In this document: piece by piece, positions 1 to 64,000 of the stretch
Numbering within the stretch: the stretch's first letter is position 1
Layout of the letters: the number at the start of each line of letters is the position of its first letter
Assembly: GCA_964404925.1 (NCBI GenBank)
Contig: CAYOLW010000001.1
Span: forward strand, 105,408-169,407
DNA length: 64,000 bases
Source of the DNA: an uncultured Candidatus Saccharibacteria bacterium
GTDB lineage: Bacteria; Patescibacteriota; Minisyncoccia; Phycocordibacterales; UBA9973
Reading direction: 5' to 3'
The notes under the pieces: generated by a model
What the model was told of the DNA's origin: nothing
Database searches by the model: none
What the model saw: the letters and a program-made list of their open reading frames with translations, nothing else
Made by a program: the position numbers and the translations under genes

Positions 1-357
1 AGAGCAGAATAGATGTGTCCTTCCATGTGGTTGATACCTATTAAAGGTTTATTATATTTTTCCGCCAATTCTTTTGCTTTATTAATACCAACACCAAGAG
101 CAATAGCCAGTCCGGGTCCATAGGTTACTGCTATTGCATCGATTTCTTCTATTTTTACTTTCGCACCTTCGAGTGCTGCTTCGATAACAAAATCAATATT
201 TTCCTCGTGCATGGTGCGAGCAATACCTGGTACAACTCCACCCCATTTTTTATGAATCTCAATCTGAGAAGAAATTTTATTAGTTAAAACCCGAGTGCCG
301 TTTGTTATGGCAACAGAAGTTTCATCACAGGATGTATCAATGGCTAATATATACATG
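1..357 (-). CDS. tsaD: tRNA N6-adenosine threonylcarbamoyltransferase TsaD (Kae1/YgjD family), N-terminal part. The gene continues beyond the window start.
   Basis: The minus-strand translation begins [20 protein letters not shown]...[19 protein letters not shown]...GINHMEGH, with ATG at 355-357. These are typical TsaD N-terminal motifs. Confidence 0.8.
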
Positions 358-1458
358 TTAGTTTGAATAATCGCTTACTGTAATTATCCTCTCATTTTCG
401 TGCGGTCCGTGCTCTATTTTAACCCAAATAATAATGGCGTTTTCAGAAGCTTTGCTCAAGAAGCCTGGAACTTTGTTAGCCCATTCGATCGAGAAGACAT
501 GCCCTTCGTTTATTTTATCCAAAAGACCTAATTCTTCTAGTTCATTTTCATCTGTTAGTCTCCAGGTATCGAGATGGTATAGCTTTGGATTTTTTTCTGC
601 ACTGTATGATCCGGCTACTGTTTCTATACTATATTCTTTTTCAATTATGAAAGTGGGGGATTGCACTGCACCTTTAATGCCGAGTGCGCTAGCAATACCT
701 TTCGTCATTTCTGTTTTGCCTGCGCCGAGCTCACCCTCAAGTGCTAAAATGACTGATTTGTATCCTAAATAATGTTTATACTTACTGATCAATTTAGCAC
801 CGAAAGATTGTGTTTCTTCACCATTCTCGGTTTTGAGTTTTTCTACTTCGGTTAACTTCATGTCGCCTTGGCGTAAAACCACCTCGCCACCTAATGTTGT
901 GTCTACAACAGTAGAAGGTTCACGTTTTGGTAGTTCTCCAGCGTCAATAATTAGATCAATTAATTCTTTTTGTTTATCTGAGATGTTTTCTAGGATATCA
1001 GAAATATCGTAGGGTTTTTTCTTGTACGATGCGTTAGCTGATGTGGCGGTAATAGGGTAACCAAGAGTGGATACAATTTTGCGTACAAGCTCGTAGTCAG
1101 GTATTCGTATACCTAAGGTTCCAGTTTCAGATTCAACCCCGGATGCTACAGTGTGTAGTCCACGAGAAACTACAGTGAGCGGTCCGGGCAAGAAGTTTTC
1201 GTACAAGTTGCGGGCAGTTTCGTTAATCTCAACATACTTTTGCGCCATGTCGATAGAATCAACAGCAATAGAAAGAGGCTTGCCTTCACGTCTGGTCTTG
1301 TATGAGAGTAATTTATTCACTGCTTCTTGGTTGGTAGCCATTGCACCGATTCCATAAACAGTTTCTGTAGGGAAAATGACCAATCCGCCACTTTGTAGTG
1401 TTAGGACAGCAGCTTCTATCACAGCTTCTTCATTGTCTATTTTTAGCACTTTCGGCAT
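358..1458 (-). CDS. tsaC/tsaE: Fusion protein: an N-terminal YrdC/Sua5 (TsaC) threonylcarbamoyl-AMP synthase domain and a C-terminal TsaE (YjeE) P-loop ATPase domain.
   Basis: The N-terminal half carries the YrdC motifs ([25 protein letters not shown]). The C-terminal half carries the TsaE motifs (GELGAGKT Walker A, SPTF, HLDTWRL). It lies immediately upstream of tsaD. Confidence 0.8.
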
Positions 1459-1534
1459 GTCTGGTTATTATACATTTTATACACAATTCGCAACTATTAT
1501 TGAAGTTAAAGCATTTTTTGTTTATTATGTGTAT

Positions 1535-2068
1535 ATGGAAGAAAGTAAACATGCTTCGTTTGTTAGAAACCTATTTGAGGAGAAGGCTGAACCACGACGG
1601 AAGATATATCACAGTATCAAGGCTAAGATAAATGCTCGCAGGACGTACATGGAAAAAGTAGCCGATGCAATGACCTCAAAATTCGGTAGTAATATATTCT
1701 TGCTAGCTAACGTGTGTCTTTTTGTTTGTTGGATTTTGATAAACACAGGGCAAATACAAAGCATCCCTGCGTTTGATCCATTTCCTTTTAGTCTACTTAC
1801 CACTATAGTTTCACTAGAAGCAATCATATTGGCTATCTTTGTTTTAATTTCTCAAAACAGAACTGCTAAAGTCGACGACCTGCGGGAAGAAATACACTTA
1901 CAACTTAACATTATTGCTGAACGGGAAATAACCAAGTTAATAAAGATGACTGCAATTTTACTTGAAAAACAGGGAGTAGATTTATCTAAAGACCCAGAAC
2001 TAAAAAAGATGATTCATCCAGTTGATGAGGCAGAAATACAAAGACAGTTAGAGAAAGAAATCTTGTAA
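1535..2068 (+). CDS. DUF1003-family small membrane protein
   Basis: It has two predicted TM helices and the motifs FDPFPF..LL...VSLEAI and SQNR that are typical of DUF1003. The start was chosen at the internal ATG at 1535 to avoid overlap with the tsaC/E gene. Confidence 0.7.
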   Translation: MEESKHASFVRNLFEEKAEPRRKIYHSIKAKINARRTYMEKVADAMTSKFGSNIFLLANVCLFVCWILINTGQIQSIPAFDPFPFSLLTTIVSLEAIILAIFVLISQNRTAKVDDLREEIHLQLNIIAEREITKLIKMTAILLEKQGVDLSKDPELKKMIHPVDEAEIQRQLEKEIL

Positions 2069-2069
2069 A

Positions 2070-3101
2070 ATGGAAATTTTAGAAAACGTAGATTTAACAC
2101 CTTACAACACTTTCGGTGTTAGAGCTCAAGCAAAATTTTTTTGTGTTCTTGAAAGCACGAGCGATATACCAAGACTTTTTACACACAAGGAGTTTATTCA
2201 GAATAAAAGGCAATTCTTGGGTGGTGGAAGCAATGTTCTGTTCGTGCAGGATTTTCCAGGTCTGGTTATTTTAAACAAGCTAACAGGTATAGAAATATTA
2301 AAGGAAGAAAGGGAGGATGTTTTTATTCGAACCTTAAGCGGTACAAATTGGCATGAGTTTGTTCTGTTTGCGGTAGATCATAATTGGTGGGGGGTCGAAA
2401 ACCTGTCATTGATACCAGGTACTGTAGGTGGTGCGCCGATGCAGAATATAGGTGCGTACGGGGTAGAAGTTAAAGAAAGTGTATATGAAGTAGAAGCTTA
2501 CAATATATCTACTGGAGAAAAGAAGATTTTTCCAAATTCAGAATGCCAGTTTGGCTATAGAGACAGTATATTTAAACAAGAATTAAAAGAAAAGTATTTT
2601 ATTTCTGCAGTGGTTTTTAAACTAAGTAAAATTCCTAGAATCAATACTTCTTATCGAATATTAGCTGATTACCTGGATAAAAATAACATTAATATAAAAA
2701 CACCCAAAGACATTAGTGACGTAGTTATTGCTATTAGAGAGAGTAAATTACCAAATCCAAAAATAATTGGTAATGCCGGAAGTTTCTTTAAAAATGTTTA
2801 TGTAGAAAAAGAAAAATTAACAGAGCTTTTAAAAACTTTTCCAGACATGCCTTTTTTTGACGAGGATCAAAAAATTAAAATTCCAACAGGCTGGTTAGTC
2901 GAACAATGTGGACCTGAAGATGGTGTGAGCTGGAAGGGGTCTCGAGTTGGTAATGTGGGTGTACACGACAAACAAGCTTTGGTTTTAGTAAACCATGGTG
3001 GTGGAACTGGTATGGAACTTTATGATCTAGCGCAGCTTATTATATCTAGTGTGTATACTAAATTTGGTTTAAATATTGCTCCAGAGGTTAATATTGTTTA
3101 G
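2070..3101 (+). CDS. murB: UDP-N-acetylenolpyruvoylglucosamine reductase (MurB)
   Basis: A 343-aa protein with an FAD-binding N-terminus (GGGSNVLF) and MurB-like N- and C-terminal regions. Confidence 0.85.
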   Translation: MEILENVDLTPYNTFGVRAQAKFFCVLESTSDIPRLFTHKEFIQNKRQFLGGGSNVLFVQDFPGLVILNKLTGIEILKEEREDVFIRTLSGTNWHEFVLFAVDHNWWGVENLSLIPGTVGGAPMQNIGAYGVEVKESVYEVEAYNISTGEKKIFPNSECQFGYRDSIFKQELKEKYFISAVVFKLSKIPRINTSYRILADYLDKNNINIKTPKDISDVVIAIRESKLPNPKIIGNAGSFFKNVYVEKEKLTELLKTFPDMPFFDEDQKIKIPTGWLVEQCGPEDGVSWKGSRVGNVGVHDKQALVLVNHGGGTGMELYDLAQLIISSVYTKFGLNIAPEVNIV

Positions 3102-3165
3102 TTTGGTTAAATAAGTTCCTCGCGGTATAATATTGTTGCATTATTAACGATAATTTATTTTTTTT

Positions 3166-3636
3166 ATGAAAAACAAGATGTGGCTTTGGATATTAATAGT
3201 AGTCGTAGTTGTGGCTGGTTTGGTCTTTGTGACCTATAGAGGCTATAACTCAAAAGAAAATAGTATGGTAGAAGGAGTAAAGATAACAATATTACAAGAA
3301 GGTAGTGGTGATGTGGCTAAATTCGGCGACCGAGTTTCCATGAACTATACGGGTAAATTAACCAACGGAACTGTGTTTGATTCAAACATAGATCCTAAGT
3401 TTAACCATCCGGTACCATTTGAGTTTACATTAGGTGGAGGCGAGGTTATAAAAGGCTGGGATAACGGTATCGATGGAATGAAGGTTGGAGAGAAAAGAAC
3501 TTTAGAGATTGAACCTGCATATGCCTACGGCGAGCGTGGTATCGGACCCATTCCTCCAAATTCAACTTTAGTTTTTGATGTTGAACTATTATCAATTAAT
3601 AAAGCTAGTGAAGGTGCACAAGATGCAGCTAACTAA
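3166..3636 (+). CDS. FKBP-type peptidyl-prolyl cis-trans isomerase with an N-terminal membrane anchor
   Basis: It has an N-terminal hydrophobic helix and an FKBP domain (FDS...F.F.LG.G.VI.GWD.G..GM..GE.R.L.IP...AYG). Confidence 0.85.
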   Translation: MKNKMWLWILIVVVVVAGLVFVTYRGYNSKENSMVEGVKITILQEGSGDVAKFGDRVSMNYTGKLTNGTVFDSNIDPKFNHPVPFEFTLGGGEVIKGWDNGIDGMKVGEKRTLEIEPAYAYGERGIGPIPPNSTLVFDVELLSINKASEGAQDAAN

Positions 3637-3645
3637 TAAAAATAT

Positions 3646-4449
3646 ATGGAAATAGAAACAAAACAAAAAAATAGAATTCTACGTTCATTTTGGATTTTAC
3701 TTATAATTTTGTGTGTATATTTTGGTGTGTTGACCGCCAAGTCTATGGATAATGGACCAAAAGATGTTCAGAACACTATTACTGTGACTGGTCACGGGGA
3801 AGTAACCGCTGTGCCTGATTTGGCTACTATTTACTTCACCGTAGAGTCTAGTAAAGACACCCAGAAAGCAGCTGGTGAAGAAGTAAACGGTAAAGTAAAA
3901 AACATTTTAGCTTTCTTGAAAGACAATGACATTGCTGACAAGGATATCAAGACTGATGCATATAATTCATATCCAAAATACTCACAACAAAGACCATGCC
4001 CTGTGTACTATGGTGCGCCTGTTGACGTAGCGCCATGTGAAGTAGGAGAATCAAAAATTATTGGATATACCGTATCTCAAAGCATAACAGTAAAAATTAG
4101 AAAGATTGATGATAGTTTGTCTACTGTTATTGATGGTATAAATAAATTTGGTGTAACCAACATGAATGGTCCTTCAATGACCATCGACAAGCAAGATGAT
4201 CTAAAAGTTGAAGCTCGCAAGAAAGCTATAGATGAGGCAAAAAAGAAAGCTAAGGTTTTAGCAAAAGACTTGGGTGTTAGGTTGGGCGATGTCACATCTT
4301 TTAGCGAAAATGGAGGTGGATACCCTATGTATTTCGCAAAAAGTGAAGTAATGATGGATAGTGCTGCAGGTTCCGCCCCAACTCCAGAACTTCCAAAGGG
4401 CGAGAACACTATTTCCTCTGATATAACTATTGTTTACGAAATCAAGTAA
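3646..4449 (+). CDS. SIMPL-domain (DUF541) secreted or periplasmic protein
   Basis: It has an N-terminal TM or signal anchor. The TVTGHGEVTAVPDLA... region and the lysine-rich coiled region resemble the SIMPL/26 kDa periplasmic immunogenic protein family. Confidence 0.65.
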   Translation: MEIETKQKNRILRSFWILLIILCVYFGVLTAKSMDNGPKDVQNTITVTGHGEVTAVPDLATIYFTVESSKDTQKAAGEEVNGKVKNILAFLKDNDIADKDIKTDAYNSYPKYSQQRPCPVYYGAPVDVAPCEVGESKIIGYTVSQSITVKIRKIDDSLSTVIDGINKFGVTNMNGPSMTIDKQDDLKVEARKKAIDEAKKKAKVLAKDLGVRLGDVTSFSENGGGYPMYFAKSEVMMDSAAGSAPTPELPKGENTISSDITIVYEIK

Positions 4450-4495
4450 TTAAGAGGGGTCTCGTTTGACTAATTCGTAAAAAAAGAGTATATTT

Positions 4496-4522
4496 AAAGA
4501 GCCCCCTAAAAGGGCTTTTTAA
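4496..4522 (+). terminator. Intrinsic terminator-like hairpin (agagcccc...gggcttttt)
   Basis: A GC stem followed by a T-run, seen directly in the sequence. Confidence 0.5.
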
Positions 4523-4540
4523 ATAACAGAAAAATTTAAA

Positions 4541-4729
4541 ATGTCTAAAATCACTGAATATTTTAAGGAAACAAAGACTGAATTAACACACGTTGTGTGG
4601 CCGACAAGGAGTTTGACCATTTTTTACACTATTGTGGTTATTATTTTGTCTGTTTTGGTGGCTTATTTCTTGGGTGCATTTGATGCATTATTCTCATTCG
4701 GACTTAAGCAAATTATTTTCTTTAGATAA
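4541..4729 (+). CDS. secE: Preprotein translocase subunit SecE
   Basis: A 62-aa protein with a single C-terminal TM helix, located directly upstream of nusG in the conserved secE-nusG-rplK order. Confidence 0.85.
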   Translation: MSKITEYFKETKTELTHVVWPTRSLTIFYTIVVIILSVLVAYFLGAFDALFSFGLKQIIFFR

Positions 4730-4742
4730 TTATTTTTTAAAT

Positions 4743-5288
4743 ATGGCAAAACAAGAAGAACAAGGTAAAAGGAATTGGTATGCAATCCACACTTATGCTG
4801 GTTATGAAAATGTGGTTTTGCGTAATCTAAAACAGCGTACTGAATCCCTGGGCATGCACGATAAGATTTTTAATGTGATTGTACCAGTTGAGAAGAAAAT
4901 CAAAATTAAAGCTGGTAAAAGAGTAGAAGTGGAAGAAAAGATATACCCTGGCTATGTGCTCGTAGACATGATTGTAACCGATGATTCTTGGTATGTAGTA
5001 CGTAATACACCTCGTGTGACAGGATTCGTTGGTGCAGGAGTTAATCCTGTTCCACTTGCTAAAGAAGAAGTTGATTATCTCTTTAAGAAAATGGAAGGCA
5101 ACCAAACTAAACACAATATTGATTTGGCTATTGATGAATCAGTGCTTATTACCGACGGACCGTTTAAAGATTTAGAAGGTAAGGTAAATACAGTTGATAA
5201 CGAACGCGGCAAGGTAAAAGTATTAGTATCAATGTTCGGTCGTGAGACACCAGTAGAACTTGATTTCTTGCAAGTTAAGAAGATATAA
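4743..5288 (+). CDS. nusG: Transcription termination/antitermination factor NusG
   Basis: It begins MAKQEEQGKRNWYAIHTYAGYENVV, has an NGN domain and a C-terminal KOW motif (GKV..V...ERGKVKVLVSMFGRETPVEL). The start is the ATG at 4743. Confidence 0.9.
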   Translation: MAKQEEQGKRNWYAIHTYAGYENVVLRNLKQRTESLGMHDKIFNVIVPVEKKIKIKAGKRVEVEEKIYPGYVLVDMIVTDDSWYVVRNTPRVTGFVGAGVNPVPLAKEEVDYLFKKMEGNQTKHNIDLAIDESVLITDGPFKDLEGKVNTVDNERGKVKVLVSMFGRETPVELDFLQVKKI

Positions 5289-5354
5289 AACCATATATTT
5301 AACTAGCTTCTAAGTTAAATTATGTATAAAGATTAAAAAAGTAATAAAAAAGAT

Positions 5355-5780
5355 ATGGCAAAGAAAGTAACAAAAAAGATTAAATTACAGATTGAAGCAG
5401 GTAAAGCAACCCCAGCTGGAAAGCTTGGTCCTGCGCTTGGTCAGGCTGGTATTAACATCGGAGACTTCGTAACTAAATTCAACGCAGCTACTTCTAAGAT
5501 GATGGGACACGTGGTATCAGTAGTTATATCAGTTTTCGAAGACCGAACATATGATTTCATAGTAAAGACTCCTCCAGCTACTGGACTAATACTGAAGGCT
5601 GCTGGCATAACCAAAGGTTCAGGTAAAAATGCAGTTTCTAAAGTTGGTAAAATTACCCGCGCTCAAGCATTGGAAATCGCAAATTTCAAAGGTGCTGACA
5701 TAAACGCAAAAGACGACGAAGGTAAGATAGCTATTATTGCTGGATCTGCTCGAAGTATGGGCATCGAAGTTAAAGACTAA
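5355..5780 (+). CDS. rplK: 50S ribosomal protein L11
   Basis: MAKKV...KLQIEAGKATPAGKLGPALGQAGINI is canonical L11. Confidence 0.95.
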   Translation: MAKKVTKKIKLQIEAGKATPAGKLGPALGQAGINIGDFVTKFNAATSKMMGHVVSVVISVFEDRTYDFIVKTPPATGLILKAAGITKGSGKNAVSKVGKITRAQALEIANFKGADINAKDDEGKIAIIAGSARSMGIEVKD

Positions 5781-5784
5781 CAAC

Positions 5785-5866
5785 AAAAACCAAAGATAGT
5801 AAAATTTTCGAGGGTATAGGGCCAATTCTAGAGACCATTCAAAAATTTTCTATCTTTGGTTTTTTA
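5785..5866 (+). terminator. Long hairpin terminator after rplK. Its loop carries a conserved motif (CAATTCTAGAGACCA) that is also found in the hairpin after rpsG.
   Basis: A 24-bp stem (aaaaaccaaagatagtaaaatttt / aaaattttctatctttggtttttt) followed by a T-run. The loop motif recurs at 12455-12495. Confidence 0.6.
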
Positions 5867-5879
5867 ATTTCTAATTTAT

Positions 5880-6416
5880 TTAGAACTCATTCTTCCACAT
5901 CATGGACTCGCGAGGGAGGTGTTCTTGATTTACGTATTTTGGATTCTTTTTCTTGCTATATAGTCGGTCTACTTTACCATCTACTTTATAGTAAATAAGC
6001 TGCCCGATAGGCATGCCGGCATAAATGCGGACTGGCTTTGAAGTTGAAAGTTCAAGTGTCCAGTAGCCACAGAATCCTACATCACCTTTACCAGCGGTGG
6101 CATGAATGTCTATACCAAGTCTGCCGGTGGAAGACTTACCTTCAACGAAAGGAACGTGTTCATGCGTTTCAGTGTATTCTAGTGTTGATCCAAGGTAGAG
6201 TTGTCCTGGTTTTAAAACAAATCCGGATTTTGGTATTTTGAAATGTTTAATTTTATTGTGCTTTTTAGCATCCAGTGTTTTGTCGGTGTATTGGGCTAGG
6301 TGAGGGGAAAGGTGTACATCGTAGGAATTGCTACCCATATTCTCCACATCAAAAGGGGTAATAACTATTGTGCCTTTTTTAATTTCGGACAAGATTTTTT
6401 TATCAGATAAAATCAT
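5880..6416 (-). CDS. dcd: dCTP deaminase
   Basis: A 178-aa dUTPase-superfamily protein (MILSDKKI...GRLGIDIHATAG...GYWTLEL) matching the dCTP deaminase architecture. Confidence 0.8.
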   Translation of the reverse strand: MILSDKKILSEIKKGTIVITPFDVENMGSNSYDVHLSPHLAQYTDKTLDAKKHNKIKHFKIPKSGFVLKPGQLYLGSTLEYTETHEHVPFVEGKSSTGRLGIDIHATAGKGDVGFCGYWTLELSTSKPVRIYAGMPIGQLIYYKVDGKVDRLYSKKKNPKYVNQEHLPRESMMWKNEF

Positions 6417-6428
6417 GGTGTTAGTTTC

Positions 6429-6914
6429 TCATATTCGCTCATATTCCGCAAACTCCATATCGTATGGATTTTCTGCGTCTTTTGCACGGAAAGTGCTTTT
6501 TATTTTTTTCCATTTGGTGATATCGATAACGGGTAAGAAGACATCAGATTCTTTGAATTCTCCGTTTACGTGTGTGATATATAATTTATCTGCATTTTCT
6601 ATCGATTCTTTATAAATCTCTGCACCACCGATTATAAACACTTCTTCTTTTTCGTCTGTTAGTCTCAATGCTTCTTTAAGGGTGTGAGATACCTCGACGT
6701 TTTCAAATTTATATTCAGGGTTTCGAGTAATTATTATATTTTTCCTATTTGGTAGCGCTTTGCCAATACTTTCAAAAGTTTTGCGACCCATGATGACGGA
6801 GTGTCCACGAGTAGTGTCACGAAAATGCTGCATATCAGAAGGCAGATGCCACAGCAGGGAATTATTACCACCTAGTTCGTTATTTTTACCAATTGCTGCA
6901 ATAAGAGAAATCAT
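6429..6914 (-). CDS. folA: Dihydrofolate reductase
   Basis: MISLIAAIGKNNELG...LPW...IMGRKTF.SIG..LP.R.NII.TR is the DHFR signature. Confidence 0.9.
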   Translation of the reverse strand: MISLIAAIGKNNELGGNNSLLWHLPSDMQHFRDTTRGHSVIMGRKTFESIGKALPNRKNIIITRNPEYKFENVEVSHTLKEALRLTDEKEEVFIIGGAEIYKESIENADKLYITHVNGEFKESDVFLPVIDITKWKKIKSTFRAKDAENPYDMEFAEYERI

Positions 6915-6916
6915 AA

Positions 6917-7927
6917 TTATACAGCTATGGGAGCCTTAATACTTTCATGCGGATTATAATCGACTAATTCAAAATCCTCGATAACAAAATCCTCTATATT
7001 CTTTTTATCCGGATTTATTTTAATTGTTGGCAATTTACGAATGTCTGACTTGCGTGATATTTGCAAACGAGCTTGCTCGAAGTGGTTGGAGTATAAATGC
7101 ACATCGCCTCCGGTCCAGACGAATTCACCTGGTGTGAGCCCGGTGATTTGAGCTATGATCATGACCAGTAGGGCATATGACGCTATGTTGAAGGGTAATC
7201 CAAGGAATGTGTCACAACTCCTTTGATATAGCTGGCAGGAGAGTTTACCATCCGCTACATAGAACTGAAAGAAGCAATGACACGGCGGAAGACCAGACTT
7301 GGCCATCTCGTCTATGTCCGCCACATTCCAAGCAGAGACTATCATCCGGCGAGAGTCAGGAGTATTTTTTATTTGTTCTATTACATTTTTTAGCTGGTCT
7401 ATGTGACCACCATTCGGTGTCGGCCAGTTTCTCCACTGATATCCATAGATGGGTCCAAGATTACCGTATTTTTTTGCAAAGTCTTCGTCTTCTTTTATTT
7501 TTTCAATAAAGACCTTAAGACCTTCTTTCCATTCCAAGCTATCACTTTTTGGTACTGGTAAATTGTTTTTTATTAAGTAAGCCTTGTAAGGCCATTCATC
7601 CCATATGTGCACATTGTTGTCTGCTAGATATTTTAAATTGGTGTCTCCACGCAGGAACCAGAGTAGTTCATGAATAATTGCCTTTATAGGCACCTTCTTG
7701 GTGGTGAGTAGGGGAAAGCCATCTGCTAAATTAAATCGTATTTGATAACCTAAAACACTCTTTGTCCCAGTGCCAGTGCGGTCTGTTTTGTCGGCACCAT
7801 TTTTTAAAATATGTTCCAGTAGTTCAATATAGGACTCATCTGCATGTTTACCCGAAAGACCATTTTGCATGTATTCATTATGCCCGACTAAGAAAGCATT
7901 TACAAATTTGACAATTTTTGTAATCAA
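6917..7927 (-). CDS. thyA: Thymidylate synthase (ThyA) with an N-terminal extension and an internal insertion of about 50 aa
   Basis: It has DRTGTGT and LPPCH..FQFYV, and the C-terminal ThyA motifs ([21 protein letters not shown]). The true start may be an internal Met. Confidence 0.85.
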
Positions 7928-8138
7928 TGCTATTCTTTAAACATCATTCTCAATCCCTATCGAAAGGGAACAGTCCTGCATTAGGTAGGACAACTTATTT
8001 ATAAAGAGACTGACATTCCCACTACGCTTACAGCTACGCGGGATAAGTGTGGAGATCATTTATGACTTTTGTGTTCGCCCGGCCAAAGCCCTTGGCGACG
8101 GCGGGTCGTGGTGATGATATCCAGACACAAAAAATTAT

Positions 8139-9503
8139 ATGATGAAAACACGCAGTCATGCGGGACAGAAATCTTCTGGTCCACGCAAATCTTCTCATGC
8201 TATTGGCGGGGGAAGCTACAGGTTTGGGGGCACTGGTTCAAAACCAGCACCATCAAGACCAGCTTATAAAGGAGGAGGCTCCGCTCATGCGGCTTCTTTT
8301 TCTAGTAGACCAAAACCAAGTTTTAATGTATCTACTCGTCCATTTCGTGGTAAAGGTGGAGCAGGTTTTGGAGGTGGTCGCGGCCGGGGTAAAGCTCGTG
8401 GTGAGCGTATCGACTTTTCTCGCTTTATTCAAAAGGCAGTTTATGTAGAAGAAAAGCCTTACGTTTCAAAGCATACTTTTGCAGACTTTCCCTTTGATGC
8501 TCATTTGAAGAAAAATATTGAAAAGAAGGGTTATGTAAGCCCACGTCCAATTCAAGATCAATCGATTCCTTCTGTTTTAGAGGGTAAGGACGTTTTCGGT
8601 ATGGCAAACACAGGTACAGGTAAAACCGCAGCATTCTTACTGCCGCTTGTAGACAAAGTGATGAAGAATAAAAGCGAGAAAGTTCTCGTACTTGCACCGA
8701 CACGCGAACTGGCTATTCAAATAGAAGAAGAACTACGTTCACTTGCAACTGGTACTGGATTCTACGGAGTATGTGTGGTGGGAGGCATGCCTATTAATAA
8801 ACAGATTAATGAAATAAAACGTGGAGTGTCTTTTGTCATTGGTACTCCAGGACGAGTAACAGACTTGATCAAAAGGAAGATTCTAGATTTATCTAATTAT
8901 AGATCTGTTGTATTAGACGAAGCAGACCGAATGCTTGATATGGGATTCCGTGAAGACATGGTTTCTATATTAGGTAAAATGCATGCAGATAGGCAGACAC
9001 TTTTCTTCTCGGCGACTCTCTCACCTGAGATTAAGAAATTAACAAATGATTTCTTGAAAGACCCAGTATTCATATCCGTTATCAAGGGTGAAACTGCAAA
9101 AAATATTGATCAAGATGTAGTCCGAGTAAAAACCGAACAAAAATTCGACAAGCTTTGCGAAGTCCTAAAGGAAGAAGGCACAGACAAAATTCTAATTTTC
9201 CGGGAAATGAAACACGCTGTAGATACCTTAACCAAAGACTTGCACAAGGCTGGTTTTAAGGTTGGATGTATTCATGGTGATAAACGAAGCCGCGAGAGAT
9301 TGCGAACACTCGACCTATTCAAGAAAGATCAGATCAATATTCTAATCGCTACTGATGTGGCCGCTCGCGGACTTGATATCCCAGACGTGACTCACGTTAT
9401 CAATTACGATGTGCCGCAGACTTACGACACCTATGTGCACCGCATCGGCCGAACCGGACGTGCCGGCAAAAAGGGAACTGCACTAACTTTCGTCCCTGCG
9501 TAA
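8139..9503 (+). CDS. DEAD-box ATP-dependent RNA helicase with a Gly/Arg-rich (RGG-like) N-terminal extension
   Basis: It has the Q-motif, GTGKT (motif I), VLDEADRMLDMGF (motif II), SAT and HRIGRTGRAG (motif VI). The N-terminal ~95 aa are rich in G, R, S and K. Confidence 0.9.
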   Translation: MMKTRSHAGQKSSGPRKSSHAIGGGSYRFGGTGSKPAPSRPAYKGGGSAHAASFSSRPKPSFNVSTRPFRGKGGAGFGGGRGRGKARGERIDFSRFIQKAVYVEEKPYVSKHTFADFPFDAHLKKNIEKKGYVSPRPIQDQSIPSVLEGKDVFGMANTGTGKTAAFLLPLVDKVMKNKSEKVLVLAPTRELAIQIEEELRSLATGTGFYGVCVVGGMPINKQINEIKRGVSFVIGTPGRVTDLIKRKILDLSNYRSVVLDEADRMLDMGFREDMVSILGKMHADRQTLFFSATLSPEIKKLTNDFLKDPVFISVIKGETAKNIDQDVVRVKTEQKFDKLCEVLKEEGTDKILIFREMKHAVDTLTKDLHKAGFKVGCIHGDKRSRERLRTLDLFKKDQINILIATDVAARGLDIPDVTHVINYDVPQTYDTYVHRIGRTGRAGKKGTALTFVPA

Positions 9504-9545
9504 AATTTCATATAATACCAGTATTACCAATTCACATTTTTATAT

Positions 9546-9743
9546 ATGGCAAAAGGAATGGAGAGAGGTTGGGATCCAGGAATGAAGAAACCTAAGCATG
9601 ATACTGGTGGAGTCAAGGTAAATCAAGATGGTAGCCTGGAGGAGAAAAAAAGAATAATGCCTTGTGGTGCACAAGTGGCAGATACCGAAGAAGCTGAATA
9701 CAGTTACAGATCTAACTGTGATAAGTGTACAACATTATTTTAA
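9546..9743 (+). CDS. Small hypothetical Cys-containing protein of 65 aa
   Basis: An ORF with ATG, followed by the rho-independent terminator at 9751-9775. No recognisable family. Confidence 0.4.
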   Translation: MAKGMERGWDPGMKKPKHDTGGVKVNQDGSLEEKKRIMPCGAQVADTEEAEYSYRSNCDKCTTLF

Positions 9744-9750
9744 GTAACTA

Positions 9751-9775
9751 AAAACACCCCTCGGGGTGTTTTTAG
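9751..9775 (+). terminator. Intrinsic terminator (aaaacacccctcggggtgttttt)
   Basis: A perfect GC hairpin plus a T-run. Confidence 0.7.
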
Positions 9776-9817
9776 TTTGACAAATCATGATTATTCATGT
9801 ATATTGATTTTGAATCG

Positions 9818-9846
9818 AAGAACGCACCGTGCGTTCTTTTTTATTG
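9818..9846 (+). terminator. Second tandem intrinsic terminator (gaagaacgcaccgtgcgttcttttttatt)
   Basis: A hairpin plus a T-run located 40 nt after the first terminator. Confidence 0.6.
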
Positions 9847-9871
9847 TTGTACATTTAAAAATTTATTCTCA

Positions 9872-10285
9872 ATGAGGAAAGAAAAGTCCATTTACAACCT
9901 CTCTCCAGGTTGGTTGATGCATCGTTTGACCTTGAAGAAAACATTACAAAACACAGAACTCTTTAATCAGATTTGCATTCTTGTGTCCAGGAGATTGCAA
10001 GAGCGAAAGAGGCATTATAAAAAACCTTTTCCGGATGGAGAGTATAGGTTTTCTGTGTCTTTAAGTGGAACAACTTTTGACGGTTGTATTTTTAAAGAAA
10101 GTTTTGAAGATATTTCATTATTGTCTGGCAACAGGAAACAAATAGCAGTGTTTTTGATTGAAATCCAGGGCAATAATGTGGTGTTTCAGGACTTAGAGTC
10201 AAAAGGTTCAAAACTTAGTCCGATAACATGTAAAGAAATTGGGATAGTGATTCTTAAGCAAATGGGATTTAAAATTTTAAACTAG
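9872..10285 (+). CDS. Hypothetical protein
   Basis: The ORF was re-started at the ATG at 9872, because the longer ORF-track start at 9797 would include the terminator hairpin. No family recognised. Confidence 0.4.
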   Translation: MRKEKSIYNLSPGWLMHRLTLKKTLQNTELFNQICILVSRRLQERKRHYKKPFPDGEYRFSVSLSGTTFDGCIFKESFEDISLLSGNRKQIAVFLIEIQGNNVVFQDLESKGSKLSPITCKEIGIVILKQMGFKILN

Positions 10286-10438
10286 TTCGTCATGGCAAAA
10301 CACTCGCACATTTTTTACTTCACAGGCACAACTAAGCCTGGCATGTTTGGAACCCTAAAATTGTATGCATGTAGCTACCCAGGCTGCAACAAAACCGATT
10401 GGAAATACTATTAGTGTTTAGACCCGCATAAATAACTT

Positions 10439-10473
10439 GGCCGGTGCTCAATCGAGAGCACCGGCCTTTTTAA
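10439..10473 (+). terminator. Intrinsic terminator (ggccggtgctcaatcgagagcaccggcc+ttttt)
   Basis: A 10-bp GC-rich stem plus a T-run. Confidence 0.65.
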
Positions 10474-10490
10474 TTTAATATGAATAGATA

Positions 10491-10522
10491 AAAAAACTCC
10501 GACGTAACGTCGGAGTTTTTTT
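10491..10522 (-). terminator. Bidirectional intrinsic terminator serving rpmB on the minus strand (aaaaaactccgacgtaacgtcggagttttttt)
   Basis: A perfect hairpin flanked by an A-run on one side and a T-run on the other. Confidence 0.7.
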
Positions 10523-10536
10523 ATTGTAAGTTTTAA

Positions 10537-10779
10537 TTATTTGATCAATCCGGCTTTTTTGAGGGTAGGGTAAACTCCGTTTTTCTTGATGGTTTTGAAT
10601 CCTCGAGTAGTAGCTTCAACGATTACAGTTTTGCCTAATTCTGGCACAAACAATCGTTTCTTTTGCAGATTAATATGTTTCCTGACCTTGCCGGTAGGAT
10701 TGAATTTGGTAGCACGGGTTCTGTTTGAATATCCGCCGCCCACTACACTTGTCTTTTTGGTTATTGCACATGTTTTCAT
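10537..10779 (-). CDS. rpmB: 50S ribosomal protein L28
   Basis: MKTCAITKK...GGYSNRTRATKFNPTGKVRK resembles the L28 consensus. Confidence 0.85.
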   Translation of the reverse strand: MKTCAITKKTSVVGGGYSNRTRATKFNPTGKVRKHINLQKKRLFVPELGKTVIVEATTRGFKTIKKNGVYPTLKKAGLIK

Positions 10780-10810
10780 AACAGTGTTTGCATGCTATCA
10801 TAGAATCTAC

Positions 10811-11428
10811 ATGAACGCAATAGATACCATATTCTTCCTGGCCGTACTTATAATGTCAGTGGTTATACACGAAGTCTCTCACGGCTTTATGGCAGAATAC
10901 CTGGGGGACAAGACTGCTCGTTTGGCCGGCCGTTTGACCCTGAACCCTATTCGCCATTTAGACCTATTTGGTTCTGTTATACTACCTGCAATCTTGTATT
11001 TTAGTACTGGTTTTGCCTTTGGTTGGGCGAGGCCTGTACCATATAACCCAGCAAATCTAAGGAATGAAAGGTGGGGTACGGTGGCGGTGGCTGCAGCTGG
11101 GATACTGGCCAATATTTTTATTGCTTTATTTTTTGGATTAATGCTACGGGGTTTATACCCAGGTTACGCATCAGAGAATTTAGTTTCTTTTGTTTCGTCT
11201 ATAGTTTTCGTAAATTTAGCCCTGGCTTTCTTTAACCTGGTGCCGATTCCTCCGCTTGATGGATCTAAGATTCTTTTTGGTATACTGCCATTTCGCTTTT
11301 CTGCTGCCGTAAACGTAATTGAGCGTTACTCTTTGTTTTTGTTAATAGCGTTCATTTTCTTTTTTTCTCAATACTTATCCCCAATTATAATTCATGCTTT
11401 TCAACTAATAACAGGGATTAACCTGTAG
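10811..11428 (+). CDS. Site-2 protease family (peptidase M50) integral membrane zinc metalloprotease
   Basis: It has an HEVSHGF (HExxH) motif in the first TM region and multiple TM helices. The start is the ATG at 10811; the longer ORF-track start overlaps rpmB. Confidence 0.75.
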   Translation: MNAIDTIFFLAVLIMSVVIHEVSHGFMAEYLGDKTARLAGRLTLNPIRHLDLFGSVILPAILYFSTGFAFGWARPVPYNPANLRNERWGTVAVAAAGILANIFIALFFGLMLRGLYPGYASENLVSFVSSIVFVNLALAFFNLVPIPPLDGSKILFGILPFRFSAAVNVIERYSLFLLIAFIFFFSQYLSPIIIHAFQLITGINL

Positions 11429-11537
11429 GCCCAGACTAAAGGGGACTTGCAATTTTTTCTAACCTATAGTAGATTACTTGCGTGCACATAGAGTCCTTGA
11501 GACTCTTTTAATTTACATACACATACACAAACACAGA

Positions 11538-11957
11538 ATGCCAACAATTAATCAATTAGTCAGAAAAAGCCGCAAGGCACCAAAAGGTAAAGACAAGACT
11601 GTGGCTTTAACTCGCGGATTTAACCTGCTTAAGAACAAGCCGGTTTATTACTCTTCACCATTTAAAAGAGGTGTTTGTACCAAAGTTACAACTACCACTC
11701 CAAAAAAGCCTAACTCTGCTCTCCGAAAGATTGCTCGTGTACGATTAACTAACGGTATGGAAGTTACTGCTTATATTCCAGGTGAAGGACACAACCTACA
11801 GGAACACTCAGTGGTTATGCTTCGAGGAGGTCGTGTTAAAGACTTGATTGGAGTACGTTATCACATCGTTCGTGGTGTATTAGATACCCAAGGTGTAGAA
11901 AAACGACGACAAGGACGATCTCTATACGGTAACAAGAAACCAAAAGATAAAAAATAA
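11538..11957 (+). CDS. rpsL: 30S ribosomal protein S12 with a short basic C-terminal tail
   Basis: [10 protein letters not shown]...[10 protein letters not shown]...[14 protein letters not shown] is canonical S12. Confidence 0.95.
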
Positions 11958-11963
11958 AATTAT

Positions 11964-12434
11964 ATGCGACGTAAAGTAAAAAATCGAAATAAAGTAAATC
12001 CAGACTTCGTTTACAACTCACCAAAGCTTGAGAAGTTTATCAACTACATGATGATTGCTGGCAAGAAGGAAACTGCTCGCAAGATCGTTTATGGAGCTTT
12101 TGAAGTAATCAAAGAAAAGACTGGTAATCCAAATCCTCTAGAAGTTTTTGACCTAGCAATGAAAAACGCTGGCCCCCTCACAGAAGTACGATCCAAGCGT
12201 ATCGGTGGTGCAAACTACCAGGTACCCCGAGAAGTACGTGCTGAACGCAGACTTGCGCTCGCTATGCGATGGATTCGTGATGCTGCTCGCGGCAAGAAGG
12301 GAAGTCCAATGCATATCAAACTAGCTGACGAATTAATTGCTGCATCTAAGAACGAAGGTTCTGCTGTGAAGAAGAAAGACGATACTCACAAGATGGCAGA
12401 TGCCAACAAAGCCTTCGCCCACTTCGCTTGGTAA
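11964..12434 (+). CDS. rpsG: 30S ribosomal protein S7
   Basis: Follows rpsL and shows the S7 consensus (…DPVY.S..L.KFIN..M..GKK..A..IVY.A). Confidence 0.95.
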   Translation: MRRKVKNRNKVNPDFVYNSPKLEKFINYMMIAGKKETARKIVYGAFEVIKEKTGNPNPLEVFDLAMKNAGPLTEVRSKRIGGANYQVPREVRAERRLALAMRWIRDAARGKKGSPMHIKLADELIAASKNEGSAVKKKDDTHKMADANKAFAHFAW

Positions 12435-12436
12435 TT

Positions 12437-12508
12437 GAAACATTCAAAAGCCCTGTTGTTTTTCTCGGGTCCTCGGGTCAATTCTAGAGACCACTCGAAA
12501 AACAACAG
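12437..12508 (+). terminator. Hairpin terminator after rpsG that shares the conserved loop motif (CAATTCTAGAGACCA) with the rplK terminator
   Basis: The stem is aaaagccctgttgtttttctcgggt / accactcgaaaaacaacagggctttttt, followed by a T-run. Confidence 0.6.
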
Positions 12509-12526
12509 GGCTTTTTTCTTTGCTAG

Positions 12527-12555
12527 TTCATTTTGTTTGCAAAAAGTAGCTTTGT
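12527..12555 (+). promoter_or_regulatory. Sigma70-like promoter candidate for fusA (TTGCAA -17- TATATT), followed by a small hairpin and T-run (12562-12586) that could act as an attenuator
   Basis: Hexamers with 17-bp spacing, about 65 nt upstream of the fusA ATG. Confidence 0.45.
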
Positions 12556-12619
12556 AGGTTATATTGCACTTAGCGCTAGGACGCGCTTTTTTATTAGTTG
12601 TTATTAATTTTAATTATAT

Positions 12620-14770
12620 ATGGAAAGAGATTATCCACTAGAGAAAGTTAGAAATTTCGGGATTATTGCACACATCGATGCTGGTAAGACTACCACTACC
12701 GAGCGCGTGCTTTTTTATACAGGTGTGTCACATAAAATAGGTGAAGTTCACGATGGTGAAACCACTACCGACTGGATGGAACAGGAGCGAGAGAGAGGTA
12801 TCACTATTACCTCCGCTGCGGTAACCTGTTTCTGGACACCAACTTATGCTGCGCCGACAGATAAGAAATTGAAACATCGTTTCAACATCATCGATACTCC
12901 TGGGCACATTGACTTTACTGTTGAGGTAAAGCGTTCACTTCGCGTACTTGACGGTGCGGTTGTTGTGTTTGACGGTGTGGCTGGTGTAGAACCTCAGTCT
13001 GAAACCAACTGGCGTTATGCTGATGAAGCTAATGTTCCACGTATTTGTTTTATCAACAAGCTCGACCGAACAGGCGCGTCCTTTGAACACTCATATAAAA
13101 CGATCTTAGATCGTCTAACCAAAAAAGCAGTTCGTTTACAAATACCTATTGGACTTGAAGATAAACACGAAGGTGTTATTGATCTTTTGAAAATGAAGGC
13201 CTTCTATTTCGAAGGAGATATGGGTAACCAAGTTCTTGAAAAAGATATTCCAGAAGAATACAAAAAAGAAGCAGAAGGTTATCACGCAGAACTTATTGAA
13301 AAGATTGTTGAGCAAGATGATGCTTTAATGACTGAATACCTAGAAGGTATTGTGCCAAGCGCAGATACTCTTAAAAAAGTATTGCGTAAAGCTGTAATTG
13401 CTAACAATATTTTCCCAGTTTTTGCTGGTAGCGCTCTTAAAAACAAGGGAGTGCAGTTAGTGCTTGATGCTGTTGTAGACTACCTACCGGCACCAACTGA
13501 TATTCCACCTATCCCTGGTATTGACCCGAACACAGAAGAACCAACAGTTCGTAAAGCCTCAGATGCAGAACCTTTCTCAGCACTTGCTTTCAAGGTTGCT
13601 ACCGATCCATTCGTAGGACAGATTATTTTCTTCCGAGTATATTCTGGTTCTCTTTCTGCTGGAAGTTATATTTATAACCCCCGAACTAGAAACAAAGAAA
13701 GAATTGGACGTATTCTGCGAATGCACGCTAATGATCGAGAAGAAGTAAAGAAAGTATATGCAGGAGAAATTGCAGCTGCTGTAGGACTTAAAGACACCAT
13801 TACTTCTGATACTATTTGTGATGAAAATGCACCAGTAGAATTGAACAGAATAGTTTTCCCAGAGCCTGTTATTTCTTTGCGTATTGAACCAAAGACAAAA
13901 GCTGACCAAGAAAAAATGGGTATGGCACTTAACCGCCTTGCTCAAGAAGACCCAACCTTTAGAGTTACAACTGATCAAGAAACAGGGGAGACAATCATCG
14001 CAGGTATGGGAGAACTACACCTTGAAATTATCGTTGATCGTCTGAAGCGCGAGTTTACAGTAGAAGCAAATGTTGGTAAGCCACAGGTTGCATACCGAGA
14101 AACTATTAACGGAAACTCTGAAACTGAAGGTAAATACATCAAACAGTCTGGTGGACGTGGTAACTACGGTCATGTGAAGATTAAGGTTAAGCCAATGGTT
14201 GCTTTAACCAAAGAAGAAATCGAAGACCTGCCAAAGAACACCAAGCGATCTGAAGGATTCGAATTCATCAACAGTATCAAAGGAGGTGCTATTCCTCAGG
14301 AATATATTGCCCCTTGTGAAAAAGGCTTCAAAGAAGGACTTGATCGAGGTATCTTGGCTGGATTTAAAATGGTTAATGTTTCAGTAGAACTTTGGGACGG
14401 ATCTTTCCACGAAGTGGACTCCAACGAAATGGCTTTCAAAATCGCAGCTTCTATGGCTATCCAAGATGCATGTCGTGCTGCTCGTCCAGTAATACTTGAA
14501 CCGATGATGAAGGTTGAAGTAGTAACTCCAGATAAATTCATGGGTGATGTTACAGGAAACTTGTCATCTAAACGTGGACTTATCGAAGGTATGGAAGACC
14601 GAGGAATGAATAAGGTTGTTAAGGCTGTAGTACCATTATCTGAAATGTTCGGTTACATGACAGGCTTGCGTTCTATGACCGAAGGACGTGCGTCTTTCAC
14701 AATGGAATTCCTAAGGTATGATATCGTGCCTCAAAACGTAGCTGACACTATAATTGCAGCTAGAAAGTAA
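12620..14770 (+). CDS. fusA: Translation elongation factor G
   Basis: [25 protein letters not shown] and full-length EF-G domains across 716 aa. Confidence 0.95.
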
Positions 14771-14793
14771 TCTTTTAAAAATCTTAAAGATGA

Positions 14794-14817
14794 AAAAAGA
14801 GCCCCAGGCTCTTTTTT
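14794..14817 (+). terminator. Intrinsic terminator (aaaaaagagccccaggctctttttt)
   Basis: A hairpin plus a T-run immediately after the fusA stop codon. Confidence 0.7.
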
Positions 14818-14818
14818 C

Positions 14819-16366
14819 ATGTATGCTATAATCAACAATATGTTAGAAAAAATAAAAAGTTTTATAATTCGTAAGAAATTACTAGTGCTTGTTGTTGTAG
14901 TTTTGCTGGTTGCTGGTTATTTCGTTTTAAACGAAAACAACACTTCAAACTATGCTTTTATAACACCAACCAAAGGCACCTTGACTCGCACAGTACGAGC
15001 AACTGGTCAGGTGGTATCAGCTGTGGACTTGGACCTTTCTTTTTCAAAGTCTGGTTTTGTTAGTCTGGTTAAAGTAGCTGTGGGGGATAAGGTTAAAAAA
15101 GGTGATGTATTGCTTAGCCTAGATGCGGGTGGTGATTTGGCTAATGTAACTAAAGCCCGAGCAGCCTTGCTGGGGGCTGAAGCTAAGCTCAAGAAGACAA
15201 TTGACGGAGCTTCAAATGAAGAAATTTCTCTGGCACGAGTTAATTTAGAAAACGCTAAACAAGATTTAATTAACACAAAAAATACACAAAACACTCTTGT
15301 ATCAAATGCTTATAGTAAACTGCTGAACTCTACTCCAGAGGCATTGCCTGGAGGTTCTCAGAGTACTACCGTTATAGCACCAACCATTAGTGGTACTTAT
15401 AATCTATCTAAAGAATCATCAATCAATATCAATATTTACACTACTGGCAACGGTTTGATGTTTTCTACTAGTGGTGCTGTTGCAAGTGAGGGGGTTGTTA
15501 GCACTACCACACCGCAACCCATAGGTAATTCTGGTCTATACATTCTATTTTCTTCAACATCTAATATTAGTAACTCTAATTGGGTGCTTAATTTTCCCAA
15601 CAAAAAAGCAGCTGATTACCTCACCAATGAAAATGTATATCAATCTGCGTTAAATACCAAAGAAGCAGCTATATCTAGTGCGCAGTCTTTGGTAAATCAG
15701 CGTGAAGCAGAACTTAATCTGAAGCTAGCTGCGGCCCGTGATGCAGATATAGATTTGGCCAAGGCAGATGTCCTGTCTGCTCAAGGTGGGTTAGAACAAG
15801 CACAAAATACTTATAGCGATAATATAATTAAAGCTCCAGCTAACGGAACTATTACAAAGCTTGATACAAAGTATGGTGAATTGGCTACTTCAAACTCACC
15901 AGTTATCACTCTTGAAGACATTGATAATTTGTACGTTGAAGCTTTAATCAATGAATCAAATATTTCTGAAATAGCGCTTAATCAATCTGTGAGTGTTGTT
16001 TTTGATGCTTTGCCTGGCCAACAATTTACAGGCACTGTGTACCACATCGACCCTTCTTCTCTGACTTCTGATGGGGTAGTGAACTACAAAATTAAAGTTT
16101 TATTGAATGACAAGAACCCAAACATACGATCTGGCATGAATGCTGAAATTGCCATTACAATTAAAAGTAAAGAAAACGTACTTTCAATACCTGAGGCTTC
16201 TATCAAAAACGTAGATGGTAAAAAATTTGTTGATGTTGCGACTGGAAAAGATAAAAGTGATTTAACCCAAACAGAGATTGTAACCGGTGAAAGCGGTGAC
16301 GGTAATATGATTGAAGTAGTGTCTGGTTTGACTGAGGACGCTAGCATAGCAATTGTCGAAAAATAA
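14819..16366 (+). CDS. Efflux transporter periplasmic adaptor (HlyD/MacA-like membrane fusion protein) with a long Ser/Thr/Asn-rich insertion
   Basis: It has an N-terminal TM helix, a biotinyl/lipoyl-like hairpin (VKVAVGDKVKKGDVLLSLD), coiled-coil stretches and a C-terminal beta-barrel. It is followed by the MacB-like permease and ATPase. Confidence 0.75.
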   Translation: MYAIINNMLEKIKSFIIRKKLLVLVVVVLLVAGYFVLNENNTSNYAFITPTKGTLTRTVRATGQVVSAVDLDLSFSKSGFVSLVKVAVGDKVKKGDVLLSLDAGGDLANVTKARAALLGAEAKLKKTIDGASNEEISLARVNLENAKQDLINTKNTQNTLVSNAYSKLLNSTPEALPGGSQSTTVIAPTISGTYNLSKESSININIYTTGNGLMFSTSGAVASEGVVSTTTPQPIGNSGLYILFSSTSNISNSNWVLNFPNKKAADYLTNENVYQSALNTKEAAISSAQSLVNQREAELNLKLAAARDADIDLAKADVLSAQGGLEQAQNTYSDNIIKAPANGTITKLDTKYGELATSNSPVITLEDIDNLYVEALINESNISEIALNQSVSVVFDALPGQQFTGTVYHIDPSSLTSDGVVNYKIKVLLNDKNPNIRSGMNAEIAITIKSKENVLSIPEASIKNVDGKKFVDVATGKDKSDLTQTEIVTGESGDGNMIEVVSGLTEDASIAIVEK

Positions 16367-17637
16367 TGTCATTAAATACTAAAAATTCTTTTAAAAGAAA
16401 TGTCCGAGTTGGTTGGTTTCTAGCTAGACGTGAGTTAAAACGTGCCAATATATGGACCACCACCCTTATTGTAGCGGTGATGACCTTAACCTTTCTGAAT
16501 TTGGTTGTAGTTTCAGGTATTCTGATTGGGCTTATTCAAGGTTCTGAAGATGCACAGAAGAAATACGCTATTGGTGATATCATCATTTCTCCTTTCTTGA
16601 GTCGTACTACAATTCTACAAACTCCCGAAGTTGAAAGCATTGTAAAAACAATCCCAGGTTATAGAAATCATACTGTACGGTATGCGGGCTCAGCTAGGGT
16701 AGAGGACACCTATCGTGAGACCACCAAACCTGGTGAGAAGAAGGGTGGAGCAGGCGCACCTATTTTAGGTATTGATCCAAAAGAAGAAGATAAATTTTCT
16801 GGAGTTTCTAAATTTGTTCTGCGTGGTGAGTACTTGGACGAGAACGATGCAGACAGTATTCTGATTGGTAAGAATTTTCTTTATGAATTTACCCCGATTG
16901 ATGCACCTGGATTTGAGAGTTTGAAAAACACTGATGTTGGTTCTAGAGTAAAACTCACTTCTGGAAATTTAGAAAAAGAATATTTCGTCAAAGGTATTCT
17001 AAGTTCTAAAGTAGATACTTTTGACTTTTCGGTAGTGATGCTTGCCAGCGAAGCCAGAAAGTTATCAAATCAAACTGATTTAAACGCAGGTTCAATAGCA
17101 ATACAATTACAACCAGGCGTTGACCCAAATGTAGCAAAACAATTCTTGTTAGACAGTGGAGTGGGGGATTGGGCTCGAGTACAGACGGCTGAAGAAGCTT
17201 TCCCTAAATTCTTGAAAGATATTAAAGCAACTTTCGGTATATTGGGTTCAGCTATATCTGGTATTGGTTTGGTTGTAGCATCTATCACAATATTTATTGT
17301 TATATTCGTGAACGCGATAACTCGCCGAAGGTATATTGGTATATTGAAAGGTATCGGTATTAACAAGCAAGCCATATTGTTTTCCTATATGTATCAGGCA
17401 ACCATCTATGCTTCGCTTGGTATCTTGTTCGGTATGGTCTTAACTTTTGGATTAATCAAACCTTATTTCACTGAAAATCCGATAGACTTCCCATTCTCAG
17501 ATGGAATTTTAGTAGCCACTCTGTCTGGAACTATGACTCGTGCTTTTATCCTACTTATAACCACCATGATTGCCGGTTATATACCAGCTAGAATCGTTAT
17601 TAAACAAAACACATTATCAGCAATCTTAGGAAGATAA
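16366..17637 (+). CDS. ABC transporter permease (FtsX/MacB-like)
   Basis: It has an N-terminal TM helix, a large periplasmic domain and C-terminal 3-TM FtsX-like helices. It overlaps the adaptor gene stop codon. Confidence 0.75.
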   Translation: MSLNTKNSFKRNVRVGWFLARRELKRANIWTTTLIVAVMTLTFLNLVVVSGILIGLIQGSEDAQKKYAIGDIIISPFLSRTTILQTPEVESIVKTIPGYRNHTVRYAGSARVEDTYRETTKPGEKKGGAGAPILGIDPKEEDKFSGVSKFVLRGEYLDENDADSILIGKNFLYEFTPIDAPGFESLKNTDVGSRVKLTSGNLEKEYFVKGILSSKVDTFDFSVVMLASEARKLSNQTDLNAGSIAIQLQPGVDPNVAKQFLLDSGVGDWARVQTAEEAFPKFLKDIKATFGILGSAISGIGLVVASITIFIVIFVNAITRRRYIGILKGIGINKQAILFSYMYQATIYASLGILFGMVLTFGLIKPYFTENPIDFPFSDGILVATLSGTMTRAFILLITTMIAGYIPARIVIKQNTLSAILGR

Positions 17638-17639
17638 AA

Positions 17640-18317
17640 ATGATTCAAATTAAAAATCTAACGAAAATATTTCAAAGTGGAGATGCTGAGATTATTGCTT
17701 TAAACAATCTTACTTTTTCTGTACCAGAAGGGCAGTTCCTGACAGTTACTGGCAAATCAGGTAGTGGTAAATCAACCTTGCTTTATCAGCTTGGGCTACT
17801 TGATTTACCAACCTCTGGAGATGTGTATATAGACGGTATTGAATACACTAAACTTGATGAGAATTCTCGCACACTGTCGCGTTTAAATGACCTGGGGTAT
17901 ATATTCCAAGACTATGCTATTTTGCCTTCACTCACGGCGCTTGAGAACACAATGCTGCCACTCCTCATGCAGGGGTACGATATGAAAGAATCAGAAGAAA
18001 AGGCGAAAAAGGCACTAGACAAGGTTGGATTGCTTGACCGTATGAATAATTTGCCTTCGGCCCTATCCGGAGGTCAGCAGCAGCGTGTATCTATTGCACG
18101 AGCGATATCGCACGAGCCGAAAATTATCTTTGCTGATGAACCAACAGCGAACCTGGACTCTGAGACATCCAAGCACGTCATTGATGCTTTTGTAAAATTA
18201 AACCAAGAAGGGCAGACCATAATTATGGTAACCCACGAAGAAGAATATGCCCGCCTGGCACACCGCACCATCACCATGGCTGATGGAAGTATTGTTTCTG
18301 ATACAATGAACCGCTAA
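17640..18317 (+). CDS. ABC transporter ATP-binding protein (MacB/LolD-like)
   Basis: GKSGSGKST (Walker A), LSGGQQQRVSIARA (ABC signature) and IIFADEPTANLD (Walker B). Confidence 0.9.
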   Translation: MIQIKNLTKIFQSGDAEIIALNNLTFSVPEGQFLTVTGKSGSGKSTLLYQLGLLDLPTSGDVYIDGIEYTKLDENSRTLSRLNDLGYIFQDYAILPSLTALENTMLPLLMQGYDMKESEEKAKKALDKVGLLDRMNNLPSALSGGQQQRVSIARAISHEPKIIFADEPTANLDSETSKHVIDAFVKLNQEGQTIIMVTHEEEYARLAHRTITMADGSIVSDTMNR

Positions 18318-18332
18318 GCCCATAGGCTAAAT

Positions 18333-19133
18333 CTATTTAGAAATATTGCAGACAACAGCCATGTGGTCGCTGACTCCGTCTTTTAATACAACGTTTGTTA
18401 CTGTGTAAGTAGGAGTAGTAAAAACCACATCTACCATGAGAGGTAAAGATCCGGCTCTGTGTAAAGACCCATCAATGCTTGTTTTGTAGATTTCTGGAAT
18501 ATTATCCTTTAATTTTTCAGCAAACAAAGCAAAGTTCTTCTGCCCTCGGGGGCAATTAGTGTCTGCACAGAAAACAAATTCACCCATATTGGAAAATATT
18601 TCGAGGAGTCTTGTTGCATCCTCAGATTGTTGTGTTGTTGAAGGTTCATCTATATCCCAAACAAATTCGTCCGTTACCTGGTTCATGTATCCATAATATG
18701 CCCAAGTGAAGTGTGTATTCGCGAAAACAAATTCTTCTTCACCTTTATTTATTTTTACAAAAAGAACTTTTCTGGCGTATTGTGAATTTGCACTATTTTT
18801 GTTTTCTTTTTTCTCTGAATGTGTTTTTGTCTCTATTGGATCTAGGCTTGCAATCTGGTTTGTATAAGGGATAGATTCGTGAGATAAAATGGGGCAGCGT
18901 GATAGTACGGCTACTCCTTGGTTGTGTACTGCACCACCAGCGTCTTTAAATATTAACTGGGAGTCAAATACTCCTGTTAAGTTAAGTTCCTTAGTCAGTA
19001 ATTCAAAATCAGGTTGGAAAATTTCTTGAAGGCAGATCACATCAGGATCCTCGTTTTTTAGAAAAGATAAAACCGCTGGGATGTGTTTATTTGTTTGAAT
19101 GTTTAAAGAAACTAGTTTTAAATTTGTGGACAT
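18333..19133 (-). CDS. Endonuclease/exonuclease/phosphatase (EEP) family protein
   Basis: VSLNIQ...VICLQEI at the N-terminus and DHMAV at the C-terminus are typical EEP fold motifs. Confidence 0.7.
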   Translation of the reverse strand: MSTNLKLVSLNIQTNKHIPAVLSFLKNEDPDVICLQEIFQPDFELLTKELNLTGVFDSQLIFKDAGGAVHNQGVAVLSRCPILSHESIPYTNQIASLDPIETKTHSEKKENKNSANSQYARKVLFVKINKGEEEFVFANTHFTWAYYGYMNQVTDEFVWDIDEPSTTQQSEDATRLLEIFSNMGEFVFCADTNCPRGQKNFALFAEKLKDNIPEIYKTSIDGSLHRAGSLPLMVDVVFTTPTYTVTNVVLKDGVSDHMAVVCNISK

Positions 19134-19365
19134 TAGATATGATTTTATACCATCCAGTACTGTTTAATCAAATTGCGCACTAAGATTAATCTATGCCCAA
19201 GACGAACCAAATCATTTTTCTAACTACCAAAGCACCGTCGAGCCGCGCGGGGACTGCATTGAGGTTTTAAACACCTCACAATTCTTCGCCGGTGAATTCG
19301 GTGGTAATAACGGTACGGCATCAATCTGTTTTGAGTTTCCATCTACTTGTGGAGCAGAGATCCAC

Positions 19366-20616
19366 TTGAACAGTAACCACGTAGTTGATTTCTTGCAATT
19401 TACAAGAGAAGACGGAACTAAATCAGGAATTATTGGGGTTGGTAAATCCGATTTTAACCCAATTGAAAATTTGGTCGTTGGTGAAGTTACCATATTTCCT
19501 TTTAATTTTTCGTCAGCCAGAGTATTCCAAGGACCAATTCAAGTAGATGTTTCAGAAGACGGGTTTATTGTTGAAAAACTTGCAGACGGTGCAGTGGGGG
19601 ACATGTTTGTAAATGCTGACCTGTATAATTTCACTGCTACAGTTTTATCAAACCAGTCTAATTTCACAAATTGGTCGGTGGAATGCAAACCAGTAAATAT
19701 CTGTTTAGATTATCAGTCCGTTCAGTATGCCGTTGCCTGTCCTGGCGAAGACCTTTTTCTCGTGTCCAAATGTTACGATCAAGATTATAAAACCACATGG
19801 TTAAATCCGTACGGTGATACCATTATCTGTGACAAAGACACGCTTAGAGTCAATAACCCAGTTCCGGTAGGTTTGTATCAATGGATAACCCCATGCAATA
19901 AGGGGTATGTATTGGTCTACCATCCAGACTCAATCCGTATAGAGGCGAAACAAGTTTTTTGTTCGTCAAAACAAAAACTTTTTCTGCCTACGGGGCTAAA
20001 AGGCGATTGGTCTAGCAGCGCTAAAAACGTTAATTACATTTATGTTAGTCAGCCTGGATGGTATTTTGTCACAGTTTCCGATTGCCTTATTGATTCTATT
20101 TTTGCGGAACCACAGTATAAGGCTATTGATCTCGAATTAAACTTTGCGCCGAACGTTGACACTTTATTGTTCAATAAAGAACTAGATATCTCTGTCGATG
20201 CAATTAGTAATGTAAATATTATGTGGTACAAAGATGGCAGTCCCGTTGGAGGCTATCTCAGAAGACCAGGCCTGTACACTATTATTGGTACATTGGATGA
20301 ATGCCGAGAGTATGACACTCTTCTCATGATCCCGCATTTGTTTTCTGAATGCGATTGGGATGTCTATAAACCTAATGTTTTTTCCCCAAATGATGACGGG
20401 GACAATGATCTGTTTCAGGTATTTGGACCCGACGGATCAGTTTCAGAAATATGGGTTTATAACAGGTGGGGAGGGTTAATATACTCTGGCCATGCTTGGG
20501 ACGGTACTTGTGGTGGTAAAGAGCTTCAACCCGATGTATATACATTTCGTGCTCATGTTGTTTGGAAATTCGAAGAGTGTAATAAAATCTACGGAGACGT
20601 TACCCTGATTAGGTGA
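19366..20616 (+). CDS. Cys-rich protein with a C-terminal T9SS type-B sorting / gliding-motility C-terminal domain (CHU_C-like). The N-terminus is undefined: no in-frame ATG or GTG and no signal peptide were found.
   Basis: The C-terminal ~80 aa read YKPNVFSPNDDGDNDLFQVFGPDGSV.EIWVYNRWGGLIYSGHAWDGTCGGKELQPDVYTF...GDVTLIR, which matches the PN.F.PN.DG.ND.F...I.NRWG.L...WDG...GK.L....Y consensus. The open frame extends upstream to 19168 without a canonical start. Confidence 0.6.
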   Translation: MNSNHVVDFLQFTREDGTKSGIIGVGKSDFNPIENLVVGEVTIFPFNFSSARVFQGPIQVDVSEDGFIVEKLADGAVGDMFVNADLYNFTATVLSNQSNFTNWSVECKPVNICLDYQSVQYAVACPGEDLFLVSKCYDQDYKTTWLNPYGDTIICDKDTLRVNNPVPVGLYQWITPCNKGYVLVYHPDSIRIEAKQVFCSSKQKLFLPTGLKGDWSSSAKNVNYIYVSQPGWYFVTVSDCLIDSIFAEPQYKAIDLELNFAPNVDTLLFNKELDISVDAISNVNIMWYKDGSPVGGYLRRPGLYTIIGTLDECREYDTLLMIPHLFSECDWDVYKPNVFSPNDDGDNDLFQVFGPDGSVSEIWVYNRWGGLIYSGHAWDGTCGGKELQPDVYTFRAHVVWKFEECNKIYGDVTLIR

Positions 20617-20647
20617 CAAAAAAAGAAAAAATGGAACCAATAACTTA

Positions 20648-20694
20648 GGCCCGGTACGCGCAGATCAATCATTGCGTATCGGGCCTTTAAATTT
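20648..20694 (+). terminator. Long hairpin terminator (ggcccggtacgc...gcgtatcgggcc + T-rich tail)
   Basis: An inverted repeat plus tttaaatttt downstream of the 19366-20616 gene. Confidence 0.5.
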
Positions 20695-21510
20695 TCCCAT
20701 ATGTCCGATAGGAAAGCGGGGTTATGTCCTTTATGTGTTTTATTTATTCTTGGCAAATATCAATGTTCGGGAAAGATTCGGAAAAAGCTTTTTTTAAAGC
20801 CTCTTTATGACTCATACTTCGAGAATTGTGTATTGCCTTGTCTTTAAAAGAATCTAAGGCTTCCATAAAGGTATCATCTTCTAGGGTTGGTGGCATTAAC
20901 TTTTTTTCAAATTTTTGTTCATTCATAGATTAATTATATACCTATAAAAAATTTTTGCGACATTACAAAAAAACTATAAGTTCTTGTTTTTCCGCTCAAA
21001 TGTACTATAGTGAGCGAAATAATTCATTGAAATAAAATAACATATCTCATCTCATGGACAATAAAAGCGCTCAGTACTGGCTTCCGGTGATCCTGCTAGA
21101 TCTAAGGAAGCCCGAGAACATGGACAAGGGGAGAGAATTTTTCTCCGAATATGCCAAAAAATACGTTCTTCCGATTAGTGTTCAGTACGCTACTCTAAAA
21201 CATAGAAATATGTTGAAAGAACGATTTTTTGTGACACTTGGCCCAATTCGGCATATTTTCGAACGCACAGTCACCTCAATGCTTTTTTCTTTTCACGTAA
21301 GTGAGTGGGAAAAAGTCTCATCTTAAATTTTTAGTGTATGCTCAATTCTAAAAAGAAAAAAAGGCGCATCTGGCTTATACAGTTATTGGTATGGGCAGGC
21401 AGGATTGCAAATCCCAAAAAACGTAAAAAAACACAGCAAAACATCATTCAAAAAATCCATCCACCAAAAACAGACTAAAATGCTTATTTCATAAAAACAT
21501 TTTTCACCAT

Positions 21511-21546
21511 AAACCCCCGGACTTAAAACTCCGGGGTGTATTTTTT
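21511..21546 (+). terminator. Intrinsic terminator (aaacccccggacttaaaactccggggtgtatttttt)
   Basis: A GC stem plus a T-run upstream of the tuf promoter. Confidence 0.65.
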
Positions 21547-21558
21547 AGGGTAGTGTGT

Positions 21559-21586
21559 TTGACATTAAAAATTTATCTGCTAATAT
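21559..21586 (+). promoter_or_regulatory. Strong sigma70-like promoter for tuf (TTGACA -16- TAATAT with an extended -10 TGCTAATAT)
   Basis: The sequence is TTGACATTAAAAATTTATCTGCTAATATGAG. The ATCTGCTAATAT motif recurs upstream of rpsS and ndk. Confidence 0.65.
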
Positions 21587-21730
21587 GAGTGGCAACTGCA
21601 CTTTCGCAGTTTTTTCGTTGCTAATTTATAAATTATTAATAATTCTTTAGTAATCGAGCCTTAGTAAATTCTCGTATACCAAGTCTCAGTTATTAAAACC
21701 ACCCGACGCCAGAGGCGCGGGAAAAATCAT

Positions 21731-22924
21731 ATGGCAGAAGAATTTAAAAGAGATAAGCCACACGTAAACGTAGGTACCATCGGTCACGTTGACCATGGAA
21801 AGACCACTTTAACTGCGGCTATTTTGAATTGTCTTAATTTGGCAGGTAACACTGTTCGAATGAAGAGTGTTGACCAAATCGACGGTGCTCCAGAAGAAAA
21901 AGCTCGTGGTATCACCATTAACATTTCCCACAACGAGTACGAAACAGCTGCTCGCCACTATGCTCACATTGATGCTCCTGGTCACGCTGACTACATCAAG
22001 AACATGATCACCGGTGCTGCTCAGATGGACGGTGCTATCCTTGTGGTGGCTGCTACTGACGGTGCTATGCCTCAGACTCGTGAACACGTTCTTTTGGCAA
22101 AACAAGTTGGTGTGCCAAAAATCATTGTTTTCCTTAACAAATGTGACATGGTTGACGACAAAGACATGATCGACCTTGTTGAAGAAGAAATCCGTGAACT
22201 CCTTACAAAACAAGGCTTTGATGGTGCAGCTTGCCCGGTTATCCGTGGTTCTGCTCTTAAGGGTCTTGAAGCTTCAGACGCTTCAGATGAATGGGCAAAG
22301 AAGATTCTTGAACTTACAAATGCTCTTGATACTTACATCCCAGTTCCAGAACGCGATACTGCAAAGCCATTCTTGATGCCTGTAGAAGACATCTTCTCAA
22401 TCGAAGGCCGCGGTACAGTTGTTACTGGTAAAATCGAAAGAGGTATCGTAAAGGTTGGTGAAGAAATCGAAATCGTGGGTGTTAAAGCAACTGCGAAGAC
22501 CACTGTTACTGGTATTGAAATGTTCAACAAGAACCTTCAAGAAGGTATGGCTGGAGACAACGCTGGTATATTGCTACGAGGTCTTAAGAAAGACGACATC
22601 ACTCGAGGACAGGTTCTTGCAAAGCCAGGTACTGTTACTCCTCATGATAGCTTTACTGCTGAAGTTTACGTTCTAAAGAAGGAAGAGGGAGGTCGTCACA
22701 CACCATTCTTCAAGGGTTACAAGCCTCAATTCTACATCCGAACCACTGACGTAACTGGAGAAGTTGTACTAGAAGAAGGCACAGAAATGGTTATGCCAGG
22801 AGATACAGTTAAGATAACTGTAACATTGGTTACTCCAGTTGCCCTAGAAGAACAACAGAGATTTGCTATCCGAGAAGGAGGTAAGACTGTAGGTGCTGGT
22901 GTTGTAACAAAGATATTGAAATAA
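21731..22924 (+). CDS. tuf: Translation elongation factor Tu
   Basis: [26 protein letters not shown] and full-length EF-Tu across 397 aa. Confidence 0.97.
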
Positions 22925-22942
22925 TTATTTTAGATTAAATTC

Positions 22943-23305
22943 ATGGCGAAAGAAGCGACAAATAAAAAGTCCAAGACTGAACCAAAGAAAAAGGACGATC
23001 GTGTGGTGCTACGTATACGAGTGCGAGCTTATGAGAGTAAAATTCTCGACGCATCAGTCAAGCAGATCATTGATACTGCTATTCGTCACGACGCTACTGT
23101 CTTGGGCCCAGTTCCACTACCAACTGAAATTAAGAAATACACTGTGAACCGCGCTTCTTTTGTCTACAAGAACGCTCGTGAACAGTTCGAAATACGAGTC
23201 CACAAAAGACTTATTGACATAGTTAATCCAAATCCAAAAACTGTTGAAGCGCTAACCAATCTTTCTCTCCCTTCAGGAGTTGATATTGATGTAAAGATGC
23301 TCTAG
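22943..23305 (+). CDS. rpsJ: 30S ribosomal protein S10 with a short basic N-terminal extension
   Basis: The [23 protein letters not shown]... core matches S10. Confidence 0.93.
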
Positions 23306-23324
23306 TTTGGAGAATTAGAAAATC

Positions 23325-23933
23325 ATGAAATTCATTCTGGGAACAAAAGAAGAAATGACCGAATACTTTACCGAAGATGGTAAGGTAGTTCCGGTAACGG
23401 TTGTCGTAACTGGTCCGCACATCGTGACTCAGGTCAAGACAAAGGCAAAGGACGGCTACGACGCTGTGCAGGTTGGTTTCGGTACTCGAAATGCTAAAAA
23501 AATTTCCAAGGCTGTAAAAGGTCACCTTAAAGATTTAGGTAGTTTCCGATATTTGCGTGAATTTACAGCAAATAGCGAACACAAAGTTGGAGACACTTTA
23601 AATCCTAGTGAAGTTTTTGCTGCAGGGGAGAAGGTAACAATATCTGGTACCTCAAAAGGTAAAGGATTCCAAGGTGTTGTAAAACGTCATGGTTTTAAAG
23701 GAGGACCTCGAACTCACGGACAGAAACACTCTGAACGAGAACCAGGATCTATTGGTGGCGGTCTCCGTACACACGTACCAAAAGGTATGCGTATGGCTGG
23801 TCGCATGGGTAGTGATCGAATCACAGAAAAGAACAAAGAAATTGTAGCAATTGATACTGAACAAAATGTTATCTTAATTAAGGGTGCGCTACCAGGTCGC
23901 CGCGGAACCCTGCTTGAAATCTGCGCAAAATAA
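23325..23933 (+). CDS. rplC: 50S ribosomal protein L3
   Basis: GTKEEMTEYFTEDGKVVPVTVV and GKGFQGVVKRHGF are L3 motifs. Confidence 0.95.
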   Translation: MKFILGTKEEMTEYFTEDGKVVPVTVVVTGPHIVTQVKTKAKDGYDAVQVGFGTRNAKKISKAVKGHLKDLGSFRYLREFTANSEHKVGDTLNPSEVFAAGEKVTISGTSKGKGFQGVVKRHGFKGGPRTHGQKHSEREPGSIGGGLRTHVPKGMRMAGRMGSDRITEKNKEIVAIDTEQNVILIKGALPGRRGTLLEICAK

Positions 23934-23934
23934 A

Positions 23935-24597
23935 ATGGAAGCAAAAATCTACAATCAAAAAGGTGAAGTGGCTGGTAGTATTAAATTACCTGAAAGAGTT
24001 TTCGCTGCAAAGTGGCGCTCTGACTTAGTACACCAGGTAGTCGAAGGCATGCGTTCAAACAAGCGTGCTGGAACAGCTGACACTAAAGACCGAGGTGAGG
24101 TTTCTGGTGGTGGTAAAAAGCCTTGGAAACAAAAAGGAACTGGACGAGCACGACATGGATCTACTAGAAGTCCAATCTGGGTTGGTGGTGGTGTGGCACA
24201 CGGTCCTTTGTCTGACAAAAACTACAAGAAAAAGATATCTAAGAAAATGCGTGCACAAGCTTTGTTCTCAGTACTTTCTCGCAAGTTCAAAGAAGGTGAA
24301 ATACTATTCGTTGATAAACTTGCAGGAGCTAAAATCAAAACTAAGGATGCTATCATTGTGACTGAAAAACTAGGCAAGGCATCAGGTTGGAACGACTTAG
24401 CTAAGGCTAAGAAGGCAAAGGCACTTATGGCCTTAGATGGACGCAACGAAATTGCTGAGAAGAGTTACCGCAATATCCCTGCATTTGATATAGTCTTCCT
24501 GAAGAATTTGAACCCACTTGAAGTTTTGAATCATAAATATTTAATAATCGAAAATCCAGAAGAATCAATTAAATTCTTGGATACTCGAGGAATATAA
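23935..24597 (+). CDS. rplD: 50S ribosomal protein L4
   Basis: The start is the ATG at 23935 (MEAKIYNQKGE...). The KPWKQKGTGRAR motif is present. Confidence 0.93.
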   Translation: MEAKIYNQKGEVAGSIKLPERVFAAKWRSDLVHQVVEGMRSNKRAGTADTKDRGEVSGGGKKPWKQKGTGRARHGSTRSPIWVGGGVAHGPLSDKNYKKKISKKMRAQALFSVLSRKFKEGEILFVDKLAGAKIKTKDAIIVTEKLGKASGWNDLAKAKKAKALMALDGRNEIAEKSYRNIPAFDIVFLKNLNPLEVLNHKYLIIENPEESIKFLDTRGI

Positions 24598-24602
24598 AAA
24601 TT

Positions 24603-24920
24603 ATGGCTAAAGAAAAGAAAACAAAAGAAAAAAAAGAAGCAAAGAAAGAGCTATCAAAGCCAATCATTTCTCCTCGAGTTACTGAAAAAGCTTCAATGTT
24701 AGCAGAAGGTAATATATATACTTTTAATGTTGAAAAGGGTGCTACTAAAAATGAAGTGGCTAAAGCAATTTTTGCTTCATTTAAAGTAAAGCCAGTCCGA
24801 GTAAATATATTAGCTATTGAAAAGAAAACTGTTCGTTTCCGAGGTAGACCAGGAGTTCGTGGAGGAGGTCGCAAAGCTCTGGTTTATTTGAAAAAAGGAG
24901 ATAAAATCGAATTTGTATAA
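24603..24920 (+). CDS. rplW: 50S ribosomal protein L23
   Basis: Assigned by operon position and an L23-like core (...IISPRVTEKASMLAEGNIYTFNV...). Confidence 0.9.
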   Translation: MAKEKKTKEKKEAKKELSKPIISPRVTEKASMLAEGNIYTFNVEKGATKNEVAKAIFASFKVKPVRVNILAIEKKTVRFRGRPGVRGGGRKALVYLKKGDKIEFV

Positions 24921-24929
24921 TACAAGACC

Positions 24930-25778
24930 ATGAAGAAATATAAACCAACAAGTAAATCTCGTCGAAACATGACTACCGTGACATATCGCGGAGTCATCAC
25001 TACATCAACCCCAGAAAAGTCCCTTACCTATGGTAGGAAGCGATCTGTCGGACGTAACAGCTTTGGCCGTATTACTACACGCCACAAGGGTTCTGGACAC
25101 AAGAAACTATATCGTGCTGTAGACTTTTTATACGACAAGAAAAACATTCCAGCTAAAATAAAAAGTGTTGAGTATGATCCAAACCGAACTGCTTTTATCG
25201 GATTAGCTGTTTACCAAGATGGAGAAAAGAGGTATGCAATAGTACCAAAATCAGTTAAACCAGGTGATACATTTATCGTTTCTGAGAAAGCTGATTTGAA
25301 TCCTGGAAATCGAATGATGTTGAAAAACATCCCAGTTGGTACATTTGTATACAACATCGAACTTAAACCGAATGGTGGTGCCAAAATAGCCCGATCTGCT
25401 GGTATTGCAGCTCAGGTGGTAGCTAATGCTGACGGTTACACTAATTTAAAAATGCCTTCTACCGAAGTTCGTAAGGTAAGTGAAAACTGCTACGCATCTA
25501 TCGGTAATGTATCAAACGAAGAACATCACCTTGAGAACCTTGGTAAAGCTGGACGCAGTCGCTGGAAAGGTATCCGCCCAACAGTTCGTGGTACTGCCAT
25601 GAACCCAGTTGACCACCCATATGGTGGTGGTGAAGGACGACAAGGCCGAGGTACCAAGCGACCGAAGACTCTATGGGGTAAAGTAACTGGTGGACGCAAG
25701 ACCAGAACTCCAAAGAAATACTCAAATGTATTTATCGTATCTCGAAGAAAGGTTGGGAAAGGAAAAAAATCAAAATAA
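24930..25778 (+). CDS. rplB: 50S ribosomal protein L2
   Basis: GRNSFGRITTRHKGSGHK and GTAMNPVDHPYGGGEGR are L2 motifs. Confidence 0.96.
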   Translation: MKKYKPTSKSRRNMTTVTYRGVITTSTPEKSLTYGRKRSVGRNSFGRITTRHKGSGHKKLYRAVDFLYDKKNIPAKIKSVEYDPNRTAFIGLAVYQDGEKRYAIVPKSVKPGDTFIVSEKADLNPGNRMMLKNIPVGTFVYNIELKPNGGAKIARSAGIAAQVVANADGYTNLKMPSTEVRKVSENCYASIGNVSNEEHHLENLGKAGRSRWKGIRPTVRGTAMNPVDHPYGGGEGRQGRGTKRPKTLWGKVTGGRKTRTPKKYSNVFIVSRRKVGKGKKSK

Positions 25779-25785
25779 ATAACAA

Positions 25786-25814
25786 TAAAAAATCCCCGAA
25801 AGGGGATTTTTTAT
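25786..25814 (+). terminator. Intrinsic terminator inside the ribosomal cluster, between rplB and rpsS (aaaaaatccccgaaaggggatttttt)
   Basis: A perfect hairpin plus a T-run. Confidence 0.7.
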
Positions 25815-25823
25815 TGTTATCAT

Positions 25824-25852
25824 TTGACATTGATAAAAAATCTGCTAGTATA
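25824..25852 (+). promoter_or_regulatory. Sigma70-like promoter for rpsS-rplV-... (TTGACA -17- TAGTAT; TTGACATTGATAAAAAATCTGCTAGTAT)
   Basis: It shares the TTGACATT...ATCTGCTA(A/G)TAT architecture with the tuf promoter. Confidence 0.55.
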
Positions 25853-25923
25853 GGCAAAAGCTCGGTTAGAGCTTTTTGTTTATCAGTTTTTCTATTACAA
25901 AGGCTGATAACATTAAATAATTT

Positions 25924-26280
25924 ATGACAAGATCAGTTAAAAAAGGACCATACGTAGACGAGAGAGTACTCAAGAAAGTACTAGGCAAAAGCCCGCTTCA
26001 AACCCCACCAATTAAGACTTGGATTCGAGCATGTGTTATATCTCCAGAAATGGTAGGTTTCACTTTTGCTGTTTATAACGGCAAGAATTTTATTGAGGTA
26101 CTAGTAAACGAAGACATGATTGGACACAGACTAGGTGAATTCTCTCCAACCAAGAAGTTTATTAAGCACGGAGGTAAAATGCAGAAAGAATTAGAAGCCA
26201 AGAAGAAAGAGACTGAAATAGCTCAGGCTAAGGCTGCAACTGCGGCTACCACCGGAGCAGCTGGTGCCAAAAAGAAATAA
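25924..26280 (+). CDS. rpsS: 30S ribosomal protein S19 with an Ala/Lys-rich C-terminal extension
   Basis: [12 protein letters not shown]... and NGK.FI.V.V.E.M.GH.LGEF match S19. Confidence 0.93.
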
Positions 26281-26308
26281 TCTCAGAGTTTACCAATAAT
26301 TAACAATC

Positions 26309-26716
26309 ATGAAAGCATTTTTAAAAAATTACAGACAATCACCACGTAAAGTACGCTTAGTTGCAACACTAGTAAAAGGCAAGCCTGTTGCTGATGCTTT
26401 GATTTCTTTGCAAATGCTTACTAAAAGAGCAAGTACTCCTTTGCACAAATTACTACTATCTGCTGTAGCTAACGCTAAGTCACAAGGCCTTGATGTAGAA
26501 AATCTATTCATTAAAGAATTTTCAGTTGACAAAGGAATAGTTATGAAACGCATGATGCCGAGAGCTATGGGCCGTGGTGCTAGAATCAACAAAAGAACTA
26601 GCCACGTTACCGTTGTGTTAGGGGAGCGTGCCGTAAAAACAAAAAAAGTAAAAGCAGAAAAAGCCCCAAAGTCGAAAGTTGTAACCAAAAAGCCAAAAGC
26701 AAAAGCTAATAAATAA
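26309..26716 (+). CDS. rplV: 50S ribosomal protein L22 with a Lys-rich C-terminal tail
   Basis: Assigned by operon position and an L22-like core (...QSPRKVRLVA..VKGK.V..AL..L). Confidence 0.92.
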   Translation: MKAFLKNYRQSPRKVRLVATLVKGKPVADALISLQMLTKRASTPLHKLLLSAVANAKSQGLDVENLFIKEFSVDKGIVMKRMMPRAMGRGARINKRTSHVTVVLGERAVKTKKVKAEKAPKSKVVTKKPKAKANK

Positions 26717-26717
26717 T

Positions 26718-27383
26718 ATGTCTAAAATCGTTCATCCTTATGCACACAGATTGGTAATCCTAAGAGACTGGAAAAGTCGCTGGTTTGCTGACCCAAAGAA
26801 ATACCCAACCTATTTAAAGGCTGATGTATTACTACGAGAATGGCTAGAAAAGAAACTACGAGGTTTGTACGTATCTTCTATCGAAATCGAACGAAATCGT
26901 AAGATGACACGTTATATCCTAAAGACTTCACGACCAGGTCTTCTAATCGGAAGATCAGGTGAGGGCGCAACTAAACTCAAAGAAGAAATTGTAAAAAAGA
27001 TGGCAAAGCTTGGACTACCTAAGATTGAAGATTTTAAGCTTGAAGTAGTAGAAGTAACCAACCCTGAATCTGATGCATCTATCGTTGCTTATATGATTGC
27101 TGAAGGTTTAGAAAAAAGAATTACCTACCGACGTGTTATGAAACAAACTGTAGAGAAGGTGATGGCTGCTCCAGGAGTACAAGGAGTACGTATAGTTCTA
27201 TCAGGACGTCTAGGTGGTGCTGAAATTGCTCGAACCGAAGAATTGAAGCGTGGTTCTATCCCTCTTCAGACTTTCCGTGCAGATATCGATTTCAAGCGTG
27301 AAAGAGCAACCCTTTCCTACGGTACCATTGGTATCAAGGTTTGGATTTATCGAGGTAAAATCTTTGCTAAAAAAGAAGCATAA
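26718..27383 (+). CDS. rpsC: 30S ribosomal protein S3
   Basis: It has a KH domain and the GRLGGAEIARTE motif. Confidence 0.95.
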   Translation: MSKIVHPYAHRLVILRDWKSRWFADPKKYPTYLKADVLLREWLEKKLRGLYVSSIEIERNRKMTRYILKTSRPGLLIGRSGEGATKLKEEIVKKMAKLGLPKIEDFKLEVVEVTNPESDASIVAYMIAEGLEKRITYRRVMKQTVEKVMAAPGVQGVRIVLSGRLGGAEIARTEELKRGSIPLQTFRADIDFKRERATLSYGTIGIKVWIYRGKIFAKKEA

Positions 27384-27392
27384 TAAAATCCC

Positions 27393-27818
27393 ATGTTAAT
27401 ACCTAAAAAAGTAAAATTCAGAAAGTGGCAGTCTGGCAGGTCCAAGAACAAGCTAACGACTCCAGAGACCCGAGGAACTAAAATTTCTTTTGGATCTTTT
27501 GGATTGAAAGCTGAATCTGGTGCTCGTGTTAAATCTAATCAGATTGAGTCTGCACGTAAGGCTATGTCTCGACAGTTAACTAAAACTGGTAAGTATTGGA
27601 TTCGCATTTTCCCTGATCGACCTTATACTCAGAAAGCTGCACAGGTAGGTATGGGTAAGGGTAAAGGTGATCCACAAGGATATGTTTTTGAAGTACAACC
27701 TGGACGCGTTATTTTTGAAGTAGATGGCGTAGACGAATCAGTTGCTCGCGAAGCATTGCGCAAAGCAGGCAGCAAGTTACCAGTTAAGACTCGAGTTGTT
27801 GCTCGCGCTAATAAATAA
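27393..27818 (+). CDS. rplP: 50S ribosomal protein L16
   Basis: MLIPKKVKFRK... and ARKAMSR.L are L16 motifs. Confidence 0.95.
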   Translation: MLIPKKVKFRKWQSGRSKNKLTTPETRGTKISFGSFGLKAESGARVKSNQIESARKAMSRQLTKTGKYWIRIFPDRPYTQKAAQVGMGKGKGDPQGYVFEVQPGRVIFEVDGVDESVAREALRKAGSKLPVKTRVVARANK

Positions 27819-27823
27819 TTTAT

Positions 27824-28084
27824 ATGCCAAAGAAGAAAGTTGAAAAAAAAGAAGTTAGTGTAAAGGGTACTCTAGAAGGAACTGTGTTTTCTGCTAAAAT
27901 GCAGAAAACAATCGTTGTAGAAGTATCCAGATTCGTGAAGCATCCAAAATACGGAAAGTACTACAAAATCAGCAAGAAATATAAGGTGCACGATGAAAAT
28001 AATAAATTCAAGGTTGGTGACAAAGTTTCCATTGTTCCAACTCGCCCGATTTCAAAAGATAAAAAGTTTAAAGTTTTAGATTAA
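27824..28084 (+). CDS. rpsQ: 30S ribosomal protein S17. It directly follows rplP with no rpmC (L29) gene in between.
   Basis: GTVFSAKMQKTIVVEV.R...HPKYGK is an S17 motif. The rplP-rpsQ gap is only 5 nt. Confidence 0.92.
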   Translation: MPKKKVEKKEVSVKGTLEGTVFSAKMQKTIVVEVSRFVKHPKYGKYYKISKKYKVHDENNKFKVGDKVSIVPTRPISKDKKFKVLD

Positions 28085-28088
28085 TAAC

Positions 28089-28460
28089 ATGATACAACAC
28101 GGAACATTAGTAAAAATAGCAGATAACTCAGGTGGAACATTGGCCCAGGTTTTCAAGGTCCTTGGTTCTTCCAAGAAGCGTTATGCATCAATCGGTGAGA
28201 AGGTTATTATTGCTGTAAAAGTTGCAACTCCTCGCAAGGCAGTAAAGAAGAAGGATGTGCATCAAGCTGTGGTAGTAAGGACTCGTCAGGCATATCGCCG
28301 ACGCGATGGTTCATATATTCGTTTTGATGACAATGCGGTGGTAATACTCGAAAAAGGTAAACTTGACCCTAAGGCAGGACGTGTATTCGGACCAATGCCT
28401 CGAGAACTTTCTGAAATGGGTTACCAGAAAATTATTTCTCTAGCTCCAGAAGTTATTTAA
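28089..28460 (+). CDS. rplN: 50S ribosomal protein L14
   Basis: MIQHGTLVKIADNSGG and AVVVRT are L14 motifs. Confidence 0.96.
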   Translation: MIQHGTLVKIADNSGGTLAQVFKVLGSSKKRYASIGEKVIIAVKVATPRKAVKKKDVHQAVVVRTRQAYRRRDGSYIRFDDNAVVILEKGKLDPKAGRVFGPMPRELSEMGYQKIISLAPEVI

Positions 28461-28475
28461 TTTCAATTCAAAATC

Positions 28476-28781
28476 ATGAAACTAAAAAAAGGAGACAATG
28501 TAATAGTGATAGCTGGTCGCGATAATGGCAAAAAGGGAACAATCGCACGAGTTTTATCCAAAGAAAATAAAGTTGTAATCGAAGGTATCAACTTGGTCAA
28601 GAAGCATCAGAAACCACGAAAAGGAGGTGAGAAGGGCAGTACTATTACTATAGCTATGCCTATCAATGCTTCTAATGTAATGGCACTTGATCCAAAAGGA
28701 GGAAAACGTACACGAGTAGGTTATAAGACTGTTGGCGATAAAAAGGTTCGAATCGCCCGAAAAAGCGGACAGGAAATTTAA
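28476..28781 (+). CDS. rplX: 50S ribosomal protein L24
   Basis: MKLKKGDNVIVIAGRDNGKKGTI contains a KOW motif. Confidence 0.95.
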   Translation: MKLKKGDNVIVIAGRDNGKKGTIARVLSKENKVVIEGINLVKKHQKPRKGGEKGSTITIAMPINASNVMALDPKGGKRTRVGYKTVGDKKVRIARKSGQEI

Positions 28782-28790
28782 GCTAAAAAT

Positions 28791-29351
28791 ATGGCATACA
28801 AAACTGTAAAAGAAAAAGAACAAATGGCGTACGAAGTGTTGAAAGGCACTTTTGGCTACAAGAACAAAATGGCAGCACCTCGATTGTCCAAGGTTGTTGT
28901 AAACGTTGGTACTGGTACCTACATGAAAAAGGACAAGAATAAGAATACCGACATCGCAGCTCGCTTGGCCAAAATAACCGGACAAAAGCCAGCTTTGCGT
29001 GGAGCCAAGAAATCTATTGCTACCTTCAAAATTCGCCAGGGTGACCCTGTAGGTATAACTATTACTCTACGTGGTTCTCGCATGTATGGATTCTTGGAGA
29101 AGCTTTTCAATGTGGCATTACCTCGAACTAAAGACTTCCGTGGAGTGAACAAATCAGGAGTTGATAATATTGGTAATTTCACAATGGGTATCAAAGAACA
29201 CACAATTTTCCCAGAAACTGCTGATGAAGATATCAAAGACGTTTTCGGTCTTGCTATCACTATTGTATCTACCGCTAAAAATAAAAAAGAAGCTACAAAT
29301 TTCTTTGAACTCCTTGGTGTTCCGTTTAAAAAAGAAGAAGGAAAGAGATAG
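28791..29351 (+). CDS. rplE: 50S ribosomal protein L5
   Basis: Assigned by operon position and an L5-like core (...PRLSKVVVNVG..., FNVALPRTKDFRG). Confidence 0.93.
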   Translation: MAYKTVKEKEQMAYEVLKGTFGYKNKMAAPRLSKVVVNVGTGTYMKKDKNKNTDIAARLAKITGQKPALRGAKKSIATFKIRQGDPVGITITLRGSRMYGFLEKLFNVALPRTKDFRGVNKSGVDNIGNFTMGIKEHTIFPETADEDIKDVFGLAITIVSTAKNKKEATNFFELLGVPFKKEEGKR

Positions 29352-29357
29352 TTTTAT

Positions 29358-29408
29358 CCGCACACTTATTTTACTGAGACTCTCGGTGTTAGTAAAATAA
29401 GTGTGCGG
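29358..29408 (+). other. Strong 16-bp stem-loop between rplE and rpsN (ccgcacacttatttta...taaaataagtgtgcgg). It has no T-run, so it may be an RNA stability, processing or protein-binding element.
   Basis: A perfect inverted repeat with a 19-nt loop, seen directly in the sequence. Confidence 0.5.
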
Positions 29409-29409
29409 A

Positions 29410-29438
29410 TTGACATTATAAAAGTTTTTAGTTAGTAT
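29410..29438 (+). promoter_or_regulatory. Sigma70-like promoter for rpsN-rpsH-... (TTGACA -17- TAGTAT)
   Basis: TTGACATTATAAAAGTTTTTAGTTAGTATGG has the same TTGACATT...TAGTAT architecture as the rpsS promoter. Confidence 0.5.
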
Positions 29439-29557
29439 GGGGCGCAGGGTAGGAGGTTTGGATTGAATCCGCTTTTCTCCTTAAGTCTTTATAGATTTAA
29501 GAAAAGAAGCGAGATATTCCCAAGCAAAGTACCCAGATTATTTTTTAATATTTATTT

Positions 29558-29743
29558 ATGGCAAAAACATCAGTCATAGCACGATCACAAAAGAAACCGA
29601 AATTTAGTACACGAGCTAAGAATCGTTGTTTTCGTTGCGGACGCGGTAAGGCATTTATGAGAGATTTCGATTTGTGTCGTATCTGTTTCCGTGAATTAGC
29701 CAATGAAGGCAATTTGCCTGGCGTTAGGAAGTCAAGTTGGTAA
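29558..29743 (+). CDS. rpsN: 30S ribosomal protein S14, type Z (zinc-binding, 61 aa)
   Basis: CFRCGR...CRICFRE are the four Cys of the zinc ribbon. Confidence 0.93.
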
Positions 29744-29768
29744 ATCTACTATTCAATAGAAAAAACAT

Positions 29769-30158
29769 ATGGATCAAATAGCAAACATGATAATAGCCAT
29801 CAAGAATGCCAGCCTAAGAGGCAAGACTGATGTTTCTGTACCTTACTCAAAACTGAAGGAGGCAATAGCTGCTTGCTTGGTGAAAGAAGGTTACTTAACT
29901 TCTGCAACTAAAAAAGTAAAGAAAGGCAAGAACGAATTGGAATTAGGTTTAGTTTATTCTGAAGCTGGTAAGCCAAAAGTAGCCAACGTAGAACGTATTT
30001 CCAAGCAGTCACGACGAGTTTATTTCGGTACAAAAGACATTAACAAGGTTCGTGGTGGCACAGGTCTTTTGGTTCTTTCAACACCAAAAGGTATCCTAAG
30101 TGGCGCCAACGCACGTCGCGAACAAGTTGGTGGAGAAGCATTATTCAAAATTTGGTAA
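29769..30158 (+). CDS. rpsH: 30S ribosomal protein S8
   Basis: MDQIANMIIAIKNA and the C-terminus LSTPKGILSG...GGE.L match S8. Confidence 0.95.
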   Translation: MDQIANMIIAIKNASLRGKTDVSVPYSKLKEAIAACLVKEGYLTSATKKVKKGKNELELGLVYSEAGKPKVANVERISKQSRRVYFGTKDINKVRGGTGLLVLSTPKGILSGANARREQVGGEALFKIW

Positions 30159-30164
30159 AATATC

Positions 30165-30698
30165 ATGTCAAGAATAGGAAAAAAAGAAATTTTAATACCA
30201 AAGACAGTCAAGATCACTTTTGATTCTGGCGTTATGACTGTAACCGGTTCAAAAGGTGCAGTGAAGAAAATCTTCCGAGATGATATTGCTATCACTATGG
30301 ACGGAGACAAGGTGGTTTTAACTCCAAAGCGTAACGATAAATTTTCAAAAGCTTTGTGGGGTACTTACGCTTCTCATATCATGAATATGATCACTGGCGT
30401 AGAAACACCATATCAAAAGAAATTAATTTTAGAAGGTGTCGGATTTAAATCAGAAGTAAAAGGCAAGGACTTGAATCTAGCTTTAGGTTTCTCTCACCCT
30501 GTTATAGTTGCTATCCCAGAAGGACTTACTGTTACAGCTGAAAAGAACTTGATAACTGTTACTGGTATCGACAAAGAATTAGTTGGTTCATTTACTGCTG
30601 CACTCAGAGCTCGCAAGAAGCCAGAACCATATAAGGGTAAAGGTTTCCGTTACGATGATGAGGTTATTCGTCGCAAGCAGGGTAAGAAAACTGCATAA
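30165..30698 (+). CDS. rplF: 50S ribosomal protein L6
   Basis: MSRIGKK.I.IP..V and the two-domain L6 architecture. Confidence 0.95.
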   Translation: MSRIGKKEILIPKTVKITFDSGVMTVTGSKGAVKKIFRDDIAITMDGDKVVLTPKRNDKFSKALWGTYASHIMNMITGVETPYQKKLILEGVGFKSEVKGKDLNLALGFSHPVIVAIPEGLTVTAEKNLITVTGIDKELVGSFTAALRARKKPEPYKGKGFRYDDEVIRRKQGKKTA

Positions 30699-30708
30699 TT
30701 AAAAAGCC

Positions 30709-31050
30709 ATGCAAAACAAACAAGATAAAAGAATAAGACTAAAGAAAAAAATTCGATCTAAGATTAATGTATCTGGACTCCGATTACGTCTTTCAGTTTT
30801 CCGATCAAACAAATTTATTTATGCACAGATTATTGATGACCAAAAGGGTGTTACTTTGGTTTCTGCAAATGACGTAAAGGCAAGTACTGGTACTAAACTA
30901 GAAAGAGCCAAAATGGTAGGCAAGACTATAGCTGAAGCTGCTTTAGCAAAAAAGATAAACGAAGTTGTTTTTGATCGTAATGGTTTTAAATACACAGGCC
31001 GAGTAAAATTAGTAGCCGAAGCAGCTCGCGAGGCAGGATTAAAATTTTAA
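30709..31050 (+). CDS. rplR: 50S ribosomal protein L18
   Basis: LRLSVFRSNKFIYAQIIDD matches L18. Confidence 0.93.
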   Translation: MQNKQDKRIRLKKKIRSKINVSGLRLRLSVFRSNKFIYAQIIDDQKGVTLVSANDVKASTGTKLERAKMVGKTIAEAALAKKINEVVFDRNGFKYTGRVKLVAEAAREAGLKF

Positions 31051-31059
31051 TAAGAAATT

Positions 31060-31614
31060 ATGGATAAAAGAGAAGGAAAAAAAAATAATCACAAATCATC
31101 CTTTGCTAGACCAAAGCCTGAGTTCGATCAGAAGATTGTAAGTATCAGACGTGTAACTCGTGTTGTGGCTGGTGGACGACGTTTCTCATTTTCAGTTGCA
31201 CTAGTTGCAGGGGACAGGAAAGGTGCTGTGGGCTTGGGCTTGGGTAAAGCAGGTGATACTTCTCTGGCTATTAACAAAGCTTTAAGAGACGCTAAGAAAA
31301 GAATGGTTAAACTTAGCTTGAACAAGAACCAATCTATTCCTCACCAAGTTTTTGCTAAATTCGGAAGTTCTAAGGTTATGATTATGCCGAATAAAGGTAA
31401 AGGTTTAGTGGCTGGTACTGTTGTTCGCGACATTTTGAAGTTAGCTGGTGTAAAAGATGCAACTGCTAAAGTTCTCGGCGGAACCAAGAATCGACTAAAC
31501 AACTCTAAGGCAGTTATGGCAGCTTTGTCTGAAATATCCAGTCCCTACCAAAAAGTTACCAAATTACCTGAGGATAGTATTAAAACACTAGCTCAGAGTG
31601 AAGCAAATAATTAA
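31060..31614 (+). CDS. rpsE: 30S ribosomal protein S5
   Basis: IRRVTRVVAGGRRFSFSVALVAGD..G.VG.G.GKA matches S5. Confidence 0.95.
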   Translation: MDKREGKKNNHKSSFARPKPEFDQKIVSIRRVTRVVAGGRRFSFSVALVAGDRKGAVGLGLGKAGDTSLAINKALRDAKKRMVKLSLNKNQSIPHQVFAKFGSSKVMIMPNKGKGLVAGTVVRDILKLAGVKDATAKVLGGTKNRLNNSKAVMAALSEISSPYQKVTKLPEDSIKTLAQSEANN

Positions 31615-31626
31615 TTTTGAAGTGTC

Positions 31627-31932
31627 ATGCAAATCAATACATTAAAACGAGTACATAAGAACAGAAAAGACCGAGTAATCGGTCGTGGTGGTAAACACGC
31701 TAAAACATCTGGACGTGGAGGTAAAGGTCAGACTGCTCGTGCTGGTAACAAGAGACGACCAGAGTTACGTGATATAATTAAGAAGCTGCCAAAGCTTCGA
31801 GGTTATGCTTTTAATTCTCGAATTAAAGCCGTAGAAATAAAAGAAAAAGACCTAGCTAAAAAAGACGAAAAATTCAGCGAGATTCGCAAGCGAACAGGCA
31901 TGAAGGGTGGCAAGATTGTTATCAGGAAGTAA
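31627..31932 (+). CDS. rplO: 50S ribosomal protein L15, short form of 101 aa. There is no L30 gene between rpsE and rplO.
   Basis: It has the Gly/Arg-rich N-terminus (GRGGKHAKTSGRGGKGQTARAG) of L15, but the C-terminal half is truncated. The gap to rpsE is 12 nt. Confidence 0.85.
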   Translation: MQINTLKRVHKNRKDRVIGRGGKHAKTSGRGGKGQTARAGNKRRPELRDIIKKLPKLRGYAFNSRIKAVEIKEKDLAKKDEKFSEIRKRTGMKGGKIVIRK

Positions 31933-33204
31933 ATGCAAAATTTTTGGAATAAAATTAAATTAGTTTGGGTTGATAAGGGTCTACGATCTAGGGTTTTTGC
32001 TGTGTTAGGTTTTTTAATTATATTCCGTTTATTAGCAGCTATTCCAATTCCAGGAGTAGACACAGCTGCCTTAAATAGATTTTTGAACAATAACCAGTTT
32101 TTCGGAATATTAAACCTTTTCTCTGGTGGTGGATTATCTAACCTTTCAATAATTATGCTTGGTGTTGGTCCATATATTACTGGATCTATCATTATGCAGC
32201 TTCTCACTATTATGGTTCCTTCGCTAAAGCGTATGTACCAAGAAGAAGGCGAACTAGGACGCCGGAAGTTTACTCAATATTCAAGGCTTCTTACTGTGCC
32301 GCTAGCTATTATTCAGGGTTACAGTCTACTCACTGTATTGGGTTCACAAGGTATTTTAGTAGACCTGACTGCTTTCGAAAAAATAGTTAACCTGATTATC
32401 GTTGTTGCTGGTTCTATTCTAATAATGTGGATTGGAGAATTGATGTCAGAGTTCGGTATCGGTAATGGTCTATCTATGATAATCTTTGCAGGTATTGTTT
32501 CTCAAATCCCTACAGAGATCGGTCAATTAGTTTATACTTTTGATGTTTCCCAGATCCCACTATACATTGCCTTTGCTGTTGTCGGTATATTGGTTGTAGC
32601 TGGAGTGGTTGTGGTTACTGAGGCTGAACGACCTATACCAGTCACATACGCTAAAAGAGTTCGTGGTAATAAAGTTTATGGAGGAGGTTCTACCTATCTA
32701 CCACTACGTGTAAACCAGGCTGGAGTTATACCAATTATTTTCGCACTTTCAATATTACTGTTCCCAACCATGATTGGTAATGCATTGTCTGGGGCAACCA
32801 ATCCATTTGTTGCTAAAGTCGCTACTGCATTAGCTAACTTCTCACAAACATCAGTACTTTATGGTGTACTATACTTCGTGCTAGTTTTCTTGTTTACATA
32901 TTTTTATACTGCTGTTACCTTTGATCCACACGCATTGGCTGAGAACCTACAGAAAAATGGTGCATTTATTCCAGGTATCAGACCAGGTGTTTCAACTGAA
33001 ACTTATATTTCAAAAGTGCTAGGACGTATTACTCTACTCGGTGCACTCTTCCTCGGATTTATCGCTGTTTTACCTATAATTATGCAGAGTATCACTGGTA
33101 TTACAGCTTTAGCACTTGGTGGTACAGCTTTACTTATCGTCGTGTCTGTATTACTTGATTTGATTAAAAAGGTTGATGCTCAGGTATCAATGCGAGAATA
33201 CTAA
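31933..33204 (+). CDS. secY: Preprotein translocase subunit SecY
   Basis: A 423-aa protein with 10 TM helices. It follows rplO directly, as in the spc operon. Confidence 0.95.
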   Translation: MQNFWNKIKLVWVDKGLRSRVFAVLGFLIIFRLLAAIPIPGVDTAALNRFLNNNQFFGILNLFSGGGLSNLSIIMLGVGPYITGSIIMQLLTIMVPSLKRMYQEEGELGRRKFTQYSRLLTVPLAIIQGYSLLTVLGSQGILVDLTAFEKIVNLIIVVAGSILIMWIGELMSEFGIGNGLSMIIFAGIVSQIPTEIGQLVYTFDVSQIPLYIAFAVVGILVVAGVVVVTEAERPIPVTYAKRVRGNKVYGGGSTYLPLRVNQAGVIPIIFALSILLFPTMIGNALSGATNPFVAKVATALANFSQTSVLYGVLYFVLVFLFTYFYTAVTFDPHALAENLQKNGAFIPGIRPGVSTETYISKVLGRITLLGALFLGFIAVLPIIMQSITGITALALGGTALLIVVSVLLDLIKKVDAQVSMREY

Positions 33205-33216
33205 AAGAATTTAAAA

Positions 33217-33247
33217 CAAAAACCCCGACATAATGTCGGGGTTTTTG
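33217..33247. terminator. Bidirectional intrinsic terminator between secY (+) and cmk (-) (aaaaaccccgacataatgtcggggttttt)
   Basis: A perfect hairpin flanked by an A-run and a T-run. Confidence 0.7.
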
Positions 33248-33248
33248 T

Positions 33249-33827
33249 TTAGTTCTTAAGCCAATTTTTGTATTCAGTTAGTATTTTTTCTGCGGTTTGT
33301 TCGATACTGTTAGCGTGAGTATCTATAACTAAATTATAGTTCTGTAAGTCTGTATTATTGATTTGATATAAATCCCAGTAACGTTTTTGCTCACTTTCAA
33401 ATCTCTTGACCATATTTGCATAAACTTCTTCTGAGGTGCCGCTTTGTTCACTTTTTTTACGCATCTCGTCTTCAGATAAACTTCGGATAATTCTCTCCTT
33501 GGCAATTTCTCGGGGTAGGGTAAGGTATACCTTAAAAGACTCTGGTATCCAATGGTAAGCAGTACGTGAGTCTATGACCACATCATGCGCATTTCGCATG
33601 CCACGAAGCTTGTCATCGGTCATAACATCTATTTGGGGGTCTGTTTCGGCTCGAATGTTTAGTTCGGTTACAGTGATACCCAAATCCATACCTACTTGTC
33701 TAAAAAAATCTCCAGATGAGAAGTGTTGATAGCCAAGTTCTTTAGCTATTCTTTTGGCAGTAGTAGACTTTCCGCTACCGAGCCACCCATTAATAGTTAT
33801 TATTGTCTTCTTGTTTTGCTGCTCCAT
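33249..33827 (-). CDS. cmk: Archaeal-type cytidylate (CMP) kinase
   Basis: TINGWLGSGKST (P-loop), then SSGDFFR and a short (192 aa) architecture that resembles the archaeal/short CMK family rather than bacterial Cmk. Confidence 0.65.
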   Translation of the reverse strand: MEQQNKKTIITINGWLGSGKSTTAKRIAKELGYQHFSSGDFFRQVGMDLGITVTELNIRAETDPQIDVMTDDKLRGMRNAHDVVIDSRTAYHWIPESFKVYLTLPREIAKERIIRSLSEDEMRKKSEQSGTSEEVYANMVKRFESEQKRYWDLYQINNTDLQNYNLVIDTHANSIEQTAEKILTEYKNWLKN

Positions 33828-33899
33828 GCCACATTAAAGCATATTTGGCTTAAAAAATAAAATTTGATTTTATGGCCTTTTTGCTGTAATGTAGGAATC

Positions 33900-34490
33900 A
33901 TGAGTCAGCCTAAAACATATGTATTTTTTGGCATTATTGGTTCCGGCAAAGGAACTCAAATAGACCTCCTTAAAAAGTTTTTTAAAGATAAATATAATCA
34001 AGAAAACGTATATGCGTACCCCGGGGCAATGTATCGCAAACTAGTTGGGGAGGGTAATCACTTCGGAAATCTTGTTAAAGCTTCTTTGGATCGTGGTGAA
34101 TTACAACCTGATTTACTAACCACTTCACTGGTGGTAAATGTTTTAATAAATTCTTATACCCCGGAGAAGGTGTTGTTTTTTGACGGATATCCAAGAACCA
34201 TAGAACAATCGAAGAGTTTTGAAACATTGTTAGATATTTTAAAAATTACAGAAGTCGAAATTATTTATATTGAATTGAGTAAGGAAGAAGCCATGCGTAG
34301 GAATCTGGCTCGAGGAAGAACCGACGATACAATTGATGCAATAAATAAACGTTTTGACGAGTATATAAACAATGTCGTTCCAGCAATGAAATATTTTGAG
34401 AATATGTCGAACTATTCTATTCATAAAATAAATGGTGAACAAAGCATTGAAGCAGTCCATGCGGATATTATTAAATCTCTAAATATCTAA
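33900..34490 (+). CDS. adk: Adenylate kinase
   Basis: GIIGSGKGTQ (P-loop), FDGYPRT and an AK-like LID/NMP layout. The start is the ATG at 33900. Confidence 0.8.
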   Translation: MSQPKTYVFFGIIGSGKGTQIDLLKKFFKDKYNQENVYAYPGAMYRKLVGEGNHFGNLVKASLDRGELQPDLLTTSLVVNVLINSYTPEKVLFFDGYPRTIEQSKSFETLLDILKITEVEIIYIELSKEEAMRRNLARGRTDDTIDAINKRFDEYINNVVPAMKYFENMSNYSIHKINGEQSIEAVHADIIKSLNI

Positions 34491-34491
34491 T

Positions 34492-35181
34492 ATGGAAGAA
34501 GAAAGAATTGTTATTTCATTAGGAGGGTCGCTCATCGTGCCAGAAAACATAGACTCTGATTTCGTTAAGAAATTTAAAGAAACAATTCTTTCTCACGTTA
34601 AGGAGGGAAAAAAATTCGTTATTATAACTGGTGGTGGCAGGACTAGTCGTAAATACACAGATGCCCTTTCTGTTATTATGCAAGATGTAACTACTAAGCA
34701 ATTAGATTGGTTGGGTATTTATGCGACTAGATTAAATGCACATATGTTGCAGATGGCTATAGGTGAGGATTTTGCCAAAAGGGAAATAATAGAAAATTTA
34801 GACGAAGATATAGATTTTTCTACGCCAATTCGTATTGGTGGTGGTACAAAACCAGGACACAGTTCCGATGGTGCAGCGGTTGAAATAGCTAAAAAGATTG
34901 GTGCAAAGAAAATAATAAACTTATCAAACATAGATCATGTTTATGATTCTGACCCACGCAAAAACAGCAATGCTAAAAAGTTTGAAAAAATTTCTTGGAG
35001 TCAATATTTGGATTTAATTCCAAAAGAATGGACTCCTGGTCTATCAACCCCATTTGACCCAATCGCTTCCAAAGAAGCACAGGAGTCTGGTATACAGGTC
35101 ATAATAATGAATGGTAAACCCACAAGTAATCTAGATACTTATTTATCTGGCGGTGAATTAGATGGTACTTTAATTGGTTAA
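34492..35181 (+). CDS. pyrH: Uridylate (UMP) kinase, archaeal-like short form (amino-acid kinase fold)
   Basis: VISLGGSL, ITGGG and IGGGTKPGHSSD are carbamate/UMP kinase family motifs in a 229-aa protein. Confidence 0.75.
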   Translation: MEEERIVISLGGSLIVPENIDSDFVKKFKETILSHVKEGKKFVIITGGGRTSRKYTDALSVIMQDVTTKQLDWLGIYATRLNAHMLQMAIGEDFAKREIIENLDEDIDFSTPIRIGGGTKPGHSSDGAAVEIAKKIGAKKIINLSNIDHVYDSDPRKNSNAKKFEKISWSQYLDLIPKEWTPGLSTPFDPIASKEAQESGIQVIIMNGKPTSNLDTYLSGGELDGTLIG

Positions 35182-35182
35182 T

Positions 35183-35953
35183 ATGGCAATAATTATAAAA
35201 ACTAAAAAAGAAATAGAGAATTTACGCGTTGCGGGAAAGCATTTAGCCCAAGTATTGCAAAAAGTAAAAGCAAAAGTGGCACCTGGTGTATCAACTTTAG
35301 AACTTGACCAATATGCTGAAAAACTAATTCGTGAACTTGGTGATACTCCAGCTTTTTTAAATTATCGACCAGTCGGAGCGCGGACTCCTTTTCCAGCAAC
35401 ACTTTGTGTATCAATTAATGATGAAGTTGTACATGGTATCCCAAAAGCAAATAGAATACTAAAAGAAGGAGATATTATTTCTATCGATCTTGGGCTTAAA
35501 CACGAAGGAGTATTTACCGACCATGCGATGACTGTACCAGTAGGGAAGATAGATTCTGTGTCAAAAAAACTACTTGAAATTACGGAGAAAGCTTTAGAAG
35601 TAGGTATCGCTGCAGCTCAGTCGGGTTTCCATACAGGTGATATTGGTGCAGCTATTGAACAGTTTGTAAAAGTACACAAATACGGCATAGTTGATATTTT
35701 AGCGGGACACGGGGTAGGTAGATATATTCATGAAGATCCATATATTCCAAATTTTGGTAAACCAAGTACCGGAGCAAAGCTTGTGCCGGGTATGGTAATA
35801 GCCATAGAACCGATGCTTAACATCGGAACTAAGAATGTTTTCCTGGAAAAAGATGATTGGACTTTTAAAACAGCTGATGGTAAACGCAGTGCTCATTTTG
35901 AACACACTGTTTTGATAACCGAAGAAGGTCCAGAGATTTTAACTCTACCGTAA
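35183..35953 (+). CDS. map: Type I methionine aminopeptidase
   Basis: MAIIIKTKKEIENLRVAG..., and the metal ligands D...D...H...E...E (pita-bread fold) across 257 aa. Confidence 0.9.
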   Translation: MAIIIKTKKEIENLRVAGKHLAQVLQKVKAKVAPGVSTLELDQYAEKLIRELGDTPAFLNYRPVGARTPFPATLCVSINDEVVHGIPKANRILKEGDIISIDLGLKHEGVFTDHAMTVPVGKIDSVSKKLLEITEKALEVGIAAAQSGFHTGDIGAAIEQFVKVHKYGIVDILAGHGVGRYIHEDPYIPNFGKPSTGAKLVPGMVIAIEPMLNIGTKNVFLEKDDWTFKTADGKRSAHFEHTVLITEEGPEILTLP

Positions 35954-35984
35954 ACTATAAAATTTTGATGTATAATATAGAGTA

Positions 35985-38771
35985 ATGGATATACTTTCAT
36001 TTAAAGGTGTACCAAAATTCAAAACAGCTGAAGAAGAACTGCATTTTTTACGTAATCAAGTAGCTGAAAAAGAGAAGGCTTTGATCGAGCAAGGTCATTT
36101 TGAACACGCACAAGAAAAAGCTATAACCAGTACAATTGCTGAATATAAAAATATTCCAGTAGACGATGTTGTCCATAAAGAGAATGCAATCAAAGAAGAA
36201 GATACTGAAAACATTGTACTTAAGCTAAGACCTGAAACACACGATACCGTTATGGAAGAACTGTTAGGTTTAATGATTACTAAGGGTATTAGGAATGTGA
36301 TGTCTGTGGTTGAGTCAATGAATGATCCACATATTGATGATGACTTCCACAGATTACTGATTCAATATTTAAAAACTGGCCAAGCAATCCCAGGCATGAT
36401 TGATGGTTCACCTCTTTGGAAGCAGCTCAACATGACTCTTTTTGAAGTTACGTTACCAGCGCCTAAGGATGAGGCAGATAAAAGCAAAGGATTTAAAGAA
36501 TTCATTGGTGCCATGGAGCAGTTCTATGCTGGTATGCACTCCATATCTGGAGACCCACGTAATTTAAAAGAAAACTATTTTACTTTAGAAATTGCACTTT
36601 CTAGTTCTTCGGATCAGGTGGTGGTATATGCGGCTGTGCCGAATAAGTATTTAGCTTTGTTTGAAAAACAAGTGCTAGCTTTCTATCAAGATGCCAAGGT
36701 AGAGGAAGTGAATGATGACTATAATGTGTTTAGTAGTGGTGGGGTTTCCGTCGGTGCTTATGCGACATTTTCTGAAAAACCAGTTTTACCTATTAAGACC
36801 TATGATGTGATTGATCATGATCCGATGAATACTCTTTTAAATGTATTCTCTAAATTAAAAACCCATGGCGAGGGTGCAGCTATTCAATTAGCTATTGCAC
36901 CGGCTGGAGATAAATTTATTAATGATTTTACTTCTATCTTGCGTGAGGTTAAAAAGGGTACTTCCGTTAAATATGCATCAGACGAATTTTATAAATTCAG
37001 CGCAGCTTTTATCAAGGTTGGACGAGAGATATTTATGGGACATGAGAAGAAAAATGAAGACGGTGAAAAAGCCATGCCGGGACGCCGATCTGTAGATGAA
37101 GGAGCGGCCGAGAAAATAGCTAATAAAATAAAAAGCAGCATCATGCGAGCGAATATTAGATTCGTTGCTTCAGCAGAGACCAAGGAAAGGGCAGAAGCTA
37201 TCCTGGCAGAAATTGAATCTTCTTTCAATCAGTTTACTGAACCAGCTAGTAATTCTTTCTTGTTTGAGAAGTTGAAGGGTAGCGATTTGAAAAAGCTATT
37301 CCACGACTACTCATACCGTGCCTTTAATCCAGATAAAGTAATGCCAATGAACCTAAAAGAGCTTGCTTCAGTTTTCCACTTCCCAGTTGGTATTGGTTCA
37401 CAACCTGCACTTAAAGAAGCAAAGGCTGGTATGGCACCTGCGCCTATGGAGCTGTCTACTGGTCCAGCCAAGGATGGTATATTGCTCGGTATTAATAGTT
37501 ATCGAGGTAAAGATACAGAGATTTGGATGTCTAGAGAAGATCGTATGCGTCATATGTATGTAATCGGACAGACCGGTACCGGTAAGACCACCATATTGAA
37601 AAACATGATTGCTCAAGATATCAAAAACGGCGATGGTTGCTGTTTTATTGATCCGCACGGTACGGATGTTCAGGAAATATTGTCTTATGTTCCCAAAGAA
37701 CGTATGGATGATGTTATCTACTTTGACCCTGCCTACACAGCTCGTCCGATGGGACTTAACCTACTTGAGTATGATCCAAATTACCCTGAACAGAAAACAT
37801 TCGTGGTAAACGAACTTATGGGAATTTTCAATAAACTTTTTGATATGAAAGTTGGTGGTGGTGCGATGTTTGAACAGTATTTCCGTAACAGTGCATTTCT
37901 AGTGATGGAAGATCCAGATTCAGGTTCAACATTGCTTGAAATTACTCGGGTCCTGGCCGACAAAAACTTCCGTGACATGAAACTCGCCAAGTGTAAAAAT
38001 CCAATCATCAAACAATTCTGGATTTCAGCTGAGGAGACTACTGGTGATCAATCATTGGCAAACTTCGTTCCATATATTTCTTCAAAGTTTGATAACTTTA
38101 TTTCTAACGACATTATGCGTCCGGTGGTATTGCAGCAGAATTCTGTATTTGATTTTCGTAAGATTATGGATGAGAAGAAAATACTCTTGGTAAACCTCTC
38201 AAAGGGTAGACTAGGGGACATTAATGCGAACCTGATTGGTCTTGTGCTAGTGGGTAAGATTCAGATGGCTGCACTTTCTCGTGTGGACATGTTTGGTAAG
38301 AAGATGAATGACTTCTATCTATATATCGACGAGTTCCAGAACGTAACAACTGATTCTATTGCTTCTATACTTTCTGAAGCTCGTAAATACCGCCTGTCAC
38401 TCAACGTTGCCCACCAGTATATTTCTCAGCTTGAGGATAATATTAAAAATGCTGTTTTCGGTAACGTAGGATCTATGGCTATATATCGTATTTCGCCAGA
38501 GGACGCTAATTTCGTGGAGCCTAAATTTAAACCAATGTTTACTGCGAATGATATTACTAAACTTGATAACTTTAATTCTTATGTAAACATGTTGGTGCGA
38601 GGTACACCAGTAAAACCATTCTCGATGACGTCCCACTGGACACTCCTCGGAGATAAGGGAAATCCAGATATTGTTGAGCCACTCAAAGAACTTTCGTATT
38701 TAAAATACGGTCGTCCTCGAGAAGAGGTCGAGTCAGAAATATTAGCACGATACGATTCGTTGAAATCGTAG
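35985..38771 (+). CDS. Large (928 aa) P-loop NTPase. The C-terminal half resembles a TraD/TraG/VirD4 (type IV coupling protein, AAA_10-like) ATPase. The ~500-aa N-terminal region has no recognised family and no predicted TM helices.
   Basis: Walker A is HMYVIGQTGTGKTT, followed by DPHG. Walker B plus the sensor reads LYIDEFQN...ARKYRLSLNVAHQYISQL, which fits the T4CP DEF..QL pattern. Confidence 0.55.
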   Translation: MDILSFKGVPKFKTAEEELHFLRNQVAEKEKALIEQGHFEHAQEKAITSTIAEYKNIPVDDVVHKENAIKEEDTENIVLKLRPETHDTVMEELLGLMITKGIRNVMSVVESMNDPHIDDDFHRLLIQYLKTGQAIPGMIDGSPLWKQLNMTLFEVTLPAPKDEADKSKGFKEFIGAMEQFYAGMHSISGDPRNLKENYFTLEIALSSSSDQVVVYAAVPNKYLALFEKQVLAFYQDAKVEEVNDDYNVFSSGGVSVGAYATFSEKPVLPIKTYDVIDHDPMNTLLNVFSKLKTHGEGAAIQLAIAPAGDKFINDFTSILREVKKGTSVKYASDEFYKFSAAFIKVGREIFMGHEKKNEDGEKAMPGRRSVDEGAAEKIANKIKSSIMRANIRFVASAETKERAEAILAEIESSFNQFTEPASNSFLFEKLKGSDLKKLFHDYSYRAFNPDKVMPMNLKELASVFHFPVGIGSQPALKEAKAGMAPAPMELSTGPAKDGILLGINSYRGKDTEIWMSREDRMRHMYVIGQTGTGKTTILKNMIAQDIKNGDGCCFIDPHGTDVQEILSYVPKERMDDVIYFDPAYTARPMGLNLLEYDPNYPEQKTFVVNELMGIFNKLFDMKVGGGAMFEQYFRNSAFLVMEDPDSGSTLLEITRVLADKNFRDMKLAKCKNPIIKQFWISAEETTGDQSLANFVPYISSKFDNFISNDIMRPVVLQQNSVFDFRKIMDEKKILLVNLSKGRLGDINANLIGLVLVGKIQMAALSRVDMFGKKMNDFYLYIDEFQNVTTDSIASILSEARKYRLSLNVAHQYISQLEDNIKNAVFGNVGSMAIYRISPEDANFVEPKFKPMFTANDITKLDNFNSYVNMLVRGTPVKPFSMTSHWTLLGDKGNPDIVEPLKELSYLKYGRPREEVESEILARYDSLKS

Positions 38772-38779
38772 TTGTATAA

Positions 38780-39310
38780 ATGAAGAAAGTCGTTATTGCA
38801 TCGGAAAACCCAACCAAGATTGAAGCAGCTAGGCTGACTTTTGCTGCTGTATTTCCGGATGAGGTTTTTGAATTTGTTGGGGTTAAATCTGATTCTGGTG
38901 TTCCAGATCAACCAATGAATGAGCAAACTCGAAAAGGCGCTGAAAACAGATTGGCTTTTATTCGTGAAAAATATCCAGATGCAGACTATTGGATGAGCCA
39001 AGAAGGTGGAACTTTTGAAGAAGGGGATAAACTGTATAACCGAGCTTGGATTATGGTATGTGATAAAGATGGTTTTGTGGGCGAAAGTTCTACTTCTCAT
39101 TTTTATTTACCAACTGAGATGGTTAGCCATATTCGTAATGGCTTAGAAATGGGTCATGCTGGAGATAAATTTTTTAATACCCAGAATATAAAACACTCAA
39201 ATGGAGTTGTTGGTGAATTAACCCGCGGTGTGTATTCTAGAGCAGAATACTACTCACAGGCAGGGATAATCGCACTATCTACAGTGGTGCATAAAGAATG
39301 GTTTAACTAA
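38780..39310 (+). CDS. yjjX: Non-canonical purine NTP phosphatase (inosine/xanthosine triphosphatase, YjjX family)
   Basis: SENPTKI, GVPDQP, TRKGAENR and GELTRGVYSRAEYYSQAGIIALS closely parallel YjjX. Confidence 0.75.
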   Translation: MKKVVIASENPTKIEAARLTFAAVFPDEVFEFVGVKSDSGVPDQPMNEQTRKGAENRLAFIREKYPDADYWMSQEGGTFEEGDKLYNRAWIMVCDKDGFVGESSTSHFYLPTEMVSHIRNGLEMGHAGDKFFNTQNIKHSNGVVGELTRGVYSRAEYYSQAGIIALSTVVHKEWFN

Positions 39311-39311
39311 G

Positions 39312-39340
39312 TTGTAGAATATAGATAAATCTGCTAATAT
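39312..39340 (+). promoter_or_regulatory. Promoter candidate for ndk (TTGTAG -17- TAATAT; extended -10 ATCTGCTAATAT)
   Basis: The AAATCTGCTAATAT stretch is identical to the tuf promoter -10 region. Confidence 0.5.
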
Positions 39341-39368
39341 AGCGTTATTATTAACTATTTTTAAAGTT

Positions 39369-39884
39369 ATGCAATTAGAACGTACGCTTATTGTTTTTAA
39401 ACCAGATGCTGTGTCTCGTGGGGTTGTTGGAGAAATTTTAGCTCGTTTTGAAAAAGTTGGGCTCAAAATCATTGGATCAAAAATGCTGAAACCAGATTAT
39501 GATCACTTCTTTCATCACTACGAAAACATTGGGAAAGTTATATCTCGCCGTGGGCAGAAAGTTTTTGATATAACCCTTGAAATGATGACCACTGGTCCTG
39601 TTATCGCTTTTGTGCTTGAAGGTATTGAAGCAGCAGCCCTTGTACGCAAGATGGTTGGTGCTACAGAACCTAAGTCAGCTTTGCCTGGAACTATTCGTGG
39701 AGATTATTCACATATTAGTTACGGTTATGCAGATCAAAACGAGGTAGGTATACCTAATTTGATTCATGCTTCTGGTGATGCAGAAGAAGCCAAGCAAGAA
39801 ATCGCTCACTGGTTTTCAGAAAATGAATTATTCGACTACGAAACAGTGCACGAGAAGTTTACTCAAGTGAAAAAGAAAAACTAG
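39369..39884 (+). CDS. ndk: Nucleoside diphosphate kinase
   Basis: ERTLIVFKPDAV.RG..G.I..RFE..GL and the GSD...A..E C-terminal region match NDK. Confidence 0.9.
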   Translation: MQLERTLIVFKPDAVSRGVVGEILARFEKVGLKIIGSKMLKPDYDHFFHHYENIGKVISRRGQKVFDITLEMMTTGPVIAFVLEGIEAAALVRKMVGATEPKSALPGTIRGDYSHISYGYADQNEVGIPNLIHASGDAEEAKQEIAHWFSENELFDYETVHEKFTQVKKKN

Positions 39885-40089
39885 TTTTATCTTGTCAACT
39901 TGTTTTTTAAATATTTCGTGTTTTTTTAAAAAATTTTCTTGCAAAATTTTTTGCAGTAGGTAATATACAAGTAGGGTTATTTTTGATTATTACCTAGAAC
40001 ACTTTTTTCAGGGAGAATCGATCGAATATGACTTTGGTCACATACGTCTTTCACCCACTTAGCTTAAAACGCTATGGTAATAAGTTGAA

Positions 40090-40170
40090 GATAGCCCTAA
40101 GAAACATCCGCCTCAATGGCGGATTTTTCTTTGCGCCTCCTCGGTGCATTCGCCGTTGAGGCGAATTGAT
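40090..40170 (+). promoter_or_regulatory. Candidate structured leader or attenuator upstream of the membrane protein gene. A terminator-like hairpin (atccgcctcaatggcggat+ttttt) has alternative pairing partners (cgcctcaatggcg versus cgccgttgaggcg).
   Basis: The hairpin and the mutually exclusive complementary segments can be seen directly in the sequence. Confidence 0.35.
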
Positions 40171-40193
40171 AATTGGGATATAATTAAAAGTAT

Positions 40194-40613
40194 ATGAATC
40201 GGAAGAAGTTGTTTAATCGTCTGGCAAGTCTCGTGATTTTTATATCACTCATTAATTTTCTAGCGATAAAATTTCATTGGTACTACTCTATCTGGTGGTT
40301 TGATATGCCGATGCATTTCCTTGGAGGTATGTGGGTAGGACTTTTCCATATATGGTATTTAATACACCGAGAACTCTCGGCTAAGGAGATTGGGCAAGTT
40401 ATTCTGGGTGTGTTTATTGTAGCTTTCGCTTGGGAGGCTTTTGAATTTATTTTAAATGCTCAAACGGTAAAAAATGCCTTTGATTTACGGGATACAGTAT
40501 CTGACCTGTTCTTTGGTCTATCGGGTGGATTTACTGCAATATTCTATGTGTTTCTAAGGATTATGAACATTCCAAAAAGTACGCTACAATTCTATAATGC
40601 AGAAAAAAATTAA
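40194..40613 (+). CDS. Hypothetical integral membrane protein, possibly VanZ-like
   Basis: A 139-aa protein with 3-4 TM helices and an FDLRD...SD...G.SGG motif reminiscent of the VanZ family. Weak assignment. Confidence 0.4.
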   Translation: MNRKKLFNRLASLVIFISLINFLAIKFHWYYSIWWFDMPMHFLGGMWVGLFHIWYLIHRELSAKEIGQVILGVFIVAFAWEAFEFILNAQTVKNAFDLRDTVSDLFFGLSGGFTAIFYVFLRIMNIPKSTLQFYNAEKN

Positions 40614-41961
40614 GATAACCTTTTGCGGCGGAGCAGGATCAGTAACTGGCGCCAATTTTTTAATAGAAGTTGAAAATAAAAAAATTCTTGTAGACTGTGG
40701 ATTACAGCAGGGGACAAAAATGGCCGATGAAGTAAACTGGCAGCCATTTGCCTATGACGCACACTCTATTGATATTTTGTTTGTTACGCATGCTCACATA
40801 GACCACTTGGGCAGGGTACCGAAATTAATTGAGGATGGTTTTGCTGGCAAAATATATTCCACATTACCGACCAAAGCACTCGCTTTGCCTATGCTTGAAG
40901 ACACTGCTTTTATTCTAGGACATAATCACGAACTTAATTTGGGTGAGATTTATAGTGATCATAATTTAAAAACGGCATTGTCCCTATGGGAAGGCTTTCC
41001 ATACTACGAGAAGACTGAGATAACACCAGAATTATCTTTCACCTTATACAATGCTGGGCACATATTGGGTTCTGCGATGATTGCTTTTGACTACAATGGT
41101 AAAAGAATTTTGTTTACTGGAGATTTGGGTAATAGTCCTTCACCAATTTTACCAGACACTGATAAGGTGGAAAACGTAGATTACTTGATTATGGAATCCG
41201 TATATGGAGACAGAAATCATGAATCAAGAGACGAACGTAAAAAAATGCTTGAAACGGTTATTGAAGATAACTATAAACGTAAGGGTACACTCATGCTACC
41301 AACTTTCTCACTAGAGCGTTCACAAGAATTACTCTTTGAACTTAATGATTTGGTAGAAAACAAACGAATTCCAATGATGCCGATATTTTTTGATTCTCCT
41401 CTGGCTATTCGTTTGACCGAGATATTTAAACAATTCAAAGACTATTTCAATGAAAATGCACAGAAAGCTATGGTGCATGACAAGTATATTTTTGAATTTC
41501 CAGGCTTAAAAACAACATTAAAAACCGAGGAATCAAAAATGATTGTGAATACCCCAGATCCAAAGGTCATCATTGCTGGTAGTGGTATGTCCAATGGTGG
41601 TAGAATAGTGCACCACGAGAAGGAATACTTACCAAGTGCTAAAAATACGTTGTTGTTAACTGGTTACCAGTCAGCAGGAACCTTGGGTAGACTTATTCAG
41701 GAAGGTGTAAAAACCGTTAGAATAGCCGGTGAAGAGGTTAAGGTAAAAGCCAATATTGTTACCATACTTGGATATTCTGGGCACAAAGATTCTGATGGAT
41801 TGGTTAATTTTGTCTCAGATATGCAGGATACTCTGCAGAAAGTTTTTGTTGTAATGGGTGAACCTAAATCCTCGATGTTCTTGGTTCAAAAGTTGAAAGA
41901 CAACTTAGGACTTGATGCGGTTATGCCACAAGAAGGCGATAGTATTACGCTCGAGTTATAA
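40597..41961 (+). CDS. MBL-fold metallo-hydrolase of the beta-CASP ribonuclease type (CPSF/RNase J-like)
   Basis: VDCG, THAHIDHLG (HxHxDH), GD..N and H..D in a 454-aa protein typical of bacterial beta-CASP RNases. Confidence 0.7.
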   Translation: MQKKIKITFCGGAGSVTGANFLIEVENKKILVDCGLQQGTKMADEVNWQPFAYDAHSIDILFVTHAHIDHLGRVPKLIEDGFAGKIYSTLPTKALALPMLEDTAFILGHNHELNLGEIYSDHNLKTALSLWEGFPYYEKTEITPELSFTLYNAGHILGSAMIAFDYNGKRILFTGDLGNSPSPILPDTDKVENVDYLIMESVYGDRNHESRDERKKMLETVIEDNYKRKGTLMLPTFSLERSQELLFELNDLVENKRIPMMPIFFDSPLAIRLTEIFKQFKDYFNENAQKAMVHDKYIFEFPGLKTTLKTEESKMIVNTPDPKVIIAGSGMSNGGRIVHHEKEYLPSAKNTLLLTGYQSAGTLGRLIQEGVKTVRIAGEEVKVKANIVTILGYSGHKDSDGLVNFVSDMQDTLQKVFVVMGEPKSSMFLVQKLKDNLGLDAVMPQEGDSITLEL

Positions 41962-41983
41962 TATTAATATATAATATTCAAGA

Positions 41984-42589
41984 ATGGACGCACTAAAGAA
42001 AAATCCATACGACAAACACGGACATCAACAGATTAAAATTTGTGTAGCTGGTGCAGCGGAAACAGGTATCTGTGGTATTGATGCGTTAGACAAAGCCAAG
42101 GACTTGGGTAAAGAAATAGCTCGCAGTGGTGCCATACTCATAACCGGGGCTACTGGGGGTTTCCCGATGTGGGTGGCTATGGGTGCCAAGGAAGTTGGTG
42201 GATTGGTTATTGGCTTTTCTCCAGCAGCCAATGAGAACGAACATGCGAATATATACAAGCTTCCATTAGATTATCTAGATTTGGTTGTTTATACTGGGTT
42301 TGGTTATCCTGGACGAGATATACTAATGACTCGTTCTGCTGATGCTGTTATTTGCGGTTGTGGACGCATTGGTACAGTGCATACATTCACTGTAGCTTTC
42401 GAAGAAAATAAACCTATTGGTATTTATAAGGGACCTTGGGAGACCGGGGAGGAGCTTGAAGAAATACTAAAGAAGAGTCAGCATAGCAGAGAAAAAATAT
42501 TTACCGGCGATGAACCTAAAAAATTACTACAAGATATAATAACGGCTGTCCGTAAAGAAAAGGTAGAGGAATATAAAATAGTAAATTAA
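41984..42589 (+). CDS. LOG/TIGR00725-family Rossmann-fold nucleotide-binding protein
   Basis: GAAETG...ITGATGGFPMWVAMGAKEVGGLVIGFSP is a SLOG/LOG-like signature. Confidence 0.6.
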   Translation: MDALKKNPYDKHGHQQIKICVAGAAETGICGIDALDKAKDLGKEIARSGAILITGATGGFPMWVAMGAKEVGGLVIGFSPAANENEHANIYKLPLDYLDLVVYTGFGYPGRDILMTRSADAVICGCGRIGTVHTFTVAFEENKPIGIYKGPWETGEELEEILKKSQHSREKIFTGDEPKKLLQDIITAVRKEKVEEYKIVN

Positions 42590-42617
42590 ACCCCGTCGCT
42601 CGCGAGCGACGGGGTTT
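42588..42617. terminator. Bidirectional intrinsic terminator (aaaccccgtcgctcgcgagcgacggggttt)
   Basis: A perfect 12-bp palindrome flanked by an A-run and a T-run, between convergent genes. Confidence 0.7.
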
Positions 42618-42648
42618 AATTGGGTGGTGGTGAATTAATCAGATATTA

Positions 42649-42993
42649 TTACTTCGCCTTGATCAGAACTCTTTTGAATGTTTCTGGATTGTTTTCGGCT
42701 AGGTTGGCTAGGATTTTGCGATCAAGGGCGATTTTGTTTTTCTTTAAAGCGGCGATAAGCTTGGAGTAGGTAATACCGTTCTCTCGGCCAGCTGCGTTAA
42801 TCTTTAGATTCCATAGCTTACGGAAGTCTGACTTCTTGTCCTTGCGGTGAGCGAAAGCATAGGTACCAGCGTGCAGTAATCCTTCTTTTGCTTGTCGTTC
42901 CTTGCTACTGCGTCCGTGCCTAAAGCCTTTTGCCTGCTTTAGAATACTTCTCCTTCTTTTTAATGCGTGAACTCCTTTCTTAACTCTTGTCAT
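42649..42993 (-). CDS. rplT: 50S ribosomal protein L20
   Basis: MTRVKKGVHALKRRRSILKQAKGFRHGRS matches L20. Confidence 0.93.
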   Translation of the reverse strand: MTRVKKGVHALKRRRSILKQAKGFRHGRSSKERQAKEGLLHAGTYAFAHRKDKKSDFRKLWNLKINAAGRENGITYSKLIAALKKNKIALDRKILANLAENNPETFKRVLIKAK

Positions 42994-43011
42994 GGTAGAT
43001 TTCTACTGTTT

Positions 43012-43197
43012 TTAGCTAAATGGTAATAAATGGCTTTTTGGCTTGTTCTTCATTATGAAGTTGGTGCCTTTCTTGCCGGCTAATTGGGTACTGCGAGATT
43101 GCTTGGCGTTAAAGTGGTTAAAGCCAGGCTTTCGTGCAATCAATTTTCCCGTTTTTGTTAACTTCAGTCTTTTTGTAAATGACTTATTTGTTTTCAT
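43012..43197 (-). CDS. rpmI: 50S ribosomal protein L35
   Basis: A 61-aa basic protein (MKTNKSFTKRLKLTKTGKL..RK) located between infC and rplT, as in the conserved infC-rpmI-rplT operon. Confidence 0.85.
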   Translation of the reverse strand: MKTNKSFTKRLKLTKTGKLIARKPGFNHFNAKQSRSTQLAGKKGTNFIMKNKPKSHLLPFS

Positions 43198-43205
43198 AAA
43201 AAATA

Positions 43206-43712
43206 TTATTTGGCTTTCTCGATTGTTATTGTTAGCCCTTTTGGACCTTTTTTATAATTTTCTGCTATCTTGTAGTTTTCTGTAATTAAATGTAGTACTC
43301 TATCCAACCTTTCTCTTAGGAACCTTTCATCCATGAATTTGGTACGGCCGGTTAGATACAATTCTATTTTTATTCGATGACCTTCTTTAATCCACTTAGA
43401 AGCAGTTTTGGCTTTAAGTCCTAAATCGTGATCACCGGTACCGATTTTAATCTGAATAGATTTGGTTTCGGTTGGCTTTGCGCCTTGTTTGTTTTTCTTT
43501 AATTTTTTGCTTTGTTCGTATTGATACTTACCAAAATCCATTATCTTCGCAACTGGAGGAAGGGCATTAGGCGATATTTCAATAAGGTCTAAATCAGCCG
43601 CCTGGGCTTGTTCCAATGCTTCTTTGAGACTCAAAAGGCCAATATTTTCATTGTTTGGACCGATGACTCGAAGTTCCGCTGCTCGTATTTGGTTGTTGAT
43701 TCGTTCACGCAA
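43206..43712 (-). CDS. infC: Translation initiation factor IF-3
   Basis: RINNQIRAAELRVIGPNNENIG... and a C-terminal IF3 domain. The true start codon may be non-AUG. Confidence 0.9.
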   Translation of the reverse strand: MRERINNQIRAAELRVIGPNNENIGLLSLKEALEQAQAADLDLIEISPNALPPVAKIMDFGKYQYEQSKKLKKNKQGAKPTETKSIQIKIGTGDHDLGLKAKTASKWIKEGHRIKIELYLTGRTKFMDERFLRERLDRVLHLITENYKIAENYKKGPKGLTITIEKAK

Positions 43713-43800
43713 GGCAATAAGCTAAAGCTAGCTAGATATTATCTTAGATTCAAGCGAAAGTCAATAAGCGCAACTTGCTAAACTATGCTAAGCTCAAAGC

Positions 43801-44502
43801 ATGGATAGCCGGTTTCATAAAGACGAAAAAGTGCTTATTTTAGACTTTGACCATACACTGTATGACACAGATGCATTACTACTGTTTGAAATGAGACACC
43901 GGATACTTGATCTGTTTAAAATAAACCAAGAAGTGTGGGAGAGCACTTACGAGGCCGCTGTGATGCGTGGATACACCCTCAAGGTCCACGGTGAGGAAAT
44001 AGCCAAGGTTTTGGGCAAAGACGCTTTGCCGGAGGAAGCTATAGAGAAGCTTGAAGAAGCGATGGATTTCTCAAAATATTTGTATCCGGACACAGTAGAA
44101 TTTATAAACAAGGCCAAGGAGGCAGGATACAAAACCATGATTTTGTCTTTTGGTGCAGAAAGTTGGCAGAAAAAGAAAATACATGCCACTGGGCTTGATT
44201 CGATAGTAGATGTTATTAAATACACTCGTGAACAGGGAGGTAAGGTTGGTGTAATTGGTAAATATACTGAAGGTTGCCGCAAGGTTATGTTCATAGATAA
44301 TTCTGCACGAGAGATAGACAATGTCCGCAGATTCTTGCCCTATATCGAAACATATATCATGAACAGGGTTCCACCTGTGCCTCGGAATAAAGATGAAGAA
44401 AAGTATATGCAAATGCGCTACATGGAATCTAGAAAAATGTCAGAAAAGAAACCTGCCTTTTTGCATAAAAAATGCAAGGATTTAAACGAAGTTAAAATAT
44501 AA
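43801..44502 (+). CDS. HAD-superfamily hydrolase
   Basis: ILDFDHTLYDTD is HAD motif I (DxDxT), and downstream HAD motifs are present. Confidence 0.6.
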   Translation: MDSRFHKDEKVLILDFDHTLYDTDALLLFEMRHRILDLFKINQEVWESTYEAAVMRGYTLKVHGEEIAKVLGKDALPEEAIEKLEEAMDFSKYLYPDTVEFINKAKEAGYKTMILSFGAESWQKKKIHATGLDSIVDVIKYTREQGGKVGVIGKYTEGCRKVMFIDNSAREIDNVRRFLPYIETYIMNRVPPVPRNKDEEKYMQMRYMESRKMSEKKPAFLHKKCKDLNEVKI

Positions 44503-45492
44503 ATGAATCCAGCAGAAGTTTTAAAAAAATATCCAAATTTTGAAAAAGATTTTTCTATCCACGAATTCGGTGTGGGTGCGACGAACACAACCTATCGAGT
44601 AGACAGAGGAGGTGAATTATTTATTTTACAAAAAATGCATGCTGTGTTTAGCAGAGAATTAATAGAGGACATAGATACTGTCACCAAGCATTTAGCAGGG
44701 CAGGGTATTTTAACAGGGCAGGTGATCCGGACCCTAGACGGAAGGCTGTTCGTAGAAGACGCAGATTCTTGGTGGAGAATGTTTACTTATGTAACAGGGA
44801 ATATTTTTACTGCAATTGAAGGTGAACAAATGGCAGAGAGTGCGGGCAGACTGATTGGTACTTGGCATCAGGCTTTAGCTAATCTGGAATATGATTTCAA
44901 ATTTCAAATTCCTGATTTTCATAATGTTGAATTAACTCTTGAAAAGCTTGCAGAAATACTTATAGAGTGTGTGCACGATGCTAAATATGAATCATTAAAA
45001 CCCTTGGCTTTGAATGTACTAAAAGACTATAAATCCTTACCGAAAATTGATAACCTACCGATCCGTATTATTCACGGAGACTTGAAAATTAGTAATGTTG
45101 TTTTTGATGAAAATGGTGAAGCTGTTTCAATCATCGACCTTGATACATTTATGCATTCGACTATTGCCATCGAGATGGGGGATGCGCTACGCAGCTGGTG
45201 CATGCCGGGTGGGGAGGATACCGACTATGTCAGGTTTGACCGGGGGATATATGACGCAGCGCTTAAAGGGTATTTTGAAACAGCAGAATTCTTAACAGAA
45301 GAAGAAAAAGCATCTATACCTTATGGAGTAAAATTAATTACACTTGAGTTAACAGCGAGATTCATCATTGATGCTTTCACCGAAAGTTATTTCAAATTGA
45401 ATAGCAGCTACCCGAGCCTGTACGAGCAAAACAAAAAACGCGCAGAGAATCAATACGCGTTTTTCCAATCTTTTAGCGAAGCAGAAATGTAG
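44503..45492 (+). CDS. Phosphotransferase of the APH/choline-kinase-like kinase fold
   Basis: The HGDLKISNVVFD catalytic loop and the IIDLD motif are present. Confidence 0.65.
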   Translation: MNPAEVLKKYPNFEKDFSIHEFGVGATNTTYRVDRGGELFILQKMHAVFSRELIEDIDTVTKHLAGQGILTGQVIRTLDGRLFVEDADSWWRMFTYVTGNIFTAIEGEQMAESAGRLIGTWHQALANLEYDFKFQIPDFHNVELTLEKLAEILIECVHDAKYESLKPLALNVLKDYKSLPKIDNLPIRIIHGDLKISNVVFDENGEAVSIIDLDTFMHSTIAIEMGDALRSWCMPGGEDTDYVRFDRGIYDAALKGYFETAEFLTEEEKASIPYGVKLITLELTARFIIDAFTESYFKLNSSYPSLYEQNKKRAENQYAFFQSFSEAEM

Positions 45493-45583
45493 CTTTTCTC
45501 CAGTACGGAATTTTTGAAGCTTAAAAATTCCTGAAGTTGGCTCGCCGTCGCTCGCCAAACCCCTCCGAAAAGCTACATTTCTG
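45482..45583. repeat. Complex palindromic region between convergent genes. It comprises a 17-bp perfect inverted repeat (cagaaatgtagcttttc / gaaaagctacatttctg) spanning both stop codons, an inner 25-bp palindrome (ggaatttttgaagcttaaaaattcc) and a gctcgcc direct repeat.
   Basis: All three elements can be seen directly in the sequence. The region probably acts as a bidirectional terminator. Confidence 0.55.
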
Positions 45584-46342
45584 CTAGCTCATTTCCTGAA
45601 TAATTTGATCCATCATGAGTGCTGCCGGGAGGCGAGCGACATCAAGCGGTACAAAGTAATCTCCTTCAACCTTGCTTGCGTCCGCTGATACGGATATACC
45701 TGCAGCATCAATCATTTCTTTATCATTTAGATTGTCTCCAATAGCCAGCACTTCACCCTCGGCCAAGCCCAGGTAGTTCCTGTATGCAGAGAGGCCCACT
45801 GCTTTGTTCTGAATTCCTTTGACCCCGATGTCATATGCTTCGCCGTTCCAGATGGCATACAGGCGGTCATTCTCGGCGACGATGTTTTCAATCTCTGGGA
45901 CTCTATCTGTACAATGGATGGTGATTATTAATTCTTTGGGTTCAAAGCCTTTCACGTTTTCGTGTCTGGACTCGATGCCGCGTAATTTCAAAAAAGTTTC
46001 TTGCAAATGGTCAAAGCTGTTCACGTGCTGGATTATTTCTCCGCGGTGCCAGGTGGCGCTGCCGTTCTCGTATGTGAGACTGGTAAAGGGAAGTATGTCT
46101 CGGAAAACTTCTTGCAGCATATACAACCCGCGTCCAGAATTGATATTGATCATGAACCCTAGTTCTTTTAATTTCTTGATCTGCTCAATCTGCTCGGGGG
46201 CGATGTGTTTCGTCTCGAGTGTTGTAATGTTATTTGATTGTTTTATATTCGTTCCACGGGGGACCAATACTCCATCTACATCGAAAACTATTAGTTTAAT
46301 ATTTTTCAAAACATCCTTCGTTAGTTCCTCAATTGGTTTCAT
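45584..46342 (-). CDS. HAD-IIB (Cof-like) hydrolase
   Basis: LIVFDVDGVL (motif I) and GDNLNDKEM (motif IV) are present. Confidence 0.7.
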   Translation of the reverse strand: MKPIEELTKDVLKNIKLIVFDVDGVLVPRGTNIKQSNNITTLETKHIAPEQIEQIKKLKELGFMININSGRGLYMLQEVFRDILPFTSLTYENGSATWHRGEIIQHVNSFDHLQETFLKLRGIESRHENVKGFEPKELIITIHCTDRVPEIENIVAENDRLYAIWNGEAYDIGVKGIQNKAVGLSAYRNYLGLAEGEVLAIGDNLNDKEMIDAAGISVSADASKVEGDYFVPLDVARLPAALMMDQIIQEMS

Positions 46343-46376
46343 GAGTTAATTCTAAGCTTTTTATTCCTAGCGTCAA

Positions 46377-47570
46377 ATGGGAAAATTATGTTATTATAAC
46401 AATATGCAAAAGGAAACTGTTCCATTTGTGAATAAAAATAATCTAGTTTGGTGTCGAGAAAAATCTGGTTTAACTATTAATCAGGTCTATGAAAAAGCTA
46501 AGTGGTCATCAAAAACTCATAAAATTGAAAAATGGGAAGCCGGTTCAGATTTTCCTACCATAGATGACTTAAAAAAGCTTGGTAAAATTTACAAAAAGGC
46601 TTGGACACTTTTTGTTTTTGAGCAAGATTTGAAAAATTTAGATTTCATGGTAATGAAAGATTTTCGTGGCTGTATCTCAGATTCTAAAGGGGAAGAAAAG
46701 AGTGAAATAATTCAGTTTCTAAATGAAATAGAACGTCGACAACTATTTGTCATTGAATTCTCTAATGCCCTTGAAATTATCGGTAATAAAAGTTTTGGTT
46801 CGTTGACTGAAGTAAAGGATGTTAATGTCGTTGCGAATAAAATAATCCAAAATCTTAATCTTAATATGGAAGAATTTCGCAGAAAGAAAACAAGATTAGA
46901 AGCCTTAAATTTCTTGCAAGAAGAATTGGGGCGAAATAATATATTTGTTTCTTTTTCTAGCACCAATCCACATAAAAAAATAAGTCTTGAACATATGCGT
47001 GGGGTTTTAATGAGGTCTTTTCTGGCACCAATTATTGGTATTAATTCTGCAGAAAAGTCGGTGGGCGCTAAGATTTTTACTATTTTTCATGAGCTTGCAC
47101 ACCTGTACACAGAAAAGGTTGATCATGATGTTTTAATTGACACTATTAATTTTCGAGATTTAGGTAAGCGTAATACAAAAGAGGGCTTGTGTGATCAGAT
47201 AGCTGCAGAAATATTAGTACCCCGTAATATTCTTGTTGAATTAAAAGGCACTTCATTCAATCCAGAGATTGTTAAGAAATATTGTATTTATTTGAAAGTT
47301 AATCGTGAGCCTTTTTTAATACGTGCAAAAGAACATGGTTTAATTAGTGAACAAGAATTTAACTCATTAAAAAATATTTCGGTTGAAGAACAAATTAAAA
47401 AAAATAAAAAAGGTAATCCGGATGGCGGTTTATTGCATATTTTGAAAAATGGCAAGTCTTTTATGCGGCTTGTTAATTCTCTTTACTCAACAGGCCTAAT
47501 ATCATATTCACAAGCACTAGGTGCTTTAAATACAAAATCCAATGCTTTTAATAAATATGTAATTAGATAG
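46377..47570 (+). CDS. XRE-family HTH domain fused to an ImmA/IrrE-family (COG2856, DUF955) zinc metallopeptidase
   Basis: The N-terminal HTH reads LVWCREKSGLTINQVYEKA. HELAHL (HExxH) lies in the C-terminal domain. Confidence 0.7.
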   Translation: MGKLCYYNNMQKETVPFVNKNNLVWCREKSGLTINQVYEKAKWSSKTHKIEKWEAGSDFPTIDDLKKLGKIYKKAWTLFVFEQDLKNLDFMVMKDFRGCISDSKGEEKSEIIQFLNEIERRQLFVIEFSNALEIIGNKSFGSLTEVKDVNVVANKIIQNLNLNMEEFRRKKTRLEALNFLQEELGRNNIFVSFSSTNPHKKISLEHMRGVLMRSFLAPIIGINSAEKSVGAKIFTIFHELAHLYTEKVDHDVLIDTINFRDLGKRNTKEGLCDQIAAEILVPRNILVELKGTSFNPEIVKKYCIYLKVNREPFLIRAKEHGLISEQEFNSLKNISVEEQIKKNKKGNPDGGLLHILKNGKSFMRLVNSLYSTGLISYSQALGALNTKSNAFNKYVIR

Positions 47571-47574
47571 ATTT

Positions 47575-48063
47575 ATGGAAGTAAACAAATCAGCACTATA
47601 TGTTTTCGATAGTAACTGTTTTATTGAGCCTTGGAATAAGTTTTATTCTTACGAATTTTTTGAGCAATACTGGGATAAGTTTTTAAAAAAAAGTTTAAGC
47701 GATTGCACAGTCTTAATTCAAGAAGAAGTTTATAATGATATTCTAAAAAAAGATGATGGTCTTAATCGTTGGTTGAAAGGTTTTAAGATAGAAATTGTTA
47801 AAACTGATATAAGTATAACTCGAGAAGTTGCGGCTATAAATAATAAATTCCCAAAGTTGACAAAAGAATATAGTGGTAGATCTTTTTCAGATCCTTTTGT
47901 AATAGCACTAGCTAGGTTTCGTAAGGCAACAGTTGTAACCATGGAAGATTTCGGTAGTGAAAATAAACCAAAAATACCATTTGTATGTGACCAAATGGGT
48001 GTTAAATGTATTGATTTATTTAAGTACTTAAAGATTGAAGGCGTATCTTTTTCAATCAAATAA
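47575..48063 (+). CDS. DUF4411-like PIN-like nuclease-fold protein, partner of the ImmA/IrrE gene
   Basis: YVFDSNCFIE, SDPFVIALA and VVTMED fit the PIN-like acidic-residue pattern. It lies 4 nt downstream of the ImmA-HTH gene. Confidence 0.6.
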   Translation: MEVNKSALYVFDSNCFIEPWNKFYSYEFFEQYWDKFLKKSLSDCTVLIQEEVYNDILKKDDGLNRWLKGFKIEIVKTDISITREVAAINNKFPKLTKEYSGRSFSDPFVIALARFRKATVVTMEDFGSENKPKIPFVCDQMGVKCIDLFKYLKIEGVSFSIK

Positions 48064-48239
48064 TTTTTTGTTGTGGACTTAGTAGCGAAAAGTGCGAACC
48101 AAATGAGAGCCTTTATAAATCAATGGTCAGAGTTCTTTAAACATAACAAACCAAACTTTCAAACAACCTAAAACCTTTATTTTAAAACATTTTATTGCTT
48201 ATTAGATATCACAATAAGAGTATTGAATACTATCTATTA

Positions 48240-49517
48240 CTACAGGTTCTTAAAATAAAAGTCTGGCAGAACAACTTTTAATTCTTCGTTAGCTGCACGA
48301 TAGCGATCTGGCGAGTGCGGAGTTGATGGATATTTATCAACGTCTTGAGGATTAGGTCTTTCTATTAGTTTTATGTCAAAAGTATTAAGTATTTCCTTGT
48401 CTTCACCGACAACTAACCTGTTTGTATATTGTAAGTAGGAATTGTTTGTTATTAATATAAGTCTAGCTATTTCATTTCCAGCACTAATAGCTTTTACCTT
48501 AACAAACTGTTTAAAGTAAGAGTAATTATCTTGGACATTAATGTATTTTGATGCTGTAACAGCAATACATATAAGTCTATTAGGTTTATATCCCAGCCTT
48601 GATAGTTCAATGTAATCAAGATTGGCTTGTCTTAATATGAGCTTTATTTTTCTCATAGTCATTTCGGGATATCTTATGTGTATGTACTCTAAAAACTCAG
48701 TAAGTTTTTTATCTTCACCTATAGTGTCAGTTGGATCAGCTTCAAATACATCAGCTACAAAATCTTGTAAATTACTCTCACTTTTTTTATTAAAAAACTC
48801 AATATAATCAAAACATTTTAAGTATGTTTCAATGTTGTCTTCATAACTTTTATTTGATACAGCAACAATAACGGTAACTTGTTTTTGTAAGGTATTTTTA
48901 GTTAAAAACTGTCTAAATGTTTCTAAAAAGAAAAGTCCATCTGGTCCTGATCTATCTATGTCTTCAATAACAAAAACTATCTTATCTTTATCCACTGCAT
49001 TAATAAGTGAGGTAAAAATATCTTGTATTTCAAACACTCGTCTTGCTGGAGACTTATCAGCAAAGTATTCAAGATTTTTTACAAGTCCAAATAGTGGTTC
49101 AAGTAACTTAGGTAACCCAAAAGCAGTAGTTGCAACATTCAAGATAGAACCAGCGGTATTTATTCCTAGTTTCTTGTCTTTACCAGATTGCCCATCAACT
49201 TCTCGTTTAACTTTTTCAAGCATACTTAGTTGTCTAGCTGTTTCAAGGATTAGCCCGTCCCATAATTCTTTGCGCTCTGGAAATTGCCAAGCATCAAAAT
49301 GGACCCACTGCTCAGTTGTTTCTTTTTGTTTTCTAATCTGTTCAATCAAGGTACTCTTTCCAACACCAAAAGGTCCGATAATTCCTATTATTTGAGAACC
49401 TTTCTTTGATTGCAACTTCTCAGTTAGCGTACTTACCGAAGAAGAGATATTAAGATAGTCTTTATCAGAAACTTTTTCTTCTAGTAAATCAACATTTTTT
49501 ATAAAACCATTTTTCAT
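48240..49517 (-). CDS. KAP-family P-loop NTPase
   Basis: IGIIGPFGVGKSTL (Walker A) and IVFVIEDIDRSGPD (the KAP-type DDLDR Walker B) are present. It lies 15 nt downstream of the Abi-alpha::Nudix gene. Confidence 0.7.
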   Translation of the reverse strand: MKNGFIKNVDLLEEKVSDKDYLNISSSVSTLTEKLQSKKGSQIIGIIGPFGVGKSTLIEQIRKQKETTEQWVHFDAWQFPERKELWDGLILETARQLSMLEKVKREVDGQSGKDKKLGINTAGSILNVATTAFGLPKLLEPLFGLVKNLEYFADKSPARRVFEIQDIFTSLINAVDKDKIVFVIEDIDRSGPDGLFFLETFRQFLTKNTLQKQVTVIVAVSNKSYEDNIETYLKCFDYIEFFNKKSESNLQDFVADVFEADPTDTIGEDKKLTEFLEYIHIRYPEMTMRKIKLILRQANLDYIELSRLGYKPNRLICIAVTASKYINVQDNYSYFKQFVKVKAISAGNEIARLILITNNSYLQYTNRLVVGEDKEILNTFDIKLIERPNPQDVDKYPSTPHSPDRYRAANEELKVVLPDFYFKNL

Positions 49518-49532
49518 AACGCCTAAATCTTA

Positions 49533-50933
49533 TTAATTAGATTTAATTATTAAAGTATTTTTTACTTCTTTAAAAATAGCCAACATATCATCACTTAAAA
49601 TTAAATTTATGAACTTCTTTTTGTCTTCTTCAGATAAGTTTGGTAAATCGTCAATTTTCCAAGCTTCAAAACCTTCTGCTTTACCTTCTTCAACTTTTAG
49701 ATCTGAGATAGGACCTTCATAAAGATAGGCATACTGGCTACGGATTGTGTTATTAGTAAGTTTAGTTACCTCATCAAAACTTTCCTTTCTCATTTTTCTT
49801 AGAAAAGTTAGCTTTGAAAGATCAATATCAATACCTGTTTCTTCTTTGCATTCTTTTACAGCGGTTTCTTCATATGACATTTTGGGTTCAACGTGTCCTC
49901 CAACAGTAGCGTCTAATTTATCAGGATAGGTATCTTTGTTTTTTGCTCTATGTTGAAAAATAATCTCTCCTTGAGGCGTAATAAACCAGATATGTATTTC
50001 CCGATGGAGAAGTCCGTCTTTGTGTATTTTTGAACGAGTTTGAAGACCCACTACTTTATCATCCTCATCAATTACCTCAAGGATTTCTTGGTATTTATAA
50101 TTTGATATTGAGTAGTGTTCTTTTAACCACTCAGTATACCCATCAACCTTTTTTGTTTTCAGATGTTGCAATATTTCTTTACCAGCAACAGAAATTGCAT
50201 AAAAAGTAGGTATTCTTAAATCTGCATTATTTTCTATGATTGGTTCAAAAACAATTTGCTCATCAAAGTAATCAATTATATACGGTAAGCCATCAGGGTT
50301 AGATATATTTCTAGTCATATCGTTTGGTAAAAATAAGCCTAAACTTTGCAGTGCTTGGAGACTACCAAAATGTAAACCTAATCCAGACATCATTTCTTTA
50401 ACATTTTCACTGCCACTGAATAAATCTTTTGGAAGTTGCTCATTATTTAACAATAGCCCAGATATTTTTTCAAAAAGCTCTAGTTCTTTTTTACCTATGG
50501 ATTTTAATGTTTGCAAAGTGCTCATTGAATAAGTTTCAGGATTGTTGTATTCTCCAGCGATTATTTTTGCAATCAAATCTTGAACCTCTTCATTTGAAAC
50601 TTCTTTTGCGTGTTCAAGAAGTCCCCAGAAGACGTCATTGTCATCTTTTATATTATTTTCAGAACTCGTAATCAAGTCTTTGGTTTTAAGTAAAGCATTA
50701 CCCAAGTTGGCATATTGGCGACCCATTTTTTGAGCTTCCGCTTGTAACCAAAAAGGTTTTTCTAAAAGTTCCCATTTTGTTTTAACCTTGTCAGCTTCAA
50801 TATCTCCCTCAGCTTCAAAAACTTTTATGGATTTACCTGTATACTTTGTAATTACAAAATCAACAAACTTATCAGCCACCTTTGTTAAGGTCGCTTTTCC
50901 TAGATCTTTTAATGGTTGAGGTAAATCGCTCAT
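49533..50933 (-). CDS. Fusion protein: an N-terminal Abi-alpha-like (DUF4393-like) domain and a C-terminal Nudix hydrolase domain
   Basis: The N-terminal region has ...DVFWGLLEHAKEVSNEEVQDLIAKIIAGEYNNPETYSMSTLQTLKSIGKKELELFEKISGL, which resembles Abi-alpha. The C-terminus has the Nudix box GGHVEPKMSYEETAVKECKEETGI. The start is the ATG at 50933, preceded by an extended -10 TGTTAGAAT. Confidence 0.6.
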   Translation of the reverse strand: MSDLPQPLKDLGKATLTKVADKFVDFVITKYTGKSIKVFEAEGDIEADKVKTKWELLEKPFWLQAEAQKMGRQYANLGNALLKTKDLITSSENNIKDDNDVFWGLLEHAKEVSNEEVQDLIAKIIAGEYNNPETYSMSTLQTLKSIGKKELELFEKISGLLLNNEQLPKDLFSGSENVKEMMSGLGLHFGSLQALQSLGLFLPNDMTRNISNPDGLPYIIDYFDEQIVFEPIIENNADLRIPTFYAISVAGKEILQHLKTKKVDGYTEWLKEHYSISNYKYQEILEVIDEDDKVVGLQTRSKIHKDGLLHREIHIWFITPQGEIIFQHRAKNKDTYPDKLDATVGGHVEPKMSYEETAVKECKEETGIDIDLSKLTFLRKMRKESFDEVTKLTNNTIRSQYAYLYEGPISDLKVEEGKAEGFEAWKIDDLPNLSEEDKKKFINLILSDDMLAIFKEVKNTLIIKSN

Positions 50934-50998
50934 AATTGCTATTCTAACATTTTTAAGATTAAAAAATAAGTCTAAAAATGGTATAATTAGGTGTATAA

Positions 50999-51370
50999 AT
51001 GGTGGAAAAAACATATAACTTTAATAATCTTAAAATCCGATCAAAAGCTATTGCAAAAGCTCGTATTTCAACTCGTCCAAAGACATATAACTCTAAGAAA
51101 AAACGCTTGGAAGACATACAAAGAGAACTGATAAAATCAGAACTTATAAAAGAAGGATTTTTAGACCAATTAAAGCCACATATGCCAAAAATAACAGAGG
51201 CTGTTATTCAGAGTGCTTGTGATCCAAGCTCTAAGGGTACAAGTGACAGGAGAATTATATTTCAAGCGGTTGGTATTTTAGGAAAAGATACTCAAGTAGA
51301 GCCAAGCCAGACAATAGCGGATGTGTTAGCTGAGATTTTTAGTGAAGAAGTAGTAAACAGTAAAAGCTAG
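50999..51370 (+). CDS. Hypothetical protein (island cargo)
   Basis: An ORF with ATG, transcribed divergently from the Nudix gene and preceded by TGGTATAAT. No family recognised. Confidence 0.4.
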   Translation: MVEKTYNFNNLKIRSKAIAKARISTRPKTYNSKKKRLEDIQRELIKSELIKEGFLDQLKPHMPKITEAVIQSACDPSSKGTSDRRIIFQAVGILGKDTQVEPSQTIADVLAEIFSEEVVNSKS

Positions 51371-51418
51371 GAAAATCTAGGGAATTATAAATATATCCCT
51401 TGATATGCTATAGGTAGT

Positions 51419-51634
51419 CTATGTTTTTTCTTTATTAGAAGTTATTTTGTAATAATTTGGAAATAGAACTTTAACTTTGTCTTTTTTAGTGGCTAATTTA
51501 GCCAAAAATGGCTTCATAACGAGCTTTGGACGCTCAGATATAGATTTGTTCCATAACCACTTTTTATAGCTATTTATGACTATTTTACTTAAGAAACTAG
51601 TCATACGACTATTTCTTAGATCTAAGCTTTTCAA
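51419..51634 (-). CDS. Hypothetical small basic protein
   Basis: The ORF overlaps the upstream membrane-protein ORF by 26 nt in another frame. It could be real or a frameshift remnant. Confidence 0.25.
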   Translation of the reverse strand: MKSLDLRNSRMTSFLSKIVINSYKKWLWNKSISERPKLVMKPFLAKLATKKDKVKVLFPNYYKITSNKEKT

Positions 51635-52007
51635 CTTTATAAGCTTTATATAAGAAAAATACGGTAAGCCCAGTAAAAAAGATTATAAAGTAAAGGATAT
51701 CTGGACTACTTGAAAAGTCACCATTTATATCTCTTCTACTTTCAACATATCTAGCTAAAATAATAAAACCTAAAATAATAGAATATATTTTTGTTGTGAT
51801 AACCAAACCAACACTAGCTTTCTTGATAAGTAGGTAAGAAAATATAAATCCTAAAATAGTAAAGACTAAAGGTGCAGCTAAGGATAAGAGTATTAAAAAA
51901 ATAGCTGCAACACCTCTGTTTGTTTTGTGCCATTTAAGACTTTTGTATTGTTCTACTTGCTTTATAAAAGAACTTTCTTTTTGCTTGATTTCTTCAGTTG
52001 TGATCAT
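51609..52007 (-). CDS. Hypothetical membrane protein
   Basis: A 132-aa protein with 3-4 predicted TM helices. Confidence 0.4.
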   Translation of the reverse strand: MITTEEIKQKESSFIKQVEQYKSLKWHKTNRGVAAIFLILLSLAAPLVFTILGFIFSYLLIKKASVGLVITTKIYSIILGFIILARYVESRRDINGDFSSSPDILYFIIFFTGLTVFFLYKAYKVEKLRSKK

Positions 52008-52671
52008 ATTTTTTGTATAAAAAATAGGCTAATAATTTAGCCTATAAACAAATATAGGCAACCCAGTGGGTGCTCACAAAACCAATAGACAAGCTACTGA
52101 TTATGCTTCCCACATAGGTCGCCTATGCTTGGCACAATCAGTAACTAACCCTTTTTAAGGGTTCGCTTGATGTCTTTTTATTGGTTTTGTGAGCAAGTTA
52201 ATGATAACATAATTTGATTTTATTTTTAAGTTATAAATGTTATAATGTACCTAACTAGAGATTTTCTAGTTAGGTCTGACACAACCTTAAGCTCAAAAAA
52301 GACACTTTTTAATTTTTACAATAGTCTTGAGAGTAATAATGTGATTAAGCTAGTTTTGAAACATAAAAATGTACCCACTAGTTAAAAGAAAGCTAGCCGA
52401 GTTGTATGCTTTATTTATGTTAGAAAATGCACAAAGTAGCTTAGTGTGAAGTTGCAACTTATCACCTCGTGATATTTCCAATCAAGTACACAGAGTAAAT
52501 AAATAAATCCTCCTGCCTCTTACAGGAAATCCTTGAAGATAGTATCTCCAAGCCGATTAAGGGTTTATTTGCCACTCTGTCTAGCTGATTAGACGTATCG
52601 CAAAGACACAGCCTTTATGGGCTGTTTTTTTGTTTTATTAGGTGTCACACAAACCCACTATGCCAAACTAA

Positions 52672-52830
52672 AATGACATTAGAGGAGTTTAAAAAACATT
52701 TTAAAAACAAAAATGTAAATGATGAGCGTATAAAAGAAATACGCGATTATTTGTATGCAATTTCAAGAGAAATTGTCTTAAACAATTTAAACGAATACGA
52801 AAAACAGATAAAAGAAAAAGGTGTAAAGTA
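52672..52830 (+). CDS. Small ORF (52 aa) immediately upstream of the recombinase. It could be a recombination directionality factor or Xis-like helper, or a spurious ORF.
   Basis: It runs from an ATG at 52672 to a TAG at 52828-52830 (MTLEEFKKHFKNKNVNDERIKEIRDYLYAISREIVLNNLNEYEKQIKEKGVK). The assignment rests on position only. Confidence 0.25.
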
Positions 52831-52843
52831 GTATAATGAATAT

Positions 52844-54490
52844 ATGAGTAAGCATAAAAAAACTATTGTTAAAAACCCAAAACAGCAATTTTCTCTTGAT
52901 GGATATGTAGGTTTGCCTTATTTACGTGTTTCAAGTAAGAGACAAGAAATTGAGGGTACTGGCTTACAAAGCCAAGAAAAAAGATGTTTAATGGAGCTTT
53001 CTAATATAGGTATTCCTCACGAGAAAAGTTTTTTTGATAGCTATACAGGGGGTGGGGATTTTATGAACCGACCAGCAATGAGATCTTTACTTGCGTATGT
53101 TGATGCGCATCCTCATAAAAAGTTTGTAGTCATTTTTGATGATTTAAAAAGATTTGCTAGAGATACCGAATTCCACTTAAAGCTTAGACTGGCTTTTAAA
53201 AATAGAGGTATAGTTCCAAAATGTTTAAACTATAATTTTGACGACAGTCCAGAAGGGATGTTTGTTGAAACTGTTTTGGCTGCATCAAATGAATTAGAAA
53301 GAAAACAAAACGCTAGACAGGTAGTGCAGAAACAAAAAGCACGACTTGAGGCTGGGTATCGCGCGTTTCCGTCTGTTAAAGGGTACACAAGAGTAAAAGA
53401 TCCTATTCACGGAAAGATTGATATTCAGAACGAACTTGCTATATATGTAAAAGAAGCTTTAGAAGGATTTGCAAGTATGCGTTTTGTTCACAAAATTGAT
53501 GGGGCTAAGTTCTTACAAGAAAAAGGAGTAATAAGTAAAAAACAAAATGCTGATAAAGCAATTTCTACTTTTGATAAGATGCTAAGAGAAGTCTTCTATG
53601 CTGGATACATAGAATACGAGCCTTGGGAGGTAAATAGAAGGGTTGGACACCATAAGAGCTTGATTGGTCTTGATACTTTTAATAAAAACCAAAATAGGCT
53701 GATTAAAAACGCAGTTTCTTTTACTAGGCAAGATATACGAGAAGGGTTTGAGTTAAGGGGATTAATAAACTGTGCATACTGTAATAAAAAGTATACTGGT
53801 GGACCTTCAACTGGTAGGAGTGGTAAAAAATATAATCTATATAAATGCCCAACAGTAGGCTGTGAAAGATATGGTAAAAGTATAAGTACAAAAATTGTTC
53901 ACACGCATTTTGAAGACTTATTAAAAAATATAAAACCGTGCGAAGAAATAATTGATCTAGCTAAGAGTGTTTTTGAAGAAGTGTGGAACGAGGAAATTAA
54001 AAACAGATCAAGCCTGCATAGTTCAATCATTAAGCATAAAAATGATTTAGAAAATGATATCTCAACTTTTACTGACAGAATATCAAAAGCAGTAGAAACA
54101 GGGGCAAGTGAACTTGTAATAAAACAATATGAAAAGCAAATACATAAAATTGCCACTGAATTAGAAGATCTTGAAGAAAACATAAGCTTAGCGTATGACT
54201 ACAGTATTCCTTATAGAACCGCTAGTGAAGAAGTGTTAGGTGTGTTAAAAAGCCCTTATGCTGTATGGAAAAATTACAATCCAGCACAAAAACAAAGGTT
54301 CTTCTCTTTTATATTTGAGACTAATTTAATTTATAGTAAAGAAGAGGGTTATAGAACACCAAGTTATTCTTTACCTATAAGGATATTTGAGGAAATAAGT
54401 ACCTCAAAACCCCTTGATGTGGAACTGGGGGGAATTGAACCCCCGTGCAGAAAGTGTGTGCCAAGAAATCTACATGTGTATTTTGTTTAA
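52844..54490 (+). CDS. Large serine recombinase (resolvase/integrase family). The last ~23 codons are read across the antisense of the tmRNA 3' end.
   Basis: It has an N-terminal resolvase catalytic domain (YLRVSSKRQE with the catalytic Ser; FDDLKRFARD), then a recombinase domain, a zinc-ribbon-like CxxC...CxxC region (CAYCNK...CPTVGC) and a coiled-coil. Confidence 0.8.
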   Translation: MSKHKKTIVKNPKQQFSLDGYVGLPYLRVSSKRQEIEGTGLQSQEKRCLMELSNIGIPHEKSFFDSYTGGGDFMNRPAMRSLLAYVDAHPHKKFVVIFDDLKRFARDTEFHLKLRLAFKNRGIVPKCLNYNFDDSPEGMFVETVLAASNELERKQNARQVVQKQKARLEAGYRAFPSVKGYTRVKDPIHGKIDIQNELAIYVKEALEGFASMRFVHKIDGAKFLQEKGVISKKQNADKAISTFDKMLREVFYAGYIEYEPWEVNRRVGHHKSLIGLDTFNKNQNRLIKNAVSFTRQDIREGFELRGLINCAYCNKKYTGGPSTGRSGKKYNLYKCPTVGCERYGKSISTKIVHTHFEDLLKNIKPCEEIIDLAKSVFEEVWNEEIKNRSSLHSSIIKHKNDLENDISTFTDRISKAVETGASELVIKQYEKQIHKIATELEDLEENISLAYDYSIPYRTASEEVLGVLKSPYAVWKNYNPAQKQRFFSFIFETNLIYSKEEGYRTPSYSLPIRIFEEISTSKPLDVELGGIEPPCRKCVPRNLHVYFV

Positions 54491-54812
54491 AGTTTTAAAC
54501 TCATAGATTATTAAACGAACAAAATATCTTTGAGTCGATTCCTAAGTTTTCGTGAGTTGTGCGGACGGGCAACTCCTTATTCCGATAATATTACACCTTA
54601 ACCCATGCATCGGAAGTCGATGGGCAAGACGCCAGATTCGACTAAGCGAAAGCTGGAGCAAAAGCGAAATCCTTCATACCGAAGTATGGAGATTTCATTC
54701 CTGCCTTAGATGCTAATTTTGCAATTAGACTTTGAACGCTTATTAACGAGCATGCGTTCATCCTCGACATGCATCAAGACACGACGGCTTACTGTCTATG
54801 CCTGGCAGTCCC
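54419..54812 (-). ncRNA. ssrA: tmRNA (ssrA)
   Basis: On the minus strand the 5' end is GGGACUGCCAGG and the 3' end is GGGGGUUCAAUUCCCCCCAGUUCCAC (tRNA-like T-arm). The acceptor stem has the G3:U70 wobble typical of Ala charging. The conserved UGCAUGUCGAGG box and PK1 are present, followed by an internal ORF ending GCU UUC GCU UAG. It is adjacent to smpB. Confidence 0.85.
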
Positions 54813-54831
54813 ATATTTTTTTCTCAATGTT

Positions 54832-55281
54832 CTACCTCTTATACTGACGGCGAATGTCTATATCCGTTTCACGTTTCTTGATAGTCTCGCGTTTATCGAA
54901 CTTCTTTTTACCGCGAGCAACCGCAATTTCTAATTTAACTTTGCGGTTTTTACTATACAACGAAAGTGGCACTATCGTCAAACTTTTGTTTGCTTCTGTT
55001 TCAGATAATTCTTTGATTTCTTTTTTGGTTAAAAGTAGCTTACGATTACGCAATGGATCATATCCCTGTGGTGCATTGATTTCTTGGTAAGGTTGTATAT
55101 TAGCATTGATTATAAAAGCTTCTCCTCCGCGAATAATGACAAAAGCACCCAAGAGGGATACCTTGCCTGCGCGGATGGCTTTAACCTCGGTGCCGATTAG
55201 TTCGATACCGCATTCGTATTTTTCCTGTATTTCATAGTCAAACCAGGCTTTTTTGTTTTCAGCATATACTGCCATAGTCAT
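54832..55281 (-). CDS. smpB: SsrA-binding protein SmpB
   Basis: A 149-aa protein (...NKKAWFDYEI...GIEL.GTEVK) with a basic C-terminal tail. Confidence 0.9.
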   Translation of the reverse strand: MTMAVYAENKKAWFDYEIQEKYECGIELIGTEVKAIRAGKVSLLGAFVIIRGGEAFIINANIQPYQEINAPQGYDPLRNRKLLLTKKEIKELSETEANKSLTIVPLSLYSKNRKVKLEIAVARGKKKFDKRETIKKRETDIDIRRQYKR

Positions 55282-55350
55282 ATTTTAACACAAAGAATCG
55301 CACTACTAAATAATTTTCTAAAAGTTGATTTTGTTTGATATAATTATTAT

Positions 55351-55755
55351 ATGAGTTTTTTCAAATTTGAAGGTAAAAATACAATAAAGGAAGGAGAAGA
55401 ACACACACCTATTAATGAGATTTTATCTTATGGAGTAATGAAAGATAACTTACATATACATTTAATTCCAACTTATTCTTTTAGCCGACAGGATAAAGTA
55501 GATTACCTGCGTTCGGGGATTGTCCCTAATAATTTAATTGATGGTCTGAAAAAGTTGGCTATTATTGTGCAAGGCGATAATAAGATTAAAAAAATATCAG
55601 CCACATCTCCCGTTGTTTCTAATCATCCAGAAATTTTTGAAAAATTAGGTTTTAAGTATCATGGAAAAGTTGAATACAAACAGTATAACAATCTTGGTTA
55701 TGCGGAAATTTCTAGAGAGGATTTTTTAAAAAAATATTGTTTAGAACAACAATAG
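55351..55755 (+). CDS. Hypothetical protein
   Basis: An ORF with ATG. No family recognised. Confidence 0.35.
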   Translation: MSFFKFEGKNTIKEGEEHTPINEILSYGVMKDNLHIHLIPTYSFSRQDKVDYLRSGIVPNNLIDGLKKLAIIVQGDNKIKKISATSPVVSNHPEIFEKLGFKYHGKVEYKQYNNLGYAEISREDFLKKYCLEQQ

Positions 55756-55792
55756 AATTCCAATTCTTGTTTTTTTGTGTTAACATTTCCAC

Positions 55793-57700
55793 ATGGAATT
55801 TAAATTTTTAAACCAAGAAGAATCAAAAGAAAAAGGAAAAGGGAAGAAGAAGCCTAATGAGCCCAAGTTTATGGGTAGCATTGCTTCCACTGTCCTGATT
55901 TTCATGATTTTAACTGCATTATACCTAGTACTATCTGGTTCTGGTGCGGAAAAAACAACTCAAGTACCCATCTCGGCTGTTGCCGGTGAGGTCGCCGCAG
56001 GACAGGTGCAGGGAATAGTGGTTGAAGGCGAATCCCTCAAAGTTTCCTTAAACGACGGTTCTATTCAAGAATCTAAAAAAGAAGCCGAGGCTTCACTTTC
56101 AGAAACATTATCTAATTATGGAGTTACCAGAGAAGAACTATCAAAAGTAAAAATTGAAATCAAAAATGAATCCGGATGGGGATTCTGGCTCGGCAATATT
56201 CTGCCTTTTGCTTTGCCGATAATATTTATTGTCTTTTTCTTCTGGTACATGTCTCGCAGTGTGAAGGGTGCTGGTATGCAAGCGTTTACCTTCGGCCAAT
56301 CCAAGGCTCGCATAACGGATCCGGATGATAAAAATAATCGAGTAACTTTCAAAGACGTGGCTGGCTGCAAAGAAGCTAAAGAAGAATTAAAAGAAATCGT
56401 AGACTTCCTGAAAAGTCCAAAAAAGTTCCTAGATATTGGCGCCCGTATTCCCAAGGGTGTGATTCTAACTGGTGGCCCAGGTACTGGTAAAACATTGCTT
56501 GCCCGCGCTGTAGCGGGGGAGGCATCGGTTCCATTCTTTCATTTGTCTGGTTCTGAATTCGTAGAAATGTTCGTGGGTGTGGGTGCATCTCGAGTACGCG
56601 ATTTGTTCAAGATGGCTAAGAGGTCAGCCCCAGCAATAATATTCGTCGACGAAATAGACGCTATTGGACGTACTCGTGGAGGGGGATTCGGTGGAGGAAA
56701 CGACGAACGCGAGCAGACCCTAAACCAAATATTGGTTGAAATGGATGGATTTGAACCCAATGACAAGGTGATAGTGATGGCCGCTACCAACAGACCGGAT
56801 GTTCTCGACCCGGCGCTTGTGCGCCCAGGACGTTTTGACCGCAAAGTAATACTTGATTTACCGGACCGTGCTGACCGTGAAGCTATACTTGGAATTCATG
56901 CACTTAAAAAGCCTTTGGCTGAAGATATAAATTTGAAATTAATTGCTGAGCGTACTCCGGGGTTCTCGGGCGCGGATTTGTATTCTGTGATGAACGAAGG
57001 TGCTATTTTAGCCGCTCGCGAGAACAGGAAAAAGGTTTCTCAATTTGACTTAATTCGTGCAATTGAAAAGGTGATGCTGGGCCCTGAGAGAAAGAGTCAT
57101 CTACTCAGTGATATGGAAAAGAAAATCACTGCCTACCATGAGGCCGGCCATGCATTGGTTGCCTCTGTGCTGCCGTATGCAGATCCAGTGCACAAGGTTT
57201 CTATTGTAGCTCGTGGTTCAGCTGGTGGATATACGCTGAAGCTTCCACTCGAAGATCGCAAACTACAATCTAAAAAAGAATTCCTAGACGACATCGCAAT
57301 GTCTTTGGGTGGTTATGTGGTGGAAAAAATGATTTTCGGCGATGTGACTACCGGCCCTTCTTCTGATCTACAAGTAGCTTCCAACTTAGCTCGCGCTATG
57401 GTTACCCGCTGGGGTATGTCGGATTTGATTGGTCCAGTGGCTCTTTCCGAAGGTAGCAAGAATCCATGGTCTGATCACACAGACAAAGAGTACTCCGAAG
57501 CATTGGCGGAGAAAGTTGACTCTGAAGTTTCTAAGATTATCCAAGGAGGGCTCCAGTCTGCAGAGCAGGTTGTAAATGATAATCGCAAGGCTCTGGATGC
57601 GATAGCCGCGAAACTAATTGAAGTTGAAACCCTAGAACAAGAAGAATACGAAAAGATAATTATTGCCCACGGAATATTACCAAAGAAAAAAGCCGAGTAA
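55793..57700 (+). CDS. ftsH: ATP-dependent zinc metalloprotease FtsH
   Basis: Two TM helices, then an AAA module (GPPGTGKT Walker [10 protein letters not shown] Walker B), an SRH, and the HEAGHA zinc-binding motif. Confidence 0.95.
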
Positions 57701-57712
57701 TCGGCTTTTTTC
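57686..57712 (+). terminator. Intrinsic terminator after ftsH (aaaaaagccgagtaatcggcttttttc)
   Basis: A hairpin plus a T-run that overlaps the ftsH stop codon. Confidence 0.7.
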
Positions 57713-57721
57713 TTTCTATTG

Positions 57722-57795
57722 TCCACCCTCATGGATTCGAACCATGGACCCCAGAGGTATAAGCTCTGTGCTCTAACCAACTGAGCTAAGGGTGG
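57722..57795 (-). tRNA. tRNA-Ile with anticodon UAU (74 nt; CCA not encoded; C1:G72; discriminator A)
   Basis: A cloverleaf can be drawn by eye: acceptor CCACCCU/AGGGUGG, D-arm GCUC/GAGC, anticodon stem CAGAG/CUCUG with loop CUUAUAC, and T-arm CAUGG-UUCGAAU-CCAUG. Confidence 0.7.
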
Positions 57796-57821
57796 AAGAG
57801 TAAGTAATTTATACTACAAAT

Positions 57822-60038
57822 TTACTCAAAATGGAAATCCAAATTCTTTTTCTCCACTTTTTCTTTGAGGAAGGGGTATTCGGTAAGTAATGGGTCCTCA
57901 GATATCATGCGTACAGCTTCGGTGCGAGCGGCTTCAACCATTTTGATATTTTTGATTGCTTCCATCCCGAGGTCGGATATACCCCATTGCTTGGTCCCGG
58001 CCAGTTCACCAGATCCGCGCAGTGCCAGGTCGAGCTCGGAAAGCTCAAATCCATTTTTGGCAGTTTTGAGTGCATTTAACCGGTCCATGGTTTTGTCACT
58101 TTTTGCATCAGCGAACACATAGCAGTATGCCTGGTGGTTGCTGCGGATAACTCGTCCACGAAGTTGGTGTAGTTGAGCCAATCCGAATCGTTCTGCGCCC
58201 TCGATAATTATCACGGTAGCATTCGGTACATTAACCCCAACCTCAACCACCGAGGTAGCCACCAATATATCAATTCCTTTATTGGCGAATTTCTGCATCA
58301 CTTCTTCTTTTTTTTGTTTGCTCATTTTACTATGCAGGATTCCTATTTCGTATTTTTGGAAAACTTCTTTCTTGAGTCTTTTTGCTTCTGAGGTAACAGA
58401 TTTCATTTCGAGCGCGGCTTCTTCATCGTCTGCAATACGTGGACATATTACATATAATTGTCTTCCAGCTGCGAGCTCGATGTGGATTTTTTCATATACA
58501 TTTTCGCGTTTGTCTGGAGATACTATATCGGTCAGTACTTGTTTGCGTCCAGCCGGCATTTCCGCAAGCAAAGATAAATCCAAGTCACCGTATATAGTAA
58601 GCGCCAGTGTGCGTGGAATGGGCGTGGCAGTCATCGATAGGAGGTGTGGGGCAGTATTGTCCTTCCTAACTAATTTTTGTCTCTGGGCTGTGCCGAATCG
58701 GTGCTGTTCATCTATAATTACGAGTCCCAAGTCTTTAAATTTGACTGACTTTTGAATCAGCGCATGTGTGCCGACGACGATTGGAACCTCACCATTAGCT
58801 ACCCATTTTAAAAGCTGACTCCTTGAAATATCAGTCCAAGATTTAGGATTAATTTTAGAAGGGAATTTACGGCAGCCGCTGCCGGTGATTAGTCCAACAT
58901 TTATATTTAAGTATTCAAAATATTTAATGAAAGATTCGAATTGCTGCACAGCCAATATCTCTGTTGGTGTCATATAGGCTACCTGCAGATTTCCAAAAGT
59001 TTGTTTTCCGGGTCGGGTATTTACTGTGGCATATGCGGCGGCTGCAGCGACGAGTGTCTTGCCGGAACCCACATCACCTTCGAGTAATCGAGACATTGGA
59101 TAGTCGCGTGTCATGTCTGACAATATCGTGTCTATGGATTTTCCTTGTGAATCAGTAGGTTTAAAAGGGAAGCGTTTCAGAAATTCATCAGCATTGTTTT
59201 GTGACACCTTAAAGCTTTTGTGTTTTTTATATGCATTTTTATCTTGCTGTCGCCCGAGCTGGATTAGGAATACGTCTTCAAAGGCAAACCTTTTGCGGGC
59301 GGCTATTGCGTCGGACTCTTTGCGTGGGCGATGAATCCAAACTAGGGCAGTGGATAGAGTTGGCAGGTTGTATTTAGTAAGTATGTCTTTAGGTATGTAA
59401 TCCTCCATTCCATCAATGGTTTTTTCTTTCAGTATTTTTTCTACAGCATGATAAAACCATTTAGAAGTAATACCACGACTCTCTCGGTAAATTGGGTAGG
59501 AGAGACCACTCGTATACACAGGATTTTTCTGTGTTCCTCGCACACTTACCGCCTTGTCGGTAGAAAAATCCTGTGTATTCTCGTTACTATTTTTTTGTTG
59601 AAATAATGAATTGTGCAGATCAATCGGTAGGTCAGGTATCCGCTCGAATTCTGGGTTGGTTAGATAGTCTCCATTTTTACCGCCAGCTACCTTGCCGGTC
59701 ATTTTTACAGATTCTCCATCATGTAGCATTTTGGCTAGATATGCCTGGTTGAACCACATTATTTTTATCCGCCCAGACGTGTCCTCAATATAGCCTTCGG
59801 CCATAGGTATTTTAGATTTCCATGCTTTTTTAGTTTTAAGTCCAGAGACTTTGCCGAATACTGTGGCAACTTCTCCGGAGACGAGCTCATTAATTCTTTT
59901 GACTGTACTGATGTCGCTATAACGAGTAGGGAAGTAAAACAGGAGGTCCGCCACACTAAAAATGCCAAGACGCTTCAAAGCAGACTTGGCACCATCGTCG
60001 AGGCGAAAGTGATTTTCTAATTTATCACTGAGCTTCAT
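57822..60038 (-). CDS. recG: ATP-dependent DNA helicase RecG
   Basis: An N-terminal wedge/OB region, then the helicase motifs (GDVGSGKT, DEQHRFG, the SMTATPIPRT region) and the C-terminal QLHQLRGRVIR motif. Confidence 0.9.
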   Translation of the reverse strand: MKLSDKLENHFRLDDGAKSALKRLGIFSVADLLFYFPTRYSDISTVKRINELVSGEVATVFGKVSGLKTKKAWKSKIPMAEGYIEDTSGRIKIMWFNQAYLAKMLHDGESVKMTGKVAGGKNGDYLTNPEFERIPDLPIDLHNSLFQQKNSNENTQDFSTDKAVSVRGTQKNPVYTSGLSYPIYRESRGITSKWFYHAVEKILKEKTIDGMEDYIPKDILTKYNLPTLSTALVWIHRPRKESDAIAARKRFAFEDVFLIQLGRQQDKNAYKKHKSFKVSQNNADEFLKRFPFKPTDSQGKSIDTILSDMTRDYPMSRLLEGDVGSGKTLVAAAAAYATVNTRPGKQTFGNLQVAYMTPTEILAVQQFESFIKYFEYLNINVGLITGSGCRKFPSKINPKSWTDISRSQLLKWVANGEVPIVVGTHALIQKSVKFKDLGLVIIDEQHRFGTAQRQKLVRKDNTAPHLLSMTATPIPRTLALTIYGDLDLSLLAEMPAGRKQVLTDIVSPDKRENVYEKIHIELAAGRQLYVICPRIADDEEAALEMKSVTSEAKRLKKEVFQKYEIGILHSKMSKQKKEEVMQKFANKGIDILVATSVVEVGVNVPNATVIIIEGAERFGLAQLHQLRGRVIRSNHQAYCYVFADAKSDKTMDRLNALKTAKNGFELSELDLALRGSGELAGTKQWGISDLGMEAIKNIKMVEAARTEAVRMISEDPLLTEYPFLKEKVEKKNLDFHFE

Positions 60039-60039
60039 T

Positions 60040-60411
60040 TTAGCTAACTAGGGATTTAACGCGTTCAGCGAGTTGGTCTAGGGTAAAATTGGATTTAACC
60101 ATAAATTCACTAATGCCGAGTTCGTTGGCTTTTTTGATATCTTTTTCTTCTGAGAGGTTAGAGAAAACAATAACTGGAGTTTTAGCATGTTTAGGCTCTT
60201 CTCGCATTTTCTCAAGCACTCCAAATCCATCTACTCCCGGCAGCATAAGGTCGAGCAATACAATATCTATGTGTACGTTTTTAGCAAAGAGTTCTAAGGC
60301 TTCTTCTCCATTATTGGAAGTCAAAACTTCATAACCTTCTTTGGTCATTTTCTTGGCTTCTAGCCCTTGTAGGAAATTGTCGTCTTCAACTATTAAAACT
60401 GTTTTAGCCAT
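60040..60411 (-). CDS. Single-domain response regulator (CheY-like receiver only)
   Basis: The acidic pocket is DD...D (VEDDNF...LLDLMLPGVDG) and the conserved K is in FMVKSNF. There is no output domain. Confidence 0.85.
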   Translation of the reverse strand: MAKTVLIVEDDNFLQGLEAKKMTKEGYEVLTSNNGEEALELFAKNVHIDIVLLDLMLPGVDGFGVLEKMREEPKHAKTPVIVFSNLSEEKDIKKANELGISEFMVKSNFTLDQLAERVKSLVS

Positions 60412-60412
60412 A

Positions 60413-60787
60413 TTAGTTTATTAACATTTTTATCTTCTCTACTAGTTCGTCTAGAGTGAAGTTGGATTTAACCATAAAGTTGGAAATACCAAGCTTGGTA
60501 GCTTCTTTCACGTCTTTCTCTTCGTATAGGTTAGAGAATACAATAACAGGCACCTTACCAATAACCTCGTCTTTGCGGATAGTGCGTAAAATCTCGAATC
60601 CATCTACTCCCGGCAGCATAAGGTCGAGCAATACCAAATCAACCTCGCCCTTGCGGTCAGCAATAGCTTTGAATGCTTCATCGCTGTTTGAAGCGGTGAG
60701 CACTTCGTAACCTTTCTCTTTAAGTTTTTTTGCTTCTAGACCGGAGAGGAAATTATCATCTTCGATCACAAGTATTGTTTTAGCCAT
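60413..60787 (-). CDS. Single-domain response regulator (receiver only), a tandem paralogue of the downstream gene
   Basis: It is about 60% identical to the adjacent RR, and the two genes share an exact 26-nt DNA repeat (cccggcagcataaggtcgagcaatac). Confidence 0.85.
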   Translation of the reverse strand: MAKTILVIEDDNFLSGLEAKKLKEKGYEVLTASNSDEAFKAIADRKGEVDLVLLDLMLPGVDGFEILRTIRKDEVIGKVPVIVFSNLYEEKDVKEATKLGISNFMVKSNFTLDELVEKIKMLIN

Positions 60788-60826
60788 ATGATAATTATAC
60801 TAATAATAGGGACTAGCGCAAGGATG

Positions 60827-61579
60827 CTATTTATATACTGGTAGGGTAAAGAAGAAAGTGGTGCCTTCGCCATGATTACTTTCAAACCATATTTTACCGT
60901 TGTTATCCTCGATTATTTTCTTGCTGGTAAACAGTCCAATGCCAGAACCCATGATTTCTTTTTTCTCAGCTTCTGGATCGCGGTAAAACTTTTGGAAAAT
61001 TTTGCTTTTACCTTCTGCAGATATACCAACTCCGGTATCTTTAACCGAAACTTGCATCATGCCATCAAGTTCTTTAATAGTGACGAAAATCTTGCCATGC
61101 ATATCACTGTATTTGACCGCATTTTCTATTAAGTTTTGTAAAACAACTCGCACTTTTTCTTTATCAGCATTTACTGCATGTAAGCGCTCAGGTTTTAGGA
61201 ATATTATTTCTACACCCTTGGCATAGGCTTCGCCGGTAAAGTCGAATATTACTCCATTGATGAGTTCAGATAAATCTACTTTACTAAATACATATTTTTT
61301 ATCTAGGATGTCTTCTGTTTTATTCGCTAGCAAAAGCTCGCTCACTATGCCGATAGCTCGGTCGTTGCCTTCGTAGGCTTTGCGCATTAGGTTTTCTTGC
61401 TCAGGGGTCATTTTGCCCAAATCGCCATCTAAGAACATTTTGATTATCCATTTAAGCGCAGAAAGGGAAGTACGCACTTGGTGCGCTGCAATAGACACAA
61501 TATCTGATTTGACTGAGTGGACTTCTTTTAAGTGTCCAACTTCTTCTTCTAATTTCTTTATCTGCTCGTCTTTTTCCAT
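60827..61579 (-). CDS. Cytoplasmic sensor histidine kinase (HisKA + HATPase_c). It has no TM or sensor domain, only an N-terminal coiled-coil.
   Basis: The H-box is SIAAHQVRTSL. The N-box is LIENAVKYS. G1 is VKDTGVGI and G2 is GSGIGL. Confidence 0.85.
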   Translation of the reverse strand: MEKDEQIKKLEEEVGHLKEVHSVKSDIVSIAAHQVRTSLSALKWIIKMFLDGDLGKMTPEQENLMRKAYEGNDRAIGIVSELLLANKTEDILDKKYVFSKVDLSELINGVIFDFTGEAYAKGVEIIFLKPERLHAVNADKEKVRVVLQNLIENAVKYSDMHGKIFVTIKELDGMMQVSVKDTGVGISAEGKSKIFQKFYRDPEAEKKEIMGSGIGLFTSKKIIEDNNGKIWFESNHGEGTTFFFTLPVYK

Positions 61580-61611
61580 AGACTATATTATAGCATTAGT
61601 TTTGTTTGGTG

Positions 61612-61698
61612 CGGATAGGGTGGGATTCGAACCCACGGTTCTTTTTACAGAACGGCGGTTTAGTAAACCGCTGCCTTAAGCCTCTCGGCCACCTATCC
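61612..61698 (-). tRNA. Class-II tRNA-Ser (G73 discriminator, long variable arm) with an apparent anticodon ACU
   Basis: The acceptor is GGAUAGG/CCUAUCC. The D-arm GCC-GAGAGGCUUAA-GGC is nearly identical to E. coli tRNA-Ser. The anticodon stem is GCGGU/ACCGC with loop UUACUAA. The variable arm is GUUCU-GUAAAA-AGAAC, and the T-arm is GUGGG-UUCGAAU-CCCAC. Confidence 0.7.
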
Positions 61699-61784
61699 GT
61701 CCACCCAATATACAACAAGATTATTTTTTCACAAAGGCTCAATGGAAAATATAAATATATATGCTAAACTAACCACGTCTAAAC

Positions 61785-61876
61785 GGAGACGTGTCAGAGT
61801 GGTCTAACGTACCTCTTTGCTAAAGAGGCAGGGGCTTCAAAACCCCTCGGGAGTTCGAATCTCCCCGTCTCCGCCA
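61785..61876 (+). tRNA. Class-II tRNA-Ser(GCU)-like gene with encoded CCA and a non-canonical D-arm
   Basis: The acceptor GGAGACG/CGUCUCC and the G73-CCA end are perfect. The anticodon stem is CCUCU/AGAGG with loop UUGCUAA. The variable arm is GGGG-CUUCAAAA-CCCC and the T-arm is GGGAG-UUCGAAU-CUCCC. No standard 3-4 bp D-stem can be drawn; the D region instead folds as a 6-bp stem with a 4-nt loop. Confidence 0.55.
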
Positions 61877-61960
61877 GAATTGACACATATATTTTATTGT
61901 GTTATTAATAAAAGAGATACACCTTTGTTTTTTTCACCTTTTAACCTTTTCAGTTTTCAG

Positions 61961-62111
61961 CATGAAAGGTACATTAATATTTTGCACCCTCGCTCTCGCT
62001 GCCTTATCTTTTATTGGCAAAATCGCTTTGCGTAGAAAGAAAAATTCTTCCATAAGAGAAGAACCGACGGATAATACTGGCACATTTATAGGGAGCGCAG
62101 GGCCCCAATAA
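61961..62111 (+). CDS. Small putative secreted or membrane peptide (49 aa) with a signal-peptide-like N-terminus
   Basis: MKGTLIFCTLALAALSFIGKIALRRKKN.... It is followed by a hairpin at about 62139-62166. Confidence 0.3.
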
Positions 62112-62183
62112 CAAAAAAACATTCAAAAACATTTAGCGGCCCACCTTCGGTGTCCGCTTTTTTATTTATGTTATAATTCCGAA

Positions 62184-62675
62184 ATGGAAGAAGAAATGTT
62201 AAACAGAAAGCAAAATCGTTTGTATTCTATATTTAAAAAATTACAAAAATTATTACACAAGACAAAAATACTTAAATACCCAGGTCGGCAGCCGTACCAT
62301 GTGGGGTGGTTAGCTCCGGGCAAATCTTTGGGTGACCTCAGGTTGTATTTGCATGCTAACTGGGGTTTCGGTGGTAAATTCATGTCTTTTGAGGATGCCG
62401 AGCAGGTTTTGAGTTGGCGTAAAATAGAACCACATGGTGGACAGTATCATATACGAGTTTTCAAAGACGGAGAAATTCGCGGTCACTATGAAAAAATGCC
62501 AGAAACTGGAGTGCTTGAACATCTGTCCGAGAGGGGTCAGCATGAAGCAAAAGAAGATTTTGTTAAATTCTTAGGGGACTGTATGGTAGAGAAAAAACAT
62601 TTGTCCAATATAACCAGAGACCCAAATGCTCTTGAACCAGAAGCTGAGATTCTGGAACCTAGTGAGCAAAAGTAA
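62184..62675 (+). CDS. Hypothetical protein
   Basis: An ORF of 163 aa. No family recognised. Confidence 0.4.
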   Translation: MEEEMLNRKQNRLYSIFKKLQKLLHKTKILKYPGRQPYHVGWLAPGKSLGDLRLYLHANWGFGGKFMSFEDAEQVLSWRKIEPHGGQYHIRVFKDGEIRGHYEKMPETGVLEHLSERGQHEAKEDFVKFLGDCMVEKKHLSNITRDPNALEPEAEILEPSEQK

Positions 62676-63306
62676 AAGCAATTACTTTTCGGGCACCATG
62701 TTTCTTTAAAGTTTTTTTAGCCTCGGCTAGTGTAGCCCCTGTAGTGGTTACATCATCTATCAATATAATATTTTTGCCTTTAACTAATTCCTGATTAGTG
62801 ATAGTAAATGTGTCTACTAGGTTTCTCATTCTTTCAGTTTTATTCTTGATGCGTGCTTGGTGTTCTGTTTCTCGAGTTTTTACTAAAGCATTATATATGG
62901 GTTTAAAATTAGTATTTTTGTCTAACTTCATTAACTCTCTTACTATTATTTCTGTTTGATTATATCCACGCTCGCGGAGTCGTTTTCTGGACAAGGGGAT
63001 GGGTATTATATATGGTTCACGAAAATTTTCTATTAAGTATAAATCTGATAAAGTTGGCAGCATAATACTGTATATTGATAGGGCTATAGTCTCAGCAAGT
63101 ACTTTACAGTGTTTGTATTTCAAGAACCAAACTATTTTTTTAATTTTTGCATCGCGATAGTCATAAACAGAAAATATCCATTCCAGGTTTTCTCGTTCAG
63201 CCGGCCGGCATTCTGAAATACACTTCCTGCATACAGCACCTTGTTTTCCACAGAAAAGACACCTCAATGGTAGTAGTATGTTTAATATAGCGTCTAATAT
63301 TTTCAT
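62659..63306 (-). CDS. comF: ComF-family protein (competence-associated, phosphoribosyltransferase-like)
   Basis: The N-terminal zinc finger reads CLFCGKQGAVCRKC. The C-terminal PRTase motif reads IILIDDVTTTGATL. The start is the internal ATG at 63306, to avoid overlap with pilM. Confidence 0.75.
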   Translation of the reverse strand: MKILDAILNILLPLRCLFCGKQGAVCRKCISECRPAERENLEWIFSVYDYRDAKIKKIVWFLKYKHCKVLAETIALSIYSIMLPTLSDLYLIENFREPYIIPIPLSRKRLRERGYNQTEIIVRELMKLDKNTNFKPIYNALVKTRETEHQARIKNKTERMRNLVDTFTITNQELVKGKNIILIDDVTTTGATLAEAKKTLKKHGARKVIAFTFAH

Positions 63307-63343
63307 TATGCTATAATTATAAAGCATTTTAGCAAGATCAATT

Positions 63344-64000
63344 ATGGATATTTTTAAGAAAATTTTTGGCACCGCTTCATCGATGATGGGCGGAGGGCAA
63401 GGGGATGCAGCACTTGGGATAGATATAGGCACGTCAGCTATCAAAGTCGTAGAAATAAAAAAGAAAGGAGGTAAAGCCATGCTTGAAACATATGGTGCAA
63501 TTTCTCTTGGCCCGTATGCTGAAATGGATATGGGGAAGGTGACAAATCTAAGTGAAGAAAAAATAGCCGAAGCGCTCAAAGAAGTATTAAAGCAATCAAG
63601 TGCAATGACCAAAAGCGCAGTTGTGGCGATACCTGTTCAATCAAGTTTGATTTTCAATATTGCTTTGCCTCCGCATGTGAATCCAAGTGAGATGGATCAG
63701 GTGATTAGAACCGAAGCACGTAAATACATACCGGTACCAATGGATGAAGTAAGTTTAGATTATTTCGTACTTCCAGAAAAAGAACCTTCCTTTGAAGAAT
63801 CTAACAATCCAGATCACATAGAAGGTGCCAAGCATACTGAGGTCCTATCAGTAGCCATTCAAAATGAAGCAGTAAATCGTATACGCAATATCACCACTCA
63901 AGCCGAAGTTGAATCTTCGGAAATGGAAGTGGAGATTTTCTCTTCAATCAGGGCGAATTTTGAACACGAGCTTTCTCCTGTATTGTTGGTTGATTTTGGT
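63344..64000 (+). CDS. pilM: Type IV pilus assembly ATPase-like protein PilM (actin-like), N-terminal part. The gene runs off the window end.
   Basis: The translation MDIFKK...ALGIDIGTSAIKVVEI... is an actin-fold phosphate-1 motif typical of PilM. Confidence 0.7.
   Translation, partial: MDIFKKIFGTASSMMGGGQGDAALGIDIGTSAIKVVEIKKKGGKAMLETYGAISLGPYAEMDMGKVTNLSEEKIAEALKEVLKQSSAMTKSAVVAIPVQSSLIFNIALPPHVNPSEMDQVIRTEARKYIPVPMDEVSLDYFVLPEKEPSFEESNNPDHIEGAKHTEVLSVAIQNEAVNRIRNITTQAEVESSEMEVEIFSSIRANFEHELSPVLLVDFG

What the first reader, a model, noticed from the sequence alone, without database searches (positions are those of the whole stretch)
35985..38771. 928-aa TraD/VirD4-like P-loop ATPase with a 500-aa N-terminal domain of unknown function, inside the conserved map-to-ndk core cluster
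The C-terminal half has Walker A HMYVIGQTGTGKTT, DPHG, Walker B LYIDEFQN and a downstream RKYRLSLNVAHQYISQL. This pattern matches type IV coupling proteins (TraD/TraG/VirD4, AAA_10 or TraG-D_C-like). The protein has no predicted TM anchor, and the N-terminal half matches nothing I recognise.

It is not in an obvious mobile context. It sits between map and yjjX/ndk, where typical bacteria have infA-rpmJ-rpsM-rpsK-rpsD-rpoA-rplQ. That placement suggests a conserved lineage-specific function, for example DNA or protein translocation linked to the type IV pilus/competence machinery that is common in CPR.
Basis: partly seen in the sequence, partly recalled or inferred. Interest (0 to 1): 0.55.

Follow-up and report, generated by a model that had tools for sequence, protein, structure and literature searches.

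The report
Core VirB4/VirD4-hybrid ATPase of Patescibacteria
This gene encodes a very strongly conserved housekeeping motor ATPase of Nomurabacteria-type ultra-small bacteria that joins a VirB4-like N-terminal domain to a coupling-protein-like ATPase; it is related to conjugation machinery but is not on a mobile element, and its job is still unknown.

Summary

The gene is core and not cargo. The order map-X-ndk holds in about 80 genomes. Median identity is 74% (ATPase half 84%), the same as SecY, L20 and IF3. No relaxase, integrase or T4SS gene is adjacent in any clade.

This protein has no TM segment, but 21 of 23 shorter family members carry an N-terminal TM anchor where it has a ~140-aa helical module.

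An ortholog is already listed in the literature as an orphan "T4CP" far from virB4, in a genome that also has a canonical VirB4.

The function is unproven. The most likely role is a membrane-proximal second ATPase of the chromosomal patescibacterial T4SS. A T4SS-independent DNA motor is the main rival.

The parts
35985..38771 (+). Complete ORF, 928 aa plus stop: DUF8128 / T4CP-like ATPase
35985..36404 (+). aa 1-140: soluble all-helical N-terminal module, specific to the long-form clade. The conserved motif GIxNAL...NxPHxxDDFHRxLVQY lies at aa ~98-128. This module replaces the TM anchor of short-form relatives.
   Evidence: AF2 helices 15-130. Many relatives match only from aa ~145. It is the least conserved part, 59% identity. 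A profile of aa 78-140 hits a separate small ORF upstream of a TM-anchored homolog at E 1.1e-8.
36405..37394 (+). aa 141-470: DUF8128 core, an alpha/beta domain with the VirB4 N-terminal-domain fold. Invariant residues: E202, D245, F249, Q301, K381, R445, E459. A disordered loop spans aa ~340-370.
37470..38768 (+). aa 496-928: P-loop ATPase domain of the VirB4/VirD4 type
37566..37592 (+). Walker A GQTGTGKTT (aa 528-536), preceded by the R-x-R-H motif (aa 520-523) shared with TrwB
37650..37661 (+). DPHG (aa 556-559), a T4CP-like D-P-x-G motif after strand 2. D, P and G are invariant.
37782..38174 (+). aa ~600-730: all-alpha insertion between Walker A and Walker B, equivalent to the all-alpha domain of T4CPs
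38319..38342 (+). Walker B LYIDEFQN (aa 779-786); D782 and E783 are conserved in 28 of 30 members
38382..38432 (+). RKYRLSLNVAHQYISQL (aa 800-816): R800/K801/Y802 and A809-H810-Q811, Q815 are conserved; this is the sensor / TraG-D_C region
35174..35953 (+). map (methionine aminopeptidase), the conserved upstream neighbour, 31 nt before the ORF
39369..39884 (+). ndk, the conserved downstream neighbour. It is directly adjacent to the ORF in most relatives.
38780..39310 (+). NTPase_I-T (yjjX-like) gene: a lineage-specific insertion between the ORF and ndk, not part of the conserved cluster
   Evidence: 1 of 80 loci
40106..40124 (+). Terminator-like hairpin plus T-run after ndk, a possible end of an adk-pyrH-map-ORF-yjjX-ndk transcription unit (consensus match only)

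Best explanation
The gene encodes a vertically inherited, housekeeping-grade member of the VirB4/VirD4 (type IV secretion) ATPase superfamily with a hybrid build. It has a clade-specific helical module (aa 1-140), a DUF8128 domain with the VirB4 N-terminal-domain fold (aa ~141-470), and a P-loop motor with an all-alpha insertion (aa ~496-928). The sequence signatures of the motor (R-H before Walker A, D-P-x-G after it, the TraG-D_C region) are those of coupling proteins.

Shown: the domain identities, the intact catalytic motifs, the core non-mobile status, and the fact that most shorter family members are anchored by one N-terminal TM helix with the bulk in the cytoplasm.

Inferred: like its relatives it forms a ring-shaped ATP-driven motor at the cytoplasmic face of the membrane. 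It serves as the second, coupling-type ATPase of the chromosomal relaxase-less T4SS that Patescibacteria carry elsewhere in the genome (VirB4, VirB3, VirB6, VirB8, TrsD, VirB2-like pilins). It docks through its VirB4-like domain and, in this clade, through the helical module in place of a TM anchor. It feeds or energises transport of an unknown substrate, protein or nucleic acid.
For: - T4CP-type profiles: TrwB_AAD_bind 28/30, TraG-D_C 28/30, T4SS-DNA_transf 9/30 (best 7.8e-12), and no VirB4 Pfam family. NCBIfam's top four are TraD/TrbC/VirD4-like. TrwB and IcmO are the best PDB sequence hits. hhalign against TrwB gives prob 94, against TrwK prob 9.
- Core status: map-X-ndk holds in ~all of 80 loci at 64-80% identity and in a 62%-identical relative. 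Median identity is 73.9% (ATPase half 83.9%) against SecY 75.9, L20 75.4, IF3 76.4, S5 70.6, map 68.9.
- Membrane link: 21 of 23 short forms have an N-terminal TM helix followed by a basic stretch.
- T4SS link: ortholog KKS24372.1 is scored T4CP (t4cp1, 88% coverage) in Table S3 of PMC12102498, in a genome that also has a VirB4 and three VirB2-like pilins. T4CP homologs occur in 2,918 of 3,035 Patescibacteria genomes. A T4CP held at the membrane by a partner protein, not by its own TM segments, has a precedent in pIP501 TraJ/TraI (PMC12857230).
Against: - No T4SS gene lies next to the gene in any of the contexts examined.
- According to PMC12102498, only 148 of 5,713 patescibacterial T4CP homologs are near virB4, and T4CP homologs occur in more genomes than VirB4 (2,918 against 2,417).
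- The same paper says the t4cp homolog of Southlakia epibionticum was not essential for epibiotic growth although the T4SS genes were. I could not test whether that homolog is a DUF8128 protein.
- By structure the motor is equally close to DptH-C and nearly as close to HerA. Neither is a secretion ATPase.
- Oligomeric state, membrane association of this TM-less form, substrate and partners are all untested.
Confidence: 0.5

Rival explanations
1. It is a T4SS-independent housekeeping nucleic-acid motor. In this reading it is a membrane-proximal or cytoplasmic ring translocase acting on the cell's own or imported DNA (segregation, repair, or uptake/scavenging of nucleic acid for nucleotide salvage). 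It would descend from T4SS ATPases but no longer be part of a secretion machine.
For: - The gene is never adjacent to T4SS genes and always sits among information-processing or housekeeping genes.
- In the TM-anchored clade it lies next to dnaX in three independent loci. Elsewhere it lies near DnaB/RecR/RmuC.
- In this clade it is embedded among cmk, adk, a pyrH-like gene and ndk, and upstream of a beta-CASP nuclease.
- Its conservation equals that of SecY and ribosomal proteins.
- The closest non-patescibacterial sequence relatives (32% identity, E 1e-63) are soluble or differently fused ATPases, mostly on non-mobilizable replicons.
- T4CP homologs are more widespread than VirB4 in the phylum.
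Against: - The neighbourhood is conserved only within sub-clades, so no functional partner emerges. The adk-map position is simply the tail of the ribosomal spc operon.
- A VirB4-type N-terminal domain is otherwise known only from T4SS ATPases.
- A comEC mutant of Southlakia is viable, which argues against an essential DNA-uptake route in that organism (PMC12857230).
- No DNA-binding domain or nuclease partner was identified.
Confidence: 0.3
2. It is a second, highly divergent VirB4 paralog. It would act as an energising or pilus-biogenesis ATPase that pairs with the canonical VirB4, for example as an outer ring or hetero-oligomer, and would not be a substrate-recruiting coupling protein.
For: - hhalign to pGO1 TrsE/VirB4 gives prob 81 over 329 columns, against prob 36 for pGO1 TrsK/T4CP.
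- Patescibacterial T4SSs have pilins, unlike other monoderm systems.
Against: - No VirB4 sequence profile matches: Pfam CagE_TrbE_VirB and AAA_10 hit 0/30, and NCBIfam VirB4_CagE gives E 0.039.
- hhalign to R388 TrwK gives prob 9, against prob 94 for TrwB.
- The Walker-A-flanking motifs RH and DPxG are T4CP-like.
- CONJScan classes the ortholog as t4cp1 and not virb4.
- There is no adjacent VirB3-like gene.
Confidence: 0.13
3. It is an ordinary conjugative coupling protein, or a defence-island ATPase, carried on a mobile element that happens to sit here.
For: NCBI names such as "TraM recognition domain-containing protein". A weak PADLOC mad8 match, E 1.2e-13. Distant relatives lie near CHAT/TPR genes on a Bradyrhizobium plasmid.
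Against: - The position is identical in ~80 genomes.
- G+C is the same as the flanks.
- No relaxase, integrase or repeats are present.
- Identity is as high as for ribosomal proteins.
- Scores are far below the curated cut-offs of the TraD/VirD4 equivalogs, e.g. 51.6 against 366 bits.
Confidence: 0.03

Closest known systems
Type IV coupling proteins (VirD4 / TrwB / TraD / IcmO-DotL)
   Different: Only ~16% identity to TrwB. There is no N-terminal two-TM domain; instead there are ~470 aa comprising a helical module and a VirB4-like domain. No relaxase or T4SS neighbours and not on a mobile element. It is conserved like a ribosomal protein. Scores are far below the NCBIfam equivalog cut-offs.
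VirB4 (TrwK of R388, TrsE of pGO1, T. pseudethanolicus VirB4)
   Different: No VirB4 sequence profile matches. There is no adjacent VirB3. An ortholog-bearing genome has a separate canonical VirB4. The Walker-A-flanking motifs are T4CP-like.
Orphan patescibacterial "T4CP homologues" of Quinonero-Coronel et al. 2025 (PMC12102498)
   Same: This is that class. Ortholog KKS24372.1 is listed there (T4CP, t4cp1, not near virB4). The authors note that such genes may have been exapted for other functions.
   Different: In the text I could read, the paper does not describe the DUF8128 / VirB4-like N-terminal domain, the TM-anchored versus helical-module forms, the ribosomal-operon synteny or the degree of conservation.
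TM-less T4CP-like ATPases on plasmids and in conflict islands; DptH/DndH C-domain; MADS mad8
   Different: Those proteins have unrelated or absent N-terminal regions and sit in variable or defence-like contexts. None has DUF8128 (tblastn of the N-half against 72,556 plasmids gave no meaningful hit).
pIP501 TraJ (a T4CP said to be anchored to the membrane by TraI)
   Same: Precedent for a coupling ATPase held at the membrane by a partner protein and not by its own TM segments (PMC12857230).
   Different: TraJ is plasmid-borne, works with a relaxase, and has no VirB4-like domain.

Membership tests
T4CP (VirD4/TrwB/TraD) | VirD4-type P-loop NBD recognised by curated T4CP profiles | tested here: met
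   Pfam TrwB_AAD_bind 29.3 bits (cut-off 20.5). At family level TrwB_AAD_bind 28/30, TraG-D_C 28/30, T4SS-DNA_transf 9/30. The ortholog hits CONJScan t4cp1 at 88% coverage.
T4CP (VirD4/TrwB/TraD) | All-alpha domain inserted in the NBD | tested here: met
   [not shown]
T4CP (VirD4/TrwB/TraD) | N-terminal transmembrane domain anchoring the hexamer | tested here: not met
   No TM-like segment in this protein or in the other long forms. Short-form relatives have one N-terminal TM helix.
T4CP (VirD4/TrwB/TraD) | Genetic association with a relaxase, oriT or T4SS on a mobile element | tested here: not met
   Housekeeping neighbours in all loci examined; fixed synteny.
T4CP (VirD4/TrwB/TraD) | Score above the curated equivalog cut-offs (NCBIfam TraD/VirD4 models) | tested here: not met
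   Best is SXT_TraD, 51.6 bits against a cut-off of 366.
T4CP (VirD4/TrwB/TraD) | Substrate or relaxosome recruitment and hexameric DNA-dependent ATPase activity | not testable with these tools
   Needs biochemistry.
VirB4 | VirB4-type N-terminal domain fold | tested here: met
   [not shown]
VirB4 | VirB4-type C-terminal ATPase fold | tested here: inconclusive
   [not shown]
VirB4 | Recognition by VirB4 sequence profiles | tested here: not met
   No CagE_TrbE_VirB or AAA_10 hit in 30 members. NCBIfam VirB4_CagE E 0.039. hhalign gives TrwK prob 9 but TrsE prob 81.
VirB4 | Encoded next to virB3 and other mating-pair-formation genes; one per T4SS | tested here: not met
   No such neighbours. The ortholog's genome has a separate VirB4, KKS24061.1.
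FtsK/SpoIIIE and HerA | Closest fold and profile match; FtsK gamma/alpha-beta domains or the HerA HAS-barrel | tested here: not met
   [not shown]
Pfam DUF8128 (PF26449) | Match to the family model | tested here: met
   The precomputed PF26449 assignment is on the identical protein P0001 and on all close and distant homologs. The model is not in the local Pfam copy, so I could not re-score it.

The most novel reading that the evidence does not exclude
DUF8128 ATPases may be a third, ancient lineage of type IV secretion ATPases that keeps the VirB4 N-terminal domain together with a coupling-protein-type motor. That would make it a living intermediate between VirB4 and VirD4. In Paceibacteria-type CPR bacteria it would have become an essential single-copy housekeeping translocase whose substrate is central to the epibiotic lifestyle, for example import or export of host-derived macromolecules. 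That would explain conservation on a par with SecY.
Probability: 0.25. Interest if true: 0.75.

Novelty: new variant of a known kind. Interest (0 to 1): 0.55.

Why it matters
Patescibacteria have tiny genomes, yet nearly all of them keep T4SS-type ATPases. In the one genetically tractable species the T4SS is essential for life on the host, but its substrate and its coupling ATPase are unknown. This gene family is a concrete candidate for that missing motor, or alternatively for a new housekeeping DNA translocase. It is single-copy, it is conserved as strongly as SecY, and its build (VirB4-like domain plus T4CP-like motor) has not, as far as I could find, been described. The work gives the uncharacterised Pfam domain DUF8128 a structural identity. 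It also yields testable predictions: docking to VirB3/VirB6-type partners, the invariant residues E202, D245, Q301, K381, R445 and E459, and interchange of the TM anchor and the helical module. Finally, it bears on how VirB4 and VirD4 diverged.

Tried and rejected
2. hhalign of the family against pGO1 TrsD, a VirB4-NTD-like protein abundant in Patescibacteria, gave no relationship.
3. Head-to-head hhalign against single VirB4 and T4CP references gave contradictory rankings: pGO1 favours VirB4 and R388 favours T4CP. I do not use these to decide VirB4 versus VirD4.
4. I looked for T4SS or pilus partners among the large ORFs of the window and found none.
5. I considered a nucleotide-salvage role from the cmk/adk/pyrH/ndk/beta-CASP neighbourhood. 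I down-weighted it because more distant family members sit in quite different housekeeping contexts.
6. Defence-system membership: only a weak mad8/HerA-level match in PADLOC.
7. The idea that the helical module is generally a separate upstream gene in TM-anchored forms is supported in one locus (L083, E 1.1e-8) but not in L081, L082, L093, L094 or L095.
8. Literature searches for PF26449 and DUF8128 returned no papers.
9. The exact protein could not be located in the contig index, so the rest of the source genome could not be inspected for VirB4.
10. The Southlakia and TM7x rows of Table S3 were not in the stored part of the supplement.
Full report
**1.

ORF 35985-38771 (+) is a 928-aa ATG-started reading frame. 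The other ORFs overlapping it are short (at most 86 aa; a 173-aa minus-strand ORF overlaps only its 3' end). Its translation contains Walker A GQTGTGKTT (aa 528-536), DPHG (556-559), Walker B LYIDEFQN (779-786) and RKYRLSLNVAHQYISQL (800-816). No stretch reaches TM-like hydrophobicity; the maximum Kyte-Doolittle 19-residue mean is 1.54, inside the ATPase core.

G+C does not differ from the flanks. A terminator-like hairpin follows ndk at 40106-40124, and the gaps around the ORF are 31 and 8 nt, so co-transcription with map and ndk is plausible. That rests only on consensus scans.

**2. The C-terminal half (aa ~496-928)**

Curated profiles point to coupling proteins:
- Pfam TrwB_AAD_bind is above its cut-off, and TraG-D_C is just below its cut-off.
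- The four best NCBIfam models are TraD/TrbC/VirD4-like, though all are far below the equivalog cut-offs.
- The best PDB sequence matches are TrwB and IcmO/DotL.
- Across 30 diverse family members, TrwB_AAD_bind and TraG-D_C hit 28/30 and T4SS-DNA_transf hits 9/30 (best 7.8e-12). No VirB4-specific Pfam family hits any member.
- The residues flanking Walker A (R-x-R-H before it, D-P-x-G after the next strand) align with TrwB and are absent from TrwK and TrsE.

An AlphaFold2 model built on a 30-sequence alignment is confident (pLDDT 83). It shows an all-helical insertion (aa ~600-730) between Walker A and Walker B, as in T4CPs.

The nearest relatives of the motor outside Patescibacteria are TM-less "T4SS DNA-binding domain" proteins, mostly on non-mobilizable replicons. 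One example is a Bradyrhizobium plasmid protein: 32% identity over aa 510-883, E 1e-68, with an unrelated N-terminus.

**3. The N-terminal half**

Sequence methods gave nothing. The precomputed annotation of every homolog carries PF26449, which a gene table names DUF8128. No paper in the library mentions it.

An exhaustive phmmer search with aa 1-490 against 1.84 billion representatives found 1,039 proteins at E<=1e-3 and 599 at E<=1e-10. Full-length members are 800-1,120 aa. Many match only from query residue ~145.

Seven N-domain residues (E202, D245, F249, Q301, K381, R445, E459) are invariant across members that are only 27-84% identical in this half.

**4. Family architecture**

Long forms, including this protein, have no TM segment but carry a ~140-aa helical module. 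Short forms (~790-850 aa) begin with one strongly hydrophobic helix followed by a basic stretch, directly ahead of the DUF8128 core. This holds for 21 of 23 checked. By the positive-inside rule the bulk of the protein would be cytoplasmic.

A profile of aa 78-140 hits the separate small ORF immediately upstream of one TM-anchored homolog (L083:7517-7996) at E 1.1e-8. It gives no hit in five other short-form loci. The module is therefore sometimes a stand-alone partner gene, but this is a single case.

Named members are Nomurabacteria, Paceibacterota, Minisyncoccia, Parcubacteria, Portnoybacteria and Pacebacteria.

**5. Core gene, not cargo**

A scan of one genome per species returned 564 relatives. 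In the best 80 loci (64-80% identity) map precedes the gene in 76 and ndk follows it in 71 (many loci are cut by contig ends). The wider order S5-L30-secY-(cmk)-adk-pyrH-map-X-ndk-hyp-betaCASP-LOG-L20-IF3 recurs. A 62%-identical relative keeps the same order. The yjjX-like gene occurs in only 1 of 80 loci, so it is the insertion.

Median identity across these loci:

| Region or gene | Median identity (%) |
|---|---|
| Whole protein | 73.9 |
| Helical module (aa 1-140) | 58.7 |
| DUF8128 core (aa 141-495) | 69.4 |
| ATPase half (aa 496-928) | 83.9 |
| SecY | 75.9 |
| L20 | 75.4 |
| IF3 | 76.4 |
| S5 | 70.6 |
| map | 68.9 |
| pyrH-like | 54.4 |
| adk | 51.9 |

(All values.)

In more distant members the gene is again single and lies among housekeeping genes: L10/L12, L21/DnaB/RecR, L28/ProRS, FtsQ-like/DnaX, FtsH. 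It never lies beside T4SS genes, relaxases or integrases. The window itself holds no VirB4- or VirB6-like gene.

**6. What is already known**

Quinonero-Coronel et al. 2025 (PMC12102498) report the following:
- VirB4 is present in 2,417 of 3,035 Patescibacteria genomes.
- There are 5,713 VirD4-type T4CP homologs in 2,918 genomes, and only 148 of them are near virB4.
- Relaxases are almost absent.
- The Southlakia t4cp homolog was not essential, although the T4SS genes were, so exaptation "cannot be ruled out".

Their Table S3 lists KKS24372.1, a 76%-identical ortholog of this protein (P0066), as T4CP/t4cp1 at 88% coverage and not near virB4. The same Nomurabacteria genome also has a VirB4 and three VirB2-like pilins. 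The gene class is therefore already catalogued as an orphan T4CP, and this protein is not that genome's VirB4.

Wang et al. 2023 (PMC10633639) state that the essential Southlakia T4SS cluster lacks recognisable coupling and relaxase proteins. The 2025 FEMS review (PMC12857230) notes pIP501 TraJ as a T4CP anchored by a partner protein. It also notes that a comEC mutant is viable.

**7. Interpretation**

Shown:
- The domain identities.
- The intact catalytic motifs (K534, D556, P557 and G559 invariant; D782/E783, R800 and H810/Q811 in 28 of 30).
- The non-mobile, core, highly constrained status.
- Membrane anchoring in most short forms.

Inferred: the protein is a ring-shaped membrane-proximal motor that acts as the second, coupling-type ATPase of the chromosomal relaxase-less T4SS, docking through its VirB4-like domain (confidence about 0.5).

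The main rival is a T4SS-independent DNA motor (about 0.3). It is favoured by the lack of any T4SS linkage, the recurrent dnaX/DnaB/RecR neighbourhoods, the structural closeness to DptH and HerA, and the wider distribution of T4CP homologs than of VirB4. A divergent second VirB4 paralog is possible (about 0.13). A mobile-element T4CP or a defence ATPase is effectively excluded (about 0.03).

**8. Verdict**

The gene is a new variant of a known kind: a T4SS-family ATPase with VirB4 architecture and a T4CP-type motor, fixed as a housekeeping gene. The interest is moderate. The class is already noted in the literature and the function remains unproven. The structural identification of DUF8128, the alternation between TM anchor and helical module, and conservation at the level of SecY make it a well-defined target for a real open question in CPR biology.

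Noticed in passing
window 38780-39310 (+): The NTPase_I-T (yjjX-like, inosine/xanthosine triphosphatase family) gene between the ATPase and ndk is found in only 1 of 80 related loci. It is a lineage-specific insertion into an otherwise fixed gene order.
   Followed up: partly
window ~46300-54500: A low-GC island (0.31-0.33 against ~0.39) carries an ImmA/IrrE-type M78 peptidase plus DUF4411, a KAP-family NTPase, a DUF2806-NUDIX protein and a serine recombinase (52844-54490). The 3' end of the recombinase abuts the tmRNA gene (54417-54812, minus strand). It looks like a mobile or defence island integrated at ssrA.
   Followed up: no
window 61611-61698 (-) and 57721-57795 (-): ARAGORN calls a tRNA-Ser with anticodon ACT (A at position 34, unusual for bacteria) about 90 nt from a divergently oriented tRNA-Ser(GCT). 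It also calls a tRNA-Ile with anticodon TAT. Both pass the Rfam tRNA threshold, but the anticodon calls were not checked.
   Followed up: no
L083:7517-7996, upstream of the TM-anchored homolog at L083:8001-10523: A separate small ORF ends in the same conserved helical motif (GLNQAI...NPYVIDRVHDELV) as aa ~98-128 of the window protein (profile E 1.1e-8). This suggests fusion or fission of a partner module. It was not seen in five other short-form loci.
   Followed up: partly
L081, L083, L093: In the TM-anchored short-form clade the DUF8128 ATPase gene repeatedly lies a few genes upstream of, or directly next to, dnaX (DNA polymerase III tau/gamma). In two loci it also lies downstream of an FtsQ-like POTRA gene.
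   Followed up: no
L084:505-3381 and L084:8001-11363: One contig carries a 1,120-aa DUF8128 variant about 4.6 kb downstream of a second 958-aa TrwB_AAD_bind-type ATPase, with an AAA protein and a MYG1-type exonuclease between them. This may be a multi-ATPase cluster.
   Followed up: no
[not shown]
   Followed up: no
window 5880-7927 (-) and 33249-39884: Nucleotide-metabolism genes are concentrated in the window: dcd, folA and thyA on the minus strand, and cmk, adk, a pyrH-like kinase, the yjjX-like NTPase and ndk around the ATPase gene, followed by a beta-CASP nuclease and a SLOG/LOG protein.
   Followed up: partly
window 40194-40613 (+): A conserved 139-aa protein with three TM-like segments follows ndk in 54 of 80 loci and overlaps the start of the beta-CASP gene by 17 nt. 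The equivalent gene in L090 is annotated DUF2238.
   Followed up: no

Follow-up and report, generated by a model that had tools for sequence, protein, structure and literature searches.

The 64,000-nt stretch of DNA analyzed here (the window) very probably carries a ~6.35-kb integrative element (positions 48073–54423) that is moved by a large serine recombinase (LSR). The element appears to use the very 3′ terminus of the tmRNA gene (ssrA) as its chromosomal attachment site (attB) and to hold its own attachment site (attP) inside the recombinase gene. An ORF running into ssrA is the signature of this arrangement, which is a property of the whole family. Because attP lies inside the integrase gene, the overlap between the ORF and ssrA is not incidental, and integration and excision swap the last ~30 amino acids of the enzyme.

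Element boundaries and genome context

The left end was defined by alignment with a sister element (L081), which has a recombinase 83% identical to that of the window and whose flanks and cargo are both different. The alignment begins at T|GTGGAC (48072/48073 in the window, 6383/6384 in L081) and is found again at 51480–54483, where identity is 83.5%. The right end was defined by an empty site in a close relative (L084), whose identity with the window begins exactly at GTGGAACTGG and holds only from there onward. This relative is a related species with a flanking HAD protein 86% identical to that of the window and a differently arranged tmRNA flank. A core of GTGGA is present at both ends (Table 1). 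At attR, it corresponds on the opposite strand to ...U-C-C-A73-C74 of the tmRNA. The B′ half-site consists of the tmRNA T-arm together with the 3′ acceptor strand. ARAGORN places the tmRNA gene at 54419–54812 on the minus strand.

A preliminary description of this DNA had proposed a mobile island inserted at ssrA by a serine recombinase and spanning 46350–54400. The mode of insertion is retained, but the extent is not, as the att-bounded element is the shorter unit given above. As that description also stated, no long duplication of the ssrA 3′ end is present, the shared core being just 5 bp. GC content, measured in 500-nt windows, is 0.27–0.36 across 46250–54499, compared with 0.46 for the HAD gene just to the left, 0.41 for tmRNA/smpB, and 0.35–0.43 for upstream core genes. 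The region is AT-richer than its flanking core genes, as had been noticed, and the shift in this profile is real but moderate. An empty site exists, composition changes, and the recombinase frame continues beyond 54419, which are the three points on which the island proposal had been staked.

An independent Logan assembly of run SRR12762285 matches 45535–51993 exactly, and a second Logan contig from this run starts at 54417, 2 nt ahead of the attR core. The element looks intact, with its catalytic motif (YLRVSSKRQ), tail exon, and both cores present. Exact-pattern scans of metagenome and viral contigs for the element's own attP junction, the circular excision junction that had been suggested as a check, gave no match; this element and this strain yielded neither an excised circle nor an empty site. 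Replication or transfer genes were not recognizable in the element.

Table 1. Features of the element and its surroundings, in window positions.
Feature	Coordinates	Strand	Basis
HTH + Peptidase_M78 (ImmA/IrrE-like) gene	46377–47570	+	Pfam, PADLOC, PHROGs
AT-rich flanking module, outside att-bounded element	46380–48072	+	Homology limits
DUF4411 gene	47575–48063	+	Pfam
attL core GTGGA, element left end	48073–48077	+	L081 homology onset
Orphan tail exon, 32 codons and stop, VDLVAKSANQMRAFINQWSEFFKHNKPNFQTT	48073–48171	+	Translation
KAP-family P-loop NTPase, 425 aa, cargo	48240–49517	-	Pfam KAP_NTPase 8e-8, NB-ARC
DUF2806 + NUDIX hydrolase fusion, 493 aa, cargo	49533–51014	-	Pfam DUF2806 1e-18, NUDIX 2e-12
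Orphan ORF, 123 aa, cargo	50999–51370	+	ORF list
Small ORF, 71 aa, common to sister element	51419–51634	-	ORF lists
Small ORF, 132 aa, common to sister element	51609–52007	-	ORF lists
Highly conserved non-coding region	52022–52637		Identity to L081
Terminator	52045–52024	-	Non-coding region
Very stable Y-shaped hairpin	52071–52195		Folding
Perfect inverted repeat, 17 nt	52071–52087 / 52179–52195		Repeat search
Promoter-like site	52229–52201	-	Non-coding region
Extended -10 sequence TGTTATAAT	52240–52248		Non-coding region
Perfect inverted repeat, 11 nt	52249–52259 / 52265–52275		Repeat search
Repeated 18-mer	52270–52287 and 52638–52655		0 expected by chance
Terminator	52608–52632	+	Non-coding region
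Conserved ORF, 52 aa, directly upstream of recombinase	52673–52831	+	tblastn
Large serine recombinase, integrated (attR) form, 548 aa	52844–54490	+	ORF, Pfam, PHROG
attR core GTGGA, element right end	54419–54423	+	Empty-site relative L084
tmRNA gene (ssrA), intact	54417–54812	-	Rfam RF00023 full length, 120 bits, E 4e-47
smpB, host gene, tmRNA partner	54832–55281	-	Pfam SmpB 7e-53

The recombinase and its relatives

Recombinase codons 1–525 (52844–54418) are encoded by the element, and from residue 526 onward the protein is read from host tmRNA antisense (54419–54490). The final 23 codons and the stop codon are antisense to the acceptor and T arm, as had been proposed for the tmRNA 3′ terminus, and the ssrA overlap therefore does not arise from a translation artefact. 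The earlier identification of a 548-aa LSR agrees with the ORF and with matches to Pfam Resolvase (1.4e-15) and PHROG 95 ‘integrase’ (4.5e-48); the match to Zn_ribbon_recom (4e-4) falls below the curated cut-off. Residues Cys310, Cys313, Cys335, and Cys340 are invariant. The AF2 model of a homolog (P0017, 62% identical) resembles full-length serine integrases over ~540 columns (9dxf_A at 3e-18, and also Bxb1, phiC31, and LI), while identity to solved LSRs is just 13–16%.

Species-representative genomes, nearly all of them from Patescibacteria, hold at least 579 relatives that share the same junction at tmRNA, tRNA-Ala, or tRNA-Leu genes. In 73 related loci the sequence ...GAT|GTGG(A/G) is followed by the T-arm. 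These comprise 28 tmRNA genes called by ARAGORN, 19 tRNA-Ala and 2 tRNA-Leu genes, 21 tRNA-like sequences that were not called (all six tested by Rfam proved to be tmRNA), and 3 attP-form loci. At the tRNA-Leu loci, attR carries GTGGG and attL carries GTGGA. Elements have a median length of 6.3 kb (n = 53), and the relatives L081 and L083 carry unlike cargo.

The layout of the att sites is typical of LSRs. A common motif is evident on one side of the junction: 51 of 70 B′ arms have CGAAC at +18, and 33 of 45 P′ arms have xGAAC at +23. The motif lies 5 bp further outward in P′ than in B′, as is the case for the zinc-ribbon DNA motif of LI integrase, which is shifted in attP relative to attB (PMC3783163). 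Across the family loci, no conservation of the B arm was seen. An unconserved B arm is unusual, as LSR attB sites normally have two recognizable half-sites.

A tail exon that completes the recombinase in the circular form

When the right end of the element is joined to the left end, the recombinase ORF continues through the 32 codons of the orphan tail exon, which in the excised circle completes a predicted attP form of 557 aa. The first ~27 nt of the tail exon double as the P′ half-site. Tail residues 1–25 match those of L081, and the nucleotide differences there are synonymous as judged by eye. A tail exon was detected in 62 of the 88 sequences analyzed and always starts with GTGG(A/G). Across 47 elements, the tail stays open for a median of 35 codons even though the sequence is AT-rich, and a peptide pattern discerned by eye, K-[TS]-S-N-x-L-K-x-Y-L...F-W...P-x-L-Q, recurs where recombinases are just 40–50% identical.

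Selection acts on this peptide. Among 23 independent pairs, tail pN/pS is 0.39 in the recombinase frame, whereas the two alternative frames give 0.98 and 1.21. Codons 1–9 show a deficit of synonymous changes, as is expected where the DNA also serves as a binding site, and frame-specific purifying selection is evident on codons 10–32, which lie past a normal 25-bp half-site. Note that conservation of the SN residues, encoded by TCGAAC, may be due in part to the DNA site and not to the protein. AlphaFold renders the tail as a low-confidence helix (pLDDT about 55) that follows a disordered linker and docks nowhere.

Proteins in the attP form exist naturally in databases. Three (P0017, P0018, and P0073) carry the motif, and a few more have attP-like tails by eye. 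The tail is contiguous with the recombinase gene in P0017/L086 and in the circular L088. Moreover, five ~6.5-kb contigs that are circular permutations of one another, each from a different sequencing run, carry P0073. Two close via 29/30-nt terminal overlaps to give identical 6,531-bp circles, which carry ...GAT|GTGGAC... within an uninterrupted recombinase ORF. In the integrated form, the tRNA sequence plainly sets the tail, whose length is variable.

Cargo, flanking module, and conserved non-coding region

The KAP NTPase shows weak PADLOC matches to PifA and QatA, and the earlier characterization of the cargo as defence-like is plausible, if weakly supported. Neither the 123-aa orphan ORF nor the 52-aa ORF matched a known family in Pfam, PADLOC, or PHROGs. 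The former was called as a gene in an independent Logan contig (L096). The latter has homologs at the same position family-wide by tblastn, including L001, L002, L003, L081, and L086, and is a candidate directionality factor or regulator. The 71-aa and 132-aa ORFs have counterparts of 73 aa and 132 aa in L081, and the 132-aa product has three hydrophobic segments by inspection.

Outside the element, homology of the HAD upstream region to L083 stops at 46379, and 46380–48071 gave no match to L081. This flanking module has RmrA/CapP-like similarity in PADLOC, and its final bases make up the attL B arm. It is probably mobile DNA of greater age that lies beside the ssrA hotspot.

The non-coding region upstream of the recombinase is 92% identical to L081, versus 83% for the recombinase. 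Its folding z-scores are -8.2 (plus strand) and -9.4 (minus strand), and five terminator-like sites were found versus 0.4 expected. Because it has its own terminators, this stretch looks like ncRNA genes or operators, and it likely contains two divergent ncRNA genes of ~175 nt (minus) and ~375 nt (plus). It had no Rfam match. Only the closest sister element (L081/L082) and fragment L095 share this region; the rest of the family does not, and there LOOT RNA occupies the equivalent position.

Proposed integration mechanism

In our model, the attB on which the recombinase would act is the very 3′ terminus of ssrA. The shared core corresponds, on the tmRNA strand, to the last acceptor-stem bases, discriminator A73, and C74, and the 2-bp crossover is placed within GTGG. 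With a core identical in attP and attB, the tmRNA gene would be rebuilt up to C74 without a long repeat, and the remaining CA of the CCA end is presumably added post-transcriptionally. The P arm would consist of the last ~9 element-encoded recombinase codons and the P′ arm of the first ~9 codons of the tail at the opposite end of the integrated element. The predicted attP junction is ...ACCTCAAAACCCCTTGAT-GTGGA-CTTAGTAGCGAAAAGTGCGAACC..., and the predicted attB junction is ...CAAATAATTTTTTGTT-GTGGA-ACTGGGGGGAATTGAACC....

Since attP would be split across the recombinase 3′ end, the free circle is predicted to encode the 557-aa enzyme with its conserved C-terminal helix, and the integrated copy the 548-aa enzyme with a tail of antisense tmRNA. 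We infer that this swap alters the activity or stability of the enzyme and so couples recombinase function to integration state. The 52-aa ORF may provide the directionality factor, and the conserved non-coding block may encode ncRNAs of the element.

Alternative explanations

The most serious alternative, which we regard as possible but the lesser prospect, is that the ssrA overlap and the tail exon have no function, attP merely abutting the gene for compactness and both protein forms being equal. That integrated tails are dictated by the tRNA sequence at variable length, and that AlphaFold leaves the tail off the protein body, would suit this view; the authors of the Dehalococcoides study likewise weighed a trivial explanation (PMC3146451). 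However, the selection on codons 10–32, the long open tails, and the recurrent peptide pattern all argue for a functional tail. It is improbable that the whole AT-rich stretch (46350–54400) is one island acquired in a single event with the ImmA/DUF4411 pair as cargo. Low GC is indeed uniform over 46250–54500, and ImmA-like HTH/M78 genes are cargo within the related element L083, but the alignment with L081, the tail exon, and the GTGGA core all start at 48072/48073, neither a tail exon nor a core-plus-tail was detected around 46380, and typical elements are ~6.3 kb.

The inverted repeats and 18-mer upstream of the recombinase had been put forward as recombination or operator sites. They are real and non-random after small shifts in coordinates. 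They directly precede the recombinase operon, and the 18-mer occurs once near each putative promoter region, where an operator role is possible. That those at 52068–52658 are recombination sites or a res-like accessory site is nevertheless very unlikely: the cores and element ends are at 48073 and 54419, the region has the narrow distribution noted above, both of its strands carry terminators, its RNA is predicted to be extremely stable, and L081 does not conserve the second copy of the 18-mer. We give still less credence to the idea that the recombinase is a resident, domesticated host gene such as an invertase. Serine recombinases can invert DNA, and the smpB/tmRNA/island block is inverted relative to three relatives, but a mobile element better accommodates the empty site, the differing cargo and flanks, the insertions at tRNA-Ala and tRNA-Leu genes, the free 6.5-kb circles, and the composition shift. 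Least credible is a classical island or prophage inserted by a tyrosine integrase with the serine recombinase as a passenger. Although ssrA is a well-known hotspot for such elements (PMC4383910), ORFs of ≥100 aa in 45584–55281 included no tyrosine-recombinase or phage structural match, no displaced copy of the ssrA 3′ end is present, and the junction falls at the recombinase's own codons in 73 loci.

Comparison with known systems

The integrases of phiC31, Bxb1, A118/LI, TP901-1, and SPbeta have the same domain order (catalytic, recombinase, and zinc ribbon with inserted coiled coil), and phage and ICE large serine integrases likewise use short att sites with a small common core. The well-studied integrases generally target protein-coding or intergenic sequence, with attP next to int and outside its coding region. 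In contrast, attB here is a tRNA-like 3′ end, the motif comes from its T-loop, just one attB half-site is conserved, and recombination would rewrite the C-terminus of the enzyme itself. The integrases of SSV1-type archaeal viruses also have attP within the integrase ORF and target a tRNA gene, such that integration partitions the gene. However, they are tyrosine recombinases of archaeal hosts, and their gene is divided close to its 5′ part, which splits off a large fragment. In mycobacteriophages such as BPs and Brujita, attP lies in coding sequence, and integration alters the C-terminus and the behavior or stability of the protein, which thereby senses integration state. There the interrupted gene encodes the repressor and integration is by a tyrosine recombinase, whereas here the recombinase's own gene is cut and the functional effect is a proposal.

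The closest precedent for a serine-recombinase element at the tmRNA end is the Dehalococcoides ssrA islands, which have a ~540-aa LSR (DsiB) at the island end beside ssrA (McMurdie et al. 2011, PMC3146451). The preliminary description had treated a serine recombinase at ssrA as an exception to the tyrosine-integrase rule, and these islands are an earlier example. The DsiB ORF has no stop within the island and reads into ssrA or a neighboring island, the islands forming tandem arrays downstream of ssrA, and the authors speculated that the gene is perhaps complete only on a circular form (PMC3146451). Compared by published description, the elements here are much smaller and belong to a different host phylum. 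The islands carry a six-gene integration module (including DsiA small serine recombinase, RecF-like, ParB, Mom, and a pseudo-tRNA), and C-terminal alignments are reported to diverge (PMC3146451). By Pfam, PADLOC, and PHROGs, none of the module genes was detected in the element of the window, which has a 5-bp shared core at the extreme 3′ end and a conserved alternative tail.

Tycheposons of Prochlorococcus are alike in being small, cargo-bearing elements at a few tRNA genes and tmRNA in streamlined genomes. The overwhelming majority, in contrast, are tyrosine-recombinase elements whose ends are marked by partial tRNA repeats, and only 27 of 937 tycheposons carry an LSR (bioRxiv 10.1101/2020.12.28.424599).

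Boundaries of the element at the 3′ end of ssrA

The AT-rich shift that had been noticed by eye was borne out by a sliding GC profile, which gave values of 0.27–0.36 over 46250–54499, compared with 0.46 for the HAD hydrolase gene directly to the left, 0.41 for tmRNA/smpB, and 0.35–0.43 for most upstream core genes. The recombinase ORF (548 aa, 52844–54490, plus strand) indeed runs into ssrA, such that its last 72 nt overlap the tmRNA 3′ end, where they correspond to the opposite strand of the acceptor and T arm. This overlap, already flagged in the preliminary description, is the most informative feature of the locus. Also as described there, no long copy of the ssrA 3′ end exists elsewhere in the window: a search with 26 nt of this end, allowing 3 mismatches, recovered the tmRNA copy only, and the shared stretch is just 5 bp. 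Because no copy was found at the left border, the classical duplicated-tDNA model was dropped. Neither hallmark of an Islander-type tyrosine-integrase tDNA island was seen: no tyrosine recombinase was present among the profile matches, and no displaced ssrA fragment was found.

The att sites are short and share a small common core, GTGGA, at 48073 and 54419, with no longer repeat found. Three close relatives were reached via orthologs of the left-flank HAD protein, and one of these (L084, HAD 86% identical) carries tmRNA and smpB without the recombinase, thereby providing the empty site that insertion into ssrA, as originally proposed, implies. Its tmRNA is followed by a terminator hairpin, a small GIY-YIG gene, and ftsH. 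Alignment of the right ends (with a dot marking the junction, ...agcgaagca·GTGGAACTGGGGAGAATTGAACTCCC in L084 versus ...ccccttgat·GTGGAACTGGGGGGAATTGAACCCCC in the window) establishes that identity begins exactly at G54419. On the tmRNA strand, this junction reads ...UCCAC, in which the last acceptor-stem bases are followed by the discriminator A and then by C74. The full CCA is encoded by neither the empty nor the occupied tmRNA gene, and some tRNA genes in the window likewise lack an encoded CCA.

The left end was located by using a sister element (L081/L082) whose recombinase is 83% identical, and which has different host flanks and different cargo (a DUF4238 gene). A blastn comparison of L081 with the window yielded two aligned blocks only (51480–54483 and 48072–48229), and the left block begins T·GTGGAC in both sequences (window 48072/48073, L081 6383/6384). 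Therefore, the element spans 48073–54423 with GTGGA at both ends, and the island limits of 46350–54400 in the preliminary description are replaced by this att-bounded unit. The island itself was real and its core interpretation correct, but its boundaries and proposed att sites were wrong. Loci in which the target is tRNA-Leu have GTGGG at attR versus GTGGA at attL, so only GTGG has to be shared, and it must contain the 2-bp crossover. Exact-pattern scans of metagenome and viral contigs for the attP junction of the window element returned 0 matches.

Features of the ssrA locus and of the non-coding block, with predicted recombination junctions
Feature	Coordinates or sequence	Strand	Remark
tmRNA (ssrA)	54419–54812	−	ARAGORN
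tmRNA (ssrA)	54417–54812	−	Rfam full model, 120 bits
smpB	54832–55281	−	next after tmRNA
Predicted attP junction	AGTACCTCAAAACCCCTTGAT-GTGGA-CTTAGTAGCGAAAAGTGCGAACCAAATG		
Predicted attB junction	TTTCAATCAAATAATTTTTTGTT-GTGGA-ACTGGGGGGAATTGAACCCCCGTGC		
Y-shaped hairpin, 125 nt	52071–52195		folding z-scores −8.2 and −9.4
Promoter-like site	52229–52201	−	one side of Y-shaped hairpin
Intrinsic terminator	52045–52024	−	other side of Y-shaped hairpin
Extended −10, TGTTATAAT	52240–52248	+	
Hairpin	52249–52275	+	pairing kept in L081 via one double change and one G-U change
Terminator	52608–52632	+	

The recombinase is a serine integrase

The window recombinase is a large serine recombinase (serine integrase). 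It carries a resolvase catalytic domain (Pfam PF00239, 1.4e-15, residues 26–171) with the motif YLRVSSKRQ, in which R28, V29, and S30 are invariant in 41 homologs, and it strongly matches a PHROG 'integrase' family. The Zn_ribbon_recom match (4e-4) falls below the curated cut-off, but the four Cys residues are invariant nonetheless, and PF07508 (Recombinase domain) is precomputed for many homologs. Because a sequence search of the PDB gave the TP901-1 catalytic domain alone (2e-4), a fold search was needed to confirm the family. Foldseek with the AF2 model of the homolog P0017 (pLDDT 80) matched full-length serine integrases over ~540 columns, including SPbeta-type complexes (9dxf_A, 3e-18), Bxb1, phiC31, and LI 4kis. 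This model, which has long helices at residues 369–446, points to a Recombinase domain followed by a zinc ribbon with an inserted coiled coil. From the closed circle with an attP-form gene, the empty site, and the occupied sites, we infer that attP and attB would be recombined via a 2-bp staggered cut.

The recombinase gene is immediately preceded by a ~50-aa ORF that is conserved family-wide and is the natural candidate for the role of directionality factor or regulator. Exact-protein look-ups of the window SmpB, the recombinase, and this 52-aa ORF found nothing on record.

A family that targets the 3′ ends of tmRNA and tRNA genes

The database contains at least 1,598 homologs of the recombinase, and at least 579 relatives occur in species-representative genomes, almost all of which are Patescibacteria MAGs. 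When 41 homologs with identities as low as 45% were aligned, their C-termini took the form ...RLFEE..T..P.DVEMGGIEPPC..., with variant endings such as GLEPATPSLQMRCSTR, which read as antisense translations of tRNA-like T-arms. In a scan of 80 related loci, the ORF was seen to terminate within the 3′ end of a convergently oriented gene for tmRNA, tRNA-Ala or, in two cases, tRNA-Leu(CAG); at six loci without an ARAGORN call, the tmRNA was identified by Rfam. An identical in-frame junction, ...GAT·GTGG(A/G) followed by GGAATCGAACC, is present in 73 loci. The overlap seen at ssrA is a family trait.

Direct evidence that attP-form members of the family occur as free circles, or as multimers joined head to tail, comes from the homolog P0073. 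It is encoded on five ~6.5-kb contigs from five sequencing runs whose gene orders are circularly permuted, and two of these have terminal overlaps of 29/30 nt and reduce to identical 6,531-bp circles in which ...GAT·GTGGAC... lies within an intact 554-aa ORF. The same terminal-overlap test revealed no circularity for the P0017 contigs (L086/L087) or several short loci, leaving the P0073 contigs as the sole circular case.

Two homologs occur inside long contigs assigned to non-Patescibacteria, namely L046 (129 kb, binned Bacteroidota) and L075 (binned Saprospiraceae). Both lack the in-frame GTGGA/T-arm junction (GTGAAC... and GTCCAC...), no tRNA or tmRNA was called at either locus, and the L075 ORF runs on into a tail-like peptide. 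Mis-binning, an episome, or a different integration mode could account for them. Many metagenome contigs appear to stop near these junctions.

A possibly one-sided attB site

The sequence CGAAC is found at +18 in 51 of 70 B′ arms (the tRNA end), and xGAAC at +23 in 33 of 45 P′ arms. The zinc-ribbon DNA motif thus lies ~5 bp farther from the crossover in attP than in attB, an outward shift of 5 bp that is known from LSRs including the Listeria phage integrase (PMC3783163). In this family, the motif is the T-loop/T-stem sequence itself. Conservation is confined to B′, as the B arm has essentially no information content (45 elements), and two quasi-symmetric attB half-sites were not seen. The site therefore departs from the textbook attB, which does not affect the protein-family assignment.

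attP lies within the recombinase gene and is followed by a conserved tail

When the right end (...P L D) is joined to the left end, the recombinase frame continues as VDLVAKSANQMRAFINQWSEFFKHNKPNFQTT to a stop codon (48073–48171). The first 25 tail residues are the same in L081, and the nucleotide differences visible there are synonymous. A tblastn search with the window tail, repeated once with the first-pass tails as queries, showed that 62 of 88 sequences carry a tail exon on the plus strand ahead of the recombinase. All of these exons start with GTGG(A/G), and by eye the peptides follow the pattern K-[TS]-S-N-x-L-K-x-Y-L...F-W...P-x-L-Q. For tail codons 10–32 in the recombinase frame, pN/pS was 0.42 (0.39 in a control run) over 23 phylogenetically independent pairs, and the same nucleotides in the other two frames gave 0.98 and 1.21. 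Synonymous change is depressed in tail codons 1–9, as is expected if these codons double as the P′ half-site.

Among the 120 best database matches, most proteins end in antisense-tRNA tails. An uninterrupted tail was recognized by motif in P0017, P0018, and P0073, and a few more appear attP-like by eye. In the AlphaFold model of P0017, the att-encoded residues form a disordered linker (509–533) and the conserved tail a short low-confidence helix (532–547). The predicted linker suggests that the DNA site occupies a coding stretch tolerant of change. Note that the tail of this attP-form homolog was not placed confidently, and the model therefore suggests no structural mechanism.

Several loci contain two or three tail exons in series with a single recombinase downstream: L004 (895, 5798), L027 (1425, 3020, 3981), L028, L060 (4137, 5110), and L068 (4949, 5784). 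Such series imply elements arrayed in tandem, or else the decayed remains of previous insertions into one tRNA/tmRNA end. They fit repeated insertion and suggest that an occupied site is re-usable, which in turn fits a one-sided attB.

Relation to known systems

Serine integrases usually avoid tRNA genes. Conceptual analogues with tyrosine recombinases are the SSV1-type archaeal integrases and some mycobacteriophage integration-dependent switches. The window element is a serine-integrase island at ssrA, a known kind, and its nearest precedent is the Dehalococcoides ssrA islands, which we compared by their published description. In every such island, the 3′ end of the gene for DsiB (for example ACZ62382), a serine recombinase of 540 aa, overlaps attL/ssrA, and the possibility that only the circle carries the complete gene was raised by the authors (PMC3146451). 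The window likewise has a serine recombinase of the ~540-aa class at the island edge whose ORF extends into ssrA. However, the Dehalococcoides islands have a 20-bp repeat in place of the 5-bp core, and they carry a six-gene module (DsiA, RecF-like, ParB, Mom, and an embedded pseudo-tRNA) that the window element lacks. None of the domains of this module was found among the ORFs of the element and no tRNA lies inside it; the ~50-aa ORF is conserved instead. The present family differs further in having a demonstrably conserved alternative tail and in retargeting among tmRNA, tRNA-Ala, and tRNA-Leu.

A few LSR elements at tRNA/tmRNA sites are also included among the Tycheposons (bioRxiv 10.1101/2020.12.28.424599). 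No earlier description of the Patescibacteria family was found in the searchable literature, whose coverage is limited, and the family may be newly described here. It would constitute a large, apparently undescribed set of very small (3–11 kb) integrative elements in bacteria with tiny genomes and poorly charted mobile DNA. Its recognition logic is clear, in that the conserved T-loop/acceptor end of tmRNA, tRNA-Ala, and tRNA-Leu is used with the core GTGG, and the 5-bp shift of the TCGAAC motif between attB and attP is of possible interest for integrase engineering.

A model for integration and its possible consequences

We propose that the circle would express a 557-aa enzyme that recombines the tmRNA end with the attP in its own coding sequence. 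This would rebuild the tmRNA through C74, with a CCA-adding enzyme finishing the end, and the integrated copy would yield a 548-aa protein with a meaningless tail, such that excision would restore the recombinase gene. Observations that enter this scheme directly are the boundaries and core, the empty site and circular form in relatives, the targeting by the family of the 3′ ends of tmRNA, tRNA-Ala, and tRNA-Leu genes, and the selection that acts on the tail.

With attP inside the integrase gene and an alternative C-terminus under selection, the old speculation on DsiB becomes a testable question, namely whether the tail encodes the integration state. That the two enzyme forms differ in activity, stability, or direction is possible, though we hold this idea somewhat tentatively. 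On present evidence, it is somewhat unlikely that the integrase gene itself carries a directionality switch, in which a conserved C-terminal helix serves integration and is lost on insertion. Under such a switch, the helix of the full-length circle enzyme would license attP × attB integration, and insertion would exchange it for meaningless antisense-tRNA sequence, leaving the resident enzyme locked, unstable, or excision-prone. If so, a separate directionality factor would not be the sole determinant of the recombination state, which would be written in the recombinase protein itself. The first element would regain its full-length tail when a second one inserted in tandem, and what the enzyme recognizes as a one-sided attB would be a universal feature of RNA genes, the T-loop together with the acceptor end.

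A structured non-coding block and LOOT RNA

Upstream of the recombinase, the inverted repeats and the duplicated 18-mer that the preliminary description offered as candidate recombination or operator sites are present and non-random. We set them aside as recombination sites and read the block here (52022–52637) as probable ncRNA genes. This block is 92% identical to L081, versus 83% for the adjacent recombinase gene. It contains no ORF of at least 50 aa, with a few very short ORFs visible by eye. Rfam assigned it to no family, and relaxed thresholds on 51950–52900 gave no credible family. Among the related loci searched, blastn and nhmmer found it in L081/L082 only, and a 22-mer from the structured element has one true extra copy, in L095 (1,075 bp, 95.7% identical). 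From three near-identical copies only, we infer two divergent ncRNA genes, possibly with an operator; the predicted RNAs, from 52018–52632, would measure ~175 nt (minus strand) and ~375 nt (plus strand). The exact 22-mer CTCACAAAACCAATAGACAAGC of the structured-element stem, and nothing else of it, also occurs in the GC-rich metagenome contigs L093 (2326–2347) and L094 (2828–2849), which may be due to chance.

Related loci contain LOOT RNA (RF03000), as in L011 (8690–8811), L032 (9332–9451), L083 (6586–6718), and the circular contig L088 (183–301). A model built from 5 Rfam matches identified 51 copies in 86 sequences. Of the placeable copies, 35 of 37 reside inside an att-bounded element, 1.9–3.9 kb from attR; the two farther out belong to an older remnant in tandem and to an element of unusual length. 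These elements are thus almost always the genomic home of LOOT RNA in this sample. We found no assigned role for this RNA, which is absent from the main text of PMC5737381, presumably the paper that first described it. The window has no LOOT match by Rfam at E ≤ 10 or by our own model (R1) at E ≤ 0.01. At the corresponding position, it and L081 instead carry another structured non-coding block, and the resemblance of 52071–52195 to LOOT RNA is positional only.

Flanking DNA, assembly, and other features of the window

To the left of the element, upstream of the HAD gene, the window is identical to L083 up to 46379 and then diverges. The ImmA-like/DUF4411 pair (46380–48072) consequently belongs neither to the core flank nor to the att-bounded element, and the simplest reading is that it represents an older layer of mobile DNA at this hotspot. 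The pair (46377–48063) consists of an HTH-M78 gene (ImmA/IrrE-like, RmrA/CapP-like) followed 4 nt later by a DUF4411 gene, which stops 9 nt short of the attL core. Such HTH-M78 and DUF4411 two-gene pairs are seen on mobile elements.

The block comprising the AT-rich module, element, tmRNA, and smpB (46380–55275) is inverted relative to L083, L084, and L081. The order in these relatives is HAD, smpB, tmRNA, (island), ftsH, and that in the window is HAD, island, tmRNA, smpB, ftsH. The breakpoints are 46379/46380 and the smpB start codon at ~55275, the left one being reproduced in an independent Logan contig.

Two Logan contigs from run SRR12762285 independently support the assembly. L096 matches window 45535–51993 exactly and spans the HAD junction and attL, and L097 corresponds to 54417–56560, starting two bases before the attR core. 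The Logan breaks thus fall at that point and at 51993, a little to the left of the conserved non-coding block, and 51994–54416 was not recovered as a long Logan contig. These breaks hint that the recombinase module occurs in several variants or contexts in the sample, and that at 54417 is consistent with sequence heterogeneity at the junction.

Elsewhere in the window, ARAGORN calls a tRNA-Ser with the unusual anticodon ACU (61611–61698, minus strand) divergent from tRNA-Ser(GCU) (61785–61876, plus strand). The pair recurs in several related genomes (L004, L011, L067), and both tRNAs were also found by Rfam in L011. The tRNA-Ile(UAU) gene (57721–57795) is conserved across the clade. Finally, a perfect 19-nt inverted repeat (45480–45498 and 45567–45585, 68 nt apart) lies between the convergent APH-like and HAD genes and is probably a bidirectional terminator or other structured element.

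Follow-up and report, generated by a model that had tools for sequence, protein, structure and literature searches.

A probable VapBC52-type toxin-antitoxin module on an ssrA-targeting island of a Patescibacteria genome

Two adjacent genes in the window (the whole 64,000-nucleotide stretch of DNA analysed here) probably constitute a VapBC52-type (Rosmer-like) type II toxin-antitoxin module, as judged from sequence profiles, structure models and analogy to a characterised pair. An earlier note on this DNA had taken the locus for a toxin-antitoxin or defence-like module, a reading that the comparisons, models and analogies assembled here support. The upstream gene encodes the putative antitoxin, a VapB52/RmrA-like HTH-M78 peptidase (46377-47570, + strand; longest open reading frame, 397 aa), and the downstream gene encodes the putative toxin, a DUF4411 PIN-like nuclease (47575-48063, + strand; 162 aa). 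Both reading frames, their lengths and the 4 nt between them are as the earlier note had given them: the antitoxin frame ends with the stop codon TAG at 47568-47570, and the spacer ATTT separates it from the toxin ATG at 47575. The true start of the antitoxin is probably M10 (ATG 46404), for a protein of 388 aa, because the N-termini of homologues align to M10, which is also the start chosen in the deposited gene calls. Full-length homologues were found for both proteins (best E-values 1e-60 and 1e-141), and both ORFs are therefore far beyond chance. A scan of positions 45900-48400 gave fewer promoter-like sites than were seen in shuffles and no terminator 3' of the toxin gene. No clear Shine-Dalgarno sequence was found, and neither was a convincing promoter or operator. 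The palindrome TGTTATTATAACA, which lies upstream of ATG 46404, was considered as an operator and rejected, as relatives have no conserved copy of it.

The assignment of the 162-aa protein to DUF4411 was confirmed by a match to the Pfam family (PF14367; PIN-like superfamily, subfamily DUF4411.1) along the full length of the profile (positions 1-159 of 159; E 5.3e-31, 108 bits, cutoff 23.5). The Pfam PIN profile gave a marginal match (E 0.05), and no NCBIfam family matched the protein. Its AlphaFold2 (AF2) model has a pLDDT of 90.2 and a pTM of 0.86, and in a Foldseek search of the PDB all 12 matches at E<=1e-3 were VapC-type PIN proteins (TM 0.54-0.70), the best being a VapC from Pyrococcus and VapC2 and VapC11 of M. 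tuberculosis. The acidic residues D12, E51, D106 and E124 are present. In alignments of toxin homologues D106 and E124 are invariant, and conservation is at least 90 % for D12 and E51; D12 aligns to the catalytic D6 of VapC52, the residue that is Ala in 9vzz. The PIN-like fold and acidic pattern that the earlier note had proposed are thus borne out by the model, by its structural neighbours and by the four residues. On the profile and the model, the toxin is a DUF4411 PIN-fold nuclease whose acidic active site is intact and whose activity is predicted.

For the larger protein, an N-terminal helix-turn-helix and a C-terminal peptidase of the ImmA/IrrE (M78) type had been claimed. The family assignment held: Pfam Peptidase_M78 (PF06114) matched residues 205-287 with 27.6 bits (cutoff 22), placing the zinc-peptidase core at 46989-47237 (+ strand), and the solved folds closest to the AF2 model (pLDDT 82.5) in Foldseek were CapP (7t5t) and IrrE/PprI. 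The helix-turn-helix, seen in the AF2 model with sub-threshold Pfam matches, and the HELAH motif were also upheld, but the peptidase is central and not C-terminal, being followed by a helical subdomain and a four-helix domain (residues 350-396). Among wider profile collections, PHROG 2439 matched the antitoxin at E 1.5e-25 and the PADLOC model capP at E 3e-8. Eight RmrA models, which PADLOC gives without a curated cutoff, matched weakly (E 1e-8 to 5e-5, ~20-32 bits), the best of them (E 1.1e-8) over residues 18-332.

The N-terminal domain (NTD, residues ~20-80; 46434-46616, + strand) is an XRE-type, five-helix HTH, delimited from the AF2 helices and from sub-threshold HTH matches. XRE-type Pfam matches (HTH_19/31/3) cover residues 26-73 below their cutoffs, HTH_19 with E 0.002, and NCBIfam gave a sub-threshold match to RstR only. 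The Foldseek neighbours of the domain are BswR (4o8b), C.Csp231I (4jcy), ImmR and SinR, and its residues W25, R27, W53 and E54 are invariant in 72 antitoxin homologues; we predict that it binds both the toxin and DNA. The linker between the NTD and the peptidase was modelled with low confidence (pLDDT 56-69) and carries an FR motif (F96-R97 in KDFR; 46662-46667, + strand) that aligns to RDFR of VapB52 (F75-R76). R97 is invariant and F96 is kept in 64 of the 72 homologues, and by analogy F96-R97 is the predicted autocleavage site. The zinc site consists of the HELAH motif (residues 238-242; 47088-47102, + strand) and a third ligand, E269 (47181-47183, + strand); H238, E239, H242 and E269 are invariant in the same alignment, and the zinc-site residues align to H216, H220 and E245 of VapB52. 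A disordered linker (pLDDT<50 at residues 339-348 of the AF2 model) leads into the C-terminal domain (CTD, residues ~350-397; 47424-47567, + strand), in which AF2 placed helices at 350-358, 360-371, 377-384 and 388-396 and in which L384 is invariant. By the same analogy we predict that this domain blocks the active site of the toxin.

Conservation of the pair is strict across bacteria: the two genes run in the same direction and usually overlap. In a genome scan seeded by a narrower toxin alignment (the 25-sequence toxin alignment was too diverse as a seed), an antitoxin homologue with HEXXH lay directly upstream of the DUF4411 gene at every one of the 77 testable loci (80 species, many phyla), which agrees with the statement in the earlier note that DUF4411 is encoded next to ImmA/COG2856-type genes. 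Between the two genes a gap of -4 was seen at 37 loci and one of -1 at 10, and such overlaps suggest translational coupling. That the DUF4411 gene stands directly 3' of a fused HTH-DUF955/COG2856 gene was described by Matelska (2017, PMC5499597), and the architecture of the pair has been predicted since 2009 (PMC2701414) and 2017 (PMC5499597).

The functional side of the preferred reading comes from M. tuberculosis VapBC52 (antitoxin Rv2515c, toxin Rv2514c), for which structures of the complex are available (PDB 9VZY and 9VZZ; PMC13273310, 2026). The same study showed that VapBC52 is a functional toxin-antitoxin pair, that the toxin cleaves tRNA, and that VapB52 and VapC52 associate with a stoichiometry of 1:2, the NTD being needed for binding and the four helices of the CTD occluding the VapC52 active site (PMC13273310). 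Single-stranded DNA (ssDNA) elicits HEXXH-dependent self-cleavage of VapB52 at the 'FR' motif, with release of the NTD, for which BswR, C.Csp231I, ImmR and SinR were published as structural neighbours (PMC13273310). In HMMER comparisons with the chains of this complex, the window toxin matched VapC52 (9vzy_D) at full length with E 9.5e-19 (residues 5-159; chain residues 8-162), and the window antitoxin matched VapB52 (9vzy_A) collinearly with E 2.5e-12 (residues 20-380; chain residues 4-369). Earlier work on VapBC52 was reportedly carried out by Tandon et al. in 2019.

Toxicity, neutralisation, RNA substrate and trigger are thus properties that we transfer by analogy from VapBC52, a distant homologue. 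Were the window pair to work likewise, one antitoxin would clamp a toxin dimer, with its NTD on the outer face and its CTD plugging the active site. A stress signal (ssDNA in the case of VapB52, with DNA damage or phage replication as a possible source) would activate the peptidase, which would then cleave itself at or close to F96-R97 and so remove the NTD. The freed PIN toxin would cleave RNA, most likely tRNA loops, and the ensuing stop of translation and growth would amount to abortive infection, addiction or both.

One feature of the reference antitoxin is absent from the window antitoxin. VapB52 has a cysteine switch, in which C229 of the motif GG[LI]CD serves as a fourth zinc ligand (PMC13273310). 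The equivalent loop of the window antitoxin (residues 244-266) lacks GG[LI]CD; in place of the GLCD switch of VapB52 there is a longer acidic loop, EKVDHDVLIDTINFRD, with His250 at the position aligned to C229. In the 12 closest antitoxin relatives the loop holds neither Cys nor His. In the wider family, 36 of the 72 homologues have a Cys in the loop and 23 of the 72 a His at the aligned position, and on this alignment the cysteine switch looks like a trait of a subfamily and not one that defines the family. His250 was considered as a stand-in for the switch cysteine, a proposal that we downgraded since the closest relatives do not share the His. Because the switch proposed to auto-inhibit both VapB52 and CapP is missing in the window clade, activation of the peptidase there may differ from that of VapB52.

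The loss of the switch, together with the lack of a clear promoter or Shine-Dalgarno sequence, might suggest a remnant that has decayed or lost its function. We regard this as highly improbable: both ORFs are full-length relative to their homologues, all of the invariant catalytic and structural residues are kept, and the switch-less loop is common to a whole clade of relatives that are 50-63 % identical, which points to a maintained variant and not to decay. A bolder elaboration, to which we give little credence, is that the locus represents a switch-less clade variant in which the protease is gated differently and expression of the toxin-antitoxin pair is tied to the integrated or excised state of the island on which it lies. 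The operon starts ~10-40 nt from the end of that island, so that its upstream region would change on excision and circularisation, and this could couple expression of the pair to the state of the island. In such a variant, gating might involve the acidic loop or a His ligand, or a trigger other than ssDNA.

That the pair belongs to an ssrA-associated island, as the earlier note had stated, holds, and the island can now be delimited to ~46366-54416, a low-GC genomic island of ~8.05 kb whose bounds are approximate to a few nt. GC content is 0.29-0.35 within the island versus 0.38-0.45 in its flanks, and a relative (L094) has the empty site, with the tmRNA, 22 nt and then a homologue of the HAD gene, and no island. 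At the end of the island opposite the pair lies a gene for a large serine recombinase (52844-54490, + strand; Pfam Resolvase and Zn_ribbon_recom, and PHROG 95 integrase with E 4.5e-48), the last ~74 nt of which overlap the 3' end of ssrA. The integration target, the tmRNA gene ssrA (54417-54812, - strand), is intact, as found by ARAGORN and by Rfam (RF00023, 120 bits, model positions 1-374 of 374); the tmRNAs of the relatives L094, L139 and L092 were missed by ARAGORN and found by Rfam. The recombinase and ssrA are arranged homologously in L139. No att direct repeat was found in the form of a further copy of the ssrA 3' end within the 64-kb window, an absence that fits a serine recombinase, and the ends of the island were therefore set from relatives instead. 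Across a hypothetical circular junction, the reading frame of the recombinase acquired tails that varied with the exact cut point. Read from the sequence, the large serine recombinase inserted the island into a Paceibacteria (CPR) genome, at the 3' end of ssrA. The host was placed by means of SecY homologues.

The two genes are the terminal cargo of this island, at the end opposite the recombinase and ~5 kb away from it. This setting bears on an alternative in which the antitoxin is chiefly an immunity regulator of the island, a fusion of an ImmR repressor with an ImmA anti-repressor that governs excision and transfer genes, and DUF4411 is an accessory nuclease. The combination of an XRE HTH with an M78 peptidase is that of ImmR/ImmA (PMC10440598, PMC2701414), the gene is carried by a recombinase-bearing island, the best PHROG match of the protein is annotated 'transcriptional regulator', and the palindrome TGTTATTATAACA sits just 5' of the likely start. 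That palindrome, however, is not conserved in relatives, and the gene is separated from the recombinase gene by ~5 kb and is not divergent from it. Moreover, the DUF4411 partner is kept at 77/77 loci whatever the neighbours are, including loci with no recombinase nearby, and the homologue VapB52 directly binds and neutralises its PIN partner. We consider the regulator reading quite unlikely.

A more credible alternative, which we nonetheless hold to be the less probable one, is that the pair works mainly in addiction (post-segregational killing), penalising loss of the 8-kb island, with no dedicated phage sensing. Its place as the last cargo of a mobile, recombinase-bearing island would suit such a role, as would the occurrence of homologues on 20 plasmids, of which 9 are conjugative. 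Phage protection was reported for over-expressed VapC52 alone and not for the co-expressed VapBC52 pair, in an assay with phage D29 (PMC13273310). The failure of the intact pair to protect against D29 favours addiction, and because of it even VapBC52 offers no established case of defence by the intact module. On the other hand, a sensor protease that is activated by ssDNA is more elaborate than addiction requires; a close relative (L085) has the pair inside a type I R-M and Mrr defence operon; and a KAP-NTPase and NUDIX operon on the same island in the window has PifA/QatA-like matches in PADLOC, which makes it a further candidate for defence. The pair could serve both addiction and defence. 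The preferred reading, that of a VapBC52-type module, also draws on the modular mobility of the family: besides the plasmids and the operon in L085, close relatives are found beside another large serine recombinase (L082) and on 2 phage contigs, and each of the two proteins matches a PHROG family. Within this reading the pair is likely to serve island stability, host defence or both.

A VapBC52-type pair has been solved and tested in M. tuberculosis (2026), and the locus in the window is a fresh example of the type; apart from the distribution of the cysteine switch, it is ordinary. CPR/Patescibacteria have tiny genomes and are usually seen as poor in defence systems. The locus shows the protease-gated PIN toxin-antitoxin architecture, clean and intact, in an ultra-small genome of this group, and the pair travels on a small ssrA-targeting island beside a second candidate defence operon. 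The retention of the FR motif and the zinc site family-wide, with the cysteine switch in about half of the family, offers a testable qualification of the published activation model.

Set against VapBC52, the window pair has the same antitoxin-then-toxin order and tight spacing. By the models, the antitoxins share a five-helix XRE NTD, an M78 and helical middle domain and a four-helix CTD, and they also share the FR motif, HEXXH with a downstream Glu, and the structural neighbours CapP, IrrE, BswR and C.Csp231I. The toxins have in common the DUF4411 PIN fold and the catalytic Asp. The two pairs are distant in sequence, though they align at full length. If the start is M10, the window antitoxin, unlike VapB52, is without an N-terminal disordered extension of ~23 residues. 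The window pair, moreover, resides on a mobile island in a CPR host, whereas VapBC52 occupies a core chromosomal position.

RosmerTA systems were reportedly described as anti-phage toxin-antitoxin systems by Millman et al. in 2022. In RosmerTA (RmrT/RmrA) the antitoxin likewise has an HTH at its N-terminus, joined to an ImmA-type Zn-peptidase (Ernits et al. 2023, PMC10440598), and NetFlax places PIN-like toxins among the associates of the ImmA/Rosmer antitoxin hub (PMC10440598). The RmrT toxins characterised so far differ from the window toxin, an example being the membrane-depolarising RmrT of phage Kita (PMC10440598). The RmrA matches of the window antitoxin are weak, and the window toxin matches no RmrT model; no PADLOC model of any kind matched it at E<=0.1. 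Gene order is variable in Rosmer systems (58 % toxin first), whereas DUF4411 pairs are fixed with the antitoxin first.

CapH/CapP (CBASS), IrrE(PprI)/DdrO (Deinococcus) and ImmR/ImmA (ICEBs1) likewise couple an M78 peptidase, with its HEXXH and Glu zinc site, to a substrate with an XRE-type HTH and to a signal from DNA damage or ssDNA. There the protease and the HTH protein that it cuts are two different polypeptides, and the outcome is derepression of transcription; in the window pair they form one chain, for which cleavage in cis and release of a nuclease toxin are predicted. No CBASS genes or SOS-like regulon genes adjoin the pair. ImmR and ImmA are encoded by separate genes next to integrase and excision genes, whereas in the window the HTH and the protease are fused, the recombinase is ~5 kb off, and the conserved partner is DUF4411 and not recombinases. 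Finally, canonical VapBC toxins resemble the window toxin in their PIN fold and four acidic residues, but their antitoxins are DNA-binding RHH/AbrB/PHD proteins of 8-13 kDa with an unstructured tail, compared with a multi-domain, enzymatic antitoxin of ~45 kDa in the window, and their complexes are 2:2 or 4:4, compared with 1:2 for the reference VapBC52.

The antitoxin ORF (46377..47570, forward strand, 397 aa) and the toxin ORF (47575..48063, forward strand, 162 aa) lie at the positions given in the earlier note, with TAG, ATTT (a 4-nt spacer) and ATG at the junction between them. The note's assignment of the proteins to an ImmA/IrrE peptidase and to DUF4411 was upheld by Pfam: the 162-aa protein matched DUF4411 (PF14367) over the entire profile (E 5.3e-31, 108 bits), and Peptidase_M78 (ImmA/IrrE) matched antitoxin residues 205-287 with 27.6 bits, the gathering score being 22. 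At residues 26-73, matches to XRE-type HTH models scored under their cutoffs. The 397-aa ORF is probably too long by nine codons, with the antitoxin starting at M10 (ATG 46404), because homologues start there and the protein has 388 aa in the deposited gene calls. A TGnTAAAAT-like (extended -10-like) element was seen just 5' of the antitoxin start in the window (46378-46386, in the nine-codon stretch ahead of M10) and in two close relatives, contigs L082 and L086 (~6790-6810 in each). Since only 6 nt separate this element from the ATG in the relatives, there is a hint that antitoxin transcripts are leaderless or near-leaderless.

In a sequence search of the PDB, one entry, 9VZY, was matched by both proteins: the toxin matched 9vzy_D ('DUF4411 family protein') at residues 5-159 (E 9.5e-19), and antitoxin residues 20-380 were collinear with residues 4-369 of 9vzy_A ('HTH cro/C1-type domain-containing protein'; E 2.5e-12). 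This entry is the Mycobacterium tuberculosis VapB52-VapC52 (Rv2515c-Rv2514c) complex, in which VapC52 is a tRNase with a PIN fold and VapB52, a three-domain protein of ~46 kDa, binds it at an antitoxin:toxin ratio of 1:2, the toxin being a dimer (PMC13273310). Binding needs the five-helix N-terminal domain of VapB52, the four-helix C-terminal domain occludes the VapC52 active site, and the middle domain is a zinc peptidase resembling IrrE and CapP (PMC13273310). The AlphaFold2 model of the window toxin was confident (pLDDT 90.2), and its significant Foldseek matches in the PDB were all VapC-type PIN proteins. In the antitoxin model (pLDDT 82.5), five helices (20-80) were joined to the peptidase core by a linker of low confidence, in which the FR motif lies, and a disordered linker led on to four helices (350-396). 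Its best solved neighbours by Foldseek, namely BswR, C.Csp231I, ImmR and SinR for the N-terminal domain and CapP (7t5t) and PprI/IrrE for the middle domain, are those that the VapBC52 authors list for VapB52 (PMC13273310). Residues correspond likewise: window HELAH (238-242) and E269 align with VapB52 H216, H220 and E245, KDFR (F96-R97) aligns with RDFR (F75-R76), and D12 of the toxin aligns with D6 of VapC52, a catalytic residue that was changed to Ala in 9VZZ. Across 72 antitoxin homologues (from 71 genomes and the window), W25, R27, W53, E54, R97, P218, F234, H238, E239, H242, E269 and L384 were invariant; the toxin alignments showed no variation at D106 and E124 and very little at D12 and E51.

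A DUF4411 motif scan with one genome per species recovered 80 loci, in Verrucomicrobiota, Acidobacteriota, Chloroflexota, Actinomycetota, Gemmatimonadota, Planctomycetota, Bacteroidota, Pseudomonadota, Bdellovibrionota, one Kaiserbacteria CPR genome and others, with one contig labelled archaeal. As the earlier note had anticipated, the two genes are conserved as a pair: all 77 loci with sufficient upstream DNA carried a HEXXH-bearing homologue of the 397-aa protein directly upstream on the same strand, the remaining three being truncated contigs. Translational coupling is suggested by the gap between the genes, which was -4 at 37 loci and -1 at 10. The neighbours of the pair differ between loci. 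In L082 another large serine recombinase is encoded 2 kb away, in L086 the pair is surrounded by unrelated genes, and in the close relative L085 it interrupts a type I R-M operon, placed between the HsdS and HsdR genes and beside Mrr. The L085 order (1534-15295), HsdM - two unknown ORFs - HsdS - pair - AAA_14/DUF4143 - HsdR - unknown ORF - Mrr-like, is that of a compact defence island around the pair. The family was also present on 20 PLSDB plasmids and 2 phage contigs, under the RefSeq names 'XRE family transcriptional regulator' and 'DUF4411 family protein', both proteins matched PHROG families, and an exhaustive HMMER search returned 2,213 cluster representatives (50 % identity) at E<=1e-3. 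Thus, with constant pairing, varying neighbours, plasmid and phage copies and PHROG matches, the pair behaves like a mobile module of two genes.

The host is a CPR bacterium, judged from SecY of the window, whose identity to proteins with the names Paceibacteria, Nomurabacteria or Patescibacteria is 78-92 %. The location of the pair in an ssrA-associated island was confirmed by the GC content (0.29-0.35 at 46-54 kb versus 0.38-0.45 in the flanks), by a large serine recombinase of 548 aa (52844..54490) that is convergent with the intact tmRNA gene (54417..54812, reverse strand) and shares 74 nt with its 3' end, and by comparison with relatives. Relatives recovered through SmpB gave the ancestral order FtsH-SmpB-tmRNA-(HAD-APH-HAD)-IF3-L20, and in one contig, L094, a homologue of the window HAD gene (45584..46342) lies 22 nt beyond the tmRNA (10453-10851), so that L094 10453-11610 reads as an island-free, empty site. 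Junction alignment placed the insertion at ~46366-54416, roughly 8.05 kb, separating the ssrA 3' end from the HAD-hydrolase gene. No att direct repeat was found, in keeping with integration by a serine recombinase. The last ~24 recombinase codons (54417-54490) are encoded on the strand opposite the tmRNA 3' end, so the C-terminus of the protein would differ after excision; modelling of the circular junction was indecisive on this. In the related Paceibacteria contig L139 (804-2809), a large serine recombinase 42 % identical to that of the window overlaps the tmRNA 3' end likewise, and the island-end sequence TTTGAGGTA-N7-CCTCAAATA is common to both, with different cargo, suggesting that Paceibacteria hold a family of ssrA-targeting serine-recombinase islands. 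The L139 island also carries a LOOT RNA (RF03000, 62 bits; 4631-4746, reverse strand).

The toxin-antitoxin pair is the cargo most distant from the recombinase, with the antitoxin start codon ~10-40 nt inside the boundary. A promoter-like TTGACG-16 nt-TAGAAT (46349-46376, reverse strand; 10/12 matches) spans the junction of island and chromosome and is directed towards the HAD gene; its -35 would be island-derived and its -10 native. Convergent with the toxin gene is an apparent operon (48240-51014, reverse strand) of a DUF2806-NUDIX fusion (493 aa) and, after a 15-nt gap, a KAP-family P-loop NTPase (425 aa) with PifA-like (1.4e-10) and QatA-like (3.5e-9) PADLOC matches, possibly a second defence operon of the island. 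The window tmRNA (54419-54812, reverse strand) encodes a long tag of 26 residues, AKLASKAGMKSPYFGMKDFAFAPAFA; that of the relative L089 is AKLTSAQESPYFGMISFALAFA. Elsewhere in the window, ARAGORN called a tRNA-Ser with anticodon ACT (A34) at 61611-61698 on the reverse strand (Rfam tRNA, 55.7 bits), adjoining a divergent tRNA-Ser(GCT). Such an anticodon is unusual in bacteria.

With homology, fold, conserved motifs, gene pairing and mobility observed for the pair itself, its mode of action can be proposed by analogy with VapBC52. The antitoxin would neutralise a toxin dimer through its N- and C-terminal domains, a signal would switch on the M78 domain so that the antitoxin chain cuts itself near F96-R97, and the freed PIN toxin would cut RNA, probably tRNA, leading to growth arrest. 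In VapB52, ssDNA triggers HEXXH-dependent self-removal of the N-terminal domain by a cut at the conserved 'FR' motif, and a 'cysteine switch' has been proposed, in which Cys229 of the GLCD motif keeps the zinc site blocked as long as no ssDNA is bound (PMC13273310). The window antitoxin differs from VapB52 in this defining Cys, with a longer acidic loop, EKVDHDVLIDTINFRD, at the position. The Cys belongs to a GG[LI]CD motif; in the wider family, 36 of the 72 antitoxins, about half, have a Cys in the loop and 23 have GGH instead; none of the 12 closest relatives of the window antitoxin has Cys or His there. The window's clade lacks the cysteine switch altogether.

A defence role for the pair is plausible but unproven, because published phage protection was obtained only with the toxin over-expressed alone and not with the co-expressed VapBC52 pair (PMC13273310); addiction to the island is an equally reasonable role. 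The architecture was predicted to be TA-like in 2009, with Rv2515c as a named example of a PIN-associated Xre-COG2856 fusion (PMC2701414), and was described for DUF4411 specifically in 2017 (PMC5499597); a 2019 study, cited in later work, showed it to act as a functional TA, and it was solved and characterised in 2026 (PMC13273310). It overlaps the broader RosmerTA/ImmA antitoxin hub (PMC10440598): in PADLOC, RmrA models matched the window antitoxin weakly, whereas RmrT models gave no match to the window toxin. The earlier interpretation of the pair was correct, and the locus is a sequence-divergent example of an already known architecture. It goes slightly beyond the literature in its clade's lack of the cysteine switch, in its CPR host, and in a delimited ssrA island whose empty site is seen in a relative.
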